In this document: one piece after another, positions 1 through 64,000 of the stretch
How the letters are laid out: each line of letters opens with the position of its first letter
How positions within the stretch are numbered: the first letter of the stretch is position 1
NCBI GenBank assembly: GCA_016934635.1
Contig: JAFGSK010000017.1
Location: forward strand, 4,987-68,986
Reading direction: 5' to 3'
Source of the DNA: a candidate division WOR-3 bacterium
GTDB taxonomy: Bacteria; Hydrothermota; Tepidihabitantia; B3-TA06
DNA: 64,000 bases
Program-made: the position numbers and the translations under genes
The notes under the pieces: model-generated
What the model was told of the DNA's origin: nothing
The model's input: the letters and a program-made list of their open reading frames with translations, nothing else
Databases searched by the model: none

Positions 1-919
1 GGAGGATGAGATTTCAAAAAGGATAGTTGGACAGGACCATGCCATTGCAGCGGTCGCCCGCGCCATTCGCCGTTCAAGGGCAGGGGTAAAGGATCCTCGC
101 CGGCCCATAGGTTCTTTCATCTTCCTCGGACCCACCGGGGTCGGAAAAACAGAGTTGGCCAGGACCCTGGCGCGTTTCCTGTTCGAGGACGAAAACGCAC
201 TCATAAGGGTGGATATGTCCGAATACATGGAGAAGTTCAACGTCTCCAGGCTCATCGGTGCGCCGCCCGGCTACGTAGGTTACGATGAGGGCGGGCAGCT
301 CACCGAGCGCGTTCGCCGCAGGCCTTACGCGGTGGTTCTTTTTGACGAGATTGAAAAGGCTCACCCGGAGGTTTTCAACGTACTTCTACAGATAATGGAA
401 GACGGACAGGTCACCGATTCTTTAGGCCGGAAGGTGGATTTCAAGAACACCGTAATCATCATGACCTCCAACGTGGGCACATCTGACATTTCTCATTCCG
501 GACCGATGGGGTTTTCGCGCGAGGGTGTCGATGAGAATTACTCAAGGATGAAGGATCGACTGATGGAGGAGATCAAACGCGTGTTCAGACCGGAGTTCCT
601 GAACCGGGTTGACGAAACCATCGTGTTCAAAGCCCTGAATCGCGAATCGATGCACATGATAGTCGAGATACTTATTGCAGAAATCGAAGATCGCCTCAGG
701 GACAAATCCGTAACCCTCAAGCTCGACGACGAGAGCAGGGAGTTGCTGGTGGAGCAGGGATTCGACCCTCAGTACGGTGCAAGACCCTTAAAACGCGCGT
801 TACGCCGGTTACTTGAGGATCCGTTGGCCGAGGAGATTTTGCGCAAGAAACTGGATACTGGACGCCAGATCAGCATCAGACGCTCAGGTCAGAAGCTTGT
901 CTTCGAGGCCGCCAAATGA
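1..919 (+). CDS. ClpC/ClpB-family AAA+ chaperone ATPase, C-terminal (D2 domain) portion; 5' end lies outside the window (reading frame starts at nt 2)
   Basis: Frame-2 translation gives ...[51 protein letters not shown]... (sensor/Walker A of the second AAA module) and a ClpB_D2-small C-terminal region; stop at 917-919. Confidence 0.85.
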   Translation, partial: EDEISKRIVGQDHAIAAVARAIRRSRAGVKDPRRPIGSFIFLGPTGVGKTELARTLARFLFEDENALIRVDMSEYMEKFNVSRLIGAPPGYVGYDEGGQLTERVRRRPYAVVLFDEIEKAHPEVFNVLLQIMEDGQVTDSLGRKVDFKNTVIIMTSNVGTSDISHSGPMGFSREGVDENYSRMKDRLMEEIKRVFRPEFLNRVDETIVFKALNRESMHMIVEILIAEIEDRLRDKSVTLKLDDESRELLVEQGFDPQYGARPLKRALRRLLEDPLAEEILRKKLDTGRQISIRRSGQKLVFEAAK

Positions 920-3156
920 GTTTCTTCCTTTTAGTCTCATTAATAGGGTTGCCGATAGGCCAGGTACGTGTGATTCCTTCCGGGGCTGATGCCAATCTGA
1001 TTACCTCCATATCAGGCCTATATACAGGATTGGAATACACCGATGAGGAGGCCTCAGGAGCCATCCGCAAGCTTTACACCTCGGGTCACTTCGATTACGT
1101 TGCAGTGGATACATCACTTGTTGATTCAAAGGTAAACGTTACCATTCAGGTCGAGCAGCCACCCAAGCTTGCCAGGATCGAGATAGTAGGCAACAGAAAG
1201 TTGAAGACCAACGCCCTGGAAAAGGCGATTGCCGCCGATTCAGGAGCCGTACTCACCGCACGTCAGCTCTTTCGTTGGGAACACGCGATTCGGGAGCAGT
1301 ACAAGAAGAAAAGATACCTCCTTGCCGAAGTAGATACACGCCTTATCGAATCAGACCGGGAAGGATACGCAGTCGCCCGAATCCAGATCCAGGAAGGGAG
1401 CGGGGTCAGGATTCAAAGTATCACGTTCAAAGGCAACCAGAACGTTACCGAGGGAAAACTCAAACGCAGGATGAAGAACCGTTCGAAGTGGTTCATCTTG
1501 CGATCGGGAAGATTTGACGATAAGAAATTCAAGCAGGACATAGATAAGATAGAAGCCTACTATCACGACCGTGGCTGGATTGACGCAAAGGTTACTGAAA
1601 CCGAACTCCCTATAGACTCGGCTGGTAACCTCGACATCGTGATACACGTCGACGAAGGCAAACGTTTCTATACCGGGAGGTTCGTCTTCGAAGGGATTGA
1701 AGCGTTGCCTGAATCGACCCTTACAAAGGCCGTGATACTCGAAGAAAATGAACCCTACAGCCTGATGGATGCCCAGTTATCGGTCGCCCGGATACAGAGG
1801 GCTTACTGGGAAGAAGGCTATATCTACGCTGCTGTGGATCCGCTGGAGAATCTCAGGCGAGATACGGTGGACGTAACTTACCGCATCCGGGAGGGTATTC
1901 CCGCTCACGTCAGGCGTGTATTGATCGAAGGGAACAGTACGGTTAGGGAGAACGTGATTCGCCGTGAGGTGATGCTTCTGCCGGGTTCGGTATTCAAGTA
2001 CTCCCAGGTGGAACGCAGCCAACGAAACATTTACTTCCTGGGTCTTTTTGATGACGTGAGGTTTTACCCCGAGGAGATCGAGGATTCAGAGGGCGAGATT
2101 GATCTGGTCTTCCAGGTCGAAGAAAAGATGTCGGGTCAGTTCGGTGCAGGCATTACCTACAGCGCGGAATCCGGCATTATGGGTAATGTTGAATTGAAGC
2201 ACCCCAACGTGTTCGGCGGCGCTCAAAGCGGTCACATACGCTTCGAGAAAGGCGCTAAAGTCACCCAGGCTTCCATCGGATTGACCGAACCATGGCTTTT
2301 CGATACCCCAACGTCTCTCGGAGGAGAACTCTACTATTACACCCGACGCTATTCCCTAAGCGGCGGTGTTGCCTATGACAAGCAATCCCTGGGTGGTGTG
2401 ATTAGCGCATCTCGAGCCCTGCCTTTGGATTACAGCAGGGGAGGCGTATCGTTCAAAGTGGAAAGGGTAAATCTTGGTGAAGTTGATGGGTATACGTTTC
2501 CAACCGACATCTCCACCGAGGATTACCCCAAGAATACCATCTCTACCACATTTAATCTGACCCGGGATGCCCGTGATTACTGGATTAATCCTGCATCAGG
2601 CTCCTACTTCAAAGAGCAGATAGAATTCGCCGGCGGCCCTCTGGGAGGCGATGTAGACTTTATCAAGGAGATATTGGATATACATACCAACTTCCCCCTT
2701 GCCTGGGAACGTAAGGTGGTTCTGACCCAGAAGATGAAGTTCGGCTACATTACCAGTTACGAGCCAGGAGACGAGGTTCCACTTTATGAGCGGTTTTATC
2801 CGGGCGGTATATCCTACGACGGCATGGTCCGCGGCTACGATAATTTCTCCCTGGGTACGACTTCAGGCTCTTCCTACATCGGCGGTAGGGCGATGACCGT
2901 CTTTAATACCGAACTCAAGGTTAAGGTCACGCCCCAGTTGGCGCTATTGGGTTTCTTCGACGCGGGCAACGCGTGGGAGGACCTGGGCAGGGTGAATCTC
3001 TCCGAGTTAAAGAAGGGAATAGGCGTAGGCATTAGATTCGAGATTCCACTCATGGGTGTGATGGGCTTTGACGCCGGATTCGGCCTCGATTATCCCAAGG
3101 GATCAAGGTTAGCGGATATATTCCGTCCCCACTTCCAGATATCCCAGACCTTCTAG
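916..3156 (+). CDS. bamA: Outer membrane protein assembly factor BamA (Omp85 family)
   Basis: 746 aa, repeated POTRA-like segments, C-terminal beta-barrel ending ...FGLDYPKGSRLADIFRPHFQISQTF (aromatic C-terminus); ATG overlaps the clp stop (ATGA). Confidence 0.85.
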   Translation: MSFFLLVSLIGLPIGQVRVIPSGADANLITSISGLYTGLEYTDEEASGAIRKLYTSGHFDYVAVDTSLVDSKVNVTIQVEQPPKLARIEIVGNRKLKTNALEKAIAADSGAVLTARQLFRWEHAIREQYKKKRYLLAEVDTRLIESDREGYAVARIQIQEGSGVRIQSITFKGNQNVTEGKLKRRMKNRSKWFILRSGRFDDKKFKQDIDKIEAYYHDRGWIDAKVTETELPIDSAGNLDIVIHVDEGKRFYTGRFVFEGIEALPESTLTKAVILEENEPYSLMDAQLSVARIQRAYWEEGYIYAAVDPLENLRRDTVDVTYRIREGIPAHVRRVLIEGNSTVRENVIRREVMLLPGSVFKYSQVERSQRNIYFLGLFDDVRFYPEEIEDSEGEIDLVFQVEEKMSGQFGAGITYSAESGIMGNVELKHPNVFGGAQSGHIRFEKGAKVTQASIGLTEPWLFDTPTSLGGELYYYTRRYSLSGGVAYDKQSLGGVISASRALPLDYSRGGVSFKVERVNLGEVDGYTFPTDISTEDYPKNTISTTFNLTRDARDYWINPASGSYFKEQIEFAGGPLGGDVDFIKEILDIHTNFPLAWERKVVLTQKMKFGYITSYEPGDEVPLYERFYPGGISYDGMVRGYDNFSLGTTSGSSYIGGRAMTVFNTELKVKVTPQLALLGFFDAGNAWEDLGRVNLSELKKGIGVGIRFEIPLMGVMGFDAGFGLDYPKGSRLADIFRPHFQISQTF

Positions 3157-3210
3157 CGATGTTCGAGAGGTGTCGTGCTGCACTTGAATTGATATATATC
3201 GGATGGGTTG

Positions 3211-4026
3211 ATGGTTAAAAAGGTTCTGGTGGTTGATAAGGAGGTAAAGCTGAGGGAGATACTCCAAAAAGTCCTCTCAGAACGCGGTTATGCAGTTGAG
3301 CTCGCCCAAAACGGTAAGGAAGCCTTAAAGATGATCCCGGATTTCAGCCCACACCTTGTGATAGCCGAGGTAGCGCTTCCGGAGATGGACGGATTCGAGC
3401 TTTGCCGCCGGATACGCGAGGACAAACGCTTCGGGGCGTTGCGGTTCATATTCCTCACGGCCAAGGATGCAAGAGAGGATGAGATAGAAGGCCTGCGCCT
3501 TGGGGCTGACGACTATATCACCAAGCCCTTTGACGTTGACAGGCTCCTTGCCCGCGTGGAAACCAGACTGCGCTGGCTCGATGCGGCAAAGGATATGGTT
3601 TGCGGAGAGGTGCGCAGCGAATGTATCGAAGGCGGACTGGCAGGTCGCAATCTCATTGACGTTCTTCAGATACTCGAGATGAGTCAGAAAAAGGGCAGGC
3701 TCACCGTAACCAACGAGTCGAAGAAAGTAATATTGACGGTGGATCAGGGCAGCATACTCTCGGCCAGCTTCGGAAACAAACGCGGCAAGTTCGCTGTATT
3801 CGAGGCTCTTTCGTGGGTCGACGGGCGGTTCAGGTTCGAGCCGGTTTCAGAGGCTTCAGAAGTCAAGGGAGAGGATAATCTCTCCATCACAGGTATACTC
3901 CTTGAGTGGGCGCGCATCGCGGATGAAATAGGCCAAGGCCCTATATTTCCTACCGAGAGGGCCGCGGAAACCAACGGCGTCGCAGCCGACTTCATACGCT
4001 ACGTAAAGGAGCGCGAGGGAAAGTAG
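3211..4026 (+). CDS. Response regulator: CheY-like receiver domain plus C-terminal DUF4388-like domain
   Basis: KVLVVDKE...D...LVIAEVALPEMDGFELCRRIR...FIFLTAKD...DDYITKPFD receiver motifs; C-terminal LIDVLQILEMSQKKGRLTV... resembles DUF4388. Confidence 0.7.
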   Translation: MVKKVLVVDKEVKLREILQKVLSERGYAVELAQNGKEALKMIPDFSPHLVIAEVALPEMDGFELCRRIREDKRFGALRFIFLTAKDAREDEIEGLRLGADDYITKPFDVDRLLARVETRLRWLDAAKDMVCGEVRSECIEGGLAGRNLIDVLQILEMSQKKGRLTVTNESKKVILTVDQGSILSASFGNKRGKFAVFEALSWVDGRFRFEPVSEASEVKGEDNLSITGILLEWARIADEIGQGPIFPTERAAETNGVAADFIRYVKEREGK

Positions 4027-4045
4027 AGACAAGTTATTTCGCGGC

Positions 4046-4074
4046 TTGACATTTCCCTGATTGCCTCTTATCAT
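4046..4074 (+). promoter_or_regulatory. sigma70-like promoter (TTGACA-N17-TATCAT) ending 5 nt before the methyltransferase ATG, suggesting a leaderless or near-leaderless transcript
   Basis: TTGACA 4046-4051, TATCAT 4069-4074, ATG at 4080. Confidence 0.4.
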
Positions 4075-4079
4075 TAACC

Positions 4080-5084
4080 ATGCCGAAAAAGAAGAAAAAG
4101 GTAGAGGAAACACTTCGGACGGGCGTAATCTATTGCGGCGACAACATTGAGGTAATGGAGAGGCTTCCTTCGGAGTCCATTGATTTAATCTACGTTGACC
4201 CCCCCTTTTTTTCCAACAGGCAGCATGAGGTTATTTGGGGTAACGGCGCTGAGTTGCGTTCCTTCGCAGACCGTTGGATGGGCGGCATCAAGCATTACGT
4301 CAACTGGATGCGCGAGCGACTCATGGAGATGCACAGACTCTTAAAGCCTGCAGGTTCAATCTACGTCCACCTCGACTGGCGCGCCGTACATTACATTAAG
4401 TGTGAGATGGACAGGATATTCGGCATTAAAAACTTCCGCAACGAGATAATATGGCATTACTCAGGCTGGAACAAGATACTTAAGGATCATTTTGAGAACA
4501 GAAACGACTCCATACTCTTTTATGGCAAGGGTGATGAACAGGTATTCTTCGGTTATACTATACCCTGGGACAGCGAGGATGAGTATGTAAAGATACGCAA
4601 GCAGAAGGTGAGGACTGATGTCGATGGCCGTAAGTACGTTCTTTCAGATGCTGGCGGAGGTAAACGCATCAAGCGTTACCTTGCGGACGCAATGCGCGAA
4701 GGCAGGCCTGTGGACAATGTTTGGGATATAGATAAGATCAACAACTCATCCAAGGAATTTCTCGGCTACCCTACCCAAAAGCCTGAGGCACTGCTCGAAC
4801 GCATAATTAAGGCTTCATCCAACGAAGGAGATATAGTCGCCGATTTTTTCTGCGGGTGCGGAACCACACTTGCGGTTGCGGAAAGATTAAGTCGTCGGTG
4901 GCTCGGTTGCGACGTTTCACCCACGGCTTGTAAGCTGGTTCAACGGCGAGTATCCAAGCTTAATAAAGGGAGCCGGAAGTTTGAGATTATCGGGATGCCG
5001 GTTACCATTGATGAACTCAAGAAGATGGAGCCTTTCGAGTTCCAGAACCACATCATCGTTGATCTGTTGCACGGCACTTGCTAA
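4080..5084 (+). CDS. DNA methyltransferase, N4-cytosine/N6-adenine amino-methyltransferase family (beta class: motif IV DPPF precedes motif I)
   Basis: ...IDLIYVDPPFFSN... (motif IV) near the N-terminus and ...GDIVADFFCGCGTTLAVAERLSRRWLGCDVS (FxGxG, motif I) near the C-terminus; tail ...FEFQNHIIVDLLHGTC* begins a nuclease-like domain. Confidence 0.8.
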   Translation: MPKKKKKVEETLRTGVIYCGDNIEVMERLPSESIDLIYVDPPFFSNRQHEVIWGNGAELRSFADRWMGGIKHYVNWMRERLMEMHRLLKPAGSIYVHLDWRAVHYIKCEMDRIFGIKNFRNEIIWHYSGWNKILKDHFENRNDSILFYGKGDEQVFFGYTIPWDSEDEYVKIRKQKVRTDVDGRKYVLSDAGGGKRIKRYLADAMREGRPVDNVWDIDKINNSSKEFLGYPTQKPEALLERIIKASSNEGDIVADFFCGCGTTLAVAERLSRRWLGCDVSPTACKLVQRRVSKLNKGSRKFEIIGMPVTIDELKKMEPFEFQNHIIVDLLHGTC

Positions 5085-5363
5085 CGGGTTAAATCCGGCG
5101 ATAGAGGTGTTGACGGACACGATTTCGGACACAATCCTGTGGAGATTAAGCAGCAGGAGGGGGTGGGCAGACCGGTTGTTCAGAAGTTCCATTCGGCAGT
5201 CCTTGCCGAGCGACGAACCAAAGGAATCATCGTAGCGTTCTCCTTCTCGAAGACCGCGCATGAGGAGGTTGCCCGCATCAAGCTGGAAGAGGGGGTAGAG
5301 ATTGAACTGCGCACCGTCCAGGAGTTAATCGCCGACCACTACCGGCGAATGGGCCGCAAGTAA
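5085..5363 (+). pseudogene. Mrr-like (PD-(D/E)XK) restriction-endonuclease catalytic domain, in the same frame as and immediately downstream of the methyltransferase, separated from it by a single TAA (5082-5084)
   Basis: In-frame translation after the TAA: RVKSGDRGVDGHDFGHNPVEIKQQEGVGRPVVQKFHSAVLAERRTKGIIVAFSFSKTAHEEVARIKLEEGVEIELRTVQELIADHY. It contains a G-D-x-G-V-D-G motif and a VQK motif typical of Mrr_cat/restriction-endonuclease domains. The only internal ATG (5139) lies downstream of the catalytic Asp region. Confidence 0.55.
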
Positions 5364-5424
5364 GAAAAAGCTAAGGTAGGCCTGGGGTGTGGGTTTATTC
5401 CCTTATGCTGTTGGATAAGCCGCG

Positions 5425-5452
5425 TTGACATTTGAGCGCTTTACCCTAAAAT
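5425..5452 (+). promoter_or_regulatory. sigma70-like promoter TTGACA-N16-TAAAAT abutting the cysS start codon (predicted leaderless cysS mRNA)
   Basis: TTGACA 5425-5430; TAAAAT 5447-5452; cysS ATG at 5458. Confidence 0.4.
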
Positions 5453-5457
5453 ACACC

Positions 5458-6822
5458 ATGCAGGTCGAGATATACGATACTTTGTCCAGACAGCGCAAGC
5501 CTCTGGAACCAGCCGACAACACCGTCCGAATCTACCACTGCGGGATGACCGTGCAGGCGCGTCCGCACGTCGGGCACCTGCGCGGCTACATCGTTATGGA
5601 CGCGTTCAGGCGGTTCCTGCGCTTCAAGGGCTACGACGTCACGCTCGTTCAAAACATCACCGACATCGACGACAAGGTCATCGAGAAATCACGCGCCGAA
5701 GGTATAGACTGGCGCATGCTTGCCGAGCGTAATACGAAGGAGCTTCTCGACGTCACCTCGGCTCTCAACGTCGAGCCGCCTACCGTCATGCCGCGGGCGA
5801 CCCAGCACATCGAGGAGATAGTAGACCTCGTGTCCAGGATAGTCGATCGAGGCCATGCTTACGAGGTTTCGGGCGACGTTTACTTCGACGTGCGTTCCTA
5901 CCCTAAATACGGGAAACTCTCAGGCAAGAACATTGACGATTTGATGGAAGGCGTACGCAAGGATTTGGCGGACAATAAGCGTGACCCTTTGGACTTCGCG
6001 CTCTGGAAGGCGGCCAAGGAAGGAGAGCCATACTGGTTTTCTCCCTGGGGCAAGGGCCGACCCGGCTGGCACATCGAGTGCTCGGCAATGTCTACCCTTT
6101 ATCTCGGTTCCGGCTTCGATATACACGCCGGAGGAGAGGATCTCGTTTTCCCCCATCACGAGAACGAGATAGCCCAGTACGAGGCCGGCACGGGAAAGCC
6201 TTTTGCAAAAGCCTGGATGCACGTCGAGATGCTCAACCTGCAAGGCGAGAAGATGAGTAAGTCGACAGGCCACGTAGTCACGGCAAGGGACGTGCTCGAT
6301 CTCTACGATCCGAACGTACTCAGGCTTTTTACCCTGCGCGTCCACTACCGCGCCCAGACCGAGTACACGATGGAAGGCATCCAAGAGGCCCGCTCCGCCT
6401 GGGAACGCATTGAAAACTTCCTCGAAGCTGCCCGGTCCGCCTTACCTGACCAATCGGTTGCCTCCTCATACCCGGAGTTCGAGCAAGCGCTCGCAGATGA
6501 CCTGAATACACCTAAGGCCTTGGGTCTTGTATTCGATCTTGTGCGCGAGGGTAACGAGGCATTAGCAGCCGGAAACACTGGAATACTAACTGACGTATCT
6601 GCCAGGCTCAATCTCGCCTTAGGAATTCTGGGATTCAAACCTTCGGATAAGCGAGGTTCGAGCGAGGAGTTGGACAAGGTTCTCGCAATCGTTGCCGATT
6701 TCCGGGCCGAGCTTCGCTCCGCCAAGGCCTTTGACTGGGCGGACAAGCTGCGCGAAAACCTGCAGAAATCGGGTTTAATAATCGAAGACACCAAAGAAGG
6801 AACAAGGATAAGGTTCAAATGA
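5458..6822 (+). CDS. cysS: Cysteine--tRNA ligase
   Basis: MQVEIYDTLSRQ... N-terminus typical of CysS; HIGH-type motif (HVGH) and KMSKS motif present; C-terminal anticodon-binding DALR-like region. Confidence 0.9.
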   Translation: MQVEIYDTLSRQRKPLEPADNTVRIYHCGMTVQARPHVGHLRGYIVMDAFRRFLRFKGYDVTLVQNITDIDDKVIEKSRAEGIDWRMLAERNTKELLDVTSALNVEPPTVMPRATQHIEEIVDLVSRIVDRGHAYEVSGDVYFDVRSYPKYGKLSGKNIDDLMEGVRKDLADNKRDPLDFALWKAAKEGEPYWFSPWGKGRPGWHIECSAMSTLYLGSGFDIHAGGEDLVFPHHENEIAQYEAGTGKPFAKAWMHVEMLNLQGEKMSKSTGHVVTARDVLDLYDPNVLRLFTLRVHYRAQTEYTMEGIQEARSAWERIENFLEAARSALPDQSVASSYPEFEQALADDLNTPKALGLVFDLVREGNEALAAGNTGILTDVSARLNLALGILGFKPSDKRGSSEELDKVLAIVADFRAELRSAKAFDWADKLRENLQKSGLIIEDTKEGTRIRFK

Positions 6823-7556
6823 AAGAACGAGATTCAACGGATTCCGGGGGGCAATCCGGGGATTCGGGGGAGGCAGTACCGTTACAGATAGCTTCAGCCG
6901 AACAACTTGCCCGAATAATCGATGCAGCCATGCTGAAGCCCCAGGCAACGCGCACCGAAGTCGAACACTTCCTTGAGGAAGCACTTCTCTACAACTTCGG
7001 TGTCGTTTTTCTGCATCCTTCGTGGATAGGCGACGCAAGGCAGGTAGTCAAAGGAACACCCGTGAAACTCGGAATTGCCATCGGGTACCCGCACGGGGCT
7101 CACCTTACGGAAACCAAGCTTACGGAGATTGACCAGGGTCTCGAGATGGGCGTCGATGAGTTCGACATGGTTGCCAATATCGGCAGGCTGCGGTCGGGTG
7201 AGCACATGTCCGTGGCAAAGGAACTGGAGCGCTGCCGGCGCAGCATCACGAGCAAGATATTCAAGGTCATTATCGAATCAGGATGGCTCACGGACGAGGA
7301 GAAGAGGCTGGCCGCTCACATCGTAGCGGATGCGGGCGCCGACTTCGTCAAGACCTCAACCGGTGTTACCGCACCCGGGGCTACACCCGCGGACGTTACA
7401 CTCCTTTTCGAGGCTGTCCAGGGCAAGATAGGCGTCAAAGCGTCGGGCGGCATCCGTAACCTGGAACAGACACTTCAAATGGTCAAGGCAGGAGCCGCGC
7501 GCATAGGGACCTCGGCGGGCAGGACGATAATAGAGGAAGCCAAGAAGGGCTTGTAA
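6819..7556 (+). CDS. deoC: Deoxyribose-phosphate aldolase
   Basis: ...DFVKTSTGV...GATPADVTLL...GVKASGGIRNLEQTLQMVKAGAARIGTSAG; conserved Schiff-base Lys context KTSTG; ATG overlaps the cysS stop. Confidence 0.8.
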   Translation: MKERDSTDSGGQSGDSGEAVPLQIASAEQLARIIDAAMLKPQATRTEVEHFLEEALLYNFGVVFLHPSWIGDARQVVKGTPVKLGIAIGYPHGAHLTETKLTEIDQGLEMGVDEFDMVANIGRLRSGEHMSVAKELERCRRSITSKIFKVIIESGWLTDEEKRLAAHIVADAGADFVKTSTGVTAPGATPADVTLLFEAVQGKIGVKASGGIRNLEQTLQMVKAGAARIGTSAGRTIIEEAKKGL

Positions 7557-7638
7557 CGCTCACGATCCTGAGCTGAAGGTCGTAAAGGGCGATACGATCT
7601 GGACGTGAGCATAAACAAAGAAACAGAAAGGGTAAGCC

Positions 7639-8766
7639 GTGGATTGTACGTTGAAACGGGCTCGAGGATTCAGTCTGAAACGTCACTCCTTAATGGAAAG
7701 GAACAAGAATTGTAATCTGGTGACGGTTATCAGTCACATCTGCGGGATCAATGCACAGTCGGCAAGGGCAGCCTATATCTCCCTTTGGTCTCGAGTAAGG
7801 AATTTCAAACGAACTCAATACGACGACGCTTTATACAAAGACAGACGACTCGTCCGTACATGGCTCATGCGCGGTACCGTGCACACCGTCCCGGCAAGCG
7901 AGTATCCAACCTACCAGAAGGCTCTCGAGAGCTACCAGGTTGCGCGGCGTGAAAAGAACGAGTACGATCTCGAGAAAATGGGGTTCGGACTAGACCCCGG
8001 GTCCCGAACGAAACTCGAGGAAAGGATTGTCGAACTGTTGAGGAACGATAACCTCACCGTCAACGAATTGCTCGAAAAGTCCGGATCCATACTTGAAGGC
8101 TTGTCCGAGAAAGGCAGGCGCTGGCGGGTCGTACACGCCGTGAGACTCCTCTCCAACAAGGGAATAATCTGTCATGCCGAACATACAGGGCCATGGTATC
8201 ACTTCAAGGAAAACCGGTTTACGACCCTTGAACGGTGGCTGGGGGGCATGAAACTGGGCGAAATTGACGAGGTTGAAGCGCGTGCAAGGCTTGCTATAAA
8301 GTACTTCGCAGGTTACGGGCCGGCAACGATTGCCGATTTCGCCTACTGGTCAGGGTTGAAATCGGCGGATGCAAAAAGGGCGTTCGAGATGATCAAACCC
8401 AAGCTTGTCGAGGTAAAGGTTGACGGCGCATCCAACTGGCTTCTTGCCCAGGACTCAGACATTCTGGTTGATACAAAAGAGGATAGCGATTATCCTGTAC
8501 GCTTCCTGCCCGAGTTCGACTCGTTAATCATGGGGCACAAGGACAAGAGCCGCATCCTTGCAGACGAGCGCCGCCAAAAGGTCTTCCTGCGCCTGGCGGA
8601 CGTAGCCCCGGTGTTCTTTTTCGAGGGGAAGGTTGCAGGGACCTGGAAGCACAAGATATCGGATAAGACCTACGAACTGGAACCCTTTGAGAAACTCGGC
8701 AAGAAAGAACAGACGTCCGTCGATGAGGAGTTTTCCAGGTTGCGGGAGTTTATGGAGGGGGAATAA
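7639..8766 (+). CDS. Winged-helix DNA-binding domain protein of the YcaQ/AlkZ-like (DUF1006/HTH_42) family, a putative DNA glycosylase
   Basis: ...GINAQSARAAYISLWSRVRNFKRTQYDDALYKDRRLVRTWLMRGTVHTV... resembles the N-terminal motif region of YcaQ/AlkZ family proteins; assignment from memory of the family pattern. Confidence 0.45.
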   Translation: MDCTLKRARGFSLKRHSLMERNKNCNLVTVISHICGINAQSARAAYISLWSRVRNFKRTQYDDALYKDRRLVRTWLMRGTVHTVPASEYPTYQKALESYQVARREKNEYDLEKMGFGLDPGSRTKLEERIVELLRNDNLTVNELLEKSGSILEGLSEKGRRWRVVHAVRLLSNKGIICHAEHTGPWYHFKENRFTTLERWLGGMKLGEIDEVEARARLAIKYFAGYGPATIADFAYWSGLKSADAKRAFEMIKPKLVEVKVDGASNWLLAQDSDILVDTKEDSDYPVRFLPEFDSLIMGHKDKSRILADERRQKVFLRLADVAPVFFFEGKVAGTWKHKISDKTYELEPFEKLGKKEQTSVDEEFSRLREFMEGE

Positions 8767-8806
8767 TACATAGAGACCGCAGAGGTCACAGAGGATGAGA
8801 ACATAG

Positions 8807-8838
8807 GGGCTTGTCTTAAGACAAGCCCGCTTCTTTTC
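8807..8838 (+). terminator. Hairpin (GGGCTTGT-cttaag-ACAAGCCC) followed by a T-rich tract, a likely intrinsic terminator after the YcaQ-like gene
   Basis: 8-bp perfect stem at 8807-8814/8821-8828, then gcttcttttcgg. Confidence 0.45.
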
Positions 8839-8887
8839 GGGCCGACCTGACGCGAAGCGATGCGTCAGCATCACCGTCAGCCCCTAC
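8839..8887 (+). repeat. Copy 1 of a 49-bp direct repeat with internal palindromes (CTGACGCG...TGCGTCAG...CGTCAGCCCCTAC)
   Basis: gggccgacctgacgcgaagcgatgcgtcagcatcaccgtcagcccctac; about 92% identical to the copy at 9170-9219. Confidence 0.6.
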
Positions 8888-9169
8888 GAAGCCCTTTCTT
8901 CGAAAGGGACGTTCTCCCCAGTCAAAGGGGAGATATATTCGGGTTGCGACTCAACACACGAATACCCATCCGCTTGCGGGATTACACTTAGGCTGATTGA
9001 GGGAAGAGAAAGCAATAGCATAATGTTGTGTCATTGCAAGCAACAGCGAAGCGCCGCAAGGCGAAGTTAACGGAGCAATCTCATACGTGTACTTCGCCAG
9101 CGAGACTGAAGTAGGGGCCGACTTTGGCGATTGGACGCCGCTTCGCGTGAAGTTGCCCCAAACAATAAA

Positions 9170-9219
9170 CGGGCTGACCTGACGCGACACGATGCGGCAG
9201 CATCACCGTCAGCCCCTAC
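9170..9219 (+). repeat. Copy 2 of the 49-bp direct repeat
   Basis: gggctgacctgacgcgacacgatgcggcagcatcaccgtcagcccctac. Confidence 0.6.
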
Positions 9220-9726
9220 TTTGTTCTTCTTTGTGCGCTTTGCGTTCTTTGTGGTTAGTCCCTGTCCTGCGGATTCGGATTGGGTGGAGGACGGGTTCTC
9301 CAACCCGTCTATAACCTCGTCAATTTCAAGTCCTCAACGTCAAGCCACCCCACACCTTCGCTGCGCGAAGCTACCCCGACCGAAAGAGTTAGAAGCTCGC
9401 TCCGCGAACTTCAACATGCCTGCTGCCTGCCGTCAGCCGGAAGCCAACGGAGTAAGCCCTCATGCATACAGCCGATCCTTCACCCGGCTGCCCATCATCA
9501 GCTTCAAGCAATTTTGAATTTTGCAATTTGCATTTTTAATTTGAAATTGTGACGAAGTCGCGCCGTGTCCCACTTTTGGGGTGTTTTTGTCAGGCTTTTG
9601 TGGCGCTTTTGTCCTGCTTTTGTCATACTTTTTTTGACTCCAAGCACTAAAGCCTGACGCGAAACTGGGGGTTTACAAGAAAGGCGTGGAAGCTTGACCC
9701 CACGCCCCTATTGTATACAATTCAGG

Positions 9727-10698
9727 ATGGGTAATACTGCACACGATGCAGGAAAGACTGCGGTCATTGCCCTGGGGGGAAACGCGCTCATGCGAAAAGA
9801 TGTCAAGTTCGCATCGTTCGAAGAGCAGCGTCGCGTTGTCGAGCAGAGTGCGCGCCAGATTGCCGAGATCATGGATCAAGGCTGGCGCGTGGCAATCACT
9901 CACGGCAACGGCCCCCAGGTAGGCAATCTTCTCCTCATCTCCCACATGGCTCACGAAGAGAACCGTGAGATGCCAGAGATTCCCCTGGACGCGGCAAACG
10001 CAAATACCCAAGGTTCGCTGGGTTACCTGATAGCTCAGGCAGTCAGGAACGCCTCCACGGATAACGGCGAGCGCCGGGAGATAGCCGCGGTGGTTACCCA
10101 GGTTGTGGTTGATCCGAGGGACCCCGCGTTCTACAACCCGACCAAGTTCGTGGGTCCGGCATACGGAATTGAGGAAGCGAATGAACTATCTATCCGATTG
10201 GGATGGAAGATGAAGGAAGACAGAGGCAGGGGTTGGCGCAGGGTTGTCGCATCACCCAAGCCGCTTGACATCGTCGAAATTGCAACTATAAATAAACTAA
10301 TGAATCAAGGGGTATCCGTAGTTACCGTGGGAGGCGGAGGCATACCGGTAGTTAGGGAAGGAAAGCACCTAAAAGGGATTGCCGCGGTAATAGACAAGGA
10401 TAGGGCATCTGCGCTGCTTGCAACGAACCTGGGGGTTCAGCTCCTGGCGATGATAACCCAGGTCTCCAACGTGTATCTTGATTTCAGTAAGCCTTTGCAG
10501 CGGACGGTGGAAAAGATGCGCGTTGACGAGGCTAGAGGTTATCTCGATAAAGGTCAGTTTCCCCAGGGCAGCATGGGGCCGAAGATAGAGGCGGCTATTA
10601 GTTTTTTAAAGAATGGGGGCAGCGAAGTGCTGATAACCAGCCCGGAGAATATCACCGAAGGTTTTCGAGGCAGGAAGGGAACGAGGATTGTATCGTGA
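9727..10698 (+). CDS. arcC: Carbamate kinase
   Basis: MGNTAHDAGKTAVIALGGNALM...GWRVAITHGNGPQVGNLLL... canonical carbamate kinase N-terminus; the ORF extends upstream to 9694, but the conserved start is at 9727. Confidence 0.85.
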   Translation: MGNTAHDAGKTAVIALGGNALMRKDVKFASFEEQRRVVEQSARQIAEIMDQGWRVAITHGNGPQVGNLLLISHMAHEENREMPEIPLDAANANTQGSLGYLIAQAVRNASTDNGERREIAAVVTQVVVDPRDPAFYNPTKFVGPAYGIEEANELSIRLGWKMKEDRGRGWRRVVASPKPLDIVEIATINKLMNQGVSVVTVGGGGIPVVREGKHLKGIAAVIDKDRASALLATNLGVQLLAMITQVSNVYLDFSKPLQRTVEKMRVDEARGYLDKGQFPQGSMGPKIEAAISFLKNGGSEVLITSPENITEGFRGRKGTRIVS

Positions 10699-11912
10699 AC
10701 TGCTTGCTTGTTATCGGATTGATTGGCAAACTGCTAATCCCGATGGACCTTGCCCAGACCAATCACCTCAAGGCATACGGTGTCGCTTATCACGCCCTCG
10801 AGCAGGGCGAAAAGGTTGAATGGTTGCTAAACTATAGGGGTGGTTCGTTCCTTATGCCCTCGTCGAAGAAGATCCTTGAGGAATGCCTGCTTGCAGGAAT
10901 CAAGGTTGAAGAGATCGACGTAGGTCAGGAGGCCGCGATTCGCGAGGTTATCGAGGAATCCAACATGAACGCGGTAATCCTCGAGAAGCCGCCTGAGATT
11001 GCGGTATACGTCCCTCCAACTGCCGACCCTTGGGATGATGCCGTACGGTTGGCGCTTGATTATGCCGAGATTCCTTATGAGGCGCTCTGGGATCCCGAGG
11101 TACTTGCAGGCAAGCTATCCGACTACGATTGGGTTCACCTTCACCATGAGGATTTCACCGGCCAGTACGGCAAGTTCTACTACAACTTCCGGACGGCTGA
11201 CTGGTATCAGGAACAGGTCAAGCTTAACGAAAAAACTGCAGGCAAGTTGGGATTCGCGACTGTGCCCGATCTCAAGCTTGCGGTAGCAAAAGAGATAAAG
11301 AAATACGTACTCGAGGGCGGATTCCTGTTCGCGATGTGTTCCGCATCCGACACCTACGATATTGCCCTGGCAGCTGACGGTACCGATATAGTCGACCAGG
11401 TTCTGGACGGAACCCCGATTGACAAGAACATCACACTCGACTATTCACGCTGCTTTGCTTTCACAGATTTCACCCTGGAAACCAATCCCTATGTCTACGA
11501 GCATTCGGACATCGACGTGGGTGAGTCTGCGGTCCTTAGAGGTGAGAATACGGTATTCGCGCTCTTTGACTTCTCGGCCAAGTTCGATCCGGTTCCGTGC
11601 ATGCTCGTTCAGGATCACACCGCCCTGGTCCCGGAGTTCCTGGGGCAGAACACCGGATTCAACCGGAATTTTGTAAAGTCGGACGTACTTATCATGGGAG
11701 AGGTAAAGGGAACCGAAGAGGTGAAATACATCCACGGGAACCGGGGCGAGGGTACGTTTACCTTTCTCGGTGGGCATGACCCCGAGGATTACGCGCACAG
11801 GATAGGAGATCCTCCGACCGATCTGGAGGTGTTCAGGAATTCACCTGGATACAGGTTGATCTTGAACAACGTACTGTTCCCGGCAGCGGAGAAGAAACCT
11901 TTGAAGACTTGA
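10695..11912 (+). CDS. Hypothetical protein (405 aa); start overlaps the arcC stop, so probably co-transcribed; possibly a glutamine-amidotransferase-like or DUF-type fold, not recognised with confidence
   Basis: Long ORF with coding-like composition; start overlaps the arcC stop; no motif I can name reliably. Confidence 0.5.
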   Translation: MNCLLVIGLIGKLLIPMDLAQTNHLKAYGVAYHALEQGEKVEWLLNYRGGSFLMPSSKKILEECLLAGIKVEEIDVGQEAAIREVIEESNMNAVILEKPPEIAVYVPPTADPWDDAVRLALDYAEIPYEALWDPEVLAGKLSDYDWVHLHHEDFTGQYGKFYYNFRTADWYQEQVKLNEKTAGKLGFATVPDLKLAVAKEIKKYVLEGGFLFAMCSASDTYDIALAADGTDIVDQVLDGTPIDKNITLDYSRCFAFTDFTLETNPYVYEHSDIDVGESAVLRGENTVFALFDFSAKFDPVPCMLVQDHTALVPEFLGQNTGFNRNFVKSDVLIMGEVKGTEEVKYIHGNRGEGTFTFLGGHDPEDYAHRIGDPPTDLEVFRNSPGYRLILNNVLFPAAEKKPLKT

Positions 11913-11992
11913 CGACGATCTGAAGAGGTTAAAGGGAGTTAAAAGATAGAATCATCCTTAATTAGAGGAATAATCACAACAAACCTGAGAGG

Positions 11993-12871
11993 TTGAAGTT
12001 GAAATCAGATCCAAGATGTACGCCGTGCCTTGTGAGACAGCTTGAACGAAGTGCGAAGGCAATGCAGCTTACTTCTGAGGCCTACGACGAGCTTCTTGCC
12101 AAGGCGCGCAAGGTTGTCCCTAATATACCTCTCAGCCTGCCGCCCAACATCTACTCTACGCGTTTGCTCGAGTTGATATACTCGGATGGCGCCGATCCGT
12201 ACAAGGAGGAGAAGGCCAAGCACAACGAAGAGGTTCAACAGATACTGCCCATCGTTCGCAAGATTATAGAGAAATCCCAAGATCCGCGCAGGACCGCACT
12301 TCTTGCAGCCTCACTAGGGAATGTAATCGATCTCGGTACCCAGGAGCATATCGATACATATCAGGTAAAGGATTTCCTGCGCGAAGCGACATTCGAGCGC
12401 GACGACTCCGCGAAGCTCCTCGGGCGACTGGACGAAGCCCAAACGCTCGTCTACGTGGTTGACAACACGGGTGAGGTTCTTTTGGACCGCTTGTGCGCGG
12501 AGTATCTTGCTGTTCCTGACACTTACTTCATCGCGAAGGAAAAGCCTATCCTGAACGACGTTACGGTTGGTGAACTTATCGATCTGGGGTTCCCGGAAGA
12601 TAAGGTGCTTTCCACAGGCTCGAACGATCTGGGCATCAACTGGCAGACCTTGAATCCTGAGGCGAGGGAACTCATGAAAAATGCGGACGCGGTTATTGCC
12701 AAAGGCCACGCCAACTTCGAGAGTTTTATAGACGGTCCCCAGGAGGCGTTTCTGGTGCTGAAGGTCAAGTGCAATGTGGTCGCGGAGAAGATTCGTGAGG
12801 ACCCAGGTTCCCTTATCTGCATGCATTATTCGCCACAGATCAATGCAAGGCATTCTTTCGGGAACTCATGA
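11993..12871 (+). CDS. DUF89 / ARMT1-like damage-control phosphatase family protein
   Basis: N-terminal ...DPRCTPCLVRQL... Cys pair and ...LVYVVDNTGEVLLDRL... motif characteristic of DUF89; TTG start (11993 or 11999). Confidence 0.55.
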   Translation: MKLKSDPRCTPCLVRQLERSAKAMQLTSEAYDELLAKARKVVPNIPLSLPPNIYSTRLLELIYSDGADPYKEEKAKHNEEVQQILPIVRKIIEKSQDPRRTALLAASLGNVIDLGTQEHIDTYQVKDFLREATFERDDSAKLLGRLDEAQTLVYVVDNTGEVLLDRLCAEYLAVPDTYFIAKEKPILNDVTVGELIDLGFPEDKVLSTGSNDLGINWQTLNPEARELMKNADAVIAKGHANFESFIDGPQEAFLVLKVKCNVVAEKIREDPGSLICMHYSPQINARHSFGNS

Positions 12872-12930
12872 TAATTAGGTTGGTTACTTATTAATCACTC
12901 TACTTTTTATAGCGCTGGCCTTTATCTTTC

Positions 12931-13329
12931 CTAATCTTCTGCCCCCTTTAATACAGGCGGTAACTCGGCAAGATGATGTCCGCTTTTTTTTATTAGATGT
13001 TCGTGAAACGGTCCGTGGAGGTAATAAAGGTTACCCCACCTTACCATTGCATACCAATCATTATTGTAGGGTAATAAATCATTCCGATCGTAACGAAAAA
13101 CATTCCATCCGCCTATTTGTACGACTCCCTGATAGGGTGGGATGTATCCATTATGCACCCAAGGATGAAAACAGCCGCCACTTGCTATCGCACCCTCGAA
13201 CTTATATGGAGGCATGTTTTTGGTCAAAGGGTAAACGTCTTCGTGATTGAGAAGCACCTCTTTTCGATCGTAATAAGTTATTCTCTCAGCTGTATCTGAA
13301 GAGATGGGTGTAAACATCTTTCTTGACAT
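12931..13329 (-). CDS. Hypothetical Tyr/Trp/Pro-rich small protein (132 aa) in an AT-rich islet
   Basis: ORF in a locally AT-rich segment (12872-13440); two YYDR/RYDR-centred half-repeats; no recognised family. Confidence 0.4.
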   Translation of the reverse strand: MSRKMFTPISSDTAERITYYDRKEVLLNHEDVYPLTKNMPPYKFEGAIASGGCFHPWVHNGYIPPYQGVVQIGGWNVFRYDRNDLLPYNNDWYAMVRWGNLYYLHGPFHEHLIKKSGHHLAELPPVLKGAED

Positions 13330-13439
13330 ATTCTAATTATAGATTTTGAGCTGTCAGCGCCAAGCTGCTTTCTGATCTTTTGTTACGTCATCAACTACAA
13401 TTCTTGACATTATCAGCATTCCCTTTAATGTTATGACTT

Positions 13440-14123
13440 GTGAAAATAATATTATTCGACATCGACGGTACGCTCCTCAAAGCAGGCGGGATCGTGCGGG
13501 AGGCCATGGGAGACGCGTTACAGAAGGTGTTCGGGACAAGAGGAGGCATAATCGACGCATCGTTCATCGGTGCCACCGACCTTGGTGTCGTTCACGAACT
13601 AATGGGCAGGGAAGGATTCTCACTTGAAGAAATTGATGCAAGATTCTCCGCTTTGATTGAGACTTACGGTCCAATCCTGGCTGAAAAACTGGCTACCTGG
13701 GATAATTTCCGGCTGTGCCCGGGGATCCCTTTGATACTGGAAAGATTGCAGGAAGATGCCTCGATGCTCGGTCTGGTCACCGGAAACTGCAAACCAGGGG
13801 CAATGGTTAAACTGAAGAGGGGCGGTCTTACCGATTATTTCACCTTCGGCGCATACGGAGACGAGAGTTCCGATCGCACGGCGATCACGAGACTCGCCCA
13901 CGAACGCGGGGAAAACGAAGCAGGCTATGAGATTCCGAGAGATCAAGTAATCCTGGTCGGCGATTCCCCGAACGACATCAAGGCGGCACATGAGTACGGG
14001 ATAAGGGTTCTGGCGGTATACTCGGGTTGGACGCCCAAACAGGAGCTCGAAGAGTTGAAGCCGACCTGGCTCTATCCTGATCTTGCCGATACCGAAGAAA
14101 TCCTTGGATTGCTTCTGTCCTGA
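13440..14123 (+). CDS. HAD-superfamily hydrolase (phosphoglycolate-phosphatase-like)
   Basis: GTG start; ILFDIDGTLL (DxDGT motif I), ...VTGN... and ...VGDSPNDI... motifs. Confidence 0.75.
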   Translation: MKIILFDIDGTLLKAGGIVREAMGDALQKVFGTRGGIIDASFIGATDLGVVHELMGREGFSLEEIDARFSALIETYGPILAEKLATWDNFRLCPGIPLILERLQEDASMLGLVTGNCKPGAMVKLKRGGLTDYFTFGAYGDESSDRTAITRLAHERGENEAGYEIPRDQVILVGDSPNDIKAAHEYGIRVLAVYSGWTPKQELEELKPTWLYPDLADTEEILGLLLS

Positions 14124-14249
14124 AACAAATGGATTATCCGCAGATTCACTCCGACTCAAGGATCCCACTCATTAAGGGATTAGAAGCGGTGTAACCGTAA
14201 GGTTGACGACTGGAAGGAGTTCAAATCTGTGTAATCTGTGGTTTGTTAA

Positions 14250-14882
14250 TTATAACTTTTTCAGCTTGAACAACATGGCAAGAGAGAAATAGTAGAGAAG
14301 GGGGGTTTTATACAGAGGCAACCTACTGAATCTTCCCGGGATCAAGGTATGCATCAGGGCTTCCTGGATTGTGAAGTGAGATGAAAGGAGTGATGTAATC
14401 TGAGGAGGCTTGAATCGGTGAAGGTGAAGGTTGCGGAAGCGCAGCCACCCTGCGAACGCCGTATCGCCCCGGATGCGCTCGCATGGTACGACGATAACCG
14501 CCTGACCTTTGGGTTTCAAGACCCGGGCCATTTCCTCAACTGCTCTCACAGGATCGGGTAAGTGCTCGAGTAAATGGACTGAAAGCACCTTGTCAAAGAA
14601 CCTATCCTTGTACGGCAGTTCGCATGCATCGCCGAGCGTGAGGTTTGTGCCTGACCCGGATCTCTTTCCTTCTTCTACTGCTAAAGCATCTGAATCGACA
14701 CCAAATAACTCAGTACCTGTATCCATATACCTCTCGATGCGGTAACCTGAAGACGCCCCGACCTCAAGAACTCTCTCGCCCGGCTGTGGATTAAGTAGTT
14801 TATCGATCATCCTGGCCTCGGCTACCCCCCAGGGCAGAAGCCCCACACCTAGCCTGCGGCGTATTCGGTGCACTGATGACAT
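14250..14882 (-). CDS. Class I SAM-dependent methyltransferase
   Basis: ...ERVLEVGASSGY... (motif I), ...FDKVLSVHLLEHL...; Methyltransf_11-like. Confidence 0.7.
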   Translation of the reverse strand: MSSVHRIRRRLGVGLLPWGVAEARMIDKLLNPQPGERVLEVGASSGYRIERYMDTGTELFGVDSDALAVEEGKRSGSGTNLTLGDACELPYKDRFFDKVLSVHLLEHLPDPVRAVEEMARVLKPKGQAVIVVPCERIRGDTAFAGWLRFRNLHLHRFKPPQITSLLSSHFTIQEALMHTLIPGRFSRLPLYKTPLLYYFSLAMLFKLKKL

Positions 14883-14917
14883 CCTGAATTCTACTTTACA
14901 TCTGCGCTGTGTAAACC

Positions 14918-14946
14918 TTGACAGGCTGAGTCAGAAGGAATACTAT
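14918..14946 (+). promoter_or_regulatory. sigma70-like promoter TTGACA-N17-TACTAT upstream of the 14979 gene
   Basis: TTGACA 14918-14923; TACTAT 14941-14946. Confidence 0.35.
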
Positions 14947-14978
14947 ATCGACGTAAATCTCTTGACTTTGGAGGAGAC

Positions 14979-15767
14979 ATGTTCAAAAGCGGTATCGCCC
15001 TTGTATTTACTTTTTTTACCCTCCCACTATTGGCTATTGACGTGGAGCTTATCTACGACGATGGGGAACCGGACGGCTCAGTGACATGGCAAGAAGGTGT
15101 AATTGCCGCGGTAAGGATGAGCGCACCTGAAGGCACCTGGAAGCTTAAAGGGGCCAGCTATTACCTTTACGGAGGTAAAGGAAAGATAAGGGTCTTTGCC
15201 GACGAAGCAGGTTTTCCGGGAAATGACATTATAGAAGCCCTCCCTGTAAGCTACGAGGAAGAGCCGGACTGGTATTATGTCGACTTGACTGAGTTCGATA
15301 TTATTATTACCGGCGACTTTTATGTAGGCGTAGAAGTCCTTGAGGGTATAAACCTAATCAGGTTAGGTCACGATTTTTTAGATGGAGGAAACGGACGCAC
15401 GTGGAATTACGTGCCCCAAGGAGGATGGATTCAAGATCCAGACTACACCTTATTCATAAGAGCCACGGTCACTAATGAAGTTGGAGTAGAGGATGAACTT
15501 ACACCTGAACCTGCAATATGGACTGCGATTCCCGGAGTCATTTCCAATTCAACCGTATTAAACTACACCCTGCAAGGATCAGGCAACGTTAAAATTGAAA
15601 TCTACGATGCCTGCGGCAGGTGCGTGCATATTCTTGTCGACGGATATCAAACCAAGGGTTATCACAACATCCAGTGGAATGTCAAATCGCTTCCAACCGG
15701 AGTCTATTTCGTGTGCCTTACAGTTGGGGATTGCCACAGGGTGGATAAAATAGCGTTTATCCGCTAG
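14979..15767 (+). CDS. Secreted hypothetical protein with N-terminal signal peptide and T9SS C-terminal sorting domain
   Basis: MFKSGIALVFTFFTLPLLA signal; C-terminus ...LNYTLQGSGNVKIEIYDACGRCVHILVDGYQTKGYHNIQWNVKSLPTGVYFVCLTVGD...IAFIR matches Por_Secre_tail/T9SS type-A CTD. Confidence 0.6.
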   Translation: MFKSGIALVFTFFTLPLLAIDVELIYDDGEPDGSVTWQEGVIAAVRMSAPEGTWKLKGASYYLYGGKGKIRVFADEAGFPGNDIIEALPVSYEEEPDWYYVDLTEFDIIITGDFYVGVEVLEGINLIRLGHDFLDGGNGRTWNYVPQGGWIQDPDYTLFIRATVTNEVGVEDELTPEPAIWTAIPGVISNSTVLNYTLQGSGNVKIEIYDACGRCVHILVDGYQTKGYHNIQWNVKSLPTGVYFVCLTVGDCHRVDKIAFIR

Positions 15768-15777
15768 GTTAAAACCC

Positions 15778-15805
15778 TTGACAAACCAGGATGTGTAGTT
15801 ACTAT
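15778..15805 (+). promoter_or_regulatory. sigma70-like promoter TTGACA-N16-TACTAT upstream of the first BNR-repeat gene
   Basis: TTGACA 15778-15783; TACTAT 15800-15805; RBS GAGAGGAGG before the ATG at 15838. Confidence 0.35.
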
Positions 15806-15837
15806 ATTAAAAACATTAAATCGAGAGGAGGTCAAGT

Positions 15838-18159
15838 ATGGCCATTGCTTGTATTAAATCCAACAGGAGAAGATGGATTATCTGGGGCGCGGCGTTACTA
15901 AGTATAATTTTACTTACTCCTTCGGCTAACGCCCTTCTTTGGGGACCCGAGATAAAAGTTACCCGGAATACTCTCGGCCACTATTTTTCCCCTAATAATG
16001 CCTGGAATGTAGCGGCATTCGGAGACAGCGTTTATATCGTATGTCACGATGATCGGGATGGTCCGGACAGGCTCTATTACAGCTTCTCGTCTGACCGGGG
16101 GACGTTCTGGCTGCCAGACGACATGCTCGTAGGAGATGGACTAAACCCCTCGATAGATGCCTCAAGTAACAACGTCCACATCGTGGCTATGTATGACGAC
16201 GGCACCGGGATTTATGATGTCGTCTATTACCGTTCCTTAGATAACGGGGAAACCTGGTCGAGCATGGTTAATCTTTCCAATCTGGCAGCAAGTCAAATTA
16301 ATTCTAAGAACCCATCTATAGTTGTAGCCGGTAACAACCTTCACGTAGTATGGGAAGAAGAAGGCGACATCAAGTACGCCCTTTCAACCAATAACGGAGA
16401 CAGCTGGGATACGACCATGATTGTATCCGGCGCTTCGGCTTCGATCTACCCCTCTGTCGCTTTATCCGGAGGCGATGTGCACGTTGTATGGTGCGATGAC
16501 AGCCTGGCTGCACAAGAGATATTCTGCATTAACTACGACGGATCTTGGGGTTCAAAGATCCGAGTAAGCATCGACAACAGCAACAACTCCACCTACCCCT
16601 CGGTAGCTGCCTCCGGAGACAATGTACACGTCGTGTGGGAAGACTCACGAGACGGTGCCGCCAAGGTATACTACAATCGTTCCCTTGATAAAGGAGTTAC
16701 ATGGCAGCCCTCGGATCTGCGCTTGATAGATATTAGCTCAGCCGCTGCTGCTTTTCATCCTTCAATAGCTGCTTCAGGTAGCGATGTACATGTGGTTTGG
16801 CATGATGAGCGAAATACCGACGCCGAGATATATTACGACTACTCAGGTAATAACGGAAGCACCTGGGGAGCCGACCAGAGACTGACCAATGCAAGCGCAG
16901 ATTCATACGATCCTTCAGTAACGACTTACGGCAACGAACTTCACTTGGTATGGATAGACGAACGAGAAGACATGGATATCTACTATAGACTAGCCGGTGA
17001 GGCTCAACCCGATAACCATATAAGAAATAATCTCGATACGGATTTTGTCGGTGACGATACGATCAACCTTACAGGTGAGAATCAAACCAAAATCCAAAGC
17101 GTTCGTCCAGGAGACACTGCGATTTATCACATCAAGATTCAAAATGACGGTGGTATACCTGACGTATTCTCTGTAGTCGGTGACAGCAGTATGTACGGCT
17201 GGACTTTACGCTACTTCGACGACACCACCGCAGGTGCTGATATAACCAATGATGTAATCAGCACGGGCTGGCAAACCGTACCGCTTTCCCCTGACAGTTT
17301 CGATTTAATAAGACTTGAGGTATTCGCAGCAATTGAGCCGGATAGTGAAACCTATGGAGTACTTGTGGTTTCTGCGTCCGAAGGCGATACAACAAAAAAA
17401 GATGCGGTCATGGCTGCAACCTCAATCATGGGTGGATTCCAACCCGACGGTATGATTAAAGGTAGAGATGATCCAGAATACGTAGGAAACGGCATTTACA
17501 ATCTAGATGGCACTAATCAAACCAAACATCAGATCGTCAATCCAGGAGATACTGCCGTCTATCATTTGCTTTTCCAGAACGATTCAGAGTACCCTGATCG
17601 GTTTTCGATTACCGGCTCCAGTGGAGGTGCCGGCTGGCAAGTTCATTATTACGATGCCTTAGAAGGAGGCTCTGACATAACAATTCAGATTGTAGCCCTT
17701 GGTTGGACTACGATGTGGCTTGACCCAGACAGCATACGTGCAATGAGGGTTGAACTTGTTGCCCCCTCAACGCCTGCACCTGCATGTGAAGCTTTGATTA
17801 AAGCCGTATCAACCGACACTTCCAAGAAGGATGCGGTTAAGGCAAGCGCCTCCAATACCGCTGTGAGCGAACATCTTCCCCTTGTTTGTACGGAATACTC
17901 CCTGTCTTCTGTTCCCGCTAACAGAGGAGCATTGATCCAGTACGGACTGCCCGAGGCTGGCGTGGTTCAGCTGTTTTTCTACGACACTAAAGGGAGTATA
18001 GTACGAACCCAGGACGCCCGGCGAAGAGAACCAGGTTACTATCAATGGATGTGGGATGGTTACGATAACCAAGGTTTGACCCTACCAAAAGGAGTTTACT
18101 TTTGTGTTTTAAGAACAGAAACACGCTGTCTAAAAAACAAAGTGCTGATCGTTAAGTAA
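15838..18159 (+). CDS. Secreted BNR/Asp-box repeat (sialidase-superfamily beta-propeller) protein with two tandem ~110-aa unknown domains and a T9SS C-terminal sorting domain
   Basis: Asp-box repeats SSDRGTFW, SLDNGETWS, STNNGDSWD, SLDKGVTWQ, SGNNGSTWG with recurring ...VHVVW.D.R. strands; duplicated module ...GDTAIYHI.IQNDG..PD.F...G.....GW.....D...G.DIT...; CTD ...GVYFCVLRTETRCLKNKVLIVK. Confidence 0.7.
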   Translation: MAIACIKSNRRRWIIWGAALLSIILLTPSANALLWGPEIKVTRNTLGHYFSPNNAWNVAAFGDSVYIVCHDDRDGPDRLYYSFSSDRGTFWLPDDMLVGDGLNPSIDASSNNVHIVAMYDDGTGIYDVVYYRSLDNGETWSSMVNLSNLAASQINSKNPSIVVAGNNLHVVWEEEGDIKYALSTNNGDSWDTTMIVSGASASIYPSVALSGGDVHVVWCDDSLAAQEIFCINYDGSWGSKIRVSIDNSNNSTYPSVAASGDNVHVVWEDSRDGAAKVYYNRSLDKGVTWQPSDLRLIDISSAAAAFHPSIAASGSDVHVVWHDERNTDAEIYYDYSGNNGSTWGADQRLTNASADSYDPSVTTYGNELHLVWIDEREDMDIYYRLAGEAQPDNHIRNNLDTDFVGDDTINLTGENQTKIQSVRPGDTAIYHIKIQNDGGIPDVFSVVGDSSMYGWTLRYFDDTTAGADITNDVISTGWQTVPLSPDSFDLIRLEVFAAIEPDSETYGVLVVSASEGDTTKKDAVMAATSIMGGFQPDGMIKGRDDPEYVGNGIYNLDGTNQTKHQIVNPGDTAVYHLLFQNDSEYPDRFSITGSSGGAGWQVHYYDALEGGSDITIQIVALGWTTMWLDPDSIRAMRVELVAPSTPAPACEALIKAVSTDTSKKDAVKASASNTAVSEHLPLVCTEYSLSSVPANRGALIQYGLPEAGVVQLFFYDTKGSIVRTQDARRREPGYYQWMWDGYDNQGLTLPKGVYFCVLRTETRCLKNKVLIVK

Positions 18160-18386
18160 AACGGGATCTCTGAACTCCTGGGAGATCATGAAAAGCATTC
18201 CAAGCCTGAGCACTCAGGGATTTTTCGAACCTTAATATCTATGAATCAAGGTCGAATATCTAAAGATTCATCCAGGATACTGCGAAGGGATACTGTTGTG
18301 AAAACGTCTGATCACCAAGGAGGTATTGACTTACTCCTCTGGGTTCTTATCATAATACATAATTAAAAATCAAGAGGAGGATCAGT

Positions 18387-20738
18387 ATGATCCAATGTAG
18401 TCTTCAGACCAAAGTTAGGGGCAAAATAAGGGGATTGAGAGTTTGTGTTGCAATTGCCCTAACAAGTAGTCTATTTACACTTCAGGCATATGCCCAAGTT
18501 TGGGAACCTTACAAGCAGGTTACCGACGACACGCACCTTAACTACCTGGCCAACAACAATGCATATGCTACCGCAGTAGATGGTTTCAACATACATGTGG
18601 TATGGTGGAATGATGACCAGGACTCAATCTGGTATTCTCGGAGCGAAGATAATGGAGAAACATGGACACAAGAAATACCGATTGGTGAAGGAACTCATCC
18701 TGCAATAGTTTCCGAAGGAAGCACCTTACGTGTCGTATGGACTGCTGAAGGCCCAACTCACGACATGGATATATTCTACAGCCATTCCACAAACAACGGA
18801 GGATCATGGGTATCACCAACGAATATCTCCGAAACATCATCTGATTCGTATAATCCATCTATTGCTTGTTTGGGCAATAGCGTTCATGTCGTATGGAATG
18901 AAGCAGGAACTGATATACTTCACAATAGATCAACAAACAATGGCTTAACATGGGGGGACTCGAAGAATATCGCAACTGGTTTGGTAGGAAATCCTGCAAT
19001 TTCAATCTTAGGTACTGCATCTCTCCTCGTCCATGTATTTATCGTCTGGGAAGACAGCTTAAGTGGCACTGCTCAAATAAATCACAGACATTCCTCTAAT
19101 AACGGTACCGATTGGGGTACGGTTAACAAAGTAAACTCTGGAAGTGCCGACGCCTACTCCCCTTCGATTGCCTCTACAACGCAAGGGGTGCAAGTAGCCT
19201 GGATCGATAATCGTGACGGCAATCCTTCTATTTTCCACAATTTCTCTTTGAACCAGGGAGCTACATGGAATCCGGTCGATACGAGGATCGTTGACTTGGG
19301 TGTTATCGATTCAGCCTACCAGCCGTCAGTATCCGCTCATGAAAGTGATGTTCATGTGACCTGGATTGATACTCGTAATCCCTTTACCGCAATATACTAC
19401 GATCATTCTGAGGACAATGGTTTCACCTGGATGGAAGACAAACCTGTAACTGACAGCCTAAGAAATCCACACAATCCCTCGATCGCCTCTTATGACTCTG
19501 ATATCCACACGGTATGGTATGATGATTCCGCAACCTATCAGAATATCTTCTACGCACACGCAGGAGAGGTTCAACCAGACAACCTTATCAGAAACAGATT
19601 CGATGTTGGTTATATCGGCGATGATGTTTACAATCGGGATGGAACCGGCCAGACAAGTCAACAGCTTGTTGACGGAGGTGATACGGCCGTCTATTATATC
19701 ATGATTCAGAACGACGGCGATATCCCAGACGAAATCATCGTTACAGGGGATAGTTCGGTTTCTGGTTGGAAAGTAGCCTACTATAATTCCTTAACCGGTG
19801 GAACCGATATTACTGATGAAGTAACGGAAAGTGGTTGGCTTACCGGCGAATTATCGGAGGATGATAATATAAGTATACGAGCAGAGATCATCCCTGATGA
19901 TACTGTGCCTTCAGGTTCATTCTTCAGCATTCTCATAATTTCTGCATCAAGCAACGATACGACATATGTAGACGCGGTTAGGGCAAATGCAGTCGTCTCC
20001 AACTATCAACCGGACAATCATATCAAGAACTCGTACGAGTCAGTCTATATCGGTGACAATATTTATAACGTTACCGGTGCAAACCAGACCGAAGAGCAGT
20101 CGATTGGTATAGGAGATACGGCAATCTATCATGTAATGATTCAAAATGACGGCCCTGACGAGGATTCATTCAAGGTCACAGCAACCCCTACTGGCACGGG
20201 ATGGGACGTAAAATACTACGACGGGATTCAAAGTGAATACGATATTACAGCTCAAGTAACGACGACTGGCTGGTTCAGTCCATTATTAGGGGTTTCTTCA
20301 ATCACACGGTTTCGAGTCGAAGTAACCCCTATCACTGCAGATTCCGGTGATTCACATGAAATCATGATAACCTCAACTTCAACCAAAGACACCTTCAAAC
20401 ACGACGTTGTTAAAGCAATAACAGTAATCGGATCAGGAGTAACGGAAGAACTATCCACAGGGGAATTTACACTGAACACGGAGACCTTCTCTGAATATTC
20501 CCGCTACCCTGTGATCTTTTATGAACTCCCTGAAGCAACCTGGACTGATATCGTTATATACGATGTAACCGGTACGGTAGTTAGGAACCTTGTCAATACC
20601 CGTAAAGATGCGGGAAGCTACCGCATAACCTGGGATGGACGTAACAATCAAGGATTAGAGCTGCCTTCAGGTCTCTACTTCTGTATGTTAAAAACCCCGA
20701 AACGCATCCTGGATGGGAAATTACTGTTATTCAAGTAG
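18387..20738 (+). CDS. Paralog of the preceding BNR/Asp-box repeat T9SS cargo protein (same architecture)
   Basis: Asp-boxes SEDNGETWT, STNNGGSWV, STNNGLTWG, SSNNGTDWG, SLNQGATWN, SEDNGFTWM; the same duplicated module; CTD ...SGLYFCMLKTPKRILDGKLLLFK; 5'UTR similar to that of 15838. Confidence 0.7.
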   Translation: MIQCSLQTKVRGKIRGLRVCVAIALTSSLFTLQAYAQVWEPYKQVTDDTHLNYLANNNAYATAVDGFNIHVVWWNDDQDSIWYSRSEDNGETWTQEIPIGEGTHPAIVSEGSTLRVVWTAEGPTHDMDIFYSHSTNNGGSWVSPTNISETSSDSYNPSIACLGNSVHVVWNEAGTDILHNRSTNNGLTWGDSKNIATGLVGNPAISILGTASLLVHVFIVWEDSLSGTAQINHRHSSNNGTDWGTVNKVNSGSADAYSPSIASTTQGVQVAWIDNRDGNPSIFHNFSLNQGATWNPVDTRIVDLGVIDSAYQPSVSAHESDVHVTWIDTRNPFTAIYYDHSEDNGFTWMEDKPVTDSLRNPHNPSIASYDSDIHTVWYDDSATYQNIFYAHAGEVQPDNLIRNRFDVGYIGDDVYNRDGTGQTSQQLVDGGDTAVYYIMIQNDGDIPDEIIVTGDSSVSGWKVAYYNSLTGGTDITDEVTESGWLTGELSEDDNISIRAEIIPDDTVPSGSFFSILIISASSNDTTYVDAVRANAVVSNYQPDNHIKNSYESVYIGDNIYNVTGANQTEEQSIGIGDTAIYHVMIQNDGPDEDSFKVTATPTGTGWDVKYYDGIQSEYDITAQVTTTGWFSPLLGVSSITRFRVEVTPITADSGDSHEIMITSTSTKDTFKHDVVKAITVIGSGVTEELSTGEFTLNTETFSEYSRYPVIFYELPEATWTDIVIYDVTGTVVRNLVNTRKDAGSYRITWDGRNNQGLELPSGLYFCMLKTPKRILDGKLLLFK

Positions 20739-20827
20739 AAGTAATAAGCCATCGGCTGTGAGGATACCCTGGGGTACTACAAAAAGAAACACAGGTAAGA
20801 TGGTGAACGGGCTTTACACAGCAATCC

Positions 20828-20869
20828 TTGACAACGTAGAGTTTTTGTTTACAATTAGGCGTGAACAAA
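20828..20869 (+). promoter_or_regulatory. lexA promoter (TTGACA-N16-TACAAT) overlapped by an imperfect palindrome TTTGTTTAC-N8-GTGAACAAA, a candidate LexA operator
   Basis: TTGACA 20828-20833, TACAAT 20850-20855; palindrome arms 20844-20852 and 20861-20869; AAGGAG RBS then TTG start at 20881. Confidence 0.4.
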
Positions 20870-20880
20870 AGGAGTAAGAA

Positions 20881-21441
20881 TTGAGACTACCTAACCCAAA
20901 GATGCGAATCTACGAGTTTGTGCGGGAGTTCATCACCGATCGTGGATATCCGCCCTCGATCCGTGAGATTGCAGCCGCCTTGGGATACAAAAGTACCAAG
21001 GCGGTAAAGGTTCACCTTGACGGTCTGGCCGAGCAAGGTCTTATAAAACGGAAAGAAGGTCATGCTCGTGCTATTCAGATAGAACCCTGGGGCCTGCCCG
21101 TGGTTGGTAGAGTACCAGCCGGAACACCGAACCTGGCAGTTGAAGACGTTGAAGAAATCTTTACTGCCGGTCGCTGGCGTCGCTCTTTCATGCTGCGTGT
21201 AAAAGGTGACTCCATGATCGATGCAGGCATCTTCGAAGGGGACATGGTCGTGGTTGATCCAAAACAGAAGTCTCGCCCTGGAGATATAGTAGTGGCAAGA
21301 CTTCAAGACGAAGCAACGGTAAAACGCCTGGTCATGCATCAGGATAGGCATGTTTTAAAACCAGAAAACAAGTCGTATGGATTGATTACCGACCCCTTCG
21401 AGGTCGTAGGCAAGGTTGTAGGAGTCATCCGAGAGTACTAA
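20881..21441 (+). CDS. lexA: LexA repressor (S24 peptidase, SOS regulator)
   Basis: N-terminal winged-helix (...IYEFVREFITDRGYPPSIREIAAALGYKS...); C-terminal ...VKGDSMIDAGIFEGDMVVVD... with the catalytic Ser (GDSM) and Lys; probable TTG start. Confidence 0.85.
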   Translation: MRLPNPKMRIYEFVREFITDRGYPPSIREIAAALGYKSTKAVKVHLDGLAEQGLIKRKEGHARAIQIEPWGLPVVGRVPAGTPNLAVEDVEEIFTAGRWRRSFMLRVKGDSMIDAGIFEGDMVVVDPKQKSRPGDIVVARLQDEATVKRLVMHQDRHVLKPENKSYGLITDPFEVVGKVVGVIREY

Positions 21442-21675
21442 GGCCTCTGTAGCCGACATAGGTGGGAACGGGATTGATGACTAACTTCCTGGTGTTAGGA
21501 TGTAAAGATGTTTAGCACTGGGATAGTACGTAGTCACAAACCGTGATAGTAATAATGGAAGTTGGCGGGAATTCATCCCTGCTGCATTTGACTCTCGTAC
21601 AAGGGGAGTATCCTGCGTGGTTGAGTTAATTCCAGGAACACTTGACATGCGTATCTTAATTCCTAAGATTGTAGA

Positions 21676-23055
21676 ATGATTGTTGAAGAGAAATCCACCG
21701 CCCCATTGGGCATACTTATACAGAACGGAACCTTCACCCCGTCCCAGATTGTTCGGGAATTGAACCGTTACATCATCGGACAGGATGCGGCCAAGCGCAC
21801 GGTTGCAATTGCCCTGCGCAACCGCTGGCGTCGCCAGAGGGTTAAGGGACCACTCAAGGATGAGATCTATCCCAACAATATCCTTATGATAGGTCCTACT
21901 GGAGTGGGTAAAACCGAGATCGCCAGACGATTGGCTCAACTCGCTGAGGCTCCCTTCGTTAAGATCGAGGCCTCGAAATTCACAGAGGTCGGTTATGTCG
22001 GCCGGGATGTGGAATCCATGATAAGGGACCTGGTGGAGATTGCAGTAAAGATGGTCCGTGAAGAGAAGGCCCTTAAGATGCAGGCCAACGCGGACGAACT
22101 TGCCAGACAGCGTATCGTGGACCTCTTGCTTCCTTCCATGCCTCCCCCTAAAGAAGGAGAGGTCGACACTCGTTCCGAAACTCGGGCCAAACTCAGAAGG
22201 ATGCTCGACGCCGGAAGGTTGGACGATCGATTGGTTGAAATTCAAACTTCGCAAGAACCTGCAGGGCTGTTTGATCTTTTCAGAATGAGCGGTATGGACG
22301 ACGTTAACATCGAGCTTCAGGAGATGCTTCAGAATGCCATGCCCCGCAAGCGCAAGAGCCACAAGGTTACCGTAAAGGAAGCCTTAAGGATACTGACCCA
22401 GGAGGAAGCCGCCAAACTGGTCGACATGGAAGAGGTTATATCCCAGGCAAAGGAACGCGCCGAGAACTCAGGGATCATATTCCTCGACGAGATCGATAAG
22501 ATTGCCTCGACCGAAGGCCCTCACCACGGCCCTGATGTCTCGAGGGAAGGTGTACAGCGAGACCTATTACCCGTTGTTGAAGGTTCAAACATCTCGACAA
22601 AGTACGGGCTTATCAAAACCGATCACATCCTCTTCATCGCCGCAGGGGCGTTCCATAAAGCCAAGCCTTCCGATCTAATCCCTGAGTTGCAGGGCCGCTT
22701 TCCCCTTCGAGTGGAACTCTCATCACTTACAGGAGAGGACTTCGAGCGAATCCTGGTTGAGCCGGAGACCGCACTCATCAAACAATACCAGGCCCTGATT
22801 GAAACCGAGAACGCCAAGCTGACCTTCACCAAGGACGCGATTGCAGCGATTGCCGAGGTTGCGGTCGAGGTCAACGACCGGGCCGAAAATATCGGCGCCC
22901 GCAGGCTGCACACGGTGATGACCACCCTGCTTGAAGACTACCTTTTTAATCTGCCCGAGGCCGGGACCCGCAGTATAAAGATCACCGGCAAGGACGTTCG
23001 CGAAAAGCTCGATTCGATCGTGGCCGACGAGGACCTGAGCCAGTACATACTGTAA
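21676..23055 (+). CDS. hslU: ATP-dependent protease ATPase subunit HslU
   Basis: ...[33 protein letters not shown]...[19 protein letters not shown]...[26 protein letters not shown]...; start may be internal (TTG ~21709); no hslV adjacent. Confidence 0.9.
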
Positions 23056-23135
23056 AAGGATCAACTGGCACTTAAAGGGAATAGTCTTTTTAGTGGATAC
23101 CTGATTTCAGTCAGTAGAAGAAAAACCAGCAAGCC

Positions 23136-23603
23136 TCAGAAGTAAAACCGCAGCCCTACCCCTCCGCCCACTCCCAGCTTGTTATCGGGAATGAAGTTAA
23201 GGAAAACGTCTACTTCACCGTAGACGCCCAGCCGACCTGAGACGTACTCCAGACCTACAGGCACCCGTCCGGCGAGATGCAATGAATCGGCTTCAGCGGA
23301 TGTGAAGTTGAGTATACCGAACGTCAATCCCATCCCTGAGTAAGGCGAAAGATCGACGGTGGGTAAATTCAAGGGAAAGTGAAGAAGGTATGCGAACTGC
23401 GCAGAAGGCCTTTCGGTAAAGACGTTCCAGCCTGCCTCGACATCCAATGCGGTATTGGGAGTCAACCAGTACTTGAAGGACAGGCCTGAGGGCTCACCTG
23501 CTTGGATACCTAATCCAACCCTCCCGTGGTCCGTGTATGCTCCATGCCCCACAGTGGTAAAAAACATCCACGTCAAAAGTATAATAGCTGACCGTTTAAT
23601 CAT
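23136..23603 (-). CDS. Small outer-membrane beta-barrel protein (OmpW/opacity-like)
   Basis: Signal peptide MIKRSAIILLTWMFFTTVGHGA; alternating amphipathic strands; C-terminal ...GVGLRFYF (terminal Phe). Confidence 0.55.
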   Translation of the reverse strand: MIKRSAIILLTWMFFTTVGHGAYTDHGRVGLGIQAGEPSGLSFKYWLTPNTALDVEAGWNVFTERPSAQFAYLLHFPLNLPTVDLSPYSGMGLTFGILNFTSAEADSLHLAGRVPVGLEYVSGRLGVYGEVDVFLNFIPDNKLGVGGGVGLRFYF

Positions 23604-23764
23604 ATCTCCTCGTTCACTTTTCCATAGGATAATTAAGACCGGGCGTTTGTCAACTTATTCGATTTATTATCTACCTCGCTTCTTGACACGCCAACCGTTT
23701 CCACTATAGTAATGTTCTAACCGGAAAGGTCGGAGAAAATTCCGCTAATCATATGGAGGATTAA

Positions 23765-25822
23765 GTGCCTGGTAAAAAAAAGAAACGCCTGATAACGGCA
23801 CAGGATCTTTACAACTTCGAGCTTATCTCGCATAACAGACTCTCGCCTTCGGGAAAGCACGTGGTCTTTGCCCGGATGAGGGTAGATAAAAAAACAGAGA
23901 AGAAATTTGCCAACCTTTGGATAGCGCCCACGGATAAAGGCAAGCCATTCCAGTTCACCCATGGCGATCAGGTGGATTCCTCGCCTGAATGGTCGCCTGA
24001 CGGTTCCCGGATCGCGTTCCTCTCGAACCGCGGTAATCCGGAGAAGCCGCCTCAATTATACGTTATTCCATTTGCCGGAGGTGAGTCGCGCAAGCTGACC
24101 GATCTGGGAGGAACCATAGGTTCTTTCCGTTTCTCGCCCGACGGCAAGAAACTCGTGTGTATGTTTCGGAAGAAGGATGCCGAGATGGAAGAGTTGGAGA
24201 AAAACCCTCAAAAGAAGAAACTGGGTATACGATCGTATCATATCAAAAGGGTTTTTTTCAAGGACAACGACGAGGGAATGCTGCCTAAAGAACGCTGGCA
24301 TATCTGGGTGGTAGACCCGGGTACGGGCAAGTCAAGCCAGCTTACTGAAGGCGACGAATACGATGAGTGGGGACCGGAATGGTCTCCTGATGGCAAGAGC
24401 ATCGCATTCTGCTCCAACCGTTCGGAAGATCCGGACTTCAACATAGAAGCCGTCGATATCTACACCATCCCGGCCAAGGGCGGTAAACTCACCAAGATCG
24501 AAACCCCCTATGGCGTCAAGGGCGCGGTATGCTTCTCGCATGACGGGCGCTGGATAGCCTACTTCGGAAGAGAAGGGAAAGGGCAATGGTGGAGGCAAAC
24601 CAGGCTTTGGGTGGTCCCAACCAAGGGTCAAGGGAATGCTAAGTGTCTGACTGCAGGACATGATTTCAACGTATCTGCCTGGGTTATCGGAGACCTGGCC
24701 GGGCACCAAGAGCAGACACCGCCCACCTGGTCACCTGATGGGAAAAAAATCTACTTCCAGGTAGCCCATCACGGCAAAACCATGCTCAAGGCATGCGACC
24801 TCGAAGGCAACACCAAGGACATGATAGACGAGAAAGGTGTGGTTGGCGGTTTTCAGTTTTCAGCTGATCACACGAAGCTTTCCTACCTTTATTCAGATTT
24901 AACCAATCCCGGCGACATCTGGGTACGGGATATGAAAACCTTTAAAGCGAAACGCATTACCCAGGTCAATGATAGACTCTTGAACATCCTCGATCTCGGC
25001 AAGATAGAGGAGGTTTGGTTCCAAGATGCGGACAAAACGATGAAGCTCCACGGCTGGGTGCTCACCCCCCCCGGATTCTCAGAAAAGCGCAAGTACCCGT
25101 CGATCCTCGAGATCCACGGCGGCCCGCGGGTGCCCTACGGCTACGCGTTCATGCACGAGTTCTACTTCCTGGCGGCCCAGGGATATGTAGTGTACTTCTC
25201 GAACCCACGCGGAGGTCAGGGCTACGGCGAGGAGCACGCAAAGGCCATATGGAACGACTGGGGAGGGGCAGATTACCGTGACCTGATGGCCTGGACCGAT
25301 TACGTGGCGCGCCAGCCTTACATCGATACCGAGAAGATGGGCGTGACCGGAGGTTCCTACGGCGGCTACATGACCAACTGGATAATAGGGCACACCACTA
25401 GATTCCAGGCAGCGGTGACCCAGCGATCGGTTTCCAATCTCATCTCGATGTGGGGTTCGTCTGACGGAAACTGGGTATTCGAGCAGGAATTCGGGGAGAA
25501 GCCGCCTTTCGAGGATGTCGAGAATTACTGGCGTCAGTCGCCCATGAAATACATAGGCAACGCCAAAACGCCAACGCTCGTGATTCATTCCGAGAACGAC
25601 CTGCGGTGCGACACCGAGCAGGGCGAGCAGGTATTCGTGGCCCTCAAGAAGCTGGGCGTGCCTGCGGAGATGGTTCGCTACCCGGGTGAAACCCACGAGC
25701 TTTCGCGCTTAGGCAGGACGGACAGACGCATCGACCGCCTGAATCACATCCTGCGCTGGTTCGACATCTACCTCAAAGGCAAGAAGGATACCGAGGAAAC
25801 GAAAAAGAAGAGAAAAAATTAG
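23765..25822 (+). CDS. S9 family serine peptidase (prolyl oligopeptidase/acylaminoacyl-peptidase type) with N-terminal beta-propeller
   Basis: Repeated WSPDG propeller motifs; catalytic ...GVTGGSYGGYMTNW... (GxSxGG) and downstream Asp/His region; GTG start. Confidence 0.85.
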   Translation: MPGKKKKRLITAQDLYNFELISHNRLSPSGKHVVFARMRVDKKTEKKFANLWIAPTDKGKPFQFTHGDQVDSSPEWSPDGSRIAFLSNRGNPEKPPQLYVIPFAGGESRKLTDLGGTIGSFRFSPDGKKLVCMFRKKDAEMEELEKNPQKKKLGIRSYHIKRVFFKDNDEGMLPKERWHIWVVDPGTGKSSQLTEGDEYDEWGPEWSPDGKSIAFCSNRSEDPDFNIEAVDIYTIPAKGGKLTKIETPYGVKGAVCFSHDGRWIAYFGREGKGQWWRQTRLWVVPTKGQGNAKCLTAGHDFNVSAWVIGDLAGHQEQTPPTWSPDGKKIYFQVAHHGKTMLKACDLEGNTKDMIDEKGVVGGFQFSADHTKLSYLYSDLTNPGDIWVRDMKTFKAKRITQVNDRLLNILDLGKIEEVWFQDADKTMKLHGWVLTPPGFSEKRKYPSILEIHGGPRVPYGYAFMHEFYFLAAQGYVVYFSNPRGGQGYGEEHAKAIWNDWGGADYRDLMAWTDYVARQPYIDTEKMGVTGGSYGGYMTNWIIGHTTRFQAAVTQRSVSNLISMWGSSDGNWVFEQEFGEKPPFEDVENYWRQSPMKYIGNAKTPTLVIHSENDLRCDTEQGEQVFVALKKLGVPAEMVRYPGETHELSRLGRTDRRIDRLNHILRWFDIYLKGKKDTEETKKKRKN

Positions 25823-25983
25823 ACAAGGGGGTTAGCCCTTCAGGCTCGCTAAAGCGTAAAGCCCCTTGTCAAAATATCTCTGCACGCTACTGCGCCACGG
25901 TCTAATACGAGAATTCTCGGCTTGACAACTCGTATTACTTGCGTATCTTTATTATAATGTAAACCAAAGTGTTGGAGGTTATA

Positions 25984-27402
25984 ATGAAACTCTTTGGGGC
26001 TTTCATCATCTGGGGACTGCTACTTGCCAGCTTCCCTGTTAGGGCCGGATGGGTAAAAAGCTACGATGGCGGGGAGAAAAGTGAGTTGGGTGTAGTAGTC
26101 CAGCATACAGCTGACGGGGGCTTTGCAACCATCGGCTTAAGCTTTGATCCCGTTTCAGTCGAAGGTAACATCTGGCTTTTACGGACCGATTCAGAAGGCA
26201 AAAAGCTGTGGGAAAAGAACCACGGCCCCGTTGCAGGGTGGAATCCCTGCGGACAACGAACATCTGACGGTGGATATATCCTCAGCGGCGCTGCAAGACC
26301 CCTCGAGGATGGAGCTTGCGACATCTGGCTCATAAAAACCGATTCTGAGGGCGATGAAGTATGGACCAAGACATACGGCGGGCCGATGAATGACGCCGCC
26401 GAATCCATCGAACAAACCGATGATGGTGGATACGTTATCGTGGGGTTCCGAGACGCCATCGAAATCGACGACCCAACTAATGCTGACATGTGGCTCCTGA
26501 AACTTGACCCTAACGGCGACACCCTATGGACAAAAACGTACGGCGTCGAGGAGGAACCTAACTACGGCAAGTTCGTATCTCAAACGTCTGACGGTAGATA
26601 TATAATAGCCTGTCAACTCAACACTCCGGAAGATTCAACGATCTCAATCTTGAAAACCGATGCTCTGGGTGACAGTGTCTGGACTTTCAAAACCTATCAA
26701 GCCGAGTTAAACTGTGTCCGGCAAACCTCAGACGAAGGTTACGTAGCCACAGGAATAAAAATCGATAATATAAACCTGCTCAAATTGGACAATGACGGAG
26801 AACTTCTTTGGGAGAAAAACTACGGCGATACTGATCAAAACGATGGAGCCTACTGCGTTCAAGAAGTCGAGAACGGTAATTTCGTCGTCACCGGCTTCTA
26901 CAACATGTATTTTTCACATTCGGGTATAAATTCACAAGGCTGGCTCTTAAAAATCGATCCAAATGGTGATACCATGTGGTCCAGGCTCTACGGTAGTGGA
27001 GGTACTTCCAGCGACGCTCACTGGATAGAGCAAACCTCGGACGGTGGTTATATCCTGACCGGTGGTACTCAATTCTCGGCCAAAGTGGGTTCAGACCTCG
27101 TTCTCATTAAAACCGACTCGGAAGGTAAAGTGGGGGTTGAAGAACCCGTACCCGCAACACACTCCAACGACTGGCAGCTCCTCTCCCCAATCGGCAACGA
27201 GATAGTGCTCAGGTTTGAGGGTAGAGCCGACGGGTTACATGCCGAGGTATTCGACGCGGCAGGTTGCAAGGTTAATGAGATACACTCAGCCGCTTCGAGC
27301 GTGACCTTGAGCTGGGGCAAAGAACAGAATCCCGGAGTCTACTTTATCAAGGAGATTTCTGGAACGGCCCTGCCTGCTCAAAAAGTAATACTCGTTAAAT
27401 AG
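25984..27402 (+). CDS. Secreted beta-propeller-repeat (SBBP-like) protein with T9SS C-terminal sorting domain
   Basis: Signal peptide MKLFGAFIIWGLLLASFPVRA; about 8 repeats of D.WL.KTD..GD..WTKTYGG....A.S..QT.DGGY...G; CTD ...GVYFIKEISGTALPAQKVILVK. Confidence 0.65.
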   Translation: MKLFGAFIIWGLLLASFPVRAGWVKSYDGGEKSELGVVVQHTADGGFATIGLSFDPVSVEGNIWLLRTDSEGKKLWEKNHGPVAGWNPCGQRTSDGGYILSGAARPLEDGACDIWLIKTDSEGDEVWTKTYGGPMNDAAESIEQTDDGGYVIVGFRDAIEIDDPTNADMWLLKLDPNGDTLWTKTYGVEEEPNYGKFVSQTSDGRYIIACQLNTPEDSTISILKTDALGDSVWTFKTYQAELNCVRQTSDEGYVATGIKIDNINLLKLDNDGELLWEKNYGDTDQNDGAYCVQEVENGNFVVTGFYNMYFSHSGINSQGWLLKIDPNGDTMWSRLYGSGGTSSDAHWIEQTSDGGYILTGGTQFSAKVGSDLVLIKTDSEGKVGVEEPVPATHSNDWQLLSPIGNEIVLRFEGRADGLHAEVFDAAGCKVNEIHSAASSVTLSWGKEQNPGVYFIKEISGTALPAQKVILVK

Positions 27403-27433
27403 AAAAAAAGGATAAAATAAAAGGAGGCATCCC

Positions 27434-28840
27434 GTGAAAAAAGTGCCCTTTGCATTCCTCGCAACAATTGCAGTTGCAATACACCTCCACGCCGGCTGGA
27501 TAAAATCCTACGGCGGGGAGTTGAATGAAAACGGCCAGGTAATCCAGGAAACAACCGATGGAGGCTACATTGTGTTCGGAAACATCGTTTCGCCAGCAGG
27601 CTCAAGCTACATTTGGCTCCTAAAAACAGATTCAAATGGCGATACCCTTTGGACAAGGGCCTATGCCGGACCCGCACCTGCCTACTGTTATTCGGGTCAG
27701 CAAACCTCTGACGGAGGTTATATAATTGCAGGAGCTACAGAGTCTTTAGGAGATAACCACCTGGATATTTGGCTAATAAAAACGAATCCTGCAGGCGACA
27801 CCCAATGGACTAAAACCTATGGAGGGATTGGTTACGACGAGGCCTATTCCATTCAGCAAACCGAAGACGAAGGATACATAATAACCGGTACACACGACGG
27901 CCTTACTGATCCCTGGTCCGGGGATATGTGGCTCCTCAAGACAGATTCGGTTGGTGACACCTTGTGGACAAAAACATGGGCTGCTGAAAACCCAACCATG
28001 ACCGACGTAGGAAACTGCGTACGCCAAACCACGGATGGAGGTTACATTCTCTCTTGCTATACCGATTTCTCAGGTGTTACTTACAACGGCATCGTCGTAA
28101 TGAAAACCGATGACAAAGGCGATACCCTATGGACCTACCGTGATACGATCTGGTTCATGCCTTGTGTAGCGCAGACAACGGATGGCAACTTCGTCGCAAC
28201 AGGCTATAACAATGAAGACATGTTTCTCGTAAAACTTGATTCGGAAGGCGGTCTCTTGTGGAAAAAGGTCTTCGGTGATCCAAGAGAAGATTTCCGTGAT
28301 TTTGGATACTGTGTTCTAGAGATTTCAGACGGCGGCTACTTGGTAACGGGCAGTAATACCCCAGATCACAGAAATGCATGGCTTTTGAAAACCGATATTG
28401 ACGGTAACGCAATATGGAGTCGTATGTACGGCGAGGCCTCGCAATCAGATGGAGCCTATTGGGTTACTGAGAACTCTGACGGTGGCTTCATCCTAACAGG
28501 TTTTACTCAAACATGGGCTTCTGCAGGCTCAGACCTCCTCATCATAAAAACCGATTCAGAAGGTTGGGTGGCTGTTGAAGAATCCTCGCCAGTGTCGCGC
28601 CTCAATGATTTGGAAATCCTCTCCCCTATCGAACACGAGATAGTGCTCAGGTTTACCGATAGAGCCGAAGGGTTTAGCGCTGGGGTGTTCGACGCCTCGG
28701 GCCGCAAGGTTGACGAGATACGATCTGCAAGCAAGAGCGGAACCTTGAGTTGGGGCAAGGGTTTTGTGCCCGGTGTTTACTTTATTCGTGAGATATCTGA
28801 GAAGTCCCTGCCCGCTCAAAAGGTGATACTCGTTAAATAG
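27434..28840 (+). CDS. Secreted beta-propeller-repeat (SBBP-like) T9SS cargo protein, paralog of 25984..27402
   Basis: Same repeat motif (IWLLKTDSNGDTLWTRAY..., DIWLIKTNPAGDTQWTKTYGG...); CTD ...PGVYFIREISEKSLPAQKVILVK; GTG start with AAGGAGG RBS. Confidence 0.65.
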   Translation: MKKVPFAFLATIAVAIHLHAGWIKSYGGELNENGQVIQETTDGGYIVFGNIVSPAGSSYIWLLKTDSNGDTLWTRAYAGPAPAYCYSGQQTSDGGYIIAGATESLGDNHLDIWLIKTNPAGDTQWTKTYGGIGYDEAYSIQQTEDEGYIITGTHDGLTDPWSGDMWLLKTDSVGDTLWTKTWAAENPTMTDVGNCVRQTTDGGYILSCYTDFSGVTYNGIVVMKTDDKGDTLWTYRDTIWFMPCVAQTTDGNFVATGYNNEDMFLVKLDSEGGLLWKKVFGDPREDFRDFGYCVLEISDGGYLVTGSNTPDHRNAWLLKTDIDGNAIWSRMYGEASQSDGAYWVTENSDGGFILTGFTQTWASAGSDLLIIKTDSEGWVAVEESSPVSRLNDLEILSPIEHEIVLRFTDRAEGFSAGVFDASGRKVDEIRSASKSGTLSWGKGFVPGVYFIREISEKSLPAQKVILVK

Positions 28841-28856
28841 AGACTTGAATTACGGA

Positions 28857-28874
28857 GCGGGACTAAAGTCCCGC
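28857..28874 (+). terminator. Hairpin GCGGGAC-taaa-GTCCCGC downstream of the 27434 gene; no following T-run, so a weak terminator candidate
   Basis: 7-bp perfect inverted repeat. Confidence 0.3.
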
Positions 28875-29108
28875 ACTACATGTAGAAGAAGTTTTTGGGG
28901 TTATCCGGGTTGTTCAACAACTTCAGAAGGAGGTTTGGTGCTCCGTTTGGTCTTTACCTTGAATCTTTAGAACCTCACCCACCCTGGTTATCTCTCCCTT
29001 GACACGGAAGAATAAAAGATTGGAGTATCCCGTCAGGCTGGAGAGCCTGACCTCCATGCTCAGTAGTCCCTCAGACAGAAAGCGACTAGCGGCGGCAAAA
29101 CCGAAGGA

Positions 29109-31496
29109 TTATTTCTCTTCGCCCTTTTCTTCCTTCATATACTCGTGCATCGACGCAAGGCGTTTACGCACCTTACCAAATACTTCTATCGCAGTAACTC
29201 CTGTCAGCACCTCAATACCTTGCTCGATTGTTTGAACTGCATAGATATGGAACTTATCTGCTTTGACCGCATCAAGAACCTCTTGACGTAACATGAGGTT
29301 GGTTACGTTCGGCGCAGGAATCATCACGCCCTGGCCTCCTGTGAGCCCCTTAGCCTTGCACAGACTGAAGAAACCCTCTATTTTCTCGTTGGCCCCGCCG
29401 ATTGGCTGAACGACGCCGTATTGATTAACAGAACCTGTAACGGCAATCGACTGGGTTAAAGGCACTCCGGAAAGGCTAGATAGTAAAGCGTAGAGCTCGG
29501 TTGATGATGCACTGTCACCCTCAAGCTCGTCGTAGAGCTGCTCGAATGTAAGGCTTGCCGAAAGCGGAAGCGGATGCTTGCCGGCAAAGGTTCCACCCAG
29601 ATAGCCTGTGATTATGAGAACTCCCTTGTTGTGGATCGGGCCACTCATCCGGGTTTCGCGTTCTATCTGCAGCACACCCTTCTTGCCAAGCCATGTCCGA
29701 GCGGTTATCTTCACAGGCTTGCCGAAAGAGAAGTCACCCAGGGTCATGACGGTTAAGCCGTTAAGCTCACCGACCTTTTCTCCATCCACATCAATTAAAA
29801 GCGTTCCACGCAGCATGAGATCCTGAAGTTTTTCTTCCACTAGCGAGCTTCGGTAGATATTTTCCTCCAGAGCCTTGTCAATGTGTTCAGGCTTGACTAC
29901 AGGGGAACCTGCATCCATTGCCCAGAAACTCGCCTCACTGGCCAGGTCCGAAATTTGCAGGAACCGTGTGGAAAGGCGCTCCTGATCTGCTGCAGCTCTG
30001 GAACCGTACTCGATCATGCTTGTAACCGCCTCACGAGTGAAAGGCCTCAATCCGTCATACTTACAACGTGCGGCGATGAAACGTGCGTAGGCAAGTTCAT
30101 TTTCCTCGTCGCGCGGCATGTCTACGTCGAAATCGGCACGAACCTTGAACAAACGGCGGAAGTCTTCGTCCAGTTCGTGGAGTAAGGAGTATATGTAGGG
30201 GGAACCGACTATGATAACCTTGAAATCTACCGGTATCGGCTGTGGGCGAAGGGTCTCGATGATTGCACCTCGGACCTTCTCTGAGATGTTTTCAATCTTT
30301 GCCTCGTTTGAAAGCAAGGTTCGTTTGAGTGCTTCCCAGGCAAAGGGTTGAGCAAGAAGCTCTCGGGCAGGCAAGAGAAGATAGCCGCCGTTGGCGCGGT
30401 GCACTCCTCCCGGTTTAATCTTGGAAAAGTCAGTAACCATATTGCCGTTCACATTCCGGTACTCGATTGCGCCGAACAGGTTGTAATAGGTGGGATTATC
30501 CTCGAAGATGACCGGTGCGCCGTTGTACTGAGAGTTGTCAACGAATACGTTCACCTGATATCTTTCGAGAAGGGCACGCAAGTGGGCAATCTTCTCCTGA
30601 TCATCGGTCTTCTTAAAGAGATCGATGTGTTTGACAATATCACGTTTGACCCAATTGAAATACTTACTTATCCTGGTCTCTTTCTTATGTTCCTCCATCA
30701 AGGGATTAAGGAGCAGACCCAGGGCATAATAGGCGACCTTGCGGTCATATTCGGTCAGTGCTTCGATCAACTCGGTTTCAATACGACGTACCTCGGCCAG
30801 GATGGCTTCCATAATTTCGGTAAGCTCCTGCCCGGCCTTCCGAACTTTCTCCTGTTCTTCTTTGGGTAATTTTTGAAAAACCTCCTGTTCTAAAGGCTTA
30901 CCTTCGCGAATAGGTATCGGGAAAAGACCGGTCGGTCCTCGCTGTATCATAAAATCTCTCTTCTGAGCCTCTTCTGTTAGCTTTTTAAACTCGGCTTCCT
31001 TTCGTTCCTCATATTTGGCGGCAACCTTCTTGAGTTCATCCTGATACTCTTCGCTGTCAAATATCTTAGGGAGCTCGTTTCGACAGGACTTGACGAACTC
31101 ATCCATCTTCGTTGCAAATACGTGCGCAGTTCCGTTTTTAAGACTCACAGGTATCGGCTCGGAAGGCTTCTCGAAGTTGTAAACGTAAACCCAATCAAGC
31201 GGGCTTTTTTCCTCACGGGCCCTGCGGCGTACAAGTGAAGTCACGGAGGTCATTCGACCTGTCCCAACAGGACCGGAAACGTAACAGTTAAAACCTGGTG
31301 TACCATGGGCCAGGGCGAAACGAATCGCCCGCACACCTCGTTCCTGGCCTATTGTTCCGTGTAAGGGTTCAAGATCATCGGTAGTCTTGAATGAAAACCT
31401 GTCAGGTGCTATCCTTCCCCTTAGCTTGCTAAGCGGTACTACCCTTCCTTCACGCATCTTTTTTTTATCATCGGTTTTTTCAGGGCTTTTCTTCAT
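29109..31496 (-). CDS. Lon-like protease of the LonC/LonB-like type: degenerate AAA+ module fused to an S16 (Lon) Ser-Lys peptidase domain
   Basis: C-terminal ...ELEGDSASSTELYALLSSLSGVPLTQSIAVTGSVNQYGVVQPIGGANEKIEGFF... (Lon proteolytic domain with the catalytic Ser in DSAS and Lys in EKIEG). N-terminal P-loop reads GPVGTGRMT (Lys replaced) and there is no DExx Walker B (GGYLLLPAREL), i.e. probably an ATPase-inactive LonC type. Confidence 0.75.
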   Translation of the reverse strand: MKKSPEKTDDKKKMREGRVVPLSKLRGRIAPDRFSFKTTDDLEPLHGTIGQERGVRAIRFALAHGTPGFNCYVSGPVGTGRMTSVTSLVRRRAREEKSPLDWVYVYNFEKPSEPIPVSLKNGTAHVFATKMDEFVKSCRNELPKIFDSEEYQDELKKVAAKYEERKEAEFKKLTEEAQKRDFMIQRGPTGLFPIPIREGKPLEQEVFQKLPKEEQEKVRKAGQELTEIMEAILAEVRRIETELIEALTEYDRKVAYYALGLLLNPLMEEHKKETRISKYFNWVKRDIVKHIDLFKKTDDQEKIAHLRALLERYQVNVFVDNSQYNGAPVIFEDNPTYYNLFGAIEYRNVNGNMVTDFSKIKPGGVHRANGGYLLLPARELLAQPFAWEALKRTLLSNEAKIENISEKVRGAIIETLRPQPIPVDFKVIIVGSPYIYSLLHELDEDFRRLFKVRADFDVDMPRDEENELAYARFIAARCKYDGLRPFTREAVTSMIEYGSRAAADQERLSTRFLQISDLASEASFWAMDAGSPVVKPEHIDKALEENIYRSSLVEEKLQDLMLRGTLLIDVDGEKVGELNGLTVMTLGDFSFGKPVKITARTWLGKKGVLQIERETRMSGPIHNKGVLIITGYLGGTFAGKHPLPLSASLTFEQLYDELEGDSASSTELYALLSSLSGVPLTQSIAVTGSVNQYGVVQPIGGANEKIEGFFSLCKAKGLTGGQGVMIPAPNVTNLMLRQEVLDAVKADKFHIYAVQTIEQGIEVLTGVTAIEVFGKVRKRLASMHEYMKEEKGEEK

Positions 31497-31855
31497 GTCC
31501 CTAGTATATCTTCATGGCTTTCCTTGTCAATCACTTGATACCTGACCGGAGTCGTATACAGAGCTGGTGATAAAATGTCAAGGTTTTACAAGGTACATAC
31601 ATTTACAAGGATGATGACTGATTTTCCTGGGATGTTAGCTGAGAAGAATAGTTTTGAGTTCCGAATAGGCTATGCCTTAAAAACGGATTGATCTTTACTC
31701 GAAATAATTGTACTTTATAGGTACAGTTAATGTGTTCAAAAAACAGACACATTACACTCAAACCGCAACCTCTCTTATTAGGAAATGTAAAAAAAGAACT
31801 TAGGGAGTCTTTTTCTGGTACGGGAATTGCTTAGTACGATTGCAACTAGTGAATA

Positions 31856-31883
31856 TTGACAAACCGATCGGGAGCATAATAAT
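31856..31883 (+). promoter_or_regulatory. sigma70-like promoter (TTGACA-N15/16-TAATAAT) upstream of the V4R-like array
   Basis: TTGACA 31856-31861; AT-rich -10 region 31877-31883; RBS AAAGGAGG before the ATG at 31921. Confidence 0.35.
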
Positions 31884-31920
31884 GATTACTCAAGCTTACA
31901 GAAAAGGAGGACTATAACGC

Positions 31921-32499
31921 ATGGAAGACGTGACAACCCATATGCGGGGGATGAATTCGGTTTTTCTCAAAAAGTGGATCTCGGAACGCTACGGAGAGGA
32001 TACACTGAATCAAATAAGTGCTAAAGTCAGTTCTCTAGCCCGTGAGATGTTAGAATCCCCTAACCCTAATAAATGGTATGCGACTTCTCTAACCAAAGAA
32101 ATCTACGAGGTTCTTGATAGGAAGCTCAGTCCTAATAATCCTGATGCCCTTGTAGATTTCGGAAGATTCTCCGCTGAATTGAGCATCAAAGGCTTCCTGC
32201 GATATTTGACCAGGTTACTTACCGTTCAGCAGCTCTTTAAGCGTGCAAAGGCTTTCTGGAAAAGCTATAACAAGGGAGGAAGCATAGAAACCGATCCGAT
32301 AACAGAAGAGGAAGGTCGCAAGAAAACTACCGTTTACGTTCGTGGCACTTCGGGTGTTGGTCCTCAAGGCTGTAAAGTACTGGAGGGTTACATCGAGGTG
32401 CTTATTTCCCGGACAGGAGTCAATGATATCGTAATCGAAAAGAAAACATGCATCCATAAAGGAGACAAAACTTGTTCCTGGAGGGTCAGTTGGTCTTAA
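31921..32499 (+). CDS. V4R-like array paralog 1 (192 aa): N-terminal helical region plus C-terminal V4R-type Cys motif
   Basis: MEDVTTHMRGMNSVFLKKWISERYGE...GFLRYLTRLLTVQQLFKRAKAFWKSYNKGG...GRKK...GCKVLEGYIEVL...EKKTCIHKGDKTCSWRVSW. Confidence 0.7.
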   Translation: MEDVTTHMRGMNSVFLKKWISERYGEDTLNQISAKVSSLAREMLESPNPNKWYATSLTKEIYEVLDRKLSPNNPDALVDFGRFSAELSIKGFLRYLTRLLTVQQLFKRAKAFWKSYNKGGSIETDPITEEEGRKKTTVYVRGTSGVGPQGCKVLEGYIEVLISRTGVNDIVIEKKTCIHKGDKTCSWRVSWS

Positions 32500-32503
32500 A
32501 GGA

Positions 32504-33091
32504 ATGAGATCAGAAATGGAAGAAATATCGACCTATATACGTGGAGTGAATTCAGTTTTACTCAAAAAGTGGCTCTCAGAACGTTTCGGGGAGGAAACAC
32601 TGAACGAAATATGCGCTGTGATCAGCCCTGAAGCGGGTGAAATGCTCCGCAATCCCGATCCTAATGAATGGTATCCAGTTTCTTTAACCAAAGAAGCGTA
32701 CGAGGCTATCGACCGGAAGCTAACCCCTAAATACCCGCAAGCCCTTCAAGATTTCGGAAGGTTCGAAGTTGAACAAAGCGTCAAGGGATTTTTGAGGTAT
32801 TTAGCCAGATTTCTTACAGTCCAGCAGTTATTTAAACGTGCTAAGGCTTTCTGGAAGAGTTACAATAGGGGAGGATTCATAGAAACCGATCCGGTCATCG
32901 AAGAGGAAGGCCGCAAGAAATCAAAAGTCTTCATCCATGGTTCAAGAATAGGTCCCGCGGGTTGCAAAGTGCTAAGTGGATTCATCGAGTTGTTAGTCGC
33001 CCAAACTGGTGTTCATGACATAAAGGTCGAGAAGAAAACCTGCATCCATAAAGGAGACAAAGTCTGCTCATGGGAGGTAAGCTGGGAGTAG
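32504..33091 (+). CDS. V4R-like array paralog 2 (195 aa; alternative start at 32516)
   Basis: ...IRGVNSVLLKKWLSERFGEETLNEI...GFLRYLARFLTVQQLFKRAKAFWKSYNRGG...GCKVLSGFIELL...EKKTCIHKGDKVCSWEVSWE; about 65% identical to paralog 1. Confidence 0.7.
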   Translation: MRSEMEEISTYIRGVNSVLLKKWLSERFGEETLNEICAVISPEAGEMLRNPDPNEWYPVSLTKEAYEAIDRKLTPKYPQALQDFGRFEVEQSVKGFLRYLARFLTVQQLFKRAKAFWKSYNRGGFIETDPVIEEEGRKKSKVFIHGSRIGPAGCKVLSGFIELLVAQTGVHDIKVEKKTCIHKGDKVCSWEVSWE

Positions 33092-33110
33092 AAGATTGAA
33101 AGGAGACAAA

Positions 33111-33686
33111 ATGGAAGATGTAGTAACACATGAAAAGGGAGTGGAAGCAGTTTTGATAAAATCGTGGCTCGAACAGTACTATTCTTCCGACATGGAAGAA
33201 ATCATCGATAAGCTTTCTCCCGATGCCCGTGACATGATAACTTCTCCTGCTGCAAATCAATGGTATCCTTTAGAATTGATGAAAGAGGTCTACACGGTAA
33301 TATACGAAGTAACAAAGGAAAAAGACCCTAAAGCGATAGTAGATTACGGGAGATTCTCGGCCGAGCGCAGCGCTTCCGGACTTCTAAGGTTTCTCATGAA
33401 GTTCATCGATATGAACAAGTTGATTGAACGAATGAAAGCCTTCTGGAAGCACTATCACAAAGGGGGTAAGATTACGGCATCGGAACTGGTTGAAGAAGCC
33501 GGTCGGAAGAAGAGAATAGTAGCCTACCACGGTTACGATGCAGGCCAAGCTGCATGTCTGGCTCCACTTGGATACCTTAAAGCCATTGCCGAAAGAGCCG
33601 GTGCCAAAAATGTGAAAGTCTTAGAAAAAACCTGTATCCATAAAGGAGACAAGGTCTGTTCGTGGGAAGTTAGCTGGGAGTCGTAA
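33111..33686 (+). CDS. V4R-like array paralog 3 (start taken at the MEDVVTHEKG Met, with AAAGGAG RBS; the ORF extends to 33096)
   Basis: MEDVVTHEKGVEAVLIKSWLEQYY...GLLRFLMKFIDMNKLIERMKAFWKHYHKGG...ACLAPLGYLKAI...EKTCIHKGDKVCSWEVSWES. Confidence 0.7.
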   Translation: MEDVVTHEKGVEAVLIKSWLEQYYSSDMEEIIDKLSPDARDMITSPAANQWYPLELMKEVYTVIYEVTKEKDPKAIVDYGRFSAERSASGLLRFLMKFIDMNKLIERMKAFWKHYHKGGKITASELVEEAGRKKRIVAYHGYDAGQAACLAPLGYLKAIAERAGAKNVKVLEKTCIHKGDKVCSWEVSWES

Positions 33687-33703
33687 AAGAATGGAGAATT
33701 GAA

Positions 33704-34279
33704 ATGAAGGACATTGCCACCCACGATAAGGGAATAACACCGGTTCGTATTAAATCCTGGCTCGAGGAGTGTTACAAACAATCGGACATCGAAAAGATAC
33801 ACAAGAAACTATCGCCCGAGGCTTACAAAATGCTAACGTCGCCTGTCGGAAATAATTGGTACCCGGTTGAACTTACACGAGAGGTATACAATACAGTAAC
33901 CGACGTACTCGGGAAGCGCAATCCCAGGGTGCTGATCGATTATGGTTATTATTCCGCCCAACACAGCATCACCGGCGTGCTCAGATTCCTGATGAAACTG
34001 GTCGATACGAACAAGATAGCTAAGCGTATGGGTGCTTTTTGGAAATTTTACCATAACGGTGGAAAAACAACTGCAGGCGAAGTAGTTGAGGAGGGAGGAC
34101 GTAAAAAAAGAACTATATCTTACTACGGTTATGACGCAGGCAGATACGGCTGTCTGGTTTTCGAAGGATACGCTCGAGCATTAACAGAGAAGGCGGGAGG
34201 CAAAAACGTCACTATTGTAAAAAAGAAATGTATTTACAAGGGAGATGATTGTTGTTCCTGGGAAGTAAGCTGGGAGTAG
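33704..34279 (+). CDS. V4R-like array paralog 4
   Basis: MKDIATHDKGITPVRIKSWLEECY...GVLRFLMKLVDTNKIAKRMGAFWKFYHNGG...GCLVFEGYARAL...KKKCIYKGDDCCSWEVSWE. Confidence 0.7.
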   Translation: MKDIATHDKGITPVRIKSWLEECYKQSDIEKIHKKLSPEAYKMLTSPVGNNWYPVELTREVYNTVTDVLGKRNPRVLIDYGYYSAQHSITGVLRFLMKLVDTNKIAKRMGAFWKFYHNGGKTTAGEVVEEGGRKKRTISYYGYDAGRYGCLVFEGYARALTEKAGGKNVTIVKKKCIYKGDDCCSWEVSWE

Positions 34280-34306
34280 GTAATTATTTTGAATCGGAGG
34301 CTATGT

Positions 34307-34879
34307 ATGACATATGACCGCGGCTCAACCGCTATACTAACGAGAGATTGGTTGAAAGAACGCTTTGGAGAGGATGGTCTAAAAAAGGTCGCCGGAAAGC
34401 TTAAAGCTGACGCCTATGACATGCTCCTGAACACTCATTCAAATGCATGGTATCCTACGCCACTTATCAAGGAAGTATACAAGGTTATCTCCGATGAGTA
34501 TGCTGGACGGTATCCGGATGTAATGTACGATTGCGGCCGCTACTGTGCTCAAAAATCCGCAACAGGGATATTGAGGTTCCTGATGAAGAATATCTCGATC
34601 GAGAATCTTTTCAAGAGGACCAAATCCTTCTGGAAGCATTTTAACAAAGGTGGAGGTGCAGAAATCCTGAAGCTGGAAGACGAAGAAGGTGAAAAGAAAA
34701 TGAAGTTTATTATTCACGAGTATGACGTTGGTGTACCAGGTTGTCAAACCATGCACGGCTTTATTGAAGGGATTGCTGGGATGGCGGATTCAAAGACAAA
34801 AGAGGTTCACGTGGAAAAGAAGGAGTGTTTGCATAATGGAGATGATTTTTGTGCATGGGAGATCAACTGGAAGGTCTAA
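34307..34879 (+). CDS. V4R-like array paralog 5 (start at the MTYDRG Met with GGAGG RBS; the ORF extends to 34289)
   Basis: MTYDRGSTAILTRDWLKERFGEDGL...GILRFLMKNISIENLFKRTKSFWKHFNKGG...GCQTMHGFIEGI...EKKECLHNGDDFCAWEINWKV. Confidence 0.7.
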   Translation: MTYDRGSTAILTRDWLKERFGEDGLKKVAGKLKADAYDMLLNTHSNAWYPTPLIKEVYKVISDEYAGRYPDVMYDCGRYCAQKSATGILRFLMKNISIENLFKRTKSFWKHFNKGGGAEILKLEDEEGEKKMKFIIHEYDVGVPGCQTMHGFIEGIAGMADSKTKEVHVEKKECLHNGDDFCAWEINWKV

Positions 34880-34897
34880 TGAAAGTTAGCTCCTACC

Positions 34898-35473
34898 ATG
34901 AGTGATACGATTCACTACATCAAAGGAGTATTTCCTTACTCCGTAAGAACGTGGTTAAAGCAACGATTCGGTGAAGATGGCTTAAGCCACATACTCTCAA
35001 GACTCGGCCCTGACGCACGTGAAATGCTCGAATCACCTTCTTCAAACGACTGGTATCCTGCCTCGCTTCTCAAAGAAGTTTATGCCGCTATTGATGAAGA
35101 GTATTCAGGTAAATACCCCGATATCATTACAGAATACGGTCATTTCAACGCGGAGCGTGATGTTAAAGGGCTTCTGCGTTATCTTATGAAATTTGTCACG
35201 ATGGAGAAGCTTCTCAAGCGAATGCGATCCTTCTGGAAACAGTACAACCAGGGAGCAACAATCGAGGCCTCGCCTTTGAAAGAAGACGATAAAAACAAAA
35301 GTATTGTGCTGAGCGTAAAAAACTACGATCTCGGATTAGCCGGATGCACCTCTCTTACTGAGTACATTCGAGTTCTCTGCCTCAATACCGGTGCAAAAGA
35401 CCTGACAGTAAAAAAGCAGACGTGCATCCACAAGGGTAACGATGTCTGTTCCTGGGAAGTAAGCTGGGTATAA
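34898..35473 (+). CDS. V4R-like array paralog 6
   Basis: MSDTIHYIKGVFPYSVRTWLKQRFGEDGL...GLLRYLMKFVTMEKLLKRMRSFWKQYNQG...GCTSLTEYIRVL...KKQTCIHKGNDVCSWEVSWV. Confidence 0.7.
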   Translation: MSDTIHYIKGVFPYSVRTWLKQRFGEDGLSHILSRLGPDAREMLESPSSNDWYPASLLKEVYAAIDEEYSGKYPDIITEYGHFNAERDVKGLLRYLMKFVTMEKLLKRMRSFWKQYNQGATIEASPLKEDDKNKSIVLSVKNYDLGLAGCTSLTEYIRVLCLNTGAKDLTVKKQTCIHKGNDVCSWEVSWV

Positions 35474-35475
35474 AG

Positions 35476-36051
35476 ATGAGTGCGATCACTCACGAACGAG
35501 GCGTAAATGCTACGCTAGTCAAGCTTTACATAAGGGACAGGTTCGGTGAAGAAGGGGTTAAGAAGGTAAGTGCAAGATTAAACCCTGATTCGCGCGAGAT
35601 GTTTTTCAACGTAGTCAGCAATAAATGGTTCCCGGTGGAACTTATGAATGAAATCTACGAGGCTTTAGACCGTGAATTTGGAAAAGAAAATCCAGACCTT
35701 TATCGCGACTATGGCAGATTCGAGGTTGACCGGAGCATCAAAGGCTTCCTGAAATTCCTTGTCAGAAACCTCATGTCCGTCGAACAACTGCTTAAAAGGA
35801 CGCAAGCCTTCTGGAAGAACTATCACAAAGGAGGCGTGCTGGAGACGAGTAGCATTTGGGAAGACAAAGGTCTGAAACACGTTACGGTCAGTATAGAAAA
35901 GTTTAATCTTTATCCGAAAGTCTGTTCGGAGTTAGAAGGCTTCATGGAAGGCCTGGTTTTAAGGACAGGGGCAAGCAATGTAAGTATTGAAGAGAAATCG
36001 TGCATCCATAAGGGAGATAAGAATTGTTCATGGGAAGTAAGCTGGAAGTAA
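35476..36051 (+). CDS. V4R-like array paralog 7
   Basis: MSAITHERGVNATLVKLYIRDRFGEEGV...GFLKFLVRNLMSVEQLLKRTQAFWKNYHKGG...VCSELEGFMEGL...EEKSCIHKGDKNCSWEVSWK; start 2 nt after the paralog 6 stop. Confidence 0.7.
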   Translation: MSAITHERGVNATLVKLYIRDRFGEEGVKKVSARLNPDSREMFFNVVSNKWFPVELMNEIYEALDREFGKENPDLYRDYGRFEVDRSIKGFLKFLVRNLMSVEQLLKRTQAFWKNYHKGGVLETSSIWEDKGLKHVTVSIEKFNLYPKVCSELEGFMEGLVLRTGASNVSIEEKSCIHKGDKNCSWEVSWK

Positions 36052-36072
36052 TAAAGTAAGGAACGTTTCAAA

Positions 36073-36651
36073 ATGGAAGACATGACAACCCATATGCGCG
36101 GAATAAATGCCGTTCTAATCAGAAAGTGGCTATTGCAGCGTTTCGGAGAAGAAACCTTCGATAAAATAAGCTCTAAAATCAGCCTTGAAGCCCGCAACAT
36201 GCTAAAGAACACTGTTTCCAATGAGTGGTACCCGATTGCTCTTACAACAGAGATCTACAAGGTTATTGATGATGAGCTCAGCCCTGAGTACCCTGATGTC
36301 ATGAAAGAGTACGGAAGGTTCTCAGCTGAACAGAGTGTCAAAGGTTTTCTGCGTTATTTGACCAGATTGCTTACAGTCCAACAACTAACCAAACGTGCGC
36401 AGGCTTTCTGGAAGAACTATAACAAGGGAGGAAGCATAGAAGCAGGTGCAGTCACAGAGGAGAATGGACGGAAGAAAGCTATAGTTACAATTCGGGGTTT
36501 GAGTACAGGAGATTCAGGCCGTAAAGTGCTGGATGGATTTCTCGAGGTTTTAATATCCCAGACAGGTGTTCGTAATATAGAAGTCAAGAATAAATCCGGT
36601 ATCCCTCCAAGAAACAAGGTATTGCACTGGGTTGTAAGCTGGGAGGAGTAA
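36073..36651 (+). CDS. V4R-like array paralog 8: a divergent terminal copy lacking the conserved C-terminal C-I-H-K-G-D-K-x-C motif
   Basis: N-terminal two-thirds about 70% identical to paralog 1 (MEDMTTHMRGINAVLIRKWLLQRFGEETF...GFLRYLTRLLTVQQLTKRAQAFWKNYNKGG...), but the C-terminus reads ...GRKVLDGFLEVL...VKNKSGIPPRNKVLHWVVSWEE (both Cys and the HKGD motif replaced; a 3-nt insertion is visible in the nucleotide alignment). Confidence 0.6.
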   Translation: MEDMTTHMRGINAVLIRKWLLQRFGEETFDKISSKISLEARNMLKNTVSNEWYPIALTTEIYKVIDDELSPEYPDVMKEYGRFSAEQSVKGFLRYLTRLLTVQQLTKRAQAFWKNYNKGGSIEAGAVTEENGRKKAIVTIRGLSTGDSGRKVLDGFLEVLISQTGVRNIEVKNKSGIPPRNKVLHWVVSWEE

Positions 36652-36762
36652 GAATTGTTATAAAGAAACTGAGTATATATCTGAGGTCAAATTGAAGCCC
36701 GCCTCAGAGTGGACTTCATCAACTACTTTTGTTACAGACTTTTATACTGTATATAATCCAGT

Positions 36763-37962
36763 CTACTGTAAGACCTTTTTTATCTTCTCCAGTGCCCAGT
36801 CTATCTCTTCTTTGGTTATTACCAGGGGCGGCGCAAATCTGATAACCTGGTGATGTGTTTCCTTGGCCAGGACACTCAAATCCCTTAGCTTCTCGCAGAA
36901 CGGTCGGGCAGCGCCCGAGCTTTCCTTGATGACCACCCCGATCATGAGACCCTTACCGCGAACGTGGTCGACATGAGGACTTTCTATCTTTTTCAGTTCC
37001 TCCATGAAGTACGAGCCGAGCTCGGCTGCCCTATCTGCAAGCTTCTCATCGATGAGTACGTTAAGGGAAGCCAGCCCTACTGCTGAGCCTAGGGGGTTGC
37101 CTCCGAAGGTGGAGCCGTGGTCCCCTGGATGAAAGACCTGCATGATATCATCGTCGCAGGCAATGCCGGACACCGGGTAAACCCCGCCACCCAGAGCCTT
37201 TCCTACGATGTATGTGTCTGGAACCACTCCCTCGTGGTCACAGCAAAACATCTTGCCGGTTCTGCCCAGCCCGGTCTGGATTTCGTCTGCAATGAGAAGA
37301 ACGTTCTTCTGTTTGCACACCTCAGCCGCTTGCTTGATGTAACCCTCCGGGGGTACAATCACTCCACCCTCGCCCTGAAGAGGCTCGAACAGGAACGCCA
37401 CCGTATCAGGTGTTATGGCTTTCTTTAAAGCCTCGATATCGCCGTAAGGCACGGTCACGAAGCCGGGTGTAAACGGCCCGAACCCGTCTCGATATTGCTC
37501 CTCGGTAGAGAATCCGACTATGGTTGTAGTACGTCCGTGAAAATTGCCCGCGCACGTTATTATCTCCGCGGCGTCCTCTTCCACACCTTTGACCTTGTAG
37601 CCCCATTTGCGAGCGGCCTTTATTGCGGTTTCCACTGCCTCGGCACCAGTATTCATGGGCAGGGCCTTTTCCTTCCCAGTAATCTCGCAGAGTTTTTTTA
37701 AGAACTCGCCCATCCGGTCGTTGTGAAACGCACGTGAGGTCAGTGTAATGCGTTCGGTTTGACCGATGAGCGCTTCGAGTACCCTTGGGTGACGATGTCC
37801 CTGGTTCACCGCCGAGTAGGCGGCCAGACAATCCAGGTACTTGTTACCGTCAACGTCCCATACCCATACACCTTCGCCCCTGGATAGCACTACGTTCAGG
37901 GGGTGGTAGTTCGAGGCTGAGTACTTCTCAGTCTGTGCAAGAATCTCTTTCGTTTTGGACAC
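36763..37962 (-). CDS. rocD: Ornithine aminotransferase (ornithine--oxo-acid transaminase), class III PLP aminotransferase
   Basis: ...LDCLAAYSAVNQGHRHPRVLEAL... (OAT-type SAVNQGH motif), ...ADEIQTGLGRTGK... with the PLP-binding Lys. Confidence 0.85.
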   Translation of the reverse strand: MSKTKEILAQTEKYSASNYHPLNVVLSRGEGVWVWDVDGNKYLDCLAAYSAVNQGHRHPRVLEALIGQTERITLTSRAFHNDRMGEFLKKLCEITGKEKALPMNTGAEAVETAIKAARKWGYKVKGVEEDAAEIITCAGNFHGRTTTIVGFSTEEQYRDGFGPFTPGFVTVPYGDIEALKKAITPDTVAFLFEPLQGEGGVIVPPEGYIKQAAEVCKQKNVLLIADEIQTGLGRTGKMFCCDHEGVVPDTYIVGKALGGGVYPVSGIACDDDIMQVFHPGDHGSTFGGNPLGSAVGLASLNVLIDEKLADRAAELGSYFMEELKKIESPHVDHVRGKGLMIGVVIKESSGAARPFCEKLRDLSVLAKETHHQVIRFAPPLVITKEEIDWALEKIKKVLQ

Positions 37963-38106
37963 ATTTCTCCTTTCTTGTTCACGGTTCCTTGATTTTTTAA
38001 AAAGGTCACTCGGAGTCTAATCACGGGAAATGGAATGTCAAACTTAAAATTATTTCGAAAGGAAAGGACGGTTTTACCGACCCTCGTGTATGTTAATGAT
38101 TTACGA

Positions 38107-39537
38107 CTACTTGATAAGTATTACCTTGCGGGCGTCTGATCTGACTTCTCCTATCGAACATATGAAATATACTCCAGGAGAAATGGTTTGGTGTGTTACC
38201 GTGATAGGCCAGGTGATGATTCCGGACTCGTTAGAAGAACGAATCTCGTCGACCTTGCGGCCTGAGGCATCGAACACCTGCACGTGAAAGCCTTCTGCAC
38301 GGTCGCGGTATCGAAGCACTATCCTTCGACCTACAGGTTGAGTTACGCACCAATCATCCTGAACGGCAGGAGACTCTTCAGCAACACTCACCGTGTCGCC
38401 CTCTGTGTCTGTCTTAACAAGCCACAAATCGTACTCTCCTGCACCGAAAGACCTGGTGGCTCCGGCAACGATGTAACCGTCGTCTGCGGCTTGATGCACA
38501 CAATAGCCTGCATCTGCATCTTCTCCACCATATATACGAGTCCAGATAGTATCTCCTTCGACGTCGGTCTTGACAAGAAAGAGATCAGTCCTCTGATCGT
38601 CCCACTCGGATGTATAACCGGTAATGATGTAGCCATCATCCGATGTAGGCTGTACCGAGCGGCCTACCCCACCCGACCATTCAACCAAGTCCACATCCAT
38701 TCTGCTCCACAGGGTGTCTCCATTCGAAGCTAACTTGAGCAGATAAAAATGGTACTTGCCGTCCCTGTACGGGGCGACGTAACCGGTCACGATGTATCCG
38801 TCGTCTGAGGTCTCCTGGGCCGCATAGCCTTTGCCGGGCCAGTCGTCTAAGGTTAACGTCCAGACCGTATCTCCATCTTCGTCGGTCTTTAATATCCAGA
38901 AGTGGTGCTCGGAGTAACCACTGACGATATAACCTGTATCCGAGGTCTCATGCACGCTAAATGCGCAAGCCTGATACTCAGCGCCATAGGTTTTTGACCA
39001 CTGGAATCCACCTTCAGAATCGGTTTTAATGAGCCAGGCTCCGGTCGTATCTCCCCAAAGTTCGGGCTGTCTGAAACCGGTTACGATAAACCCGCCGTCT
39101 GAAGTTTCTTGTACCGAGCATCCTACGCCTCCGGTGCTGTCAAAATCGAAATACCAGTCCATGTCGGAATGCCACCAGATCTCCCCACCAAGGGAATCAA
39201 GTTTCACGAGTCCTAGGTGATACTTCCCGTCATCGGTCGCCGCCATGTAGCCGGTTAATATATAACCGCAGTCTGAGGTTTCTTGGATCGAATACGCCTT
39301 ACCCCCAGTGAAAGCGAACGGCGTCGATGTCCAAAGGGTATCACCATTCTCATCCGTCTTCAGGATCCATCCTCCTGGTGATGTGGATGAATATCCAGCA
39401 ACGACGTAACCGCCTTCTGCGGTCTGGCACACACAGTATCCCTCATCATCCTGATTCTGGCCGTAGGTTTGCGTCCAGCCCGCAAGGCCTGTCAACGGCA
39501 CAAGAAAAACTCCTGAAAGACACACGATAAGTTTCAA
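38107..39537 (-). CDS. Secreted beta-propeller-repeat (SBBP-like) T9SS cargo protein
   Basis: Signal MKLIVCLSGVFLVPLTGLAGWTQTYG; repeats ...GWILKTDENGDTLWTST..., ...WLIKTDSEGGFQWSKTYG...; CTD ...PGVYFICSIGEVRSDARKVILIK. Confidence 0.65.
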   Translation of the reverse strand: MKLIVCLSGVFLVPLTGLAGWTQTYGQNQDDEGYCVCQTAEGGYVVAGYSSTSPGGWILKTDENGDTLWTSTPFAFTGGKAYSIQETSDCGYILTGYMAATDDGKYHLGLVKLDSLGGEIWWHSDMDWYFDFDSTGGVGCSVQETSDGGFIVTGFRQPELWGDTTGAWLIKTDSEGGFQWSKTYGAEYQACAFSVHETSDTGYIVSGYSEHHFWILKTDEDGDTVWTLTLDDWPGKGYAAQETSDDGYIVTGYVAPYRDGKYHFYLLKLASNGDTLWSRMDVDLVEWSGGVGRSVQPTSDDGYIITGYTSEWDDQRTDLFLVKTDVEGDTIWTRIYGGEDADAGYCVHQAADDGYIVAGATRSFGAGEYDLWLVKTDTEGDTVSVAEESPAVQDDWCVTQPVGRRIVLRYRDRAEGFHVQVFDASGRKVDEIRSSNESGIITWPITVTHQTISPGVYFICSIGEVRSDARKVILIK

Positions 39538-39593
39538 TGAATCCTCCTAATATTGAATGGTGCATTTCTTCTCCGGAGAAAAGGTCGCGTTTT

Positions 39594-41045
39594 TTATCGC
39601 ATTATCACAACCTTCCTGGTCAAGTTCGACCCGGTATCATCAATCCTGATGAAATATACACCTGGCTCGTAATGCTGACCCCAAATAATCACCCCGGACT
39701 GTTCCGGTGAGTGAATCTCTGAAACCTTGCGGCCCGAGGCGTCGAACACGTGGGCGTGAAAGCCAGAGGGTTGGTTTGAGTACTTCAGAACTATCTCTTG
39801 ACCTAAAGTCACAGATACATCCCAATTATCGAAGTTGCCCGGAGGTTCCTCTGAAATAGATAGAGTGTCCCCTTGAGCATCCGTTTTAAGAAGCCAGATA
39901 TCGTAACCTCCGGCACCGTATGATTCGGTTCCACCAACTACTATATAACCTTCGTCCGTGGTTTGGGCACCGCAATGAGCAAGATCTGCTTCTTGACCAC
40001 CGTAAGTCCGTGTCCATTGAGTATCGGCCTGTACATCCGTCCTTACGAGCCATAGGTCATCTATCTCTTCGTACCACTCGGAAGTAAATCCAGTAATGAT
40101 AAATCCACCTTCTGAGGTCTCACGTACGCATCTGGCCTCTCCACCACCGTATTCGGAAAGCCAACCCAAATCCATTCTGCTCCATAAGGTGTCACCTGCG
40201 GAATCAATCTTCAACAGGAAAAGGTGGTGTTTCCCGTCATCGAACGGAAACACGTAACCTGCGGAAATGAAGCCATTATCCGAGGTTTCTTCAACCCAGT
40301 AAGCCCTGCCGAAGAACCAATCAGGCATCCCGGTTATCCAGACGCTGTCACCTGCTTCGTTGGTTTTCAATACCCAGAAACTCAAAGGTGATGACGGGGT
40401 GGAGTAATCGGTGTATCCTGCGACAACGTATCCCCCATCAGAGGTAGTATTTACGCAGCGGCCAACGTCTTGTGAGGAGCCGCCGTACTTTCTTTCCCAT
40501 TCCAGTTCGCCTGTAGAGTCGGTTTTGATAAGCCATAAGTCCACGGTATCGGTGAAGATGAAGGGCTGCTTTGAGCCTGCTATTACGAAGCCGCCGTCAG
40601 GTGTTTCGTGCACCGAGTACCCGATCCCGCCGCTTGAATCGTGTCCGACCCAATCGGCGTCCATCCGGGTCCATAACTCCTTGCCTTCAGAATCGAGTTT
40701 AATTAAAACGAGATGGTACTTTCCGTCCAAGGTTGCCGCCTGATAACCGGTTGCCGCGTAGCTGCCATCCGAGGTTTCTATTACAGAGTACGCTGTACCT
40801 CCCATGAAACAGAATGGAGTCGAGGTCCAGAGGGTATCCCCGTTTTCATCCGTCTTTAATATCCATCCACCTGTAGTTGTTCCTGAATATCCGGCTATTA
40901 TATAATCACCGTCTACGGTTTGCTGCACGCAGTATCCCTCATCATCGGAGTCCTGGCCGTAGGTTTGCGTCCAGCCCGCAAGGCCTGTCAACGGCATAAG
41001 AAAAACCCCTGAAAGACACACGATACGTTTCATTGAATCCTCCAT
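39594..41045 (-). CDS. Secreted beta-propeller-repeat (SBBP-like) T9SS cargo protein (paralog)
   Basis: MKRIVCLSGVFLMPLTGLAGWTQTYG...; the same repeat family; CTD ...PGVYFIRIDDTGSNLTRKVVIMR. Confidence 0.65.
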   Translation of the reverse strand: MEDSMKRIVCLSGVFLMPLTGLAGWTQTYGQDSDDEGYCVQQTVDGDYIIAGYSGTTTGGWILKTDENGDTLWTSTPFCFMGGTAYSVIETSDGSYAATGYQAATLDGKYHLVLIKLDSEGKELWTRMDADWVGHDSSGGIGYSVHETPDGGFVIAGSKQPFIFTDTVDLWLIKTDSTGELEWERKYGGSSQDVGRCVNTTSDGGYVVAGYTDYSTPSSPLSFWVLKTNEAGDSVWITGMPDWFFGRAYWVEETSDNGFISAGYVFPFDDGKHHLFLLKIDSAGDTLWSRMDLGWLSEYGGGEARCVRETSEGGFIITGFTSEWYEEIDDLWLVRTDVQADTQWTRTYGGQEADLAHCGAQTTDEGYIVVGGTESYGAGGYDIWLLKTDAQGDTLSISEEPPGNFDNWDVSVTLGQEIVLKYSNQPSGFHAHVFDASGRKVSEIHSPEQSGVIIWGQHYEPGVYFIRIDDTGSNLTRKVVIMR

Positions 41046-41103
41046 TATTGAATGCTCCTTTTCTCCTCCGGAGTTTCCCCTTTGGAGACAAGATCGCTAC
41101 TTT

Positions 41104-42534
41104 TTATTCCATTAACACGACCTTCTTGGATGAACCTGACGCAACGGATTCAACCCTAATGAAATACACGCCCGGGCTGAACTCCTCGCCCCAACTAACG
41201 ATCCCGGTCTGCCCAGATGAGCGAATCTCGTCCACCTTGCGGCCCGAGGCGTCGAAGATATTTGCATGGAATCCTGAAGGACAATCCTTAAAACAGAGAA
41301 CGATCCTTTGACCCACCGGGTTCAATACATGCCAGTTTGATACTCCTGAGACCACAGGTTTCTCACTTACTGATAGCGTATCGCCTGCAACATCGGTTTT
41401 CAACAGCCAAATGTCGTAGCCCCCTGCACCGAAGGATTTTGTCGCTCCTGCCGCAATATAGCCGCCTTCGGTACATTGACCAACGCAGTAACCTATGTCT
41501 TCTGCTTCTCCACCATAGGTTCTTGTCCACTGGGTGTCCCCGGCTGGGCTTATCTTGATAAGCAATAGATCCAATATCTCATCAAGAAACCCGGTGGTAT
41601 AACCGGCAAGGATATAGTTGCCGTCTGAGGTCGGCCTTATGCATCGACCAACTCCTCCGAGTTCACCGGGAAAAAGATCAAAATCCCACTTACTCCACAG
41701 AGTGTCTCCGTCCGGATTGGTTTTCAGAACCATGAAATGATACTTGCCGTCCTCGAACGGAGCAACGTATCCTGTCGCCATATAGCCGCCGTCGGACGTT
41801 TCGGTAACGCCGTAGGCACTTCCGAAGAACCAGTCAACCATACCTGATGTCCACAACGTATCACCGACCTGGTCGGTCTTTAAGAGCCAGAAGCTCCAAG
41901 GCAAGGCAGACATCGTATACCCGGCCACGATATAGCCTCCATCTGCGGTCTGACATACGCATTGACCGCAGTCCGGAGCCTGGCCGCCGTAAGTGCGAGT
42001 CCATACAGTATCGCCATCCGAATCGAGCTTTACGAGCAAGAGATCGTCTATCTCATCGAACGCATGCGAGGTGGCGCCGGTAACTATGAAGCCCTTATCA
42101 GCGGTTTCCTGGATCGAGTATCCGATACTGCCCGGGGGATTCTCGAACCAGTCCCAGTCCCCCTTTGTCCATAAAGGATTACCGTCAGCATCGAACTTTA
42201 CCACGGTCATGTGGCATTTACCGTCCCAAAATGGTGCACTGTAGCCTGCTGCGACGAAGTCGCCTTCCGAGGTCTCGATCACCGAGTATGCCCTGCTTGT
42301 GGGCCATTCCTCCTGCGAGGCTACCGTCCATACCGTATCACCGTTCTCGTCGGTTTTGAGGACCCACAAGCTGTTTTCAGGCTGCGAATATCCTGCAACC
42401 ACGTAGTTTCCATCGGAGGTCTGGCATACACTAAAGCCCTTTTCGTCCTGAGCCGTACCATAGGTTCTCGACCAGCCTGCCTGGATCGATAAGGGTAAAA
42501 GGATTACCCCTAGAAAGAACGCAAATGTTTTCAT
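41104..42534 (-). CDS. Secreted beta-propeller-repeat (SBBP-like) T9SS cargo protein (paralog)
   Basis: MKTFAFFLGVILLPLSIQAGWSRTYG...; the same repeat family; CTD ...PGVYFIRVESVASGSSKKVVLME. Confidence 0.65.
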   Translation of the reverse strand: MKTFAFFLGVILLPLSIQAGWSRTYGTAQDEKGFSVCQTSDGNYVVAGYSQPENSLWVLKTDENGDTVWTVASQEEWPTSRAYSVIETSEGDFVAAGYSAPFWDGKCHMTVVKFDADGNPLWTKGDWDWFENPPGSIGYSIQETADKGFIVTGATSHAFDEIDDLLLVKLDSDGDTVWTRTYGGQAPDCGQCVCQTADGGYIVAGYTMSALPWSFWLLKTDQVGDTLWTSGMVDWFFGSAYGVTETSDGGYMATGYVAPFEDGKYHFMVLKTNPDGDTLWSKWDFDLFPGELGGVGRCIRPTSDGNYILAGYTTGFLDEILDLLLIKISPAGDTQWTRTYGGEAEDIGYCVGQCTEGGYIAAGATKSFGAGGYDIWLLKTDVAGDTLSVSEKPVVSGVSNWHVLNPVGQRIVLCFKDCPSGFHANIFDASGRKVDEIRSSGQTGIVSWGEEFSPGVYFIRVESVASGSSKKVVLME

Positions 42535-42890
42535 GTTTCCCCTTATGTTTAAAGGATACCATTCGGCATCCTGTTTACCATTCTTTTGTTCGCCAACACA
42601 CCTTCCACTTCCCTTCCCCCCCGCTTCCGACTCATCCCACTTTCTCCCTATAAACGCGTATCCGAACTGCGACTCACCCTATATCTATAGGCTCGATCGT
42701 AGCAACTTTAATACCAGACCTGTCATTAAAAGAGGAACTCTTTGAAAATAAAGCACTTGGAGCTTTGCATCGTCCGTAGAACGCCGATATTCACCTTCGG
42801 AAAGGTGCAAATTCTTGCTCCGAAGTGCAAAAAGTTGCATAACCTCCTGATATACTTTGAAACCTGTTAGGCTACAAAGAACCTCTATCC

Positions 42891-44483
42891 TTATCTAACG
42901 AGGACGGCCTTTCTAGGCAAGGCATCATTCATAAAAGGACTGATGAAGTAGACACCGGTTCGATAACCTTCGCCCCAGATTACCGTACCGGAGGCATCTG
43001 GGATGTGAATCTCGTCCACCTTTCTGCCCATAACGTCGAACACCTGGGCGTGGAAACCCTGAAGGCAGTCGACGTATCGAAGTACAATCCCTTGACCTAT
43101 AGGGTTAAGGATCTGCCAATTCCCTGAGGAGTTTTCGGTTGGTTCTTCGAAAAATCCAGCCGGACTGATATGTACTACCGGCAGGAAGTCAGACCCCTGC
43201 CGGTCTTTACAGCTGCCTATTGCGACCATGTCCTTATCTGAAACCACGTGGAAGACCGCAGGAACTTCACCGTTGGTGGATCGGTAGCATTCCCCCTGGT
43301 TCAGAAACCCTTTCCAAACGAATAGTTCGTCCGAGCTATTTTTTGGAGTGCGTGTAACCGTAACGTGGGTGTTGTCCTTAAATGCAATAACGTGAAGTCT
43401 GGAAGGAGAATCTTCATAAGTTACCTCTATAGGGAGATAAAACTCCTTACCCAATCCCAGTCCATCTGGGTCGATTCCTCGAGCCATGTAAAAAGCGCAG
43501 ATGTAGGTTTTGTCCAAACCGAAACTCCACCATTCGGTCTGGGAAAGCGAGATGGGCTTGTCGGAGCGGATGTAGACCGCTTCCCTAACAGGGATATTGA
43601 ACATCTTGACGTCGCCCTTCTCGGCGCAGAACTCCTCTCTGAACACCAGACCTGGATCATCAAGGGCGTGCATGGTTACCGTTGTATTGTCATTCCAGGA
43701 TATGATCTGACAATCCTGAGGGGTTCCTCCCCACGAATGCTGGTAGGCCATGAAATCTGTTCCTGTAAACGTTCCGTTGAACGAAGGGATATACATCCCG
43801 TTAACGCCGCAGGCGGTCATGGTGGAAACCGGGTATGTAGCTTCAACCGAGTAGAATACCGGCGGAACATCACCGTGATCCTGGATCCAGTACTCCGCAC
43901 TATCCAGATCGCCCTCGAATATGATCTGCTCGTTGTCCAGGTTGCGGACGATCACGTGCGTATTATCGTGATAGGCAAACACGACCATGCAGGCATCGTT
44001 GCCTGATGGAGCAGTCTTAGGCCCTACCGATAAGAGCTTGGTCCCCAAGGGTTTGCTCTCCTCATCCACCGCGTACCAGCAGCCTAAGCCTTGACCCCAG
44101 GGATCACCGCTGAGAACGGATACAGGCTCAGATGCAGTAACCAGGTAAACGCCCCATGGAATATCCTGGGCAAACAGGTACTCGTCCAGCATCAAGGTAT
44201 CTTCGGCCACTACGCCGCCTTCGGAATCGATTATCTTGCAGTGGTTGTCATCCTTAAAAGAGAATATCACGATGTCCCCGTAGGTATAGGCAAAGGTCAT
44301 GAAGGTATCCTCCGGGGAAAGCCGGGAGAAATCGAATCTGCCCACTTCGTGGGTCGGTTCCTGAGTCAGGGGGGTCATTCTATCGCTCCAGGAGACGTAA
44401 TCCTGGGCTCCGATCATAATCACGGGGATCAACACGATCCCGACGAACACTAAACGTTTCATCTTATCCTCCTTTATTATCAT
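42891..44483 (-). CDS. Secreted protein of unknown family with internal F.DNTHV.V repeats and T9SS C-terminal sorting domain
   Basis: Signal/TM MKRLVFVGIVLIPVIMIGA; repeats ...VVFAYHDNTHVIVRNLD..., ...ISWNDNTTVTMHALDD..., ...VIAFKDNTHVTVTRTP...; CTD ...TGVYFISPFMNDALPRKAVLVR. Confidence 0.6.
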   Translation of the reverse strand: MIIKEDKMKRLVFVGIVLIPVIMIGAQDYVSWSDRMTPLTQEPTHEVGRFDFSRLSPEDTFMTFAYTYGDIVIFSFKDDNHCKIIDSEGGVVAEDTLMLDEYLFAQDIPWGVYLVTASEPVSVLSGDPWGQGLGCWYAVDEESKPLGTKLLSVGPKTAPSGNDACMVVFAYHDNTHVIVRNLDNEQIIFEGDLDSAEYWIQDHGDVPPVFYSVEATYPVSTMTACGVNGMYIPSFNGTFTGTDFMAYQHSWGGTPQDCQIISWNDNTTVTMHALDDPGLVFREEFCAEKGDVKMFNIPVREAVYIRSDKPISLSQTEWWSFGLDKTYICAFYMARGIDPDGLGLGKEFYLPIEVTYEDSPSRLHVIAFKDNTHVTVTRTPKNSSDELFVWKGFLNQGECYRSTNGEVPAVFHVVSDKDMVAIGSCKDRQGSDFLPVVHISPAGFFEEPTENSSGNWQILNPIGQGIVLRYVDCLQGFHAQVFDVMGRKVDEIHIPDASGTVIWGEGYRTGVYFISPFMNDALPRKAVLVR

Positions 44484-44525
44484 ACTGACCGAACGCTCTA
44501 GGTTCGGCAGTAACCTGTAAAAAGG

Positions 44526-46061
44526 TCATTTCAACAGAACCACCTTCATAGGCGATCCTGAACCTTGCTCCGGTTTAATAAAATACACACCTTCCGGTTG
44601 ACCGCAACCCCAGGTAAGGGTACCGGATTCATCAGAAGAGTGTAACTCGTCAACCCAGCGACCCGAGGCATCGAAAACCCGGGCAAAAAAACCTCGTGGC
44701 ATGTTTTCGTATCGAAGGACGATTTGGGGACCTACGGCAGATGTGACCCGAATTTTAGGGTGTGTTTCAGGTTCGGGTTCCGAAACAGCGAGCGCTTCGG
44801 CATTAATAATCGGAAAGAAGTCTGCACCGTTGTCGTCGTAACAATTGATCAAAGTGCCTACGGTCTTATCTGCAATTACGTGATACGTTGCGGTTGCAGC
44901 CGCGTCCCAGGTCTCGGACGTAAAACGGTAGTCCTCTCCTGCGTTAAGTGTTCCTTGCCAGATAAAATCTTCAATCCCGGTGTATTTTTGTGTCCTTGTG
45001 ATGTTAATGTCGGTGTTATTCAGGTAAGCAATAACGTGAAGCCTCGACGGATGATCTTCACCGCCTGAGCAAACCAGGGGCAGATGAAACTCATTACCCA
45101 GTCCCAATCCTGAGTAATCCATACCCCGCATGAGGAAAAATCCTATTGTGGAGCTGCCGTAACTGGCATAAGGCGTATGTGAAACAGATATGTCCTTGTC
45201 TGAGTGGATGTAAATAGCCCTGCCGACGTGATCTTCTGCATAAGGCAGCGGGATACGCGTTCCCTGGATGATTCCCTTTTCAAGACAAAGGTGGTCCCAT
45301 ACTATGTCGTAGGGATTGTGAAGATCTGCCACCGTTACGTGGGTGCTGTCGAACCATGGAAGGACTGCAATATCCTTATCAAGATCCCTGTTTTGGTAGC
45401 AATAAGGGATGTAGGTCATGAAATCTCTGCCTGTGAACGTTCCGTTGAAGTCTGGAACGTACATCCCACCCATACCGTTGAGTGTAAGAGCGCAGATAGG
45501 CTTAGATGCCTCAACCGAATATGGAAACCCTTCTGGGTTATCCGGGTCATCGTGCCTATACAGATAATACTCGGCTGAGTCCAGATCGCCTTCCCACACG
45601 GAAACATTAGCATCCATATCCTCCAGCAAAACATGTGTGTTGTCTTGATAGGCAAATACGGCAATCGCAGCTTCAGCATAGTTCCCGGCGGCTTGAAGGC
45701 ATTTCGGTCCTACAGATAACAACTTAGTACTTAAGGGCTTAGAATACTCATCAACCGCTGCCCAAACCCCTAGTCCTGTGCTCCAGGGGTCTCCGCTCAA
45801 GACAGAGAACCGATTATTGCATGTTACCTTGTAAACCCCTGGTTCAAGGTCGGTTATTTGTTCGTGCTCCTCAATCATCAGAATCGTGGAGAAAACAGGT
45901 GTACCATCCTGTTCTTTAATCTCGAATTCGCTTGAGTTCTCGTAAGAGAATATTGCTATGTCGCCATAGGAGTAGACATAGGATAGCCAGACCTCTTCCT
46001 GGGCGAAAAGGGAACCTGTAGAATAAAAAAGAATACATGTAAGGATCATCTTAAGTCTCAC
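44526..46061 (-). CDS. Paralog of 42891..44483 (same unknown family, T9SS C-terminal sorting domain)
   Basis: MRLKMILTCILFYSTGSLFA signal; ...AVFAYQDNTHVLLEDMD..., ...VLPWFDSTHVTVADLHNP..., ...VIAYLNNTDINITRTQKY...; CTD ...EGVYFIKPEQGSGSPMKVVLLK. Confidence 0.6.
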   Translation of the reverse strand: MRLKMILTCILFYSTGSLFAQEEVWLSYVYSYGDIAIFSYENSSEFEIKEQDGTPVFSTILMIEEHEQITDLEPGVYKVTCNNRFSVLSGDPWSTGLGVWAAVDEYSKPLSTKLLSVGPKCLQAAGNYAEAAIAVFAYQDNTHVLLEDMDANVSVWEGDLDSAEYYLYRHDDPDNPEGFPYSVEASKPICALTLNGMGGMYVPDFNGTFTGRDFMTYIPYCYQNRDLDKDIAVLPWFDSTHVTVADLHNPYDIVWDHLCLEKGIIQGTRIPLPYAEDHVGRAIYIHSDKDISVSHTPYASYGSSTIGFFLMRGMDYSGLGLGNEFHLPLVCSGGEDHPSRLHVIAYLNNTDINITRTQKYTGIEDFIWQGTLNAGEDYRFTSETWDAAATATYHVIADKTVGTLINCYDDNGADFFPIINAEALAVSEPEPETHPKIRVTSAVGPQIVLRYENMPRGFFARVFDASGRWVDELHSSDESGTLTWGCGQPEGVYFIKPEQGSGSPMKVVLLK

Positions 46062-46085
46062 TTCTTCCTCCTTTTACTTAACGGG

Positions 46086-46457
46086 TATCACTTTCATGGT
46101 ACCAGGATTGCCCGTCTGGTTCGTTTAATGAAATACACCGCTCGCGGTTCGCCGCAACCCCAGATAAGGGTACCGGATACATCTGGAATCTCATCCACCA
46201 TCCTCAGCTTGCCTAACACAATTTCCCGCATGTTCAATCGTCCAAATGACTTTACCGTTTTGGTCAGTTTTTGTTAGTTTGGATCTTTTAGCCTCATACC
46301 CCTCCTCAAGCGTTTCATCTACACATAATGCATTACCTTCACCTCGACACCGCATCCAACCAGTGTGGGTTAGGGCAAGCAACAAAAGGAAGGTGGCCAG
46401 CTGAATTTCTTTAAGCATCCAGCTGAGTGGATTTATTAAAAAACCTCTCCTCTTCAT
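46086..46457 (-). pseudogene. Decayed T9SS cargo gene remnant: signal peptide plus one SBBP-like repeat (46191-46457) and, in a different frame, a C-terminal sorting-domain fragment (46086-46201)
   Basis: 46191..46457(-) translates MKRRGFLINPLSWMLKEIQLATFLLLLALTHTGW...LTKTDQNGKVIWT...CVRQAEDGG*. The reverse complement of 46100-46201 translates MVDEIPDVSGTLIWGCGEPRAVYFIKRTRRAILVP*, homologous to the CTD of 44526..46061 (nucleotide similarity to 44575-44660). Confidence 0.55.
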
Positions 46458-46773
46458 TATTCTATCTCCTTCAAATGTTTTGAAATCTCACCAGCCCCAA
46501 ACTATGGGTCTCTTTCGATTTTGGTGGGGGTAAAATAATTCTTCCGACCGATTCCGCCTCCTTTGTTTTGCTCCTCCGTCCCCACTCCAACCACAAAGAG
46601 CCGAGTTTCTGAGCGTGTCAGAAAGATCTTGGACGGAGAGCGCCGAACGAACCTTTGAGTGCAATCCGCCTCATATTTATAATAGTATAAAAAATAAGCT
46701 TGTCAAGCTTTCTAATTTAATCAAGTATCTGCAACCGGGAATAGTCCCCTTCCTGGACTGGAGACCCCGGTGT

Positions 46774-47967
46774 CTAGCCGGGTATCAACCGCACGAACCG
46801 CCGCTTGCCTACCCTGAGGACGACGGTCGAGTTGAGGGAAAGAGCCTGATCAATATCTGCTACCCTCTCCCCATCGACAGAGACCGCCCCTTGTTTGATA
46901 AGCCTCTTGGCCTCGGCCTTGGATGGAGCAAGGCCGTTTCGGCAAATTACTTCCACCAACTTGATCCCGGGGTCAACGACAATCTCGGGCATCTCATCAG
47001 GTACACCGCCCTGGGCAAAAACCTTGGCAAACTCAGCCTCGGCATCTCGTGCAGCGTCCTTTGAGTGATAAAGGGTAACCACCATTCGGGCCATCTCGGC
47101 CTTAAGATCGCGGGGGTTCTCTCCTGAGGCGAGACGCTCCCGAACCTCGGCCAGCTTTGCCTCGTCTGCGAGCCCGGCAAGCTCGAAGTACTGCTCTAAC
47201 AACGTGTCAGGGATGGACATGAGCTTACCGAACATTTCTCGAGGCTCCTCCTCTATTCCCACGTAGTTGTCGTAGGATTTACTCATCTTGGCCCCGCCTG
47301 ATAGCCCTTCCAGCAGAGGCATCATCATTATTACCTGGGCTGGCTGACCGAACTCGCGCTGCAACTCCCTGCCCACGATAAGGTTGAGCCGCTGGTCGTA
47401 TCCGCCCAGTTCCACATCCGCCTTGACAGCCACCGAGTCATAGGCCTGGAAGATAGGATAGAGAAGTTCGTGTAGAAACACTGGGTTTCCTTCAGCGAGT
47501 CGGCGAGAAAAATCCTCCCGCTGGAGTATTTGTGAAACGGTGTACTTTCCCAGGAGCTTGAGGACTCCTTGCGTTCCCAAAGGTTCGCTCCACTCCGAGT
47601 TAAAGCGCACCTCGGTTCTTTTCCTATCAAGGATCCTGAAGAGCTGACGCTCGTAGCGAGTCATGTTCCGTTCTACCTCCTCTCGGCTGAGCGGAAGGCG
47701 GGTTTTTGAACGGCCTGAAGGATCACCGATCATTGCGGTGAAGTCGCCGACTATGAGTACTGCGGTGTGACCTGCATCCTGGAAATCGCGCAGCTTGCGC
47801 AAGGGAACCGCAAACCCGAGATGGATATCAGGTCCGGTTGCATCTATTCCAAGTTTTACGCGCAGAGGCCGATGATCTTTCCTCGAGTCCTCAAGTTTTG
47901 CTTTAAGTTCCTCCTCGGTCAAGCACTCCTGCACCCCTCGCATTAGTTTAGCTAGGGTATCCGGCAT
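46774..47967 (-). CDS. tyrS: Tyrosine--tRNA ligase with C-terminal S4 domain
   Basis: ...GIDATGPDIHLGFAV... (HIGH-class motif HLG), ...GGAKMSKSYDNYV... (KMSKS), S4-like C-terminus. Confidence 0.9.
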   Translation of the reverse strand: MPDTLAKLMRGVQECLTEEELKAKLEDSRKDHRPLRVKLGIDATGPDIHLGFAVPLRKLRDFQDAGHTAVLIVGDFTAMIGDPSGRSKTRLPLSREEVERNMTRYERQLFRILDRKRTEVRFNSEWSEPLGTQGVLKLLGKYTVSQILQREDFSRRLAEGNPVFLHELLYPIFQAYDSVAVKADVELGGYDQRLNLIVGRELQREFGQPAQVIMMMPLLEGLSGGAKMSKSYDNYVGIEEEPREMFGKLMSIPDTLLEQYFELAGLADEAKLAEVRERLASGENPRDLKAEMARMVVTLYHSKDAARDAEAEFAKVFAQGGVPDEMPEIVVDPGIKLVEVICRNGLAPSKAEAKRLIKQGAVSVDGERVADIDQALSLNSTVVLRVGKRRFVRLIPG

Positions 47968-47969
47968 AA

Positions 47970-48449
47970 TTATAGTCTGAAGTCTCCGAAATCCTCAGGG
48001 TCGATATCTCTAAGATTGTCTTTGAGTTCGTCTAGCTTGGTCTCTTCGTCTTCTGAAATCTCCTTGCCCTGGGCATCCATCAATTCATCATCAACGAAGA
48101 TCGGGGCACGCAAATGTACCGCAATCGCTACAGAATCTGAAGGACGTGCATCTATCGAAATCACATCGTCTGCGTGAGAGAGTACGAGATTGGCATAGTA
48201 GGTGTTATCCTTAAGCCCGGTAATGATTACTCGTTCCACTTTTCCACCCAGTGTTTCGATAATTCGTTTGATAACGTCCAGGGTAAGAGGACGCTCAAAT
48301 GGTTCACGCCTGGCAGCGTAGGTTATCGCCGAAGCTTCGATCGGGCCAACCCAGATAGGAAGTACACGCTGTCCGCCCTTCTCACGCAACAACAGTACGG
48401 GAGCGTTGTTCAGATCCAGAGAAACCCCATGCACCTCCACCTCAACCAA
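47970..48449 (-). CDS. Bifunctional nuclease (BFN, DUF151) family protein
   Basis: ...APVLLLREKGGQRVLPIWVGPIEASAI...RPLTLDVIKRIIETLGG...ARPSDSVAIAV... typical of the BFN domain. Confidence 0.7.
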   Translation of the reverse strand: MVEVEVHGVSLDLNNAPVLLLREKGGQRVLPIWVGPIEASAITYAARREPFERPLTLDVIKRIIETLGGKVERVIITGLKDNTYYANLVLSHADDVISIDARPSDSVAIAVHLRAPIFVDDELMDAQGKEISEDEETKLDELKDNLRDIDPEDFGDFRL

Positions 48450-48450
48450 G

Positions 48451-49083
48451 CTAGACCTCCTTTTCTTCTTCTGTGTTCTGGGTTTGCTCGGCGATCTCTT
48501 CCCCCTCTTCGTTTACTTCAACTCCAACCTCTTCAACGGCCTGATCCGGGGGGGCTTCTTCCGTAGGCGTTTCTTCAGACTCATCATCATCTAGGGAACT
48601 ATCTTCGACAACCTCCGCCTTCTCGGCTTCCTCAGGTTGTCCCTCAGGAACAATCCAGACCTTGACAGTTGCTGTAACCCCTTCGAAAATCCTAACCTGT
48701 ACGTCGTAGGCACCTGCCTCCTTAAGTGGATAATCCAGGATAATCTGGTGATGATCGAAGAATATACCCTTTTCTCTGAAACTCGAAGCGATGTCTTTTG
48801 CGGTAACAGAGCCGTAAGCCTTACCTGTTTCTCCAAAGGACAGGGTGATCTTTACGTGTTCGCCGTCCAACTTTTCTCGAAGCTCCTCGGCAGAGGTTCT
48901 TTCCTTTTCTACCCGGGCGCGGGTTTGACGAACGACCTCGGCAAAGTGTCGTTTGTTGGATTCGGTAGCCGGAAGGGCAAGTTTGCGCGGGATAAGGAAG
49001 TTTCGTGCATAGCCGTCCTTGACCCGAACCACCTCACCGCGGTTTCCCAACTTGACGACATCTTGTGTTAGAATGACTTCCAC
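48451..49083 (-). CDS. rplI: 50S ribosomal protein L9 with a ~60-aa acidic C-terminal extension
   Basis: MEVILTQDVVKLGNRGEVVRVKDGYARNFLIPRKLA...; tail rich in E/D (...EEAEKAEVVEDSSLDDDESEETPTEEAPP...). Confidence 0.9.
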   Translation of the reverse strand: MEVILTQDVVKLGNRGEVVRVKDGYARNFLIPRKLALPATESNKRHFAEVVRQTRARVEKERTSAEELREKLDGEHVKITLSFGETGKAYGSVTAKDIASSFREKGIFFDHHQIILDYPLKEAGAYDVQVRIFEGVTATVKVWIVPEGQPEEAEKAEVVEDSSLDDDESEETPTEEAPPDQAVEEVGVEVNEEGEEIAEQTQNTEEEKEV

Positions 49084-49093
49084 TTCAATCTCC

Positions 49094-49303
49094 CTAATGG
49101 GCTACATAGGGAAGGATTCCCAGATTACGAGCCTGTTTAATCGCCCTGGACAGCTTACGCTGGTGTTTTGAGCAAACACCGGTAATCCTGCGGTTCACAA
49201 TCTTGCCCTTATCCGTGAGGAACTTACCCAGTGAAGTATCGAAAGGTGAAATATCCTTTCTCCCCTCGGAACAGAACCTACATTCCTTGCGTCGTCTCAT
49301 CAT
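49094..49303 (-). CDS. rpsR: 30S ribosomal protein S18
   Basis: ...CRFCSEG...[49 protein letters not shown]. Confidence 0.9.
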
Positions 49304-49335
49304 CGCTACTCTTCTCCTTGTTTACTTAACTTCTG

Positions 49336-49758
49336 TTAATTCTCAAACGGATCCTCTTCCTCTGCTGAAGAGGGACCCTCCGATGCAGCAAAGCCTTCAC
49401 CCGTTGCAGGGGCCTTTTCCAGGAATTGCAAACGTCGTGACACGACTTCAACTACATACCGGCGGTTGCCGTCCTGCGCCTCGTACGAACGGGATCGCAA
49501 AGCACCCTCAAGCATTACAGGTGAACCTTTGCGGAGCCTTTCTCCGGCCAACTCCGCCATTCTATCCCAGACAACAACGTTAAAGAAGCTTGCATCATCC
49601 TTCCACTCACCACTATCCTTGTCCTGGTACCGTCTGGATACAGCCATGCGGAATGAACAAACCGCGGTACCTTTAGGGGTGTATCGTAACTCGGGATCGG
49701 CAACCAGTCTACCTGATAAAAGAACGATATTAAGATTAGGCAGTCTTAAATCCGCCAT
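49336..49758 (-). CDS. ssb: Single-stranded DNA-binding protein
   Basis: MADLRLPNLNIVLLSGRLVADPELRYTPKGTAVCSFRMAV...FFNVVVWDRMAE... OB fold; acidic C-terminal tip ...EEEDPF. Confidence 0.9.
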   Translation of the reverse strand: MADLRLPNLNIVLLSGRLVADPELRYTPKGTAVCSFRMAVSRRYQDKDSGEWKDDASFFNVVVWDRMAELAGERLRKGSPVMLEGALRSRSYEAQDGNRRYVVEVVSRRLQFLEKAPATGEGFAASEGPSSAEEEDPFEN

Positions 49759-49770
49759 ATCTCCTCCTAG

Positions 49771-50283
49771 CTATTTCTCCTCTTCTTGTTCAGCCGTATC
49801 TGGATTTTCGGCCTCCGGCTCTTCCTCAGCTGTCTCTAACTGAGTCGTCTCCTCGGATTCTATATCTTCTTCAGGTTTTTTCCTCTGCTTAGTCTTCTTC
49901 TGTACGGATTCGTGAGTGGTTTCTGCTTCAGGCGTTTCTGATTCAACCTCTTCTTGAATTTCTGCCTCTACTTCAGAAAACTCGGCAAGAGATGGTTCTT
50001 GAACGGCGTGCAGATAAACCTGCCTTAAAAGAGTCTCATCGTGGCGTATCTCTCCTTTAAGCTTAGCTACTAAACCGGGATCTGCCTCAAATCTTACTCG
50101 CCAGAAGTGTGCACGAGGATACTTCTTTATAGCATGAGCGAGATCGTGCATCCTGTCGTCAAGTGTCTCGATATCAACGGCCTTACCGTCGGCAAGGAGT
50201 TTCAAGTACTTCGCTCGAAAATCATCCAGGGCAACGGAATCAATATCCGGCTTTAGTATCAGTACAGCCTGGTAACGTCTCAA
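49771..50283 (-). CDS. rpsF: 30S ribosomal protein S6 with a long acidic C-terminal extension
   Basis: MRRYQAVLILKPDIDS...; about 75-aa Glu-rich tail. Confidence 0.9.
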   Translation of the reverse strand: MRRYQAVLILKPDIDSVALDDFRAKYLKLLADGKAVDIETLDDRMHDLAHAIKKYPRAHFWRVRFEADPGLVAKLKGEIRHDETLLRQVYLHAVQEPSLAEFSEVEAEIQEEVESETPEAETTHESVQKKTKQRKKPEEDIESEETTQLETAEEEPEAENPDTAEQEEEK

Positions 50284-50291
50284 CGTTCCTC

Positions 50292-51320
50292 CTATCTGAA
50301 CTTAACAAGCAGAACGTCTGCATTATTTAAAACGTAGTCCTTACCTTCAACCTTAAGTTTTCCACAGGTTCCGGCATCTTTCCAGGAACCTGCGCGTAAT
50401 AAATCTTCGGCATTCACAACCTCCGCTTTAATAAAACCTCGGGCAATATCGGAGTGTATCCTTGCTGCGGCATCAAGAGCGGTTGATCCAGCCTGAATCG
50501 TCCAGGCACGGACCTCCTCACCCTTGACAGTATAAAACCTGATGAGTCCCAACTTCTCAAGGGCTCGTTCGAGTAAACCATCAACACCTTTTGCATCGAC
50601 ACCTGCTTCGCGCCTGAGTTCTTCCTGTTCTGCGGAGTCGAACTCCTCAATACCCTGCTCAAGACTCACGGATAATCTATATGCATCGGCTAACTCAACC
50701 CCTGACGCTTCCTCAGATAGATTCAGAACCTCAATCCTGGATCTGGGAATGAGCAAACCCAGGGATTTAAGAAGACTGATGTCTTCGGGACTGTAAGAAC
50801 CGTTCAGAGAAAATGATCCTGAGGAAAGAAAGTCGTGATACCGGTCAAGGAGTTCAACCTCTTCCAGAGCCTCGATGCGTTTGCGTTGTTTTGCCAACCT
50901 TCGCTCCACTGTCTCCAAATCGGCTAATGCCAGCTCTGTTAGTATCACCTCCTTATCACGGGCCGGATCGACGGTTTTAAATACGTGGGGTATATCCTGT
51001 GCCTCGAATCCTCGTATCAGGTGAAATATCAAATCAACGTCTCTGATATGTCCCAGAAAACGATTCCCTAATCCTTCACCCTTGTGTGCGTCTTTTACGA
51101 GTCCTGCAATATCAATGACTTCGATTTGAGCCGGGGTAAGCTTGGGTGGAGAAAGAACCTCACCCAGTCGCTTAAGAAAGGGATCTACTAAAGGCGTCAT
51201 GCCGCGATTGGCATCGATGGTTGTAAAGGGATAAGAATCTGCAGCAGCACCGGCACGAGTTAAGAAGTTAAACAAGGATGACTTACCTACGTTAGGCAGA
51301 CCGACGATACCGATCCTCAC
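50292..51320 (-). CDS. ychF: Ribosome-binding ATPase YchF (Obg-family GTPase with TGS domain)
   Basis: MRIGIVGLPNVGKSSLFNFLT...; C-terminal TGS domain ...RFYTVKGEEVRAWTIQAGSTALDAAARIHSDIARGF... Confidence 0.9.
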   Translation of the reverse strand: MRIGIVGLPNVGKSSLFNFLTRAGAAADSYPFTTIDANRGMTPLVDPFLKRLGEVLSPPKLTPAQIEVIDIAGLVKDAHKGEGLGNRFLGHIRDVDLIFHLIRGFEAQDIPHVFKTVDPARDKEVILTELALADLETVERRLAKQRKRIEALEEVELLDRYHDFLSSGSFSLNGSYSPEDISLLKSLGLLIPRSRIEVLNLSEEASGVELADAYRLSVSLEQGIEEFDSAEQEELRREAGVDAKGVDGLLERALEKLGLIRFYTVKGEEVRAWTIQAGSTALDAAARIHSDIARGFIKAEVVNAEDLLRAGSWKDAGTCGKLKVEGKDYVLNNADVLLVKFR

Positions 51321-51402
51321 GAGGATAACCCTCTCTTCTTCAACCTCAGCCAGTAAATCACTCCTGTAAGGAATCCAACCTCAAAGCATCTCATGACTAA
51401 GC

Positions 51403-51945
51403 TCAGTTTATCTGATTCATTGCAATGTCCATTCCCTGAGTTATAACGAGCAGTACTGCATCCGCGGCCCTTCCGATGATTTCTTGGAGTTCGGAGAACT
51501 CATCAGGTGTAAAATTGGAAAGGACGTAATCAGAAAGTTCGAAACCTTCTGGTCGAGGGCCTATACCTATCCTGAGTCTGGGAAAGTCTTCAGCGTCCAA
51601 ACAGTCACTGATGGAAGCAAGACCGTTGTGTCCGCTGGTTCCGCCTTGTTTTCGCAGCCTTATGGTTGAGAACTCAAGGTCCACGTCGTCAACTACAACC
51701 AGGAAGTCATCAGTATGTTTCGAGAGAACCTGCTTCACTACCTGTCCGGAAAGATTCATATACGAAAGAGGTTTAACTAACCAAAGCTTTTTCCCCGAGT
51801 AGGAGCCTTTTGCTATGAGGGCTTGTCCGGAAATCCGGAATCTTAACCTCAGGTGCTCTGCCAGAGCATCAACGACCATAAAACCCAGATTGTGCCTGTT
51901 TAGAAGGTACTTCTCACCTGGATTTCCTAAGCCAAAAATGATCAC
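51403..51945 (-). CDS. pth: Peptidyl-tRNA hydrolase
   Basis: MIIFGLGNPGEKYLLNRHNLGFMVVDALA... Confidence 0.9.
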   Translation of the reverse strand: MIIFGLGNPGEKYLLNRHNLGFMVVDALAEHLRLRFRISGQALIAKGSYSGKKLWLVKPLSYMNLSGQVVKQVLSKHTDDFLVVVDDVDLEFSTIRLRKQGGTSGHNGLASISDCLDAEDFPRLRIGIGPRPEGFELSDYVLSNFTPDEFSELQEIIGRAADAVLLVITQGMDIAMNQIN

Positions 51946-52616
51946 CCCTTCGCTTCATCCTCTTTGGAAGCTTCAGGCTCTTTCGCTAGCTCAGTTTCAC
52001 CCTCAGCCTCTGCGGCTTCAGTAACCTCCTCTTCAACTGCAGTCTCGACCTCTTTTACCTTACGAGGATGAATAACGGTAACCACAAGACCCTGAGGAGG
52101 AGCAAGAACCTCAACACCTTCCTCAAAGGAAAGGTCTTTCACACGCACCGCATCACCAACATCAAGGTCGCCTATGTCGATGTCGATATGAAGCGGCAAC
52201 TTGGAAACAGGACCACGAACTTCTATCTCGTAGCGAACGTGTTCTAAGAGACCTCCCATTTTAAGTCCCACTGGTGTACCTTTAAGTGTAACCGGGATAC
52301 GCACATGCAACATCTCACCAGGATGGGTCTTCTGGAAATCGATGTTGAGGAACTCATCGGTCACAGGGTGCCGCTGAATCCCTTTTATTGCGGCAAGATA
52401 CTTCTCACCTTCGGGTGGTATCAACTCGGTTAAAAGAAGCTTTCCCCGCAACCTGTTGATAATCTCGGTAAAACTCTCGGTACCAACCGTGATTGAGAAT
52501 GACTCCTGACCGCGTTCGTACACAACCGCCGGGATCTTCCCTGCCTTCCGCAACTTGCGCGTAACGGATTTCCCTGTACCATCACGCAACTCATATTTCA
52601 ATTCGTTTTTAGCCAT
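51942..52616 (-). CDS. rplY: 50S ribosomal protein L25 / general stress protein Ctc
   Basis: ...KLRKAGKIPAVVYERGQESFSITV...; acidic C-terminal tail; overlaps the pth start. Confidence 0.85.
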   Translation of the reverse strand: MAKNELKYELRDGTGKSVTRKLRKAGKIPAVVYERGQESFSITVGTESFTEIINRLRGKLLLTELIPPEGEKYLAAIKGIQRHPVTDEFLNIDFQKTHPGEMLHVRIPVTLKGTPVGLKMGGLLEHVRYEIEVRGPVSKLPLHIDIDIGDLDVGDAVRVKDLSFEEGVEVLAPPQGLVVTVIHPRKVKEVETAVEEEVTEAAEAEGETELAKEPEASKEDEAKG

Positions 52617-52802
52617 CTTACTCCTTCAGTTTCTCCGGTAGTCCCTGGAGACCGCTCGAGAGTGCCGATAAATCATAAGATAAGAACTCCTTCTAGTCGT
52701 CCTCCTTCGGTGACTATCGTCACAAAGCATAGACACATAAGTGTGTTGTCTCGACCGGTTGAATTCTTGTTTGTACCCTTTGTAGTTCAATTCAAAAAAT
52801 TC

Positions 52803-53744
52803 CTAGATAAACAGTGAACTCACCGATTCACCGTTATTAATTCGTCTTATCGCCTCTGACAGAAGCTCTGCAATAGACAGGACATGGAATTTCCCTGCCG
52901 GAAGACCATCCTTTACCGGCAAAGAATCGGTTATCACTAACTCCTGTATGGGGGAGGCAGCCAATTTCTTCACCGCATCAGCGGCAAACACACCATGGGT
53001 GGCGACAACCCTGACCTCCTTTGCACCGTTCTTCAATAAGAGTCCAGCCGCTTCAATAAGAGTAGTGCCTGTACTTATCAAGTCATCCAAAAGCAGGCAA
53101 ACCTTTCCGTCAACGTCTCCCACCAGATTGAGCGCCTCCGGCCTGTCCTTCATCTCGCGACGTTTGTCAACGATAGCCATCGGTAGGTCGCCCATCCGTT
53201 TTGCGTACCCCCGGGATCGTTTGGCACTTCCCGCGTCAGGAGCAACCACGATATAGGCGGAAAGGTTACGTCTTCCGAAAAACTTCGCAAACAGGGGCGT
53301 GGCGTAGAGGTGATCAACCGGTATGTCGAAGAATCCCTGTATCTGCTCTGCATGGAGGTCAAGGGTTAATACCCGGCTGGCACCTGCCTGGGTCAGAAGA
53401 TCGGCAACCAGCTTGGCGGTAATCGGAACCCTGGGTTCGTCTTTCTTATCCTGACGAGCATACCCGTAGTAGGGAATCACGGCAGTAATCCTTGCTGCCG
53501 AGGCCCTTTTTGCGGCATCAAGCATTAAAAAGAGTTCCATAAGATTCTCAGCCGGAGATTGGGTGGATTGGATTATAAAAACATCCGCTCCCCGTATATT
53601 CTCCTCTATCTTAACCCGTATCTCTCCGTCAGAGAAGCGATCAACAGTTGCCTTACCCAGGCTAATACCCAGTCTCTTGCAGATTTTTTCGGCAAGCTGC
53701 GGTACTGAATTACCGCAGAAAACCTTCATCGTCTCTCGTGCCAT
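52803..53744 (-). CDS. prs: Ribose-phosphate pyrophosphokinase
   Basis: MKVFCGNSVPQLAEKICKRLGISLGKATVDRFSDGEIRVKIEENIRGADVFIIQS...; PRPP-binding ...LLDDLISTGTTL... Confidence 0.9.
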   Translation of the reverse strand: MARETMKVFCGNSVPQLAEKICKRLGISLGKATVDRFSDGEIRVKIEENIRGADVFIIQSTQSPAENLMELFLMLDAAKRASAARITAVIPYYGYARQDKKDEPRVPITAKLVADLLTQAGASRVLTLDLHAEQIQGFFDIPVDHLYATPLFAKFFGRRNLSAYIVVAPDAGSAKRSRGYAKRMGDLPMAIVDKRREMKDRPEALNLVGDVDGKVCLLLDDLISTGTTLIEAAGLLLKNGAKEVRVVATHGVFAADAVKKLAASPIQELVITDSLPVKDGLPAGKFHVLSIAELLSEAIRRINNGESVSSLFI

Positions 53745-53760
53745 AAATCTCTCCTTAAAC

Positions 53761-53831
53761 CTGGGGCGCAGGGATTCGAACCCCGATTGGAGGAACCAAA
53801 ATCCTCCGTCCTGCCTTTAGACGACGCCCCA
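53761..53831 (-). tRNA. tRNA-Gln (anticodon UUG); 71 nt; U1-A72 pair and G73 discriminator; CCA not encoded
   Basis: Reverse complement: TGGGGCGTCGTCTAAAGGCAGGACGGAGGATTTTGGTTCCTCCAATCGGGGTTCGAATCCCTGCGCCCCAG; anticodon stem GAGGA/TCCTC with loop TTTTGGT; T-loop TTCGAAT. Confidence 0.8.
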
Positions 53832-54662
53832 ATACTCTAGCGTTTCTACCCGATACATCCTGCCTGGGGTGCCTTCAGGAAGCTCAGGCTCAAATTCCTT
53901 TGGACAGGCCGCAAATAAAGCAGCTCCGCTCCCCGACAATCCCGAAAACCAAGCACCTTCTTTGCAAAACCACCGAGCAACGATCTCCAGTTCAGGATGG
54001 CGTTTGTAAACTACATCTTCAAAAGAGTTATAGAGCCATCGGGCCGCTTCCTCATAGTTACGTTCCTTAAGAGCCTTAGCCAGAAGTTTACACTGCTTTT
54101 CCCCGTTTGTCAACCGTCCAAGATGTTTGTATGCCCAAGGCGTAGGAACGTTAAACTCAGGAGAATAAAGAAGAAGATCGAATCGCGGTACATCTATCGG
54201 GTCAATACCATCTCCCCTACCGGTAACTAGAGACGGTCTGGGGGCTAAAAAGAAAGGACAGTCCATCCCTAACTCAAGTGAAAGGGAAACCAGTTCCTCT
54301 ATGGAAAGACCGGTGTCGAAAAGCCTGTCCAGACCCAAAAGGGTAGCAGCTGCATCTGATGAACCTCCACCCAGACCGTTTCCTACCGGTATCTGTTTTA
54401 GGAGTGTGATCTTAACACCCGAACGAACACCGGTATAAGTAAAGAAAAGATCAGCGGCCTTCCACACAAGATTTGAGGAGTCCCCAGGTACATAGGGTGC
54501 ATCGCAGCAGAACTCGATTTCCTTTTCAGTGGCCTCGAAACGCATCTCATCAAACAAACCGATAGGGACGAATAGAGAACGCAGATCATGATAGCCGTCA
54601 GGCCGTCTGCGCTCCACCCAAAGCCCTATGTTTACCTTAGCCGGGGTTTTTAAGGTAATCAC
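53817..54662 (-). CDS. ispE: 4-diphosphocytidyl-2-C-methyl-D-erythritol kinase
   Basis: ...AKVNIGLWV...RPDGYH.L.SLF..I.L.D...; GHMP-kinase motif ...PVGNGLGGGSSDAAATL...; the 3' end overlaps tRNA-Gln by ~15 nt. Confidence 0.85.
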   Translation of the reverse strand: MITLKTPAKVNIGLWVERRRPDGYHDLRSLFVPIGLFDEMRFEATEKEIEFCCDAPYVPGDSSNLVWKAADLFFTYTGVRSGVKITLLKQIPVGNGLGGGSSDAAATLLGLDRLFDTGLSIEELVSLSLELGMDCPFFLAPRPSLVTGRGDGIDPIDVPRFDLLLYSPEFNVPTPWAYKHLGRLTNGEKQCKLLAKALKERNYEEAARWLYNSFEDVVYKRHPELEIVARWFCKEGAWFSGLSGSGAALFAACPKEFEPELPEGTPGRMYRVETLEYWGVV

Positions 54663-55479
54663 TTAAAGCCTCCTGCCAAGTACGTAGGTTTTTACCGAAC
54701 GTCTTCTCAAACTTAATACAGGAAAGGGTAGATTGAGCAGGTCTCCGGGCTATAAACCCTATCTCGTGGCCGGTTGAGGCTATGGGTTCTATACTTGCCC
54801 CAAGTAAACGAATGATCTCGGTTCCCATCTCAAAACGGTTGCAAGCCCCCTTGTTGGTAAGATGAAAGACGCAGCAAGAATCGGACCGGGCTATATCCCA
54901 GATTCCGGGGAGTAAATCAGGTATATAACCTGGCGAACCGCGATGATCGGTAGCCAGCCTGAGAGGAGTTCCATCTTTGATTGTCCGGCGTACAAACGAA
55001 ACAAAATCGCCGTTTGCACCAAAGAGCCACGCCACCCTTATTATTACGTTATCAGCCACAAATTCACACACAGCCTCTTCAGCCTGAAATTTGGTTCGGC
55101 CGTAGACGCTTATTGGATTGGGTGAATCGGTTTCTGTGTAAGCGGAGGCCTTTTCACCGTCAAAAACGTAATCGGTGCTGAAATAAACTAATCTTGCCCT
55201 GACCTCTGCGACTGCCTTGGCCAGGTTCGTTGAGGCTTCTACGTTATCCCTATGGGCGCGCTCGGGATAGCGTTCGCATTCATCCACATTCGTTAATGCA
55301 GCGGTGTGAAATATAAGGCGAGGTTTGATCTCTGTAACCGCTCGCATCACGTTATCGTATCGGGCCAGATCGAGATCACTCCGGGACACGGAAACGACCT
55401 CTTCCCCTTTGGAGGCTAGAAATGAGGCAAGAGCCGAACCCAGCCTTCCCCGCGCACCTGTAACGAGTATAACCGCCAT
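54637..55479 (-). CDS. rfbD: dTDP-4-dehydrorhamnose reductase
   Basis: MAVILVTGARGRLGSAL... Rossmann motif; ...VYFSTDYVFDGEK...Y.E.D..NP.SVYGRTK... (YxxxK). Confidence 0.85.
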   Translation of the reverse strand: MAVILVTGARGRLGSALASFLASKGEEVVSVSRSDLDLARYDNVMRAVTEIKPRLIFHTAALTNVDECERYPERAHRDNVEASTNLAKAVAEVRARLVYFSTDYVFDGEKASAYTETDSPNPISVYGRTKFQAEEAVCEFVADNVIIRVAWLFGANGDFVSFVRRTIKDGTPLRLATDHRGSPGYIPDLLPGIWDIARSDSCCVFHLTNKGACNRFEMGTEIIRLLGASIEPIASTGHEIGFIARRPAQSTLSCIKFEKTFGKNLRTWQEALSDYLKNPG

Positions 55480-55667
55480 GCACTAGTCTAAGCCCCAGGG
55501 CTCCGGTGTCAAGATTCGATAAGAAAACGACCGCCTTGGAAATCGAGGGGAAAATTGCTATTGGGAATTCGTTTCCCTTCGGTCTGAGGCTGTAAGCAAA
55601 AGGTAGGGAGTATTGAACAGGTTGGAGAACCTGTACCACACGCCCCTACTCATGGGTGTGCGTCACC

Positions 55668-56288
55668 CTACATGGAGTAAGGACCGGGTATTATCCTCCA
55701 GCCCCAGACGTATTCGAGAACCGTCCAGGCCAGAAGAAGCCCTGCCAGCGCCCAAGCCATTTTGGGGGAGGTTTTCTTCGCGCGCGCCATGAGGATGAAC
55801 GAGATCACCGCTCCGGCCCCTGCGATCGCCGCCGAAGGGTAGGTGCTCCAGTGGGTGCGGGAAAGATGCTCGAACTGATAGATCATCCACATGTGCAGAC
55901 CCCAGATTCCTGCGAAGTGCCCGAAGGCAAACGCAAAGCGGTCGGCCAGTTGCTTACGCACGATAAGGAAGACAAGGAAGAATCCAGCAAGAAGCAGAAC
56001 CGGGAGGAAGCGGTAATCTGCTATCACAACCCAATTGATTGCTTCCAGGAACTCGCCTACGAATCCCCAAAGGAACAGACCGGAAAGGATTCCCCACATG
56101 TTTGGAGCAAAATCCTGCTTGCGTTTAACCTCGGCAAGGATAAACGACACCACCGCTGCAATGCCTAACAAGATGCCTGCTGTTATGTACGCAGCTTCGT
56201 TCCAGCGGGAAGAAAACACGAGCAGCATGTATGTCACGCCAAACGCGGCAAGTGTAATCAAGAGCGTTACGAGGCCTTTATTCTTCAT
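55668..56288 (-). CDS. Hypothetical integral membrane protein (about 6 TM helices)
   Basis: Hydrophobic segments throughout; no recognised motif. Confidence 0.5.
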   Translation of the reverse strand: MKNKGLVTLLITLAAFGVTYMLLVFSSRWNEAAYITAGILLGIAAVVSFILAEVKRKQDFAPNMWGILSGLFLWGFVGEFLEAINWVVIADYRFLPVLLLAGFFLVFLIVRKQLADRFAFAFGHFAGIWGLHMWMIYQFEHLSRTHWSTYPSAAIAGAGAVISFILMARAKKTSPKMAWALAGLLLAWTVLEYVWGWRIIPGPYSM

Positions 56289-56314
56289 GAATTCCCCTTT
56301 CTCAATCCGCGGTA

Positions 56315-56887
56315 TTATGTTCGCTTGTTGAATCTTCCCATATACCTGCGCACGGTCTTCATATACCTTACGTAATCCTCACCGTATTTATCAAAGCAGA
56401 ATCTTTCCTCGGCAAGGATGCTGAAATGAGTCAGAATCATATATAGTACAGTGAATACCAAAAAGACCCACGATGCAGACATCACACCTATGCCGAGGAA
56501 TGCTAGGTAGATACCGATGTATATGGGATGTCTTGATATCCGGTACAGTCCGAGTGTGGCTAGTTCATCCTGCCCCACGGCGGCATAGTTTAACTTGGAT
56601 ACAGTAAAGATAACCAGACCGAGACAATACAGAGGTAGACCTGCCCAGAACCACGGCGTGTACAACTTGAGTGGTACGAAGATAGTGTATAGGAAAACGA
56701 TCAAGCAGATTGGGATAGAGATATATGAGGCGACTTTCAGAGCGCCTTTCAACTTCGGCCAGGTGCGCGCCTTTCTGACCGCTTTCAGGTTAACAAGTGG
56801 GAATACAACTACATTCAAGATCGCAAGCGGTACTACCAGCACCCATGCGTTCCAAAGACCTATCTTGAAGTCAGGAATAAGGCTCAT
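56315..56887 (-). CDS. Isoprenylcysteine carboxyl methyltransferase (ICMT/PEMT) family membrane methyltransferase
   Basis: ...LYRISRHPIYIGIYLAFLGIGVMSASWVFLVFTVLYMILTHFSILAEERFCFDKYGEDYVRYMKTV... Confidence 0.7.
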   Translation of the reverse strand: MSLIPDFKIGLWNAWVLVVPLAILNVVVFPLVNLKAVRKARTWPKLKGALKVASYISIPICLIVFLYTIFVPLKLYTPWFWAGLPLYCLGLVIFTVSKLNYAAVGQDELATLGLYRISRHPIYIGIYLAFLGIGVMSASWVFLVFTVLYMILTHFSILAEERFCFDKYGEDYVRYMKTVRRYMGRFNKRT

Positions 56888-57041
56888 TCCTTCTCTCCTG
56901 TTTTATTACCGATCCTATTGGCTTTTTAGTTTTTTTCCATGGCTGACTTTTTCCATTTTCGATCCTCTACCTTTCACAGCCGACAATCTCTAAGTCACGG
57001 CCTAATGAATGTTATAGCTGCATCTATGATGACAAATATCT

Positions 57042-57470
57042 TCATGACCTAGGTTTTCTTAGCTTAAGGGCTTTGTAAAGCATGCCCGGTGTGTAATCAC
57101 ATGCAATAATAGTCGATTTCTTCAACTGAGCGTATCGATCTAACGTAAGCTCTCCGGTTCCCACCGGCACGTCCAGTATCACCCCTTTTAAATCACCGGA
57201 GATAAAGGAACACACTTTGCCCGCGTAAATATCATCCCGGATCCCCCAGACGATTCTGTTGTATAAAGCGGAGATGAAATTGGCGGAAGTCATATAGGAA
57301 TCGTAGAAATCCGAGGCCTTGTCATAGGACTGACTGATTGGATCAGAACCGGCGGGCAGAAGATCGATTATTCCGTCAACTATAGAGAAACCGAGTCCGG
57401 GTTTGAAAATGTCCTTTAATGATGCCTCTTTGACCGCTACTGTCCCTTTGTTGCTGACGTCCATTTTCAA
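57042..57470 (-). CDS. UbiE/COQ5-like class I methyltransferase, N-terminal portion only (142 aa ending shortly after motif I); start codon overlaps the feoB stop (ATGA)
   Basis: ...YDSYMTSANFISALYNRIVWGIRDD...GVILDVPVGTGELTLDRY... matches the UbiE-type YDxMNxxxSxGxxRxWRR...VLDVAxGTGD region, but the ORF stops about 110 aa short of a full MTase and no continuation exists in other frames. Confidence 0.5.
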   Translation of the reverse strand: MKMDVSNKGTVAVKEASLKDIFKPGLGFSIVDGIIDLLPAGSDPISQSYDKASDFYDSYMTSANFISALYNRIVWGIRDDIYAGKVCSFISGDLKGVILDVPVGTGELTLDRYAQLKKSTIIACDYTPGMLYKALKLRKPRS

Positions 57471-57471
57471 G

Positions 57472-59373
57472 TCAGGGCCAGAGGAAATTTATCGCGGCAC
57501 CGACGATTATTACCGCTAAGAGCATGATGCCGATGGATTTCAGCGCGTCCTTCCATTTGAGTTCTCTGAAGAGAATCACGAGTGTTGCCATGCAGGGAAA
57601 AAACATTGAAAGAACCACGCTGCCCACGACCAGTTGTTTGGTTGTAAGGCTTAAAGGCGCGAACATACCGATGGCCACGTCCTTACGCAGCATCCCGACC
57701 AGCAGAGGTACGATGGCGTCTTCGGGCAGTCCCCATAGGAAGCTTACCACAGGGGCTGTGGTTTTGGCTAGATAGGAGAAAACGTTGAACTGGTACAGGA
57801 GGTTGACCACAAGCACGGCTCCCAGCACCACGGGCAATGCCTCCTTCAGGAAACCAACCGTGCGCATCCATAACTTTGAACCGAGGGCTTTCCACGAAGG
57901 AAGCCGGTAGGGGGGAATCTCGATCAACAACTCCGGTCTAAAGCCCCTGGAAGTGAACCTGAGAATAAGACCGATAAGAATCCACACGGCAAACAGGATG
58001 CCGTAAACGAGCATAACCGGCCACACACCCCGGTCACCTACCAGCCCGATGATCATGGCCTGCAGGGCAGCACAGGGCACGGCAATAGAGATCAACGTAG
58101 CGGTAATAAACCTCTGTCTTCGAGTTTCCAGTATCCTCGTAGCCATTATCCCGGGAACGTTGCATCCGAGACCCAATAGCGTCGGGATAATCGCGTAACC
58201 ATGCAGGCCTATACGGTGCATGATATTGTCTAAAAACACCGCCAGTCTGGGCAAATAACCGGTGTCCTCGAGGATTGACAGCACAAAGTAGAAACTCACT
58301 ATGTAAGGCAGAACCGCGCCAAGCGGGATAAATAGACCTGAGGTCAGTATGCCGAAAGACTGCATGAAATCGATCTCTCCCCCGATCAACTGCCCGATTA
58401 AAAGGTTATGCAGGAAGGTTCCTTCTCCAAGCAACCCGGAAAGCTTCATCATCACAGGCTTCCAAGCTACATCGAACAGGGCCTCGGTTCCGAAAGGTAC
58501 CTTAACCCAAGGCTCTCCAATGATTCCTATGCCGCCCCCGATCAGGAACTCACCGATCATTCGTATAAGTATAAAGGACAGAGCCAGGACCAGGATGGCA
58601 AATAATCCTCCCCAGATGGGGTGAACACTCACATCCTCAAGCCACTCGCCGAAGGTATGGTGGTGATGATGAAGGATCTGCACTTCGTCCACTATCTTGC
58701 CGACACGACACCATACCTTGTCTTCGGCAAGATGCTTATGCCCTTTTGCCTGGCTTCTGCCGTGATGACGGGCTATGTGGGGATGATGCCCTGGATGACC
58801 GGCCTCGTTCCCGTAAGCAAGTTCTTCTTCAACGTCCAGAGCCAGAGTAGCCAGGATTAACCTTTTTACACCCTCGCCTGTACGAGCCACCGTTGATATT
58901 ACCGGTACGCCCAGACGCCTGGCAAGCTTCTTCACATCGATCTCAATCCCTTTGTGCCGCGCCTCATCACCCATATTCAAAGCCACAACCATGGGCTTTC
59001 CCTGAGCCAAAAGCTCCATGGTCAAAGTCAGGTGACGCTCAAGATGGGTGGCATCTACAACATTGATTATTCGTTTCGCGTCGTCGATGAGATCAACGGC
59101 AACGCGGGCTGCATCGTCGAGTGGTTCGAGTGAATAAGTGCCTGGAGCGTCAACCAAATCGTAGGTATCTTTGGCAAACATCATCTTGCCCGTAGCATAG
59201 CCTACCGTGGTTCCCGGATAGTTGGAGGCGATGGTGCGAACACCGGTCAGGCGTGAAAAAAGAACGCTCTTACCTACGTTGGGTTGCCCCACAAGCAGTA
59301 TATCGGAAACTACGTGTCTTCGCCTGCTCCTCCTCGATTGTGTCCTGTGCGTCCTGGACCTGCCCCTGTGCAC
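57472..59373 (-). CDS. feoB: Ferrous iron transport protein B, with a His-rich insertion between the G-domain region and the membrane domain
   Basis: ...DILLVGQPNVGKSVLFSRLTG...NYPGTTV... (G1-G3 motifs); multi-pass permease domain; insert ...GHPGHHPHIARHHGRSQAKGHKH...QILHHHHHTFGEW... Confidence 0.9.
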   Translation of the reverse strand: MHRGRSRTHRTQSRRSRRRHVVSDILLVGQPNVGKSVLFSRLTGVRTIASNYPGTTVGYATGKMMFAKDTYDLVDAPGTYSLEPLDDAARVAVDLIDDAKRIINVVDATHLERHLTLTMELLAQGKPMVVALNMGDEARHKGIEIDVKKLARRLGVPVISTVARTGEGVKRLILATLALDVEEELAYGNEAGHPGHHPHIARHHGRSQAKGHKHLAEDKVWCRVGKIVDEVQILHHHHHTFGEWLEDVSVHPIWGGLFAILVLALSFILIRMIGEFLIGGGIGIIGEPWVKVPFGTEALFDVAWKPVMMKLSGLLGEGTFLHNLLIGQLIGGEIDFMQSFGILTSGLFIPLGAVLPYIVSFYFVLSILEDTGYLPRLAVFLDNIMHRIGLHGYAIIPTLLGLGCNVPGIMATRILETRRQRFITATLISIAVPCAALQAMIIGLVGDRGVWPVMLVYGILFAVWILIGLILRFTSRGFRPELLIEIPPYRLPSWKALGSKLWMRTVGFLKEALPVVLGAVLVVNLLYQFNVFSYLAKTTAPVVSFLWGLPEDAIVPLLVGMLRKDVAIGMFAPLSLTTKQLVVGSVVLSMFFPCMATLVILFRELKWKDALKSIGIMLLAVIIVGAAINFLWP

Positions 59374-59378
59374 CGAAG

Positions 59379-59627
59379 TTATCCCTTAAATCCGTGATTA
59401 GTTCTTACTATTATCTTTCTGGCCATCCCCCTTCCGATGGCTATCTGAGCACGGTTGATTAAAACCACTATCGGTCCTCCCCAGCCTACACGGGATATCT
59501 TTCTTACTATCTGGCCTTCAGCCAATCCTAAGGCTCTCAGTCGCGCTCTAAAGCCGCGTCCACCTTGAAGGTCCACGATCTCACCCTCCTCACCAACTGA
59601 AAGGTCAAGCAATGATTTCTCATTCAT
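59379..59627 (-). CDS. feoA: FeoA family protein
   Basis: MNEKSLLDLSVGEEGEIVDLQGGRGFRARLRALGLAEGQIVRKISR... SH3-like FeoA; the ORF extends to 59666, but that would overlap dtxR. Confidence 0.75.
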   Translation of the reverse strand: MNEKSLLDLSVGEEGEIVDLQGGRGFRARLRALGLAEGQIVRKISRVGWGGPIVVLINRAQIAIGRGMARKIIVRTNHGFKG

Positions 59628-60054
59628 CTGTAAGCACCCTTTCCAGCTCTTCATCGAATTCCTCATTTTCCTTCAGCTTTCGCGTAAGAAAATCCAGAAA
59701 CTTGGTGAACTTCATGAGGGTTAAATCGTCGAAGTGATGTTCGATACCACATGCGTTCGCCTCTGAGGTTTCAGGTGGCAATCCAAGTATCTCAGAGAAA
59801 AACCGGTAAAGCACGCGGTGTCTGCCGTAAACATTCTCCGCCTCCTTGCGTCCCTTGGGAGTCAGCTCGATATATCCGTATGATTCATGTTCGACCAAGC
59901 CCATACGAGTCAACTCTTTTACTGCAGCATGAGCGCTTGGACTGGAAACGTCCAATTTCTCGGCGATGTGTTTGGTTCTCACGAAGCGATGCTCTTTTTC
60001 GCATATAAGTATCGCTTCGAGATAATCTTCAAGACCCTCTGTTAAGCCGGCCAT
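59620..60054 (-). CDS. DtxR/MntR-family metal-dependent transcriptional repressor
   Basis: MAGLTEGLEDYLEAILICEKEHRFVRTKHIAEKLDVSSPSAHAAVKELTRMGLVE... HTH plus metal-binding/dimerisation region. Confidence 0.85.
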   Translation of the reverse strand: MAGLTEGLEDYLEAILICEKEHRFVRTKHIAEKLDVSSPSAHAAVKELTRMGLVEHESYGYIELTPKGRKEAENVYGRHRVLYRFFSEILGLPPETSEANACGIEHHFDDLTLMKFTKFLDFLTRKLKENEEFDEELERVLTDE

Positions 60055-60069
60055 CTTAGTCTCCTTTAA

Positions 60070-60115
60070 TAAAGTTAGGCTTAGCTAATTATAGGACGAT
60101 TGTCCGGTTTGTCAA
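60070..60115 (-). promoter_or_regulatory. Consensus sigma70 promoter (TTGACA-N16-TATAAT on the minus strand) immediately followed by a 19-bp iron-box-like palindrome (minus strand TTAGCTAAGCCTAACTTTA, core TTAGCTAA) upstream of dtxR-feoAB
   Basis: Minus-strand reading: aggtcTTGACAaaccggacaatcgtccTATAATTAGCTAAGCCTAACTTTAttaaaggagactaagATG; about 14/19 matches to the DtxR/IdeR consensus TTAGGTTAGGCTAACCTAA. Confidence 0.45.
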
Positions 60116-60180
60116 GACCTTTAAGTTGAAGTATTACCAAGGGAGAGACGGACATCCTCGTCCGCCCGAATGCGGTCTTT

Positions 60181-60243
60181 TGAACCTCCGGTTCGCAAGC
60201 GTGAACCTCCGGTTCGCAAGCGTGAACCTCCGGTTCGCAAACG
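60181..60243. repeat. Three tandem 21-bp repeats (tgaacctccggttcgcaagcg x3, the last with one mismatch), each containing a GAACC-NNN-GGTTC hairpin; located just 3' of tRNA-Ala
   Basis: Unit boundaries 60181-60201, 60202-60222, 60223-60243. Confidence 0.75.
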
Positions 60244-60329
60244 TTGCAGTAGGAAAAAGGAGCACGATTTCGGGGTCCCCACAGAGATGCGCTAATTTAG
60301 CTAGAACCGCGCTACTTCGTATGGTGAAG

Positions 60330-60402
60330 TGGAGACGAGCGGACTCGAACCGCCGACCCCCTGCTTGCAAAGCAGGTGCTCTCCCAGCTGAGCTACGTCC
60401 CC
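60330..60402 (-). tRNA. tRNA-Ala (anticodon UGC); 73 nt; G3:U70 identity pair; CCA not encoded
   Basis: Reverse complement GGGGACGTAGCTCAGCTGGGAGAGCACCTGCTTTGCAAGCAGGGGGTCGGCGGTTCGAGTCCGCTCGTCTCCA. Confidence 0.9.
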
Positions 60403-60621
60403 GGATAATACGAAATTATAAGGAGCGGATATCAAGTGTCAACCGATCCTGCATGATTGTTTTGTTTTTGTGCAAATGTGGAACAGGTTTTCTAACCTGT
60501 TCAAACTTGTGAAAGATTAAATGAAACACAGAGTTGAGAGTTTCTTCGATTCATGCTACATAAGCAGGACTGTTGGCTTATTTCTTCTCTTCATGACGCG
60601 AAGCGGCGCAGCCAACCACCC

Positions 60622-60906
60622 CTACCTCACTACCACAACCTTCCTAGCGAGCGTCGTGCCTGACGCCTCAAGCCGCACAATATACACCCCTGAGGGTAGC
60701 TCGGTGCTAAAGGTGGCCGACCCATACCCCCGCACTTGCTTCGCGTCCACCCGCCTGCCCGATAGATCGAACAGGGTCAGGGCACCTGTGTGGCCATTCG
60801 GCAGAGAGTAGGAAACTTGGAGAGGCGTTGTCAAGGACGGTTTCACCTCAAGGGTGAGGAGTTGGGTATGAATAAAACCTGGATGATTATTGTATACATT
60901 TGACAT
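60622..60906 (-). CDS. Stand-alone T9SS C-terminal sorting domain ORF (94 aa, no signal peptide), probably a remnant of a decayed cargo gene
   Basis: ...VSYSLPNGHTGALTLFDLSGRRVDAKQVRGYGSATFSTELPSGVYIVRLEASGTTLARKVVVVR matches the Por_Secre_tail pattern; its N-terminus overlaps the yajC upstream region. Confidence 0.45.
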   Translation of the reverse strand: MSNVYNNHPGFIHTQLLTLEVKPSLTTPLQVSYSLPNGHTGALTLFDLSGRRVDAKQVRGYGSATFSTELPSGVYIVRLEASGTTLARKVVVVR

Positions 60907-60954
60907 AGCTAAACCGGTGAGTAGAATAGAGGTTCAATTGAAATCGGAGGCATA

Positions 60955-61398
60955 ATGATTTTCAAACTTGCATTGGTGTGTTTACTACTGGGGCAGGCTT
61001 CACCTACAGGGGAGGCAGAACCGGTCAAGCAACCGGAAACAACAACCATTGAGACGGCAGAGTCCACCGGGATTGAGCCTGTGCTTGAGGCTACAGACAG
61101 CGCCGGAATGCCGGCCGATACAACAGCCGTGGCACAAAAACCCAAGCGCCCATGGATCACCTGGGTTATCCTTCTAGGTGTACTGGTAGTTTTCTATCTC
61201 TTGATGATCCTGCCTCAAAGAAGAAAACAGAAGAAACACCAGGAGATGTTAAAGTCCCTTAACCGGGGAGACAGGATTGTAACCAACGGGGGTATCGTCG
61301 GGACCATCGCCAGGGTGAAAGAGGATACTTTTATCATCAAGTCAGGAGATAAAACGGAAATAGAGATAGATAAATCCGTTGTCTCACAAAAGAAGTAA
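60955..61398 (+). CDS. yajC: Preprotein translocase subunit YajC with a ~60-aa Thr/Glu/Pro/Ala-rich N-terminal extension
   Basis: ...WITWVILLGVLVVFYLLMILPQRRKQKKHQEMLKSLNRGDRIVTNGGIVGTIARVKEDTFIIKSGDKTEIEI... Confidence 0.75.
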   Translation: MIFKLALVCLLLGQASPTGEAEPVKQPETTTIETAESTGIEPVLEATDSAGMPADTTAVAQKPKRPWITWVILLGVLVVFYLLMILPQRRKQKKHQEMLKSLNRGDRIVTNGGIVGTIARVKEDTFIIKSGDKTEIEIDKSVVSQKK

Positions 61399-62350
61399 TC
61401 TAAGCGACTCATGTAAATTGAGAATTCTCTACTTCGGCACCGCCGCGATTGGTATCCCCCTTTTGCGGCGGTGCGATACTTTATGGGATGTGGTTGGAGT
61501 CGTCACGGCTCCGGATAAGCCCTGGGGAAGGGGAAAGCGTCTTAAGCCTTCGCCGGTAAAGGAGGTAGGTTTAGGACTGGGACTTGAGGTTTACGAACCA
61601 GGGGACGTGAATGCCTCAGAATCCCTGGACTGGTGCTGTGAAAAGAAACCGGATGCGTTCGTGCTGTTCGCTTACGCTCAGATACTGTCTCGAGAACTTC
61701 TCAGTGTGCCTCGCTGGGCAATAAACGTGCATCCCTCTCTTTTGCCCCGCTACCGAGGTGCGGCCCCGTTGCAGAGGGCGTTAATGGCAGGTGATTCAGA
61801 AACCGGTATTTCGATCATTCAGATGGAGGCAAGAGTTGACGCCGGTGGAATTCTGATGCAGGAGACTTTACCTATAGAATCTGATGATACATACGGTGAC
61901 CTTGCCGAACACATAAGCCGAGCAGCCCCTTACCTTATAGAATGTTCTCTCAAAGGTCTAAAGGAGGGAACCCTTACGCCTAAGCCTCAGTCAATTGAGG
62001 GGATAACAAGTGCCCCGAAGATCGGCAAGAAAGAACGCACCATCAACTGGGAAAAACCTGCAGGAAAAGTGCACGATCTGATCCGCGCCCTCTCACCTGA
62101 ACCTCTGGCCTACACCTGGTTTCGTAATAAGAGACTCGATATCGTAAGAGCAAGGATTGCAGATCTACAAGGAAGCGGTATACCCGGCACCCTGGTTTCT
62201 GTTGAAAAAAGACTAATGACTCAGTGCGGCACAGGATTCGTGGAACTCCTGGAAATTAAACCGGAAGGGAAGAGAAAGATGGAGGCTCGTGCATTCGTGA
62301 ACGGTTACCGTCCCACCTCTCAGGATGTGCTTGGCAGAAATATCCCTTAA
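61379..62350 (+). CDS. fmt: Methionyl-tRNA formyltransferase
   Basis: ...LRILYFGTAAIG...; ...INVHPSLLPRYRGAAPLQRALMAGDSETG... (formyl-transferase SLLP motif); start uncertain (ATG 61379 overlaps yajC; alternative TTG ~61418). Confidence 0.85.
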   Translation: MSHKRSNLSDSCKLRILYFGTAAIGIPLLRRCDTLWDVVGVVTAPDKPWGRGKRLKPSPVKEVGLGLGLEVYEPGDVNASESLDWCCEKKPDAFVLFAYAQILSRELLSVPRWAINVHPSLLPRYRGAAPLQRALMAGDSETGISIIQMEARVDAGGILMQETLPIESDDTYGDLAEHISRAAPYLIECSLKGLKEGTLTPKPQSIEGITSAPKIGKKERTINWEKPAGKVHDLIRALSPEPLAYTWFRNKRLDIVRARIADLQGSGIPGTLVSVEKRLMTQCGTGFVELLEIKPEGKRKMEARAFVNGYRPTSQDVLGRNIP

Positions 62351-62419
62351 CTGAAAAGTAGCTATTTTTTTTAGATTCAACCCGTTGACTTTCCCGGCTG
62401 ACTCTGCATAATTCAGTTA

Positions 62420-62911
62420 ATGTACAAGAATATCCCCAAGCGAGTATTGTTATTCCTGATAGGTTTTACGTACTGTGGATGCTGCGGTTACTCCACACGT
62501 TCGCTTCTTCCCACATATATAAAAACCATCAATATCGCCGAGGTTAAGAACCGGACATTACACCCTCTTCTAGCCGAGGATCTCAACGACCGGCTGGTGA
62601 CGGCATTTACACGTGACGGACGCCTTCGCGTTTCGCCCGACCCCTCAGCCGACCTTGTTCTAATCATAGAAATCACCGGGTACAAACGATCTGCGGCAGT
62701 ATATGACGATTCTCACAACGTCTCGGAGTGGAGGTACGAACTTCGCTACAGCGGCAATTGCACCGACCAGTTAAAAAACAATGTACTGTGGGAAGGCACA
62801 CAGCAGGTATTCGAGGTAATCGACGCGGATGTGGATGAAGAGGATGGCATTGAACAACTTTTAAAGAGTGCCGCCGATTTGATAGTGCAGAACATTCTGG
62901 TTGCATGGTAG
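62420..62911 (+). CDS. Putative lipoprotein, possibly LptE-like (LPS assembly), low confidence
   Basis: N-terminal hydrophobic segment with a Cys cluster (LIGFTYCGCCGYS); size and position between fmt and an rRNA methyltransferase; no firm motif. Confidence 0.4.
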   Translation: MYKNIPKRVLLFLIGFTYCGCCGYSTRSLLPTYIKTINIAEVKNRTLHPLLAEDLNDRLVTAFTRDGRLRVSPDPSADLVLIIEITGYKRSAAVYDDSHNVSEWRYELRYSGNCTDQLKNNVLWEGTQQVFEVIDADVDEEDGIEQLLKSAADLIVQNILVAW

Positions 62912-64000
62912 CCGGGAACCTCAGGATAACGGTAGAGAAGGTGGTTGCCGGCGGTGACGGTCTTACTCACCTACCGGATGGAAGAGTTCTATTTGTGCCT
63001 TTCTCATTACCAGGTGAGCGCCTGGACGTGAGTATAGTTAAACAGAAGAAAGACTATGCGGTTGGAAGAATCGAAGGCATAGTTGAAGAGGCTGCAAATC
63101 GGGTAGAACCGTCTTGCCCCTATTATACGGAATGCGGGGGATGTCAGTTGCAGCATGTAACGTACGAAGGAGAAATCGAAATAAAGAAATCGTTCCTCAA
63201 AGAGACACTCGTGAGACACGCCAAGGTACAGATAGAACCGGAGGCGGTTTACCCTTCTGCCTGCCAGTGGGGATACAGAACCAAGAGCGAACACCCAGCA
63301 GCTCCTCACGACCCGAATCCCTTAATCGGGTATTATCGGCGCCGCACACACAAGGTCGTAGATGTACATCATTGTCCGGTTCTTGACCCCGAATCCGTAG
63401 CAGATCTTGATAAACTGCGTGAGCTTCTTGGCAGAACAACCGAGTCTATATACGATGAACGAACCGGGACGGGTAATCTGCGCTACGTTATCTTGAGACG
63501 TTCAAGCGATGGAAACAGGATGATTGGATTGGTTACATTCACCGAAGGGCTTACCGGTCCTACCGTGGTGGAACTAGTTAAAGATTTCAGCAACCTTTCA
63601 GGTATCGTACAGAGCATAAACCCTTACAAAGGAAACCGCATCCTGGGTGATGAAAACCAGATAATAAGCGGCCAGGACCATCTTTCAGAACAGATCGGGA
63701 ATTTGGAATTGCGTGTATCTTTCCCCTCATTCTTCCAGGCCAATCATCTTCAGGCTGAACGGATAGTGAATGTTGTGGAAGATTTCTTAAAACCTCAATC
63801 GGAAGATGTACTCGTCGACGCCTACGCAGGTGTAGGGATGATCGGTCTGGCACTATCCTCGAAAGTGAAAGGGCTTACGGCGATAGAGTCTTCACCGTCA
63901 GCTGTAGCCGACGGCAAACGAAATGCCGAGAGGAACTCACGTGAAAACGTGAAGTGGCTTCAGGGCCAGGCAGATGATTTATTAACGGAGTTGCCATGCG
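62905..64000 (+). CDS. rlmD: 23S rRNA (uracil-C5)-methyltransferase RlmD/RumA-like (TRAM domain + 4Fe-4S Cys cluster + class I MTase); 3' end lies outside the window
   Basis: Frame-1 translation MVAGNLRITVEKVVAGGDGLTHLPDGRVLFVPFSLPGERLDVSIV... (TRAM), ...CPYYTECGGCQLQH... (Fe-S Cys cluster), ...VDAYAGVGMIGLAL... (SAM motif I); open to the window end. Confidence 0.8.
   Translation, partial: MVAGNLRITVEKVVAGGDGLTHLPDGRVLFVPFSLPGERLDVSIVKQKKDYAVGRIEGIVEEAANRVEPSCPYYTECGGCQLQHVTYEGEIEIKKSFLKETLVRHAKVQIEPEAVYPSACQWGYRTKSEHPAAPHDPNPLIGYYRRRTHKVVDVHHCPVLDPESVADLDKLRELLGRTTESIYDERTGTGNLRYVILRRSSDGNRMIGLVTFTEGLTGPTVVELVKDFSNLSGIVQSINPYKGNRILGDENQIISGQDHLSEQIGNLELRVSFPSFFQANHLQAERIVNVVEDFLKPQSEDVLVDAYAGVGMIGLALSSKVKGLTAIESSPSAVADGKRNAERNSRENVKWLQGQADDLLTELPC

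Follow-up and report, generated by a model that had tools for sequence, protein, structure and literature searches.

A premature stop codon in a methyltransferase–nuclease fusion gene of a candidate division WOR-3 bacterium

In a metagenome-assembled genome of an uncultured candidate division WOR-3 bacterium, the reading frame of a DNA methyltransferase gene ends in TAA and then stays open through a segment that resembles an Mrr-like nuclease. Does this arrangement represent a single fusion gene interrupted by a nonsense mutation, a protein made by read-through, two separate products, or a fault in the sequence? We addressed this question in a window of 64,000 nt (i.e. the whole stretch of DNA analysed) and in homologues of the joined reading frame. 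On the plus strand, the frame runs from ATG 4080 to TAA 5082–5084 (334 codons) and remains open for 92 further sense codons, to TAA 5361–5363 (Table 1). A methyltransferase followed in frame by a nuclease segment at 4080–5363, with a TAA between them, had been noted earlier from the letters alone (the sequence-only reading), and both the coordinates and the content hold.

Both pieces have already been deposited in GenBank as separate coding sequences, the 334-aa product as 'hypothetical protein' (MBN2378714.1) and a 74-aa product from an internal start as 'restriction endonuclease' (MBN2378715.1), followed by CysS ('cysteine--tRNA ligase', MBN2378716.1). The names in the record are silent on the first two being halves of one gene.

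Table 1. Features of the interrupted fusion gene, in window coordinates
Feature	Coordinates	Strand	Basis or remark
Strong promoter-like site, TTGACA-17 nt-TATCAT	4046..4074	+	11/12 matches; -10 hexamer ends 5 nt before ATG 4080
Truncated CDS, 334 aa plus premature TAA	4080..5084	+	Complete beta-class N6A/N4C DNA methyltransferase core plus nuclease-domain helix 1
Motif IV DPPF, aa 40-43, amino-methyltransferase catalytic loop	4197..4208	+	Conservation in homologues
Target-recognition region (approximate), aa ~125-225	4452..4754	+	Between motif IV and motif I
Motif I FFCGCGT, aa 256-262, AdoMet-binding FxGxG loop	4845..4865	+	Conservation in homologues
N-terminal part of Mrr_cat kept in truncated product; helix alpha1, E320 (GAG 5037-5039)	5019..5081	+	Mrr_cat match from aa 314
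Premature TAA	5082..5084	+	Ser in all close homologues
Stranded nuclease remainder, 92 codons plus natural TAA	5085..5363	+	Mrr_cat match, E=3.3e-7
Catalytic D345 (GAC 5112-5114), E355-x-K357 (GAG 5142-5144, AAG 5148-5150)	in 5085..5363	+	Homologue alignment
GTG-initiated 74-aa ORF	5139..5363	+	Without E320 and D345

Two domains encoded in one frame

The product of 4080–5084 matches PF01555 (N6_N4_Mtase) over profile positions 1–220 of 221, with an E value of 6.7e-52 and a score of 177 bits (cut-off 26.7). DPPF (aa 40–43) lies N-terminal of FFCGCGT (aa 256–262), and the recognition region lies between the two. This is the motif order of the beta class, to which the sequence-only reading had correctly assigned the enzyme; the DPPF motif does not discriminate between N6A and N4C methylation. 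Across 120 homologues, the D, P, P and F of motif IV are each kept in 118–119 sequences and G259 and G261 of motif I in every one, with overall conservation of the two motifs at 115–120 of 120. All methyltransferase motifs, together with the recognition region, are thus retained in the 334-aa product. By sequence, the nearest solved structures for this part are CcrM, M.RsrI and M.MboIIA. An NCBIfam scan yielded sub-threshold methyltransferase matches only, and none for the tail; PADLOC placed the N-terminal part under Type II methyltransferase models and matched the tail weakly to a Type IV restriction endonuclease model (E = 4.5e-4).

The recognition region (aa ~125–225) is only 21–26% identical in amino acid sequence to its counterpart in an otherwise close relative (P0124/L091), compared to 80–100% for the flanking core and the tail. 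To judge from this pattern, the recognition segment has been exchanged for an unrelated one in otherwise close relatives.

Taken alone, the tail (5085–5360) matches PF04471 (Mrr_cat) with an E value of 3.3e-7 and 30.9 bits, above the curated Pfam cut-off of 21. In the joined translation the Mrr_cat match covers aa 314–413 (profile positions 2–108 of 115) and spans the stop, which lies inside the nuclease domain, right behind helix 1 (PFEFQNHIIVDLLHGTC). A structure model of the C-terminal domain predicts a restriction-endonuclease-like alpha/beta fold, with helix 1 at residues 13–24 and the stop at residue 30, before the beta-sheet core. Profile match and model both sustain the earlier view of the downstream segment as part of a nuclease.

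The model resembles the cleavage domains of AF1548, FokI and BspD6I. Its structural neighbours, with scores in parentheses, are AF1548/1y88 (10.5), the BspD6I small subunit (10.1), FokI (10.1), N.BspD6I (9.6), AspBHI (9.5), NucS (9.3), LlaBIII (9.2) and MspJI (8.8), and most of them are cleavage modules linked to a distinct domain for recognition or sensing. AF1548 has been grouped with Mrr_cat in a survey of PD-(D/E)XK proteins (PMC3424549). When the nuclease-domain profile was compared with the sequences of solved structures, no significant match was seen.

Putative catalytic positions of the domain are strongly conserved among the 120 homologues. The column of E320 holds E in 110 and D in 7; D345, within G-[IV]-D-G, is found in 119; residue 355 is Q in 108 and E in 11 (Q/E in 119 of 120); and K357 is present in 118. 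The resulting E...D...(Q/E)xK series is the arrangement described for Mrr. This conservation suggests that the domain is competent in the family. The term 'R-M system decay', used in the sequence-only reading, presumes an active nuclease domain in the family, and the conserved catalytic residues suggest as much. In the window, E320, D345, E355 and K357 are all encoded in the frame, but the stop splits them, and no single product has all four.

The distant relatives seen on Streptomyces phages and on a Rhizobium plasmid have D...SxK instead, and for them PF22722 ('inactive REase') is a better match than Mrr_cat. Given this, the domain may bind DNA rather than cleave it in part of the wider family.

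A large family of solitary fusions

A search with the joined translation, an approach proposed in the sequence-only reading, recovered contiguous methyltransferase–Mrr_cat homologues in abundance: all 8000 of the 8000 scored candidates fell at E ≤ 1e-10, i.e. there are at least 8000 of them. The best full-length match to the joined sequence has an E value of 1.8e-269. Among the matches listed, the best are single proteins of 426–429 aa with 100% coverage and 90% (P0001) or 85% (P0002 and P0003) identity, and for all three both Pfam domains are recorded in precomputed annotation. With such matches, the association of the two domains is far beyond chance.

At least 597 loci were confirmed in GTDB representative genomes, and those listed come from Chloroflexota, Actinomycetota, Planctomycetota, Acidobacteriota, Verrucomicrobiota, Bathyarchaeia, ANME-1, Nitrososphaerales and others. 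Among the full-length matches listed, 53 of 55 loci have one intact ORF. One of the remaining two, in a member of Aminicenantes (L055), is split into ORFs of 271 and 142 aa, which by their coordinates looks like a frameshift; at the other (L038, high GC), the fusion ORF is masked by longer ORFs on the opposite strand. No recurrent neighbour, such as a separate restriction endonuclease or a controller, was found at the 55 genome loci.

Searched against 1.84 billion representatives, the nuclease-domain profile alone matched 1578 clusters (50% identity). Each of the eight profile matches examined either has methyltransferase sequence ahead of the domain or starts at the linker or slightly before it, and the short nuclease-domain matches look like fragments of the fusion, not free-standing nucleases. 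By sequence, then, this is a very large family of solitary proteins of ~400–520 aa, each predicted to comprise a beta-class methyltransferase with its recognition region, a short linker and a C-terminal Mrr/FokI-like PD-(D/E)XK domain. In the literature searched, we found nothing specific on a characterised methyltransferase–Mrr_cat fusion, or on its methylase or cleavage activity.

The premature stop and its possible origins

In each of 14 aligned homologues, the position of the premature TAA is occupied by Ser (HGTC-S-R.KS.D.G[IV]DG). Across 120 homologues the column contains Ser (58), Asn (41) or Thr (11) in 110 cases and a stop in none. At the DNA level, the three closest sequences use TCT, TCC and TCT here; TAA is one step from TCA, whereas the TCT or TCC of these relatives would take two. 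As the 1280-nt alignment to the 90% relative has no gaps, the lesion comes down to one substitution. DNA identity to the nearest intact relatives is 83% and 78%.

TAA is a genuine stop in this genome. Of 50 long ORFs in the window, 22 end in TAA, which is the commonest stop there, and the gene under study has TAA as its natural terminator as well, at the point where homologues end too; an altered genetic code or a suppressor tRNA was rejected on these grounds. The only tRNAs in the 64-kb window are Gln(UUG) and Ala(UGC), and neither is a suppressor.

We then asked how the stranded codons have evolved. Relative to L002, dN/dS is 0.044 for the tail and 0.067 for the methyltransferase part; relative to L091, the values are 0.041 and 0.067 (the latter for aa 1–120). 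Residue changes unique to the window, when compared with the three closest relatives, number 3 of 92 in the tail and 13 of 334 upstream, and all catalytic and highly conserved positions are retained. Neither dN/dS nor unique changes gave any sign of relaxed constraint downstream of the stop. Since the stranded tail is still constrained, the nonsense mutation would be very recent on the scale of sequence divergence, or else not fixed in the population.

These data argue for one solitary fusion gene with a recent Ser-to-TAA mutation and a methylase-only product, in a family whose intact members would act as compact single-chain restriction-modification (R-M) enzymes, a reading to which we assign a probability of about 0.75. 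The sequence-only reading had put forward a fused methyltransferase–nuclease cut by one nonsense mutation, and three observations uphold it: the homologues have a sense codon, TAA is a genuine stop here, and the tail is constrained. On this view, a fusion gene of the R-M type has very recently undergone an unexceptional pseudogenisation or carries a nonsense polymorphism.

The same reading had also allowed for a sequencing error, and the TAA could stem from a fault in sequencing or in the consensus, or represent one allele in a mixed population, in which case the intact 427-aa fusion would be produced by the organism or by most of its population. The tail looks as if it were still fully under purifying selection, as would be expected of an intact gene, and the sequence comes from a metagenome-assembled genome. 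A contig (L001) from the independent Logan assembly of SRR13394437 matches window positions 334–6177 (5844 bp) with 100% identity, TAA included. This agreement of two assemblers on the identical base makes a pure assembler artefact unlikely. One caveat here is that L001 and the metagenome-assembled genome may share reads, both TAA-bearing assemblies perhaps deriving from one sequencing run, and the agreement is compatible with a mixed population that carries an intact allele. A wobble-degenerate 62-nt pattern over the stop retrieved no near-identical strain for comparison from GTDB representative genomes or JGI metagenomes, where the window itself was also unmatched. Against an error, what has changed is one base by substitution and no homopolymer indel is involved, and random short-read errors do not as a rule end up in a consensus. 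Nor was a split gene seen among the same-frame neighbouring ORFs checked in the window: in six other long ORFs the frame stays open for at least 60 codons past the stop, and the two cases translated proved to be normal gene neighbours (tandem paralogues in one, rpsF and then ssb in the other), which speaks against a poor assembly with many split genes. Taken together, we regard an error or a mixed allele as unlikely.

A second alternative is a working two-subunit system, in which a separate methylase is partnered by a small nuclease subunit made from position 5139. The 74-aa 'restriction endonuclease' is called by both the GenBank and the Logan gene callers, split heterodimeric nucleases do exist, and the small subunit of BspD6I is among the structural neighbours listed above. 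The sequence-only reading had located an internal ATG at 5139, downstream of the catalytic Asp codon, and had considered its product catalytically incomplete. The position relative to GAC 5112–5114 is right, the codon is GTG and not ATG, and the verdict on the product stands: because the ORF begins after E320 and D345, it does not encode a complete nuclease, and it also lacks helix 1 and the initial strands of the fold. Upstream of GTG 5139 we found no strong promoter, and a reading of the bases revealed no Shine-Dalgarno-like sequence. The sole other split copy among the 55 loci (L055) reads as a frameshift. A functional pair of subunits is, on this evidence, very improbable.

Read-through of the stop, a further option of the sequence-only reading, or another form of recoding would give full-length methylase-nuclease at a low, regulated level, but can hardly be credited: the intact, strongly constrained 92 codons downstream are all that speaks for it, while UAA is the least leaky stop in bacteria, TAA is both the commonest terminator in the window and that of the gene itself, a sense codon takes its place in 120 of 120 relatives, and the window contains no suppressor tRNA.

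Predicted products, related systems and genomic setting

If a recent nonsense mutation is the correct explanation, the course of events can be sketched as follows. A Ser codon behind helix 1 of the nuclease domain would have mutated to TAA, such that translation stops at residue 334 and the product loses the whole nuclease beta-sheet core together with D...(E/Q)xK. Beta-class cores of 260–320 aa, e.g. M.MboIIA and M.RsrI, function in the absence of a domain of this kind, and for this reason the 334-aa product probably still methylates DNA as a methylase-only enzyme. The sequence-only reading had further supposed that this chromosome is probably methylated at a specific motif, which may be so. 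On the other hand, CcrM requires its own C-terminal domain for activity, so loss of the C-terminal domain could also cripple methylation here. The downstream 92 codons are probably untranslated, or yield at most the catalytically incomplete 74-aa fragment. In intact members of the family, the methyltransferase would provide sequence recognition for a single-chain R-M enzyme, and dimerisation, which is usual for beta-class methyltransferases and for FokI-like domains, would juxtapose two FokI-like cleavage modules at unmodified sites. Such genes would usually decay by losing the nuclease half and keeping a harmless methylase.

How does the fusion compare with known systems? With CcrM, M.RsrI and M.MboIIA it shares the order of motif IV (DPPF), recognition region and motif I (FxGxG), but these enzymes lack the Mrr-like nuclease domain that the fusion carries. 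The C-terminal domain of CcrM has no sequence match to that of the fusion, and the CcrM alignment stops at query residue 304. In AF1548 (1y88), FokI, R.BspD6I, LlaBIII, MspJI and AspBHI, the domain is joined to a winged-helix, SRA-like, helicase or dedicated recognition domain, whereas the fusion has its nuclease domain on the C-terminus of a methyltransferase. A Type IV Mrr-type enzyme was also considered and rejected, as there is no match to Mrr_N, the N-terminal winged-helix reader of such enzymes, and the N-terminal 300 residues form a complete methyltransferase.

The Type IIG/IIC enzymes (MmeI, BpuSI, Eco57I) offer another parallel. Like them, an intact homologue has a PD-(D/E)XK nuclease, an amino-methyltransferase and target recognition in one chain, and the gene is solitary, without a partner; the recognition region of the fusion is one that close relatives have exchanged. 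Type IIG/IIC enzymes are proteins of ~900–1000 aa, with an N-terminal nuclease, a gamma-class methyltransferase and a separate recognition domain. The intact fusion, by contrast, is ~425 aa long and beta-class, with the nuclease at its C-terminus, and its cleavage is predicted. Nuclease and methyltransferase in one chain holds for the homologues and is false in the window, where the TAA at 5082–5084 separates them. The locus works as a Type IIG/IIC enzyme deprived of its nuclease would, but it is no canonical member of that group. It also resembles decayed R-M genes that leave an orphan methyltransferase: one mutation, loss of nuclease function, an intact methyltransferase and housekeeping surroundings. 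The one notable difference is the freshness of the event, which has left the stranded part pristine.

A broader proposal can be made, tentatively and at slightly short of an even chance: the family would be a widespread class of solitary, miniature single-chain R-M enzymes of ~425 aa in many phyla of bacteria and archaea, in which a dimeric methyltransferase with a swappable recognition cassette guides a non-specific nuclease, and the window would hold a nuclease-null allele. For the locus itself, the point is mainly one of annotation, in that a 'hypothetical protein' and a 'restriction endonuclease' are halves of one gene that has suffered a fresh nonsense mutation; the organism probably keeps the methylase minus its nuclease. 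The wider interest lies in the abundant, compact fusion family with its conserved catalytic residues, rather than in the locus. Were the family active, it would represent a single-chain R-M enzyme of unusually small size whose recognition cassette can be exchanged, and the allele in the window would serve as a ready-made nuclease-null control.

The gene is preceded in the window by ClpC (partial), BamA and a response regulator with DUF4388, and followed by CysS, DeoC and an AlkZ-like glycosylase. Unrelated genes surround each of the close relatives L002, L003 and L091, those in L091 being housekeeping genes. GC content (50.2%) and GC3 (60.3%) are similar to those of neighbouring genes, and composition gives no evidence of recent transfer. 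A search for insertion scars and flanking repeats around the gene returned nothing beyond short matches such as chance would produce. This is a self-contained, long-resident, solitary gene. CysS has its own promoter-like site at 5425–5452. The spacing between the –10 hexamer and ATG 4080 corresponds to the geometry of a leaderless mRNA, and the same geometry is found at ∼9 other genes in the window.

Apparent exchange of a recognition cassette

We compared the window's fusion gene with P0124, a homologous WOR-3 protein encoded at locus L091 (7001-8272). Amino acid identity is 70-87% across the methyltransferase core (residues 1-120) and 87-100% across the nuclease domain, and the segment between them (residues ~125-225; 4452-4754 in the window) is unrelated, at 21-26% identity. 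Judging from this pattern, the recognition cassette has evidently been swapped between two otherwise close WOR-3 genes, as likewise happens in specificity-switching R-M enzymes.

Disrupted, variant and mobile relatives

Among the 55 genome loci listed as full-length matches, the sole other disrupted copy lies on an Aminicenantes MAG chromosome (OY969586.1; locus L055, 5986-7252). This copy is split into ORFs of 271 and 142 aa in different frames, indicative of a frameshift, which could reflect genuine decay or an assembly indel. Another homologue, P0169 (461 aa), which matches the nuclease-domain profile, extends ~200 aa past that domain at its C-terminus, and the extension carries a metallopeptidase-like HEVGH motif resembling that of ImmA/IrrE.

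Streptomyces Likavirus phages (locus L089) and a conjugative plasmid (L090) carry relatives at ~30% identity. These relatives share with the family the architecture of a methyltransferase followed by a C-terminal REase-like domain, in which D...SxK replaces D...(Q/E)xK, and the profile that fits them better is PF22722 (NACHT-associated inactive REase 1), not Mrr_cat. On the plasmid, the neighbouring genes encode a dGTPase, a WYL-domain protein and a RecB-like nuclease.

Promoter geometry and ORF starts in the window

The window contains 26 strong matches to sigma-70-like promoters. In ~10 of these, an ATG opening a long ORF lies 0-7 nt after the -10 hexamer, the geometry expected of leaderless mRNAs. 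This short spacing suggests that leaderless transcripts are frequent in this WOR-3 genome. The promoter and ATG positions also show that, for several window genes, the mechanically assigned start lies too far upstream.

Coordinates of mobile relatives, ORF starts and promoter-to-ATG sites
Feature	Location	Strand	Remark
Streptomyces phage OzzyJ gp49	L089 2983-4617		fusion relative, Likavirus
Rhizobium sp. Pop5 plasmid copy	L090 3992-5737		fusion relative, conjugative plasmid
cysS	window, TTG 5425	+	mechanical start too far upstream
Carbamate kinase	window, TTG 9694	+	mechanical start too far upstream
Promoter-to-ATG	window 4046-4080	+	
Promoter-to-ATG	window 5425-5460	+	
Promoter-to-ATG	window 9694-9729	+	
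Promoter-to-ATG	window 19669-19703	+	
Promoter-to-ATG	window 21642-21678	+	
Promoter-to-ATG	window 62385-62422	+	
Promoter-to-ATG	window 55512-55478	-	
Promoter-to-ATG	window 31530-31495	-	
Promoter-to-ATG	window 14915-14881	-	
Promoter-to-ATG	window 13357-13328	-	

The carbamate kinase gene shares its last 4 nt with an ORF of 405 aa (10695-11912, + strand), for which no Pfam match was obtained at E<=1e-5. Elsewhere on the + strand, two tandem paralogous genes of ~190 aa each (33704-34279 and ~34310-34880) share a reading frame, with a single stop and a short spacer between them, and both end in a conserved C..GDD.C.WE motif.

Follow-up and report, generated by a model that had tools for sequence, protein, structure and literature searches.

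The stretch of DNA analysed here (64,000 nucleotides from a contig of a candidate division WOR-3 bacterium, hereafter the window) carries at positions 31921-36651 of its forward strand eight consecutive same-strand genes, whose translated open reading frames (ORFs) encode homologous proteins of about 190 amino acids. The arrangement described in the first-pass annotation matches the ORFs exactly. The family profile matches every one of the eight copies (E = 1e-81 to 1e-97) and none of the remaining ORFs in the 64-kb window. Maximal ORFs of the eight copies encode 191-196 amino acids, and their mutual identity is 36-68%, in good agreement with the 35-70% estimated previously. According to the NCBI gene calls and to orthologues, copies 2, 3 and 5 begin at internal ATGs (32516, 33111 and 34307). 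The ORFs are thus those already described, but their lengths and spacers (190-196 amino acids and 2-23 nt in the annotation) are corrected to 190-192 amino acids and 2-27 nt. The features of the locus are as follows.

29109-31496, minus strand: LonC-type Lon-like protease, divergent, context only (Pfam AAA_32, LonB_AAA-LID, LonC_helical, Lon_C).
31574-31645, plus strand: ninth-copy relic, a decayed 3' end (NVKVLQGTYIYKDDD*FSWDVS* versus NVKVLEKTCIHKGDKVCSWEVSW in copy 3).
31856-31883, plus strand: TTGACA-16-AATAAT, a promoter-like site 38 nt before copy 1, with 11 of 12 positions as in the consensus; it is no more than a consensus match, the region having no excess of such sites over shuffled controls.
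31921-32499, plus strand: copy 1, 192 aa, putative Zn triad present; Shine-Dalgarno AAGGAGG, spacing 10.
32516-33091, plus strand: copy 2, 191 aa from the NCBI start (maximal ORF from 32504), putative Zn triad C154/C180/C188.
33111-33686, plus strand: copy 3, 191 aa (maximal ORF from 33096), putative Zn triad present; Shine-Dalgarno AAGGAG, spacing 5.
33704-34279, plus strand: copy 4, 191 aa, putative Zn triad present.
34307-34879, plus strand: copy 5, 190 aa (maximal ORF from 34289), putative Zn triad present; Shine-Dalgarno GGAGG, spacing 6.
34898-35473, plus strand: copy 6, 191 aa, putative Zn triad present.
35476-36051, plus strand: copy 7, 191 aa, putative Zn triad present; start 2 nt past the copy 6 stop.
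36073-36651, plus strand: copy 8, 192 aa, Cys-less derivative of the copy 1/2 clade, ORF intact.
36763-37962, minus strand: ornithine--oxo-acid transaminase, convergent, context only (TIGR01885, 550 bits versus a cut-off of 378).

Shine-Dalgarno-like sequences were found upstream of copies 1, 3, 4, 5 and 8, with a weak one at copy 2, but not upstream of copies 6 and 7, so that the annotated ribosome-binding site for each gene holds for only part of the array. Copy 7 may be translationally coupled to copy 6, given its start 2 nt downstream. No internal terminator in the array exceeds shuffled controls. The array, with its eight live genes and one relic, is probably transcribed from a single promoter, co-transcription being judged from the gene spacing. 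The relic belongs to repeat families D2 and D5, through which it was detected. In a tblastn search with family proteins it scores 28.9 bits (E = 6e-6), with 54-58% of residues identical to the copy 3 clade, compared with 23.1 bits for the top of 100 shuffles.

The flanks are as originally described, with the LonC-type neighbour and inverted T9SS-type paralogues (37% identity) on the two sides of the array. LonC was rejected as a functional partner, as it is not conserved beside the arrays of relatives, in which an MJ1477/TM1410 (GH114-like) gene is found upstream in its place. The transaminase is a conserved syntenic marker of the array 3' end in four of the four array-bearing genomes. At one related locus (L009), the large ORF adjoining the array encodes a subtilase and is followed by a 192-aa ORF for a TPR protein. 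Neither an output gene nor a partner gene is found within the operon: kinases, cyclases and HTH proteins are absent from it and from its immediate neighbourhood, and longin, roadblock, GTPase and glycosyltransferase partners are absent from the operon itself. No Rfam family was detected in or near the array, the only hits being two distant tRNAs. A defence system was also considered and rejected because PADLOC models gave no match for the four copies tested; LonC and the transaminase gave marginal, non-significant scores. No conserved neighbourhood was found among distant relatives, and the proximity of two of five of them to exopolysaccharide or exosortase genes is too weak a pattern to use.

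Whether relatives carry similar arrays, a question raised by the first-pass annotation, can now be answered. Members of the close family turned up in no other sequences than WOR-3-type genomes and metagenome contigs, where the syntenic locus holds 1, 5, 11 or 13 copies, compared with eight here; scans of genome contigs and metagenome contigs gave 1 and 4 loci, respectively, and this census is a lower bound since a single peptide pattern was used. Orthology with the loci L001, L005 and L009 is collinear across genomes. Copy 1 has orthologues at L005 10001-10579 (85% identity) and L001 5274-5852 (77%), with dN/dS of 0.17 and 0.12, and the orthologues of copy 2 (L001 5870-6445, 76%, dN/dS 0.08) and copy 5 (L001 7067-7636, 77%, dN/dS 0.11) are under similar constraint. 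Copy 3 has orthologues of 83% and 69% identity and copy 6 one of 55% (L001 8359-8925). Copy 7 groups weakly with L001 7757-8335 and L009 11196-11852, and copy 4, sister to the copy 3 clade, has no one-to-one orthologue in the loci examined. Since the copies are collinear orthologues with dN/dS of 0.08-0.17, the duplications are old and each copy has been maintained. The tandem array is old and lineage-specific, with purifying selection on each copy. Different clades are missing in different related genomes, and a variable orthologue set (1, 5, 8, 11 or 13 copies) is compatible with members functioning independently of one another.

Recent duplication or gene conversion was rejected, as the longest DNA repeats between copies are just 71-72% identical; near-identical copies, which would have undercut the notion of a diversified set, are not what the locus contains. 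It is true that one upstream relic exists and that copy 8 has lost its cysteines. However, paralogues of 36-68% identity with synonymous sites saturated or nearly so, constrained orthologues elsewhere and eight intact ORFs leave hardly any room for a recent expansion or for decaying, non-functional copies, a reading that is refuted for copies 1-7. In copy 8 the Cys motif has disappeared by in-frame point substitutions (GC to GR, TC to SG and C-S-W to L-H-W), and the H-K-G-D loop is likewise substituted in frame. With no frameshift and a dN/dS of 0.22-0.29 against copies 1 and 2, well below 1, we rejected its interpretation as a frameshifted pseudogene.

We then asked what kind of protein the array encodes. 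All scores of the array copies against curated HMMs are sub-threshold. The best match to Pfam V4R (PF02830) is 24.3 bits in copy 3 against a gathering score of 31, with the other copies at 0-20, and the best match to HNOB (PF07700) is 22 bits in copy 8 against 25.5, the HNOB matches spanning the N-terminal half only. Among NCBIfam models, MsvR (NF053755) is the best match for seven of the eight copies (E = 5e-7 for copy 3), at no more than 29.6 bits versus an equivalog score of 220 and covering the V4R part only (profile positions 145-236); the 190-aa proteins have no HTH. The proposed link to the DUF2378/TIGR02265 family found no above-cut-off match: copy 7 alone matches DUF2378 (12 bits, E = 0.18; Pfam cut-off 22.2 bits), and none of the window copies matches TIGR02265 at E≤1. 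Of 66 wider relatives, 44 match V4R, only at E<0.01, and 10-11 match DUF2378/TIGR02265. Among distant relatives there are fusions to a Ser/Thr kinase or to a LuxR-type HTH, an arrangement typical of sensor input modules.

A structure was modelled for copy 2 (identical to P0001 at 100% identity; pLDDT 88.6). The model has the V4R alpha/beta fold with a four-stranded antiparallel sheet as well as the H-NOX architecture of seven helices plus four strands, and its top structural matches are H-NOX proteins. The array proteins each consist of a single heme-less H-NOX-type domain, with seven helices and a four-stranded sheet. Searches of PDB sequences with a narrow profile or with single copies returned nothing meaningful, and only the broad family profile (A5) was informative. 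It matches MopR (E = 4e-4) and full-length So H-NOX (E = 7e-4), placing the family cysteines on C155/C181/C189 and C139/C164/C172, respectively, which are the published Zn ligands of the two proteins (PMC7264223, PMC7108781). The corresponding C151/C177/C185 of DmpR have a spacing equal to that of the family triad (PMC7264223).

The triad, C-x26-C-x8-C, is present in seven of the eight window copies, 34 of the 38 array proteins and at least 90% of distant relatives, and the Cys3 site of the array proteins, which V4R sensor domains and a subset of H-NOX proteins also have, would be expected to bind zinc. The shared C-terminal Cys motif annotated earlier thus stands for all copies except copy 8. 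The fourth Zn ligand is not conserved in most copies, the position of MopR Glu178 being Lys in copies 1, 2, 4, 5 and 6. A conserved Cys-less clade ("copy 0") was found in relatives and is kept in three genomes, and such members show that part of the family can do without the zinc site. Of the original V4R assignment, the fold and the position of the triad are retained, but Pfam V4R scores fall below gathering and the N-terminal subdomain is of H-NOX type.

Could these be canonical heme-based H-NOX sensors of NO or O2? The structural matches and the weak HNOB scores, up to 22 bits, would be in favor of it. However, no His is conserved in the 38 array sequences (24 of 38 in the most His-rich column), and the Y-x-S-x-R motif, which binds heme propionates in H-NOX, occurs in none of them. 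The profile alignment places the proximal His103 (the helix αF ligand) of So H-NOX within a five-residue insertion absent from the family, and sets Y-S-S-P-R against non-matching residues and a gap. With no partner kinase or cyclase either, a heme sensor is highly improbable and effectively refuted at the sequence level.

The positions that distinguish the paralogue groups (80/84/88, 106/110/113 and 153/157/164) fall on one face each of helices αD, αF and αG. Residue size and polarity change at these positions, e.g., from G to W or F at 153, which suggests differently shaped cavities among paralogues. Judging from helical periodicity and from homology to the pocket positions of DmpR, these positions may line a cavity. 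In V4R, TRAPPC3 and PoxR, ligand cavities occur together with a Zn site tethering the sheet to a helix (PMC10933270), and V4R is regarded as a hydrophobic-ligand domain signalling in cis or in trans (PMC2253512).

We favor, at about even chances, the explanation that the array is a battery of stand-alone cytoplasmic modules binding or sensing small molecules, probably hydrophobic ligands, with differing specificities; it draws on the differences of the paralogues along one helix face and on the purifying selection on each of them. By analogy with DmpR, MopR, PoxR, Thor-TRAPPC3 and So H-NOX, zinc would fasten the β3-β4 hairpin to helix αG and contribute to closing off an internal cavity. Differences mainly along the αD/αF/αG face would then give different ligand specificities, and the modules, having no output domain, would act in trans, probably as dimers, either serving as carriers or regulating partners whose genes lie elsewhere. 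The interpretation offered at first, of a ligand-binding or sensor battery or else a Cys-dependent cofactor or metal carrier family, is in part supported. A more elaborate version, to which we give a low probability, is that the paralogues, including the Zn-less ones, form combinatorial homo- and heterodimers with cavities for different small molecules, a repertoire like that of odorant-binding proteins, or a multi-paralogue H-NOX/V4R complex like the TRAPP Bet3 core.

Two other explanations have to be weighed against the battery of binding modules. The array proteins could be thiol/zinc redox sensors or buffers, in which oxidation of Zn-bound cysteines to disulfides drives a conformational switch, forming an oxidant-stress system in a strict anaerobe. 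Oxidised heme-free Vibrio cholerae H-NOX inhibits the kinase HnoK in trans, and the array proteins also have no heme ligands. The heme-free Vibrio protein senses oxidants via its Cys/zinc site (PMC7108781), the array triad is the same as that of So H-NOX, and the methanogen regulator MsvR, the best NCBIfam match, has redox-relevant cysteines (C206/C232/C240 in MaMsvR) with the same 26/8 spacing (PMC3729527). However, a switch of this kind finds no kinase, cyclase or HTH partner at the locus, and a single signal leaves 8-13 separately conserved paralogues, with group-specific residues off the Zn site, unexplained. The Cys-less clade conserved in three genomes, and copy 8, which is Cys-less yet constrained, also argue against it, and we consider it rather unlikely. 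The proteins might instead build a hetero-oligomeric scaffold, pairing through their N-terminal helices like TRAPP Bet3 paralogues or BcsD of cellulose secretion, in proportions set by one operon. The subunit set, however, is not fixed, since related genomes retain 1, 5, 8, 11 or 13 members and lack different clades, nor is any of the partners named above (longin, roadblock, GTPase or glycosyltransferase) present in the operon, and we consider this explanation quite unlikely.

This kind of protein is known but poorly understood, whereas the packing of 8-13 copies in one array is previously undescribed. Stand-alone proteins of the V4R, DUF2378 and heme-less H-NOX-like kinds are widely distributed, with 2226 cluster representatives returned by a profile search at E≤1e-3, and almost nothing is known of their roles. 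The WOR-3 clade offers a natural experiment, with at least 10 old paralogue lineages side by side under purifying selection, differences concentrated on single helix faces and Zn-less variants that occur naturally. Should the copies turn out to bind different ligands, they would reveal how this fold, which also serves phenol biosensors (DmpR, MopR), NO sensors and TRAPP, encodes specificity. Combining H-NOX architecture with a V4R zinc triad and no heme ligands, the family straddles two annotation classes and helps to connect families kept separate by curated models. A combinatorial dimer system or TRAPP-like complex, if true, would open a first way into the function of stand-alone V4R/DUF2378 proteins, a large group of orphans.

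Among known systems, the H-NOX proteins of Shewanella oneidensis and Vibrio cholerae have the Cys3 zinc site in common with the array family. Unlike those single-gene proteins, the array family lacks the proximal His, YxSxR and an adjacent kinase or cyclase, consists of 8-13 tandem paralogues and scores below HNOB gathering. Compared with the V4R group (the stand-alone protein MJ1460, the sensor domains of XylR, DmpR, MopR and PoxR, and MsvR), the array proteins add an H-NOX-type N-terminal helical subdomain, are without a fused AAA+ or HTH output, and in most copies do not conserve the Glu ligand position. DUF2378/TIGR02265, the Myxococcus paralogous family, is likewise a stand-alone, multi-paralogue family of about 185-200 amino acids, on the same continuum and of unknown function, one member of which is induced by a hydrophobic quinolone signal (PMC9257966). 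Its range, however, is given as myxobacteria only, its model hardly picks up the window copies, and no description of operonic tandem DUF2378 arrays was found in the literature. The TRAPP Bet3-family and archaeal TRAPPC3/V4R proteins (in Thorarchaeota, and in Ignicoccus with seven V4R proteins) are dispersed, whereas the array paralogues are tandem and operonic; the latter are also bacterial, have a longer, H-NOX-type N-terminal subdomain and occur without a longin, roadblock or GTPase partner.

Eight consecutive + strand ORFs are found at 31921-36651 of the window, as the first-pass annotation had proposed, and their products align over the whole length with 36-68% pairwise identity (about 35-70% had been claimed). 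The profile of the family, i.e., stand-alone ~190-aa heme-less H-NOX/V4R-like proteins, matches every one of the eight copies at E 1e-81 to 1e-97, with no further match anywhere in the 64-kb window. According to the NCBI gene calls (locus tags JXM67_02900 onward, in the MAG of a candidate division WOR-3 bacterium) and to orthologues, copies 2, 3 and 5 start at internal ATGs, giving proteins of 190-192 aa. A Shine-Dalgarno sequence had been attributed to each gene; SD-like sites are located ahead of copies 1, 3, 4, 5 and 8, copy 2 has a weak one, and copies 6 and 7 lack one. Copy 7 starts 2 nt past copy 6. Copy 1 is preceded, at a distance of 38 nt, by a TTGACA-16-AATAAT site; within the array there is no conspicuous terminator. 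We infer that the eight genes are co-transcribed. The G+C content of the array (window 32000-36000) is 0.44-0.45, below the 0.49-0.51 of its flanks, and the coding-strand purine excess there is strong (GC skew +0.10 to +0.17, AT skew +0.13 to +0.16). Since the orthology is old, these features probably reflect a Lys/Glu-rich composition rather than foreign origin.

WOR-3-type relatives carry family copies at a syntenic locus, which ends at a convergent ornithine--oxo-acid transaminase gene and holds 5, 11 and 13 copies in L005, L009 and L001, and one copy in L008. Short metagenome contigs bear 2-4 adjacent copies, in a census that rests on word- and pattern-limited searches. In a tree of 38 proteins, with window copies labelled W1-W8 and the numbering in L001, L005 and L009 starting at 0 for the copy that lies upstream of GH114, orthology is collinear: W1 pairs with L001_5 and L005_3, W2 with L001_6, W3 with L001_7 and L005_4, W5 with L001_8, and W6 with L001_10. 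The dN/dS between orthologues is 0.08-0.17. The duplications are therefore older than the split of these genomes, and every paralogue has been maintained. At 36-68% identity and with collinear orthologues, the copies are indeed diversified rather than recent, near-identical duplicates, and non-functional duplication is effectively excluded.

The GH114-adjacent clades 0-3 are not in the window, where the 5′ side of the array and its surroundings contain:

31574-31645, 72-nt relic of a copy 3/4-type 3′ end (28.9 bits versus 23.1 for the best shuffle)
29109-31496 (-), LonC, a divergent Lon-like protease gene
25969-28840 (+) and 38107-42534 (-), five paralogous secreted repeat proteins of ~470-480 aa

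The relic shows that the array has lost its 5′ end in the window lineage, where LonC now stands. The Walker A motif of LonC is degenerate (GPVGTGRMT, with Arg-Met in place of the expected Lys-Ser/Thr), which would fit the ATPase-inactive LonC class. The five secreted paralogues, with β-propeller-like repeats, bracket the LonC-array-transaminase segment in inverted orientation (27434-28840 and 38107-39537 are 37% identical). They had been described as inverted T9SS cargo paralogs; the inverted paralogy holds, and the match to the T9SS C-terminal sorting domain is weak and sub-threshold, in two of the five proteins. Only the downstream set occurs in L005; the upstream set may therefore be a trace of the rearrangement by which the array was shortened. 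In L005 (2803-6494) and L008 (1309-3378, together with a radical SAM gene), two to four clustered SAM-dependent methyltransferase genes precede the GH114-like gene and the array; the window has no such cluster. tRNA-Gln(TTG) at 53760-53832 (-) and tRNA-Ala(TGC) at 60329-60402 (-) are the sole Rfam or ARAGORN matches in the window.

The broad family profile matches MopR (E 4e-4), aligning the family Cys to C155, C181 and C189 and the consensus Glu to E178, and it also matches the entire S. oneidensis H-NOX (E 7e-4), aligning these Cys to C139, C164 and C172. The zinc ligands are C151/E172/C177/C185 in DmpR (PMC7264223) and C139/H161/C164/C172 in So H-NOX (PMC7108781), and the redox-relevant Cys of MaMsvR, C206/C232/C240 (PMC3729527), have the same 26/8 spacing as the family triad. 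The V4R-type assignment is partly supported, with the Cys triad falling on published zinc ligands of homologous sites. Because the fourth-ligand position is Lys, not Glu or His, in most window copies, the putative zinc site would consist of Cys3 and one further ligand, zinc binding itself being a prediction. H-NOX heme binding is determined by a proximal His on αF and a YxSxR motif (PMC8196705). Neither a conserved His nor YxSxR was found in the family sequences, and So H-NOX His103 lies in an insertion with no counterpart in the family; canonical heme sensing is effectively excluded.

The C-terminal Cys motif had been ascribed to all eight copies and is seen in all except copy 8, which lost it by in-frame point substitutions rather than through a frameshift. 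Despite this loss, copy 8 has a dN/dS of 0.22-0.29. In the 38-protein tree its loss lies inside the copy 1/2 clade, independent of the copy 0 clade. Copy 0 sits just 5′ of the MJ1477/TM1410 (GH114-like) gene at these positions:

L001, 767-1366
L005, 6705-7286
L009, 3004-3591

All three Zn-ligand Cys are missing from copy 0 in each of these genomes, which points to a metal-free lineage that has been maintained within the family.

Among 1.84 billion cluster representatives, a profile search recovered 2226 relatives at E<=1e-3 and just 12 at E<=1e-30. The distant relatives are mostly stand-alone, 180-200 aa long and encoded by single genes in unrelated contexts, and some carry a fused Ser/Thr kinase or LuxR-type HTH. 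Weak domain matches among 66 of them are to V4R (44/66), HNOB (12/66) and DUF2378/TIGR02265 (10-11/66); G14, W56, W117, G124 and the three Cys are near-invariant. One protein from this search, P0035 (410 aa), naturally joins two complete family domains in a single chain, both with His at the third Cys position (C-x-H-R-G-D-x-x-H). This hints at domains that function in pairs and at a metal site that may tolerate Cys2His-type variants.

Identity is 0.63 within orthologue groups versus 0.38 between them, and positions conserved inside groups yet differing between groups are clustered with helical periodicity (αD 80/84/88, αF 106/110/113, αG 153/157/164; also αE and β-strands), the changes mostly altering residue size or polarity. 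In DmpR, αG residues located one and two turns past the first Zn Cys form part of the lining of the phenol cavity (PMC7264223), and in Thor-TRAPPC3 and PoxR ligand cavities are created by a Zn site that ties the sheet to a helix (PMC10933270). Together with the kinase/HTH fusions and the two-domain fusion, these observations favor the view that the array encodes modules for ligand binding or sensing whose cavities differ in shape; the modules would act in trans, probably as dimers. A redox-sensor function, for which heme-free Vc H-NOX and MsvR are direct precedents, is weakened by the conservation of Cys-less members and by the many distinct paralogues. A TRAPP- or BcsD-like scaffold is a possible but less favored reading, and an obligate complex of fixed composition is made less likely by the differing sets of orthologues in the genomes.

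The superfamily is already known, as are sets of several stand-alone paralogues, with examples in the seven V4R proteins of Ignicoccus (PMC2253512) and in DUF2378, a Myxococcus paralogous family. No description of operonic arrays of 8-13 such genes was found in the searchable literature. New here are an unmodelled subfamily in which the complete H-NOX architecture and the V4R zinc triad occur together without heme ligands, its organization in a WOR-3 clade as an old operonic array of 8-13 collinear genes, and, within the arrays' family, conserved members that are apparently Zn-less.
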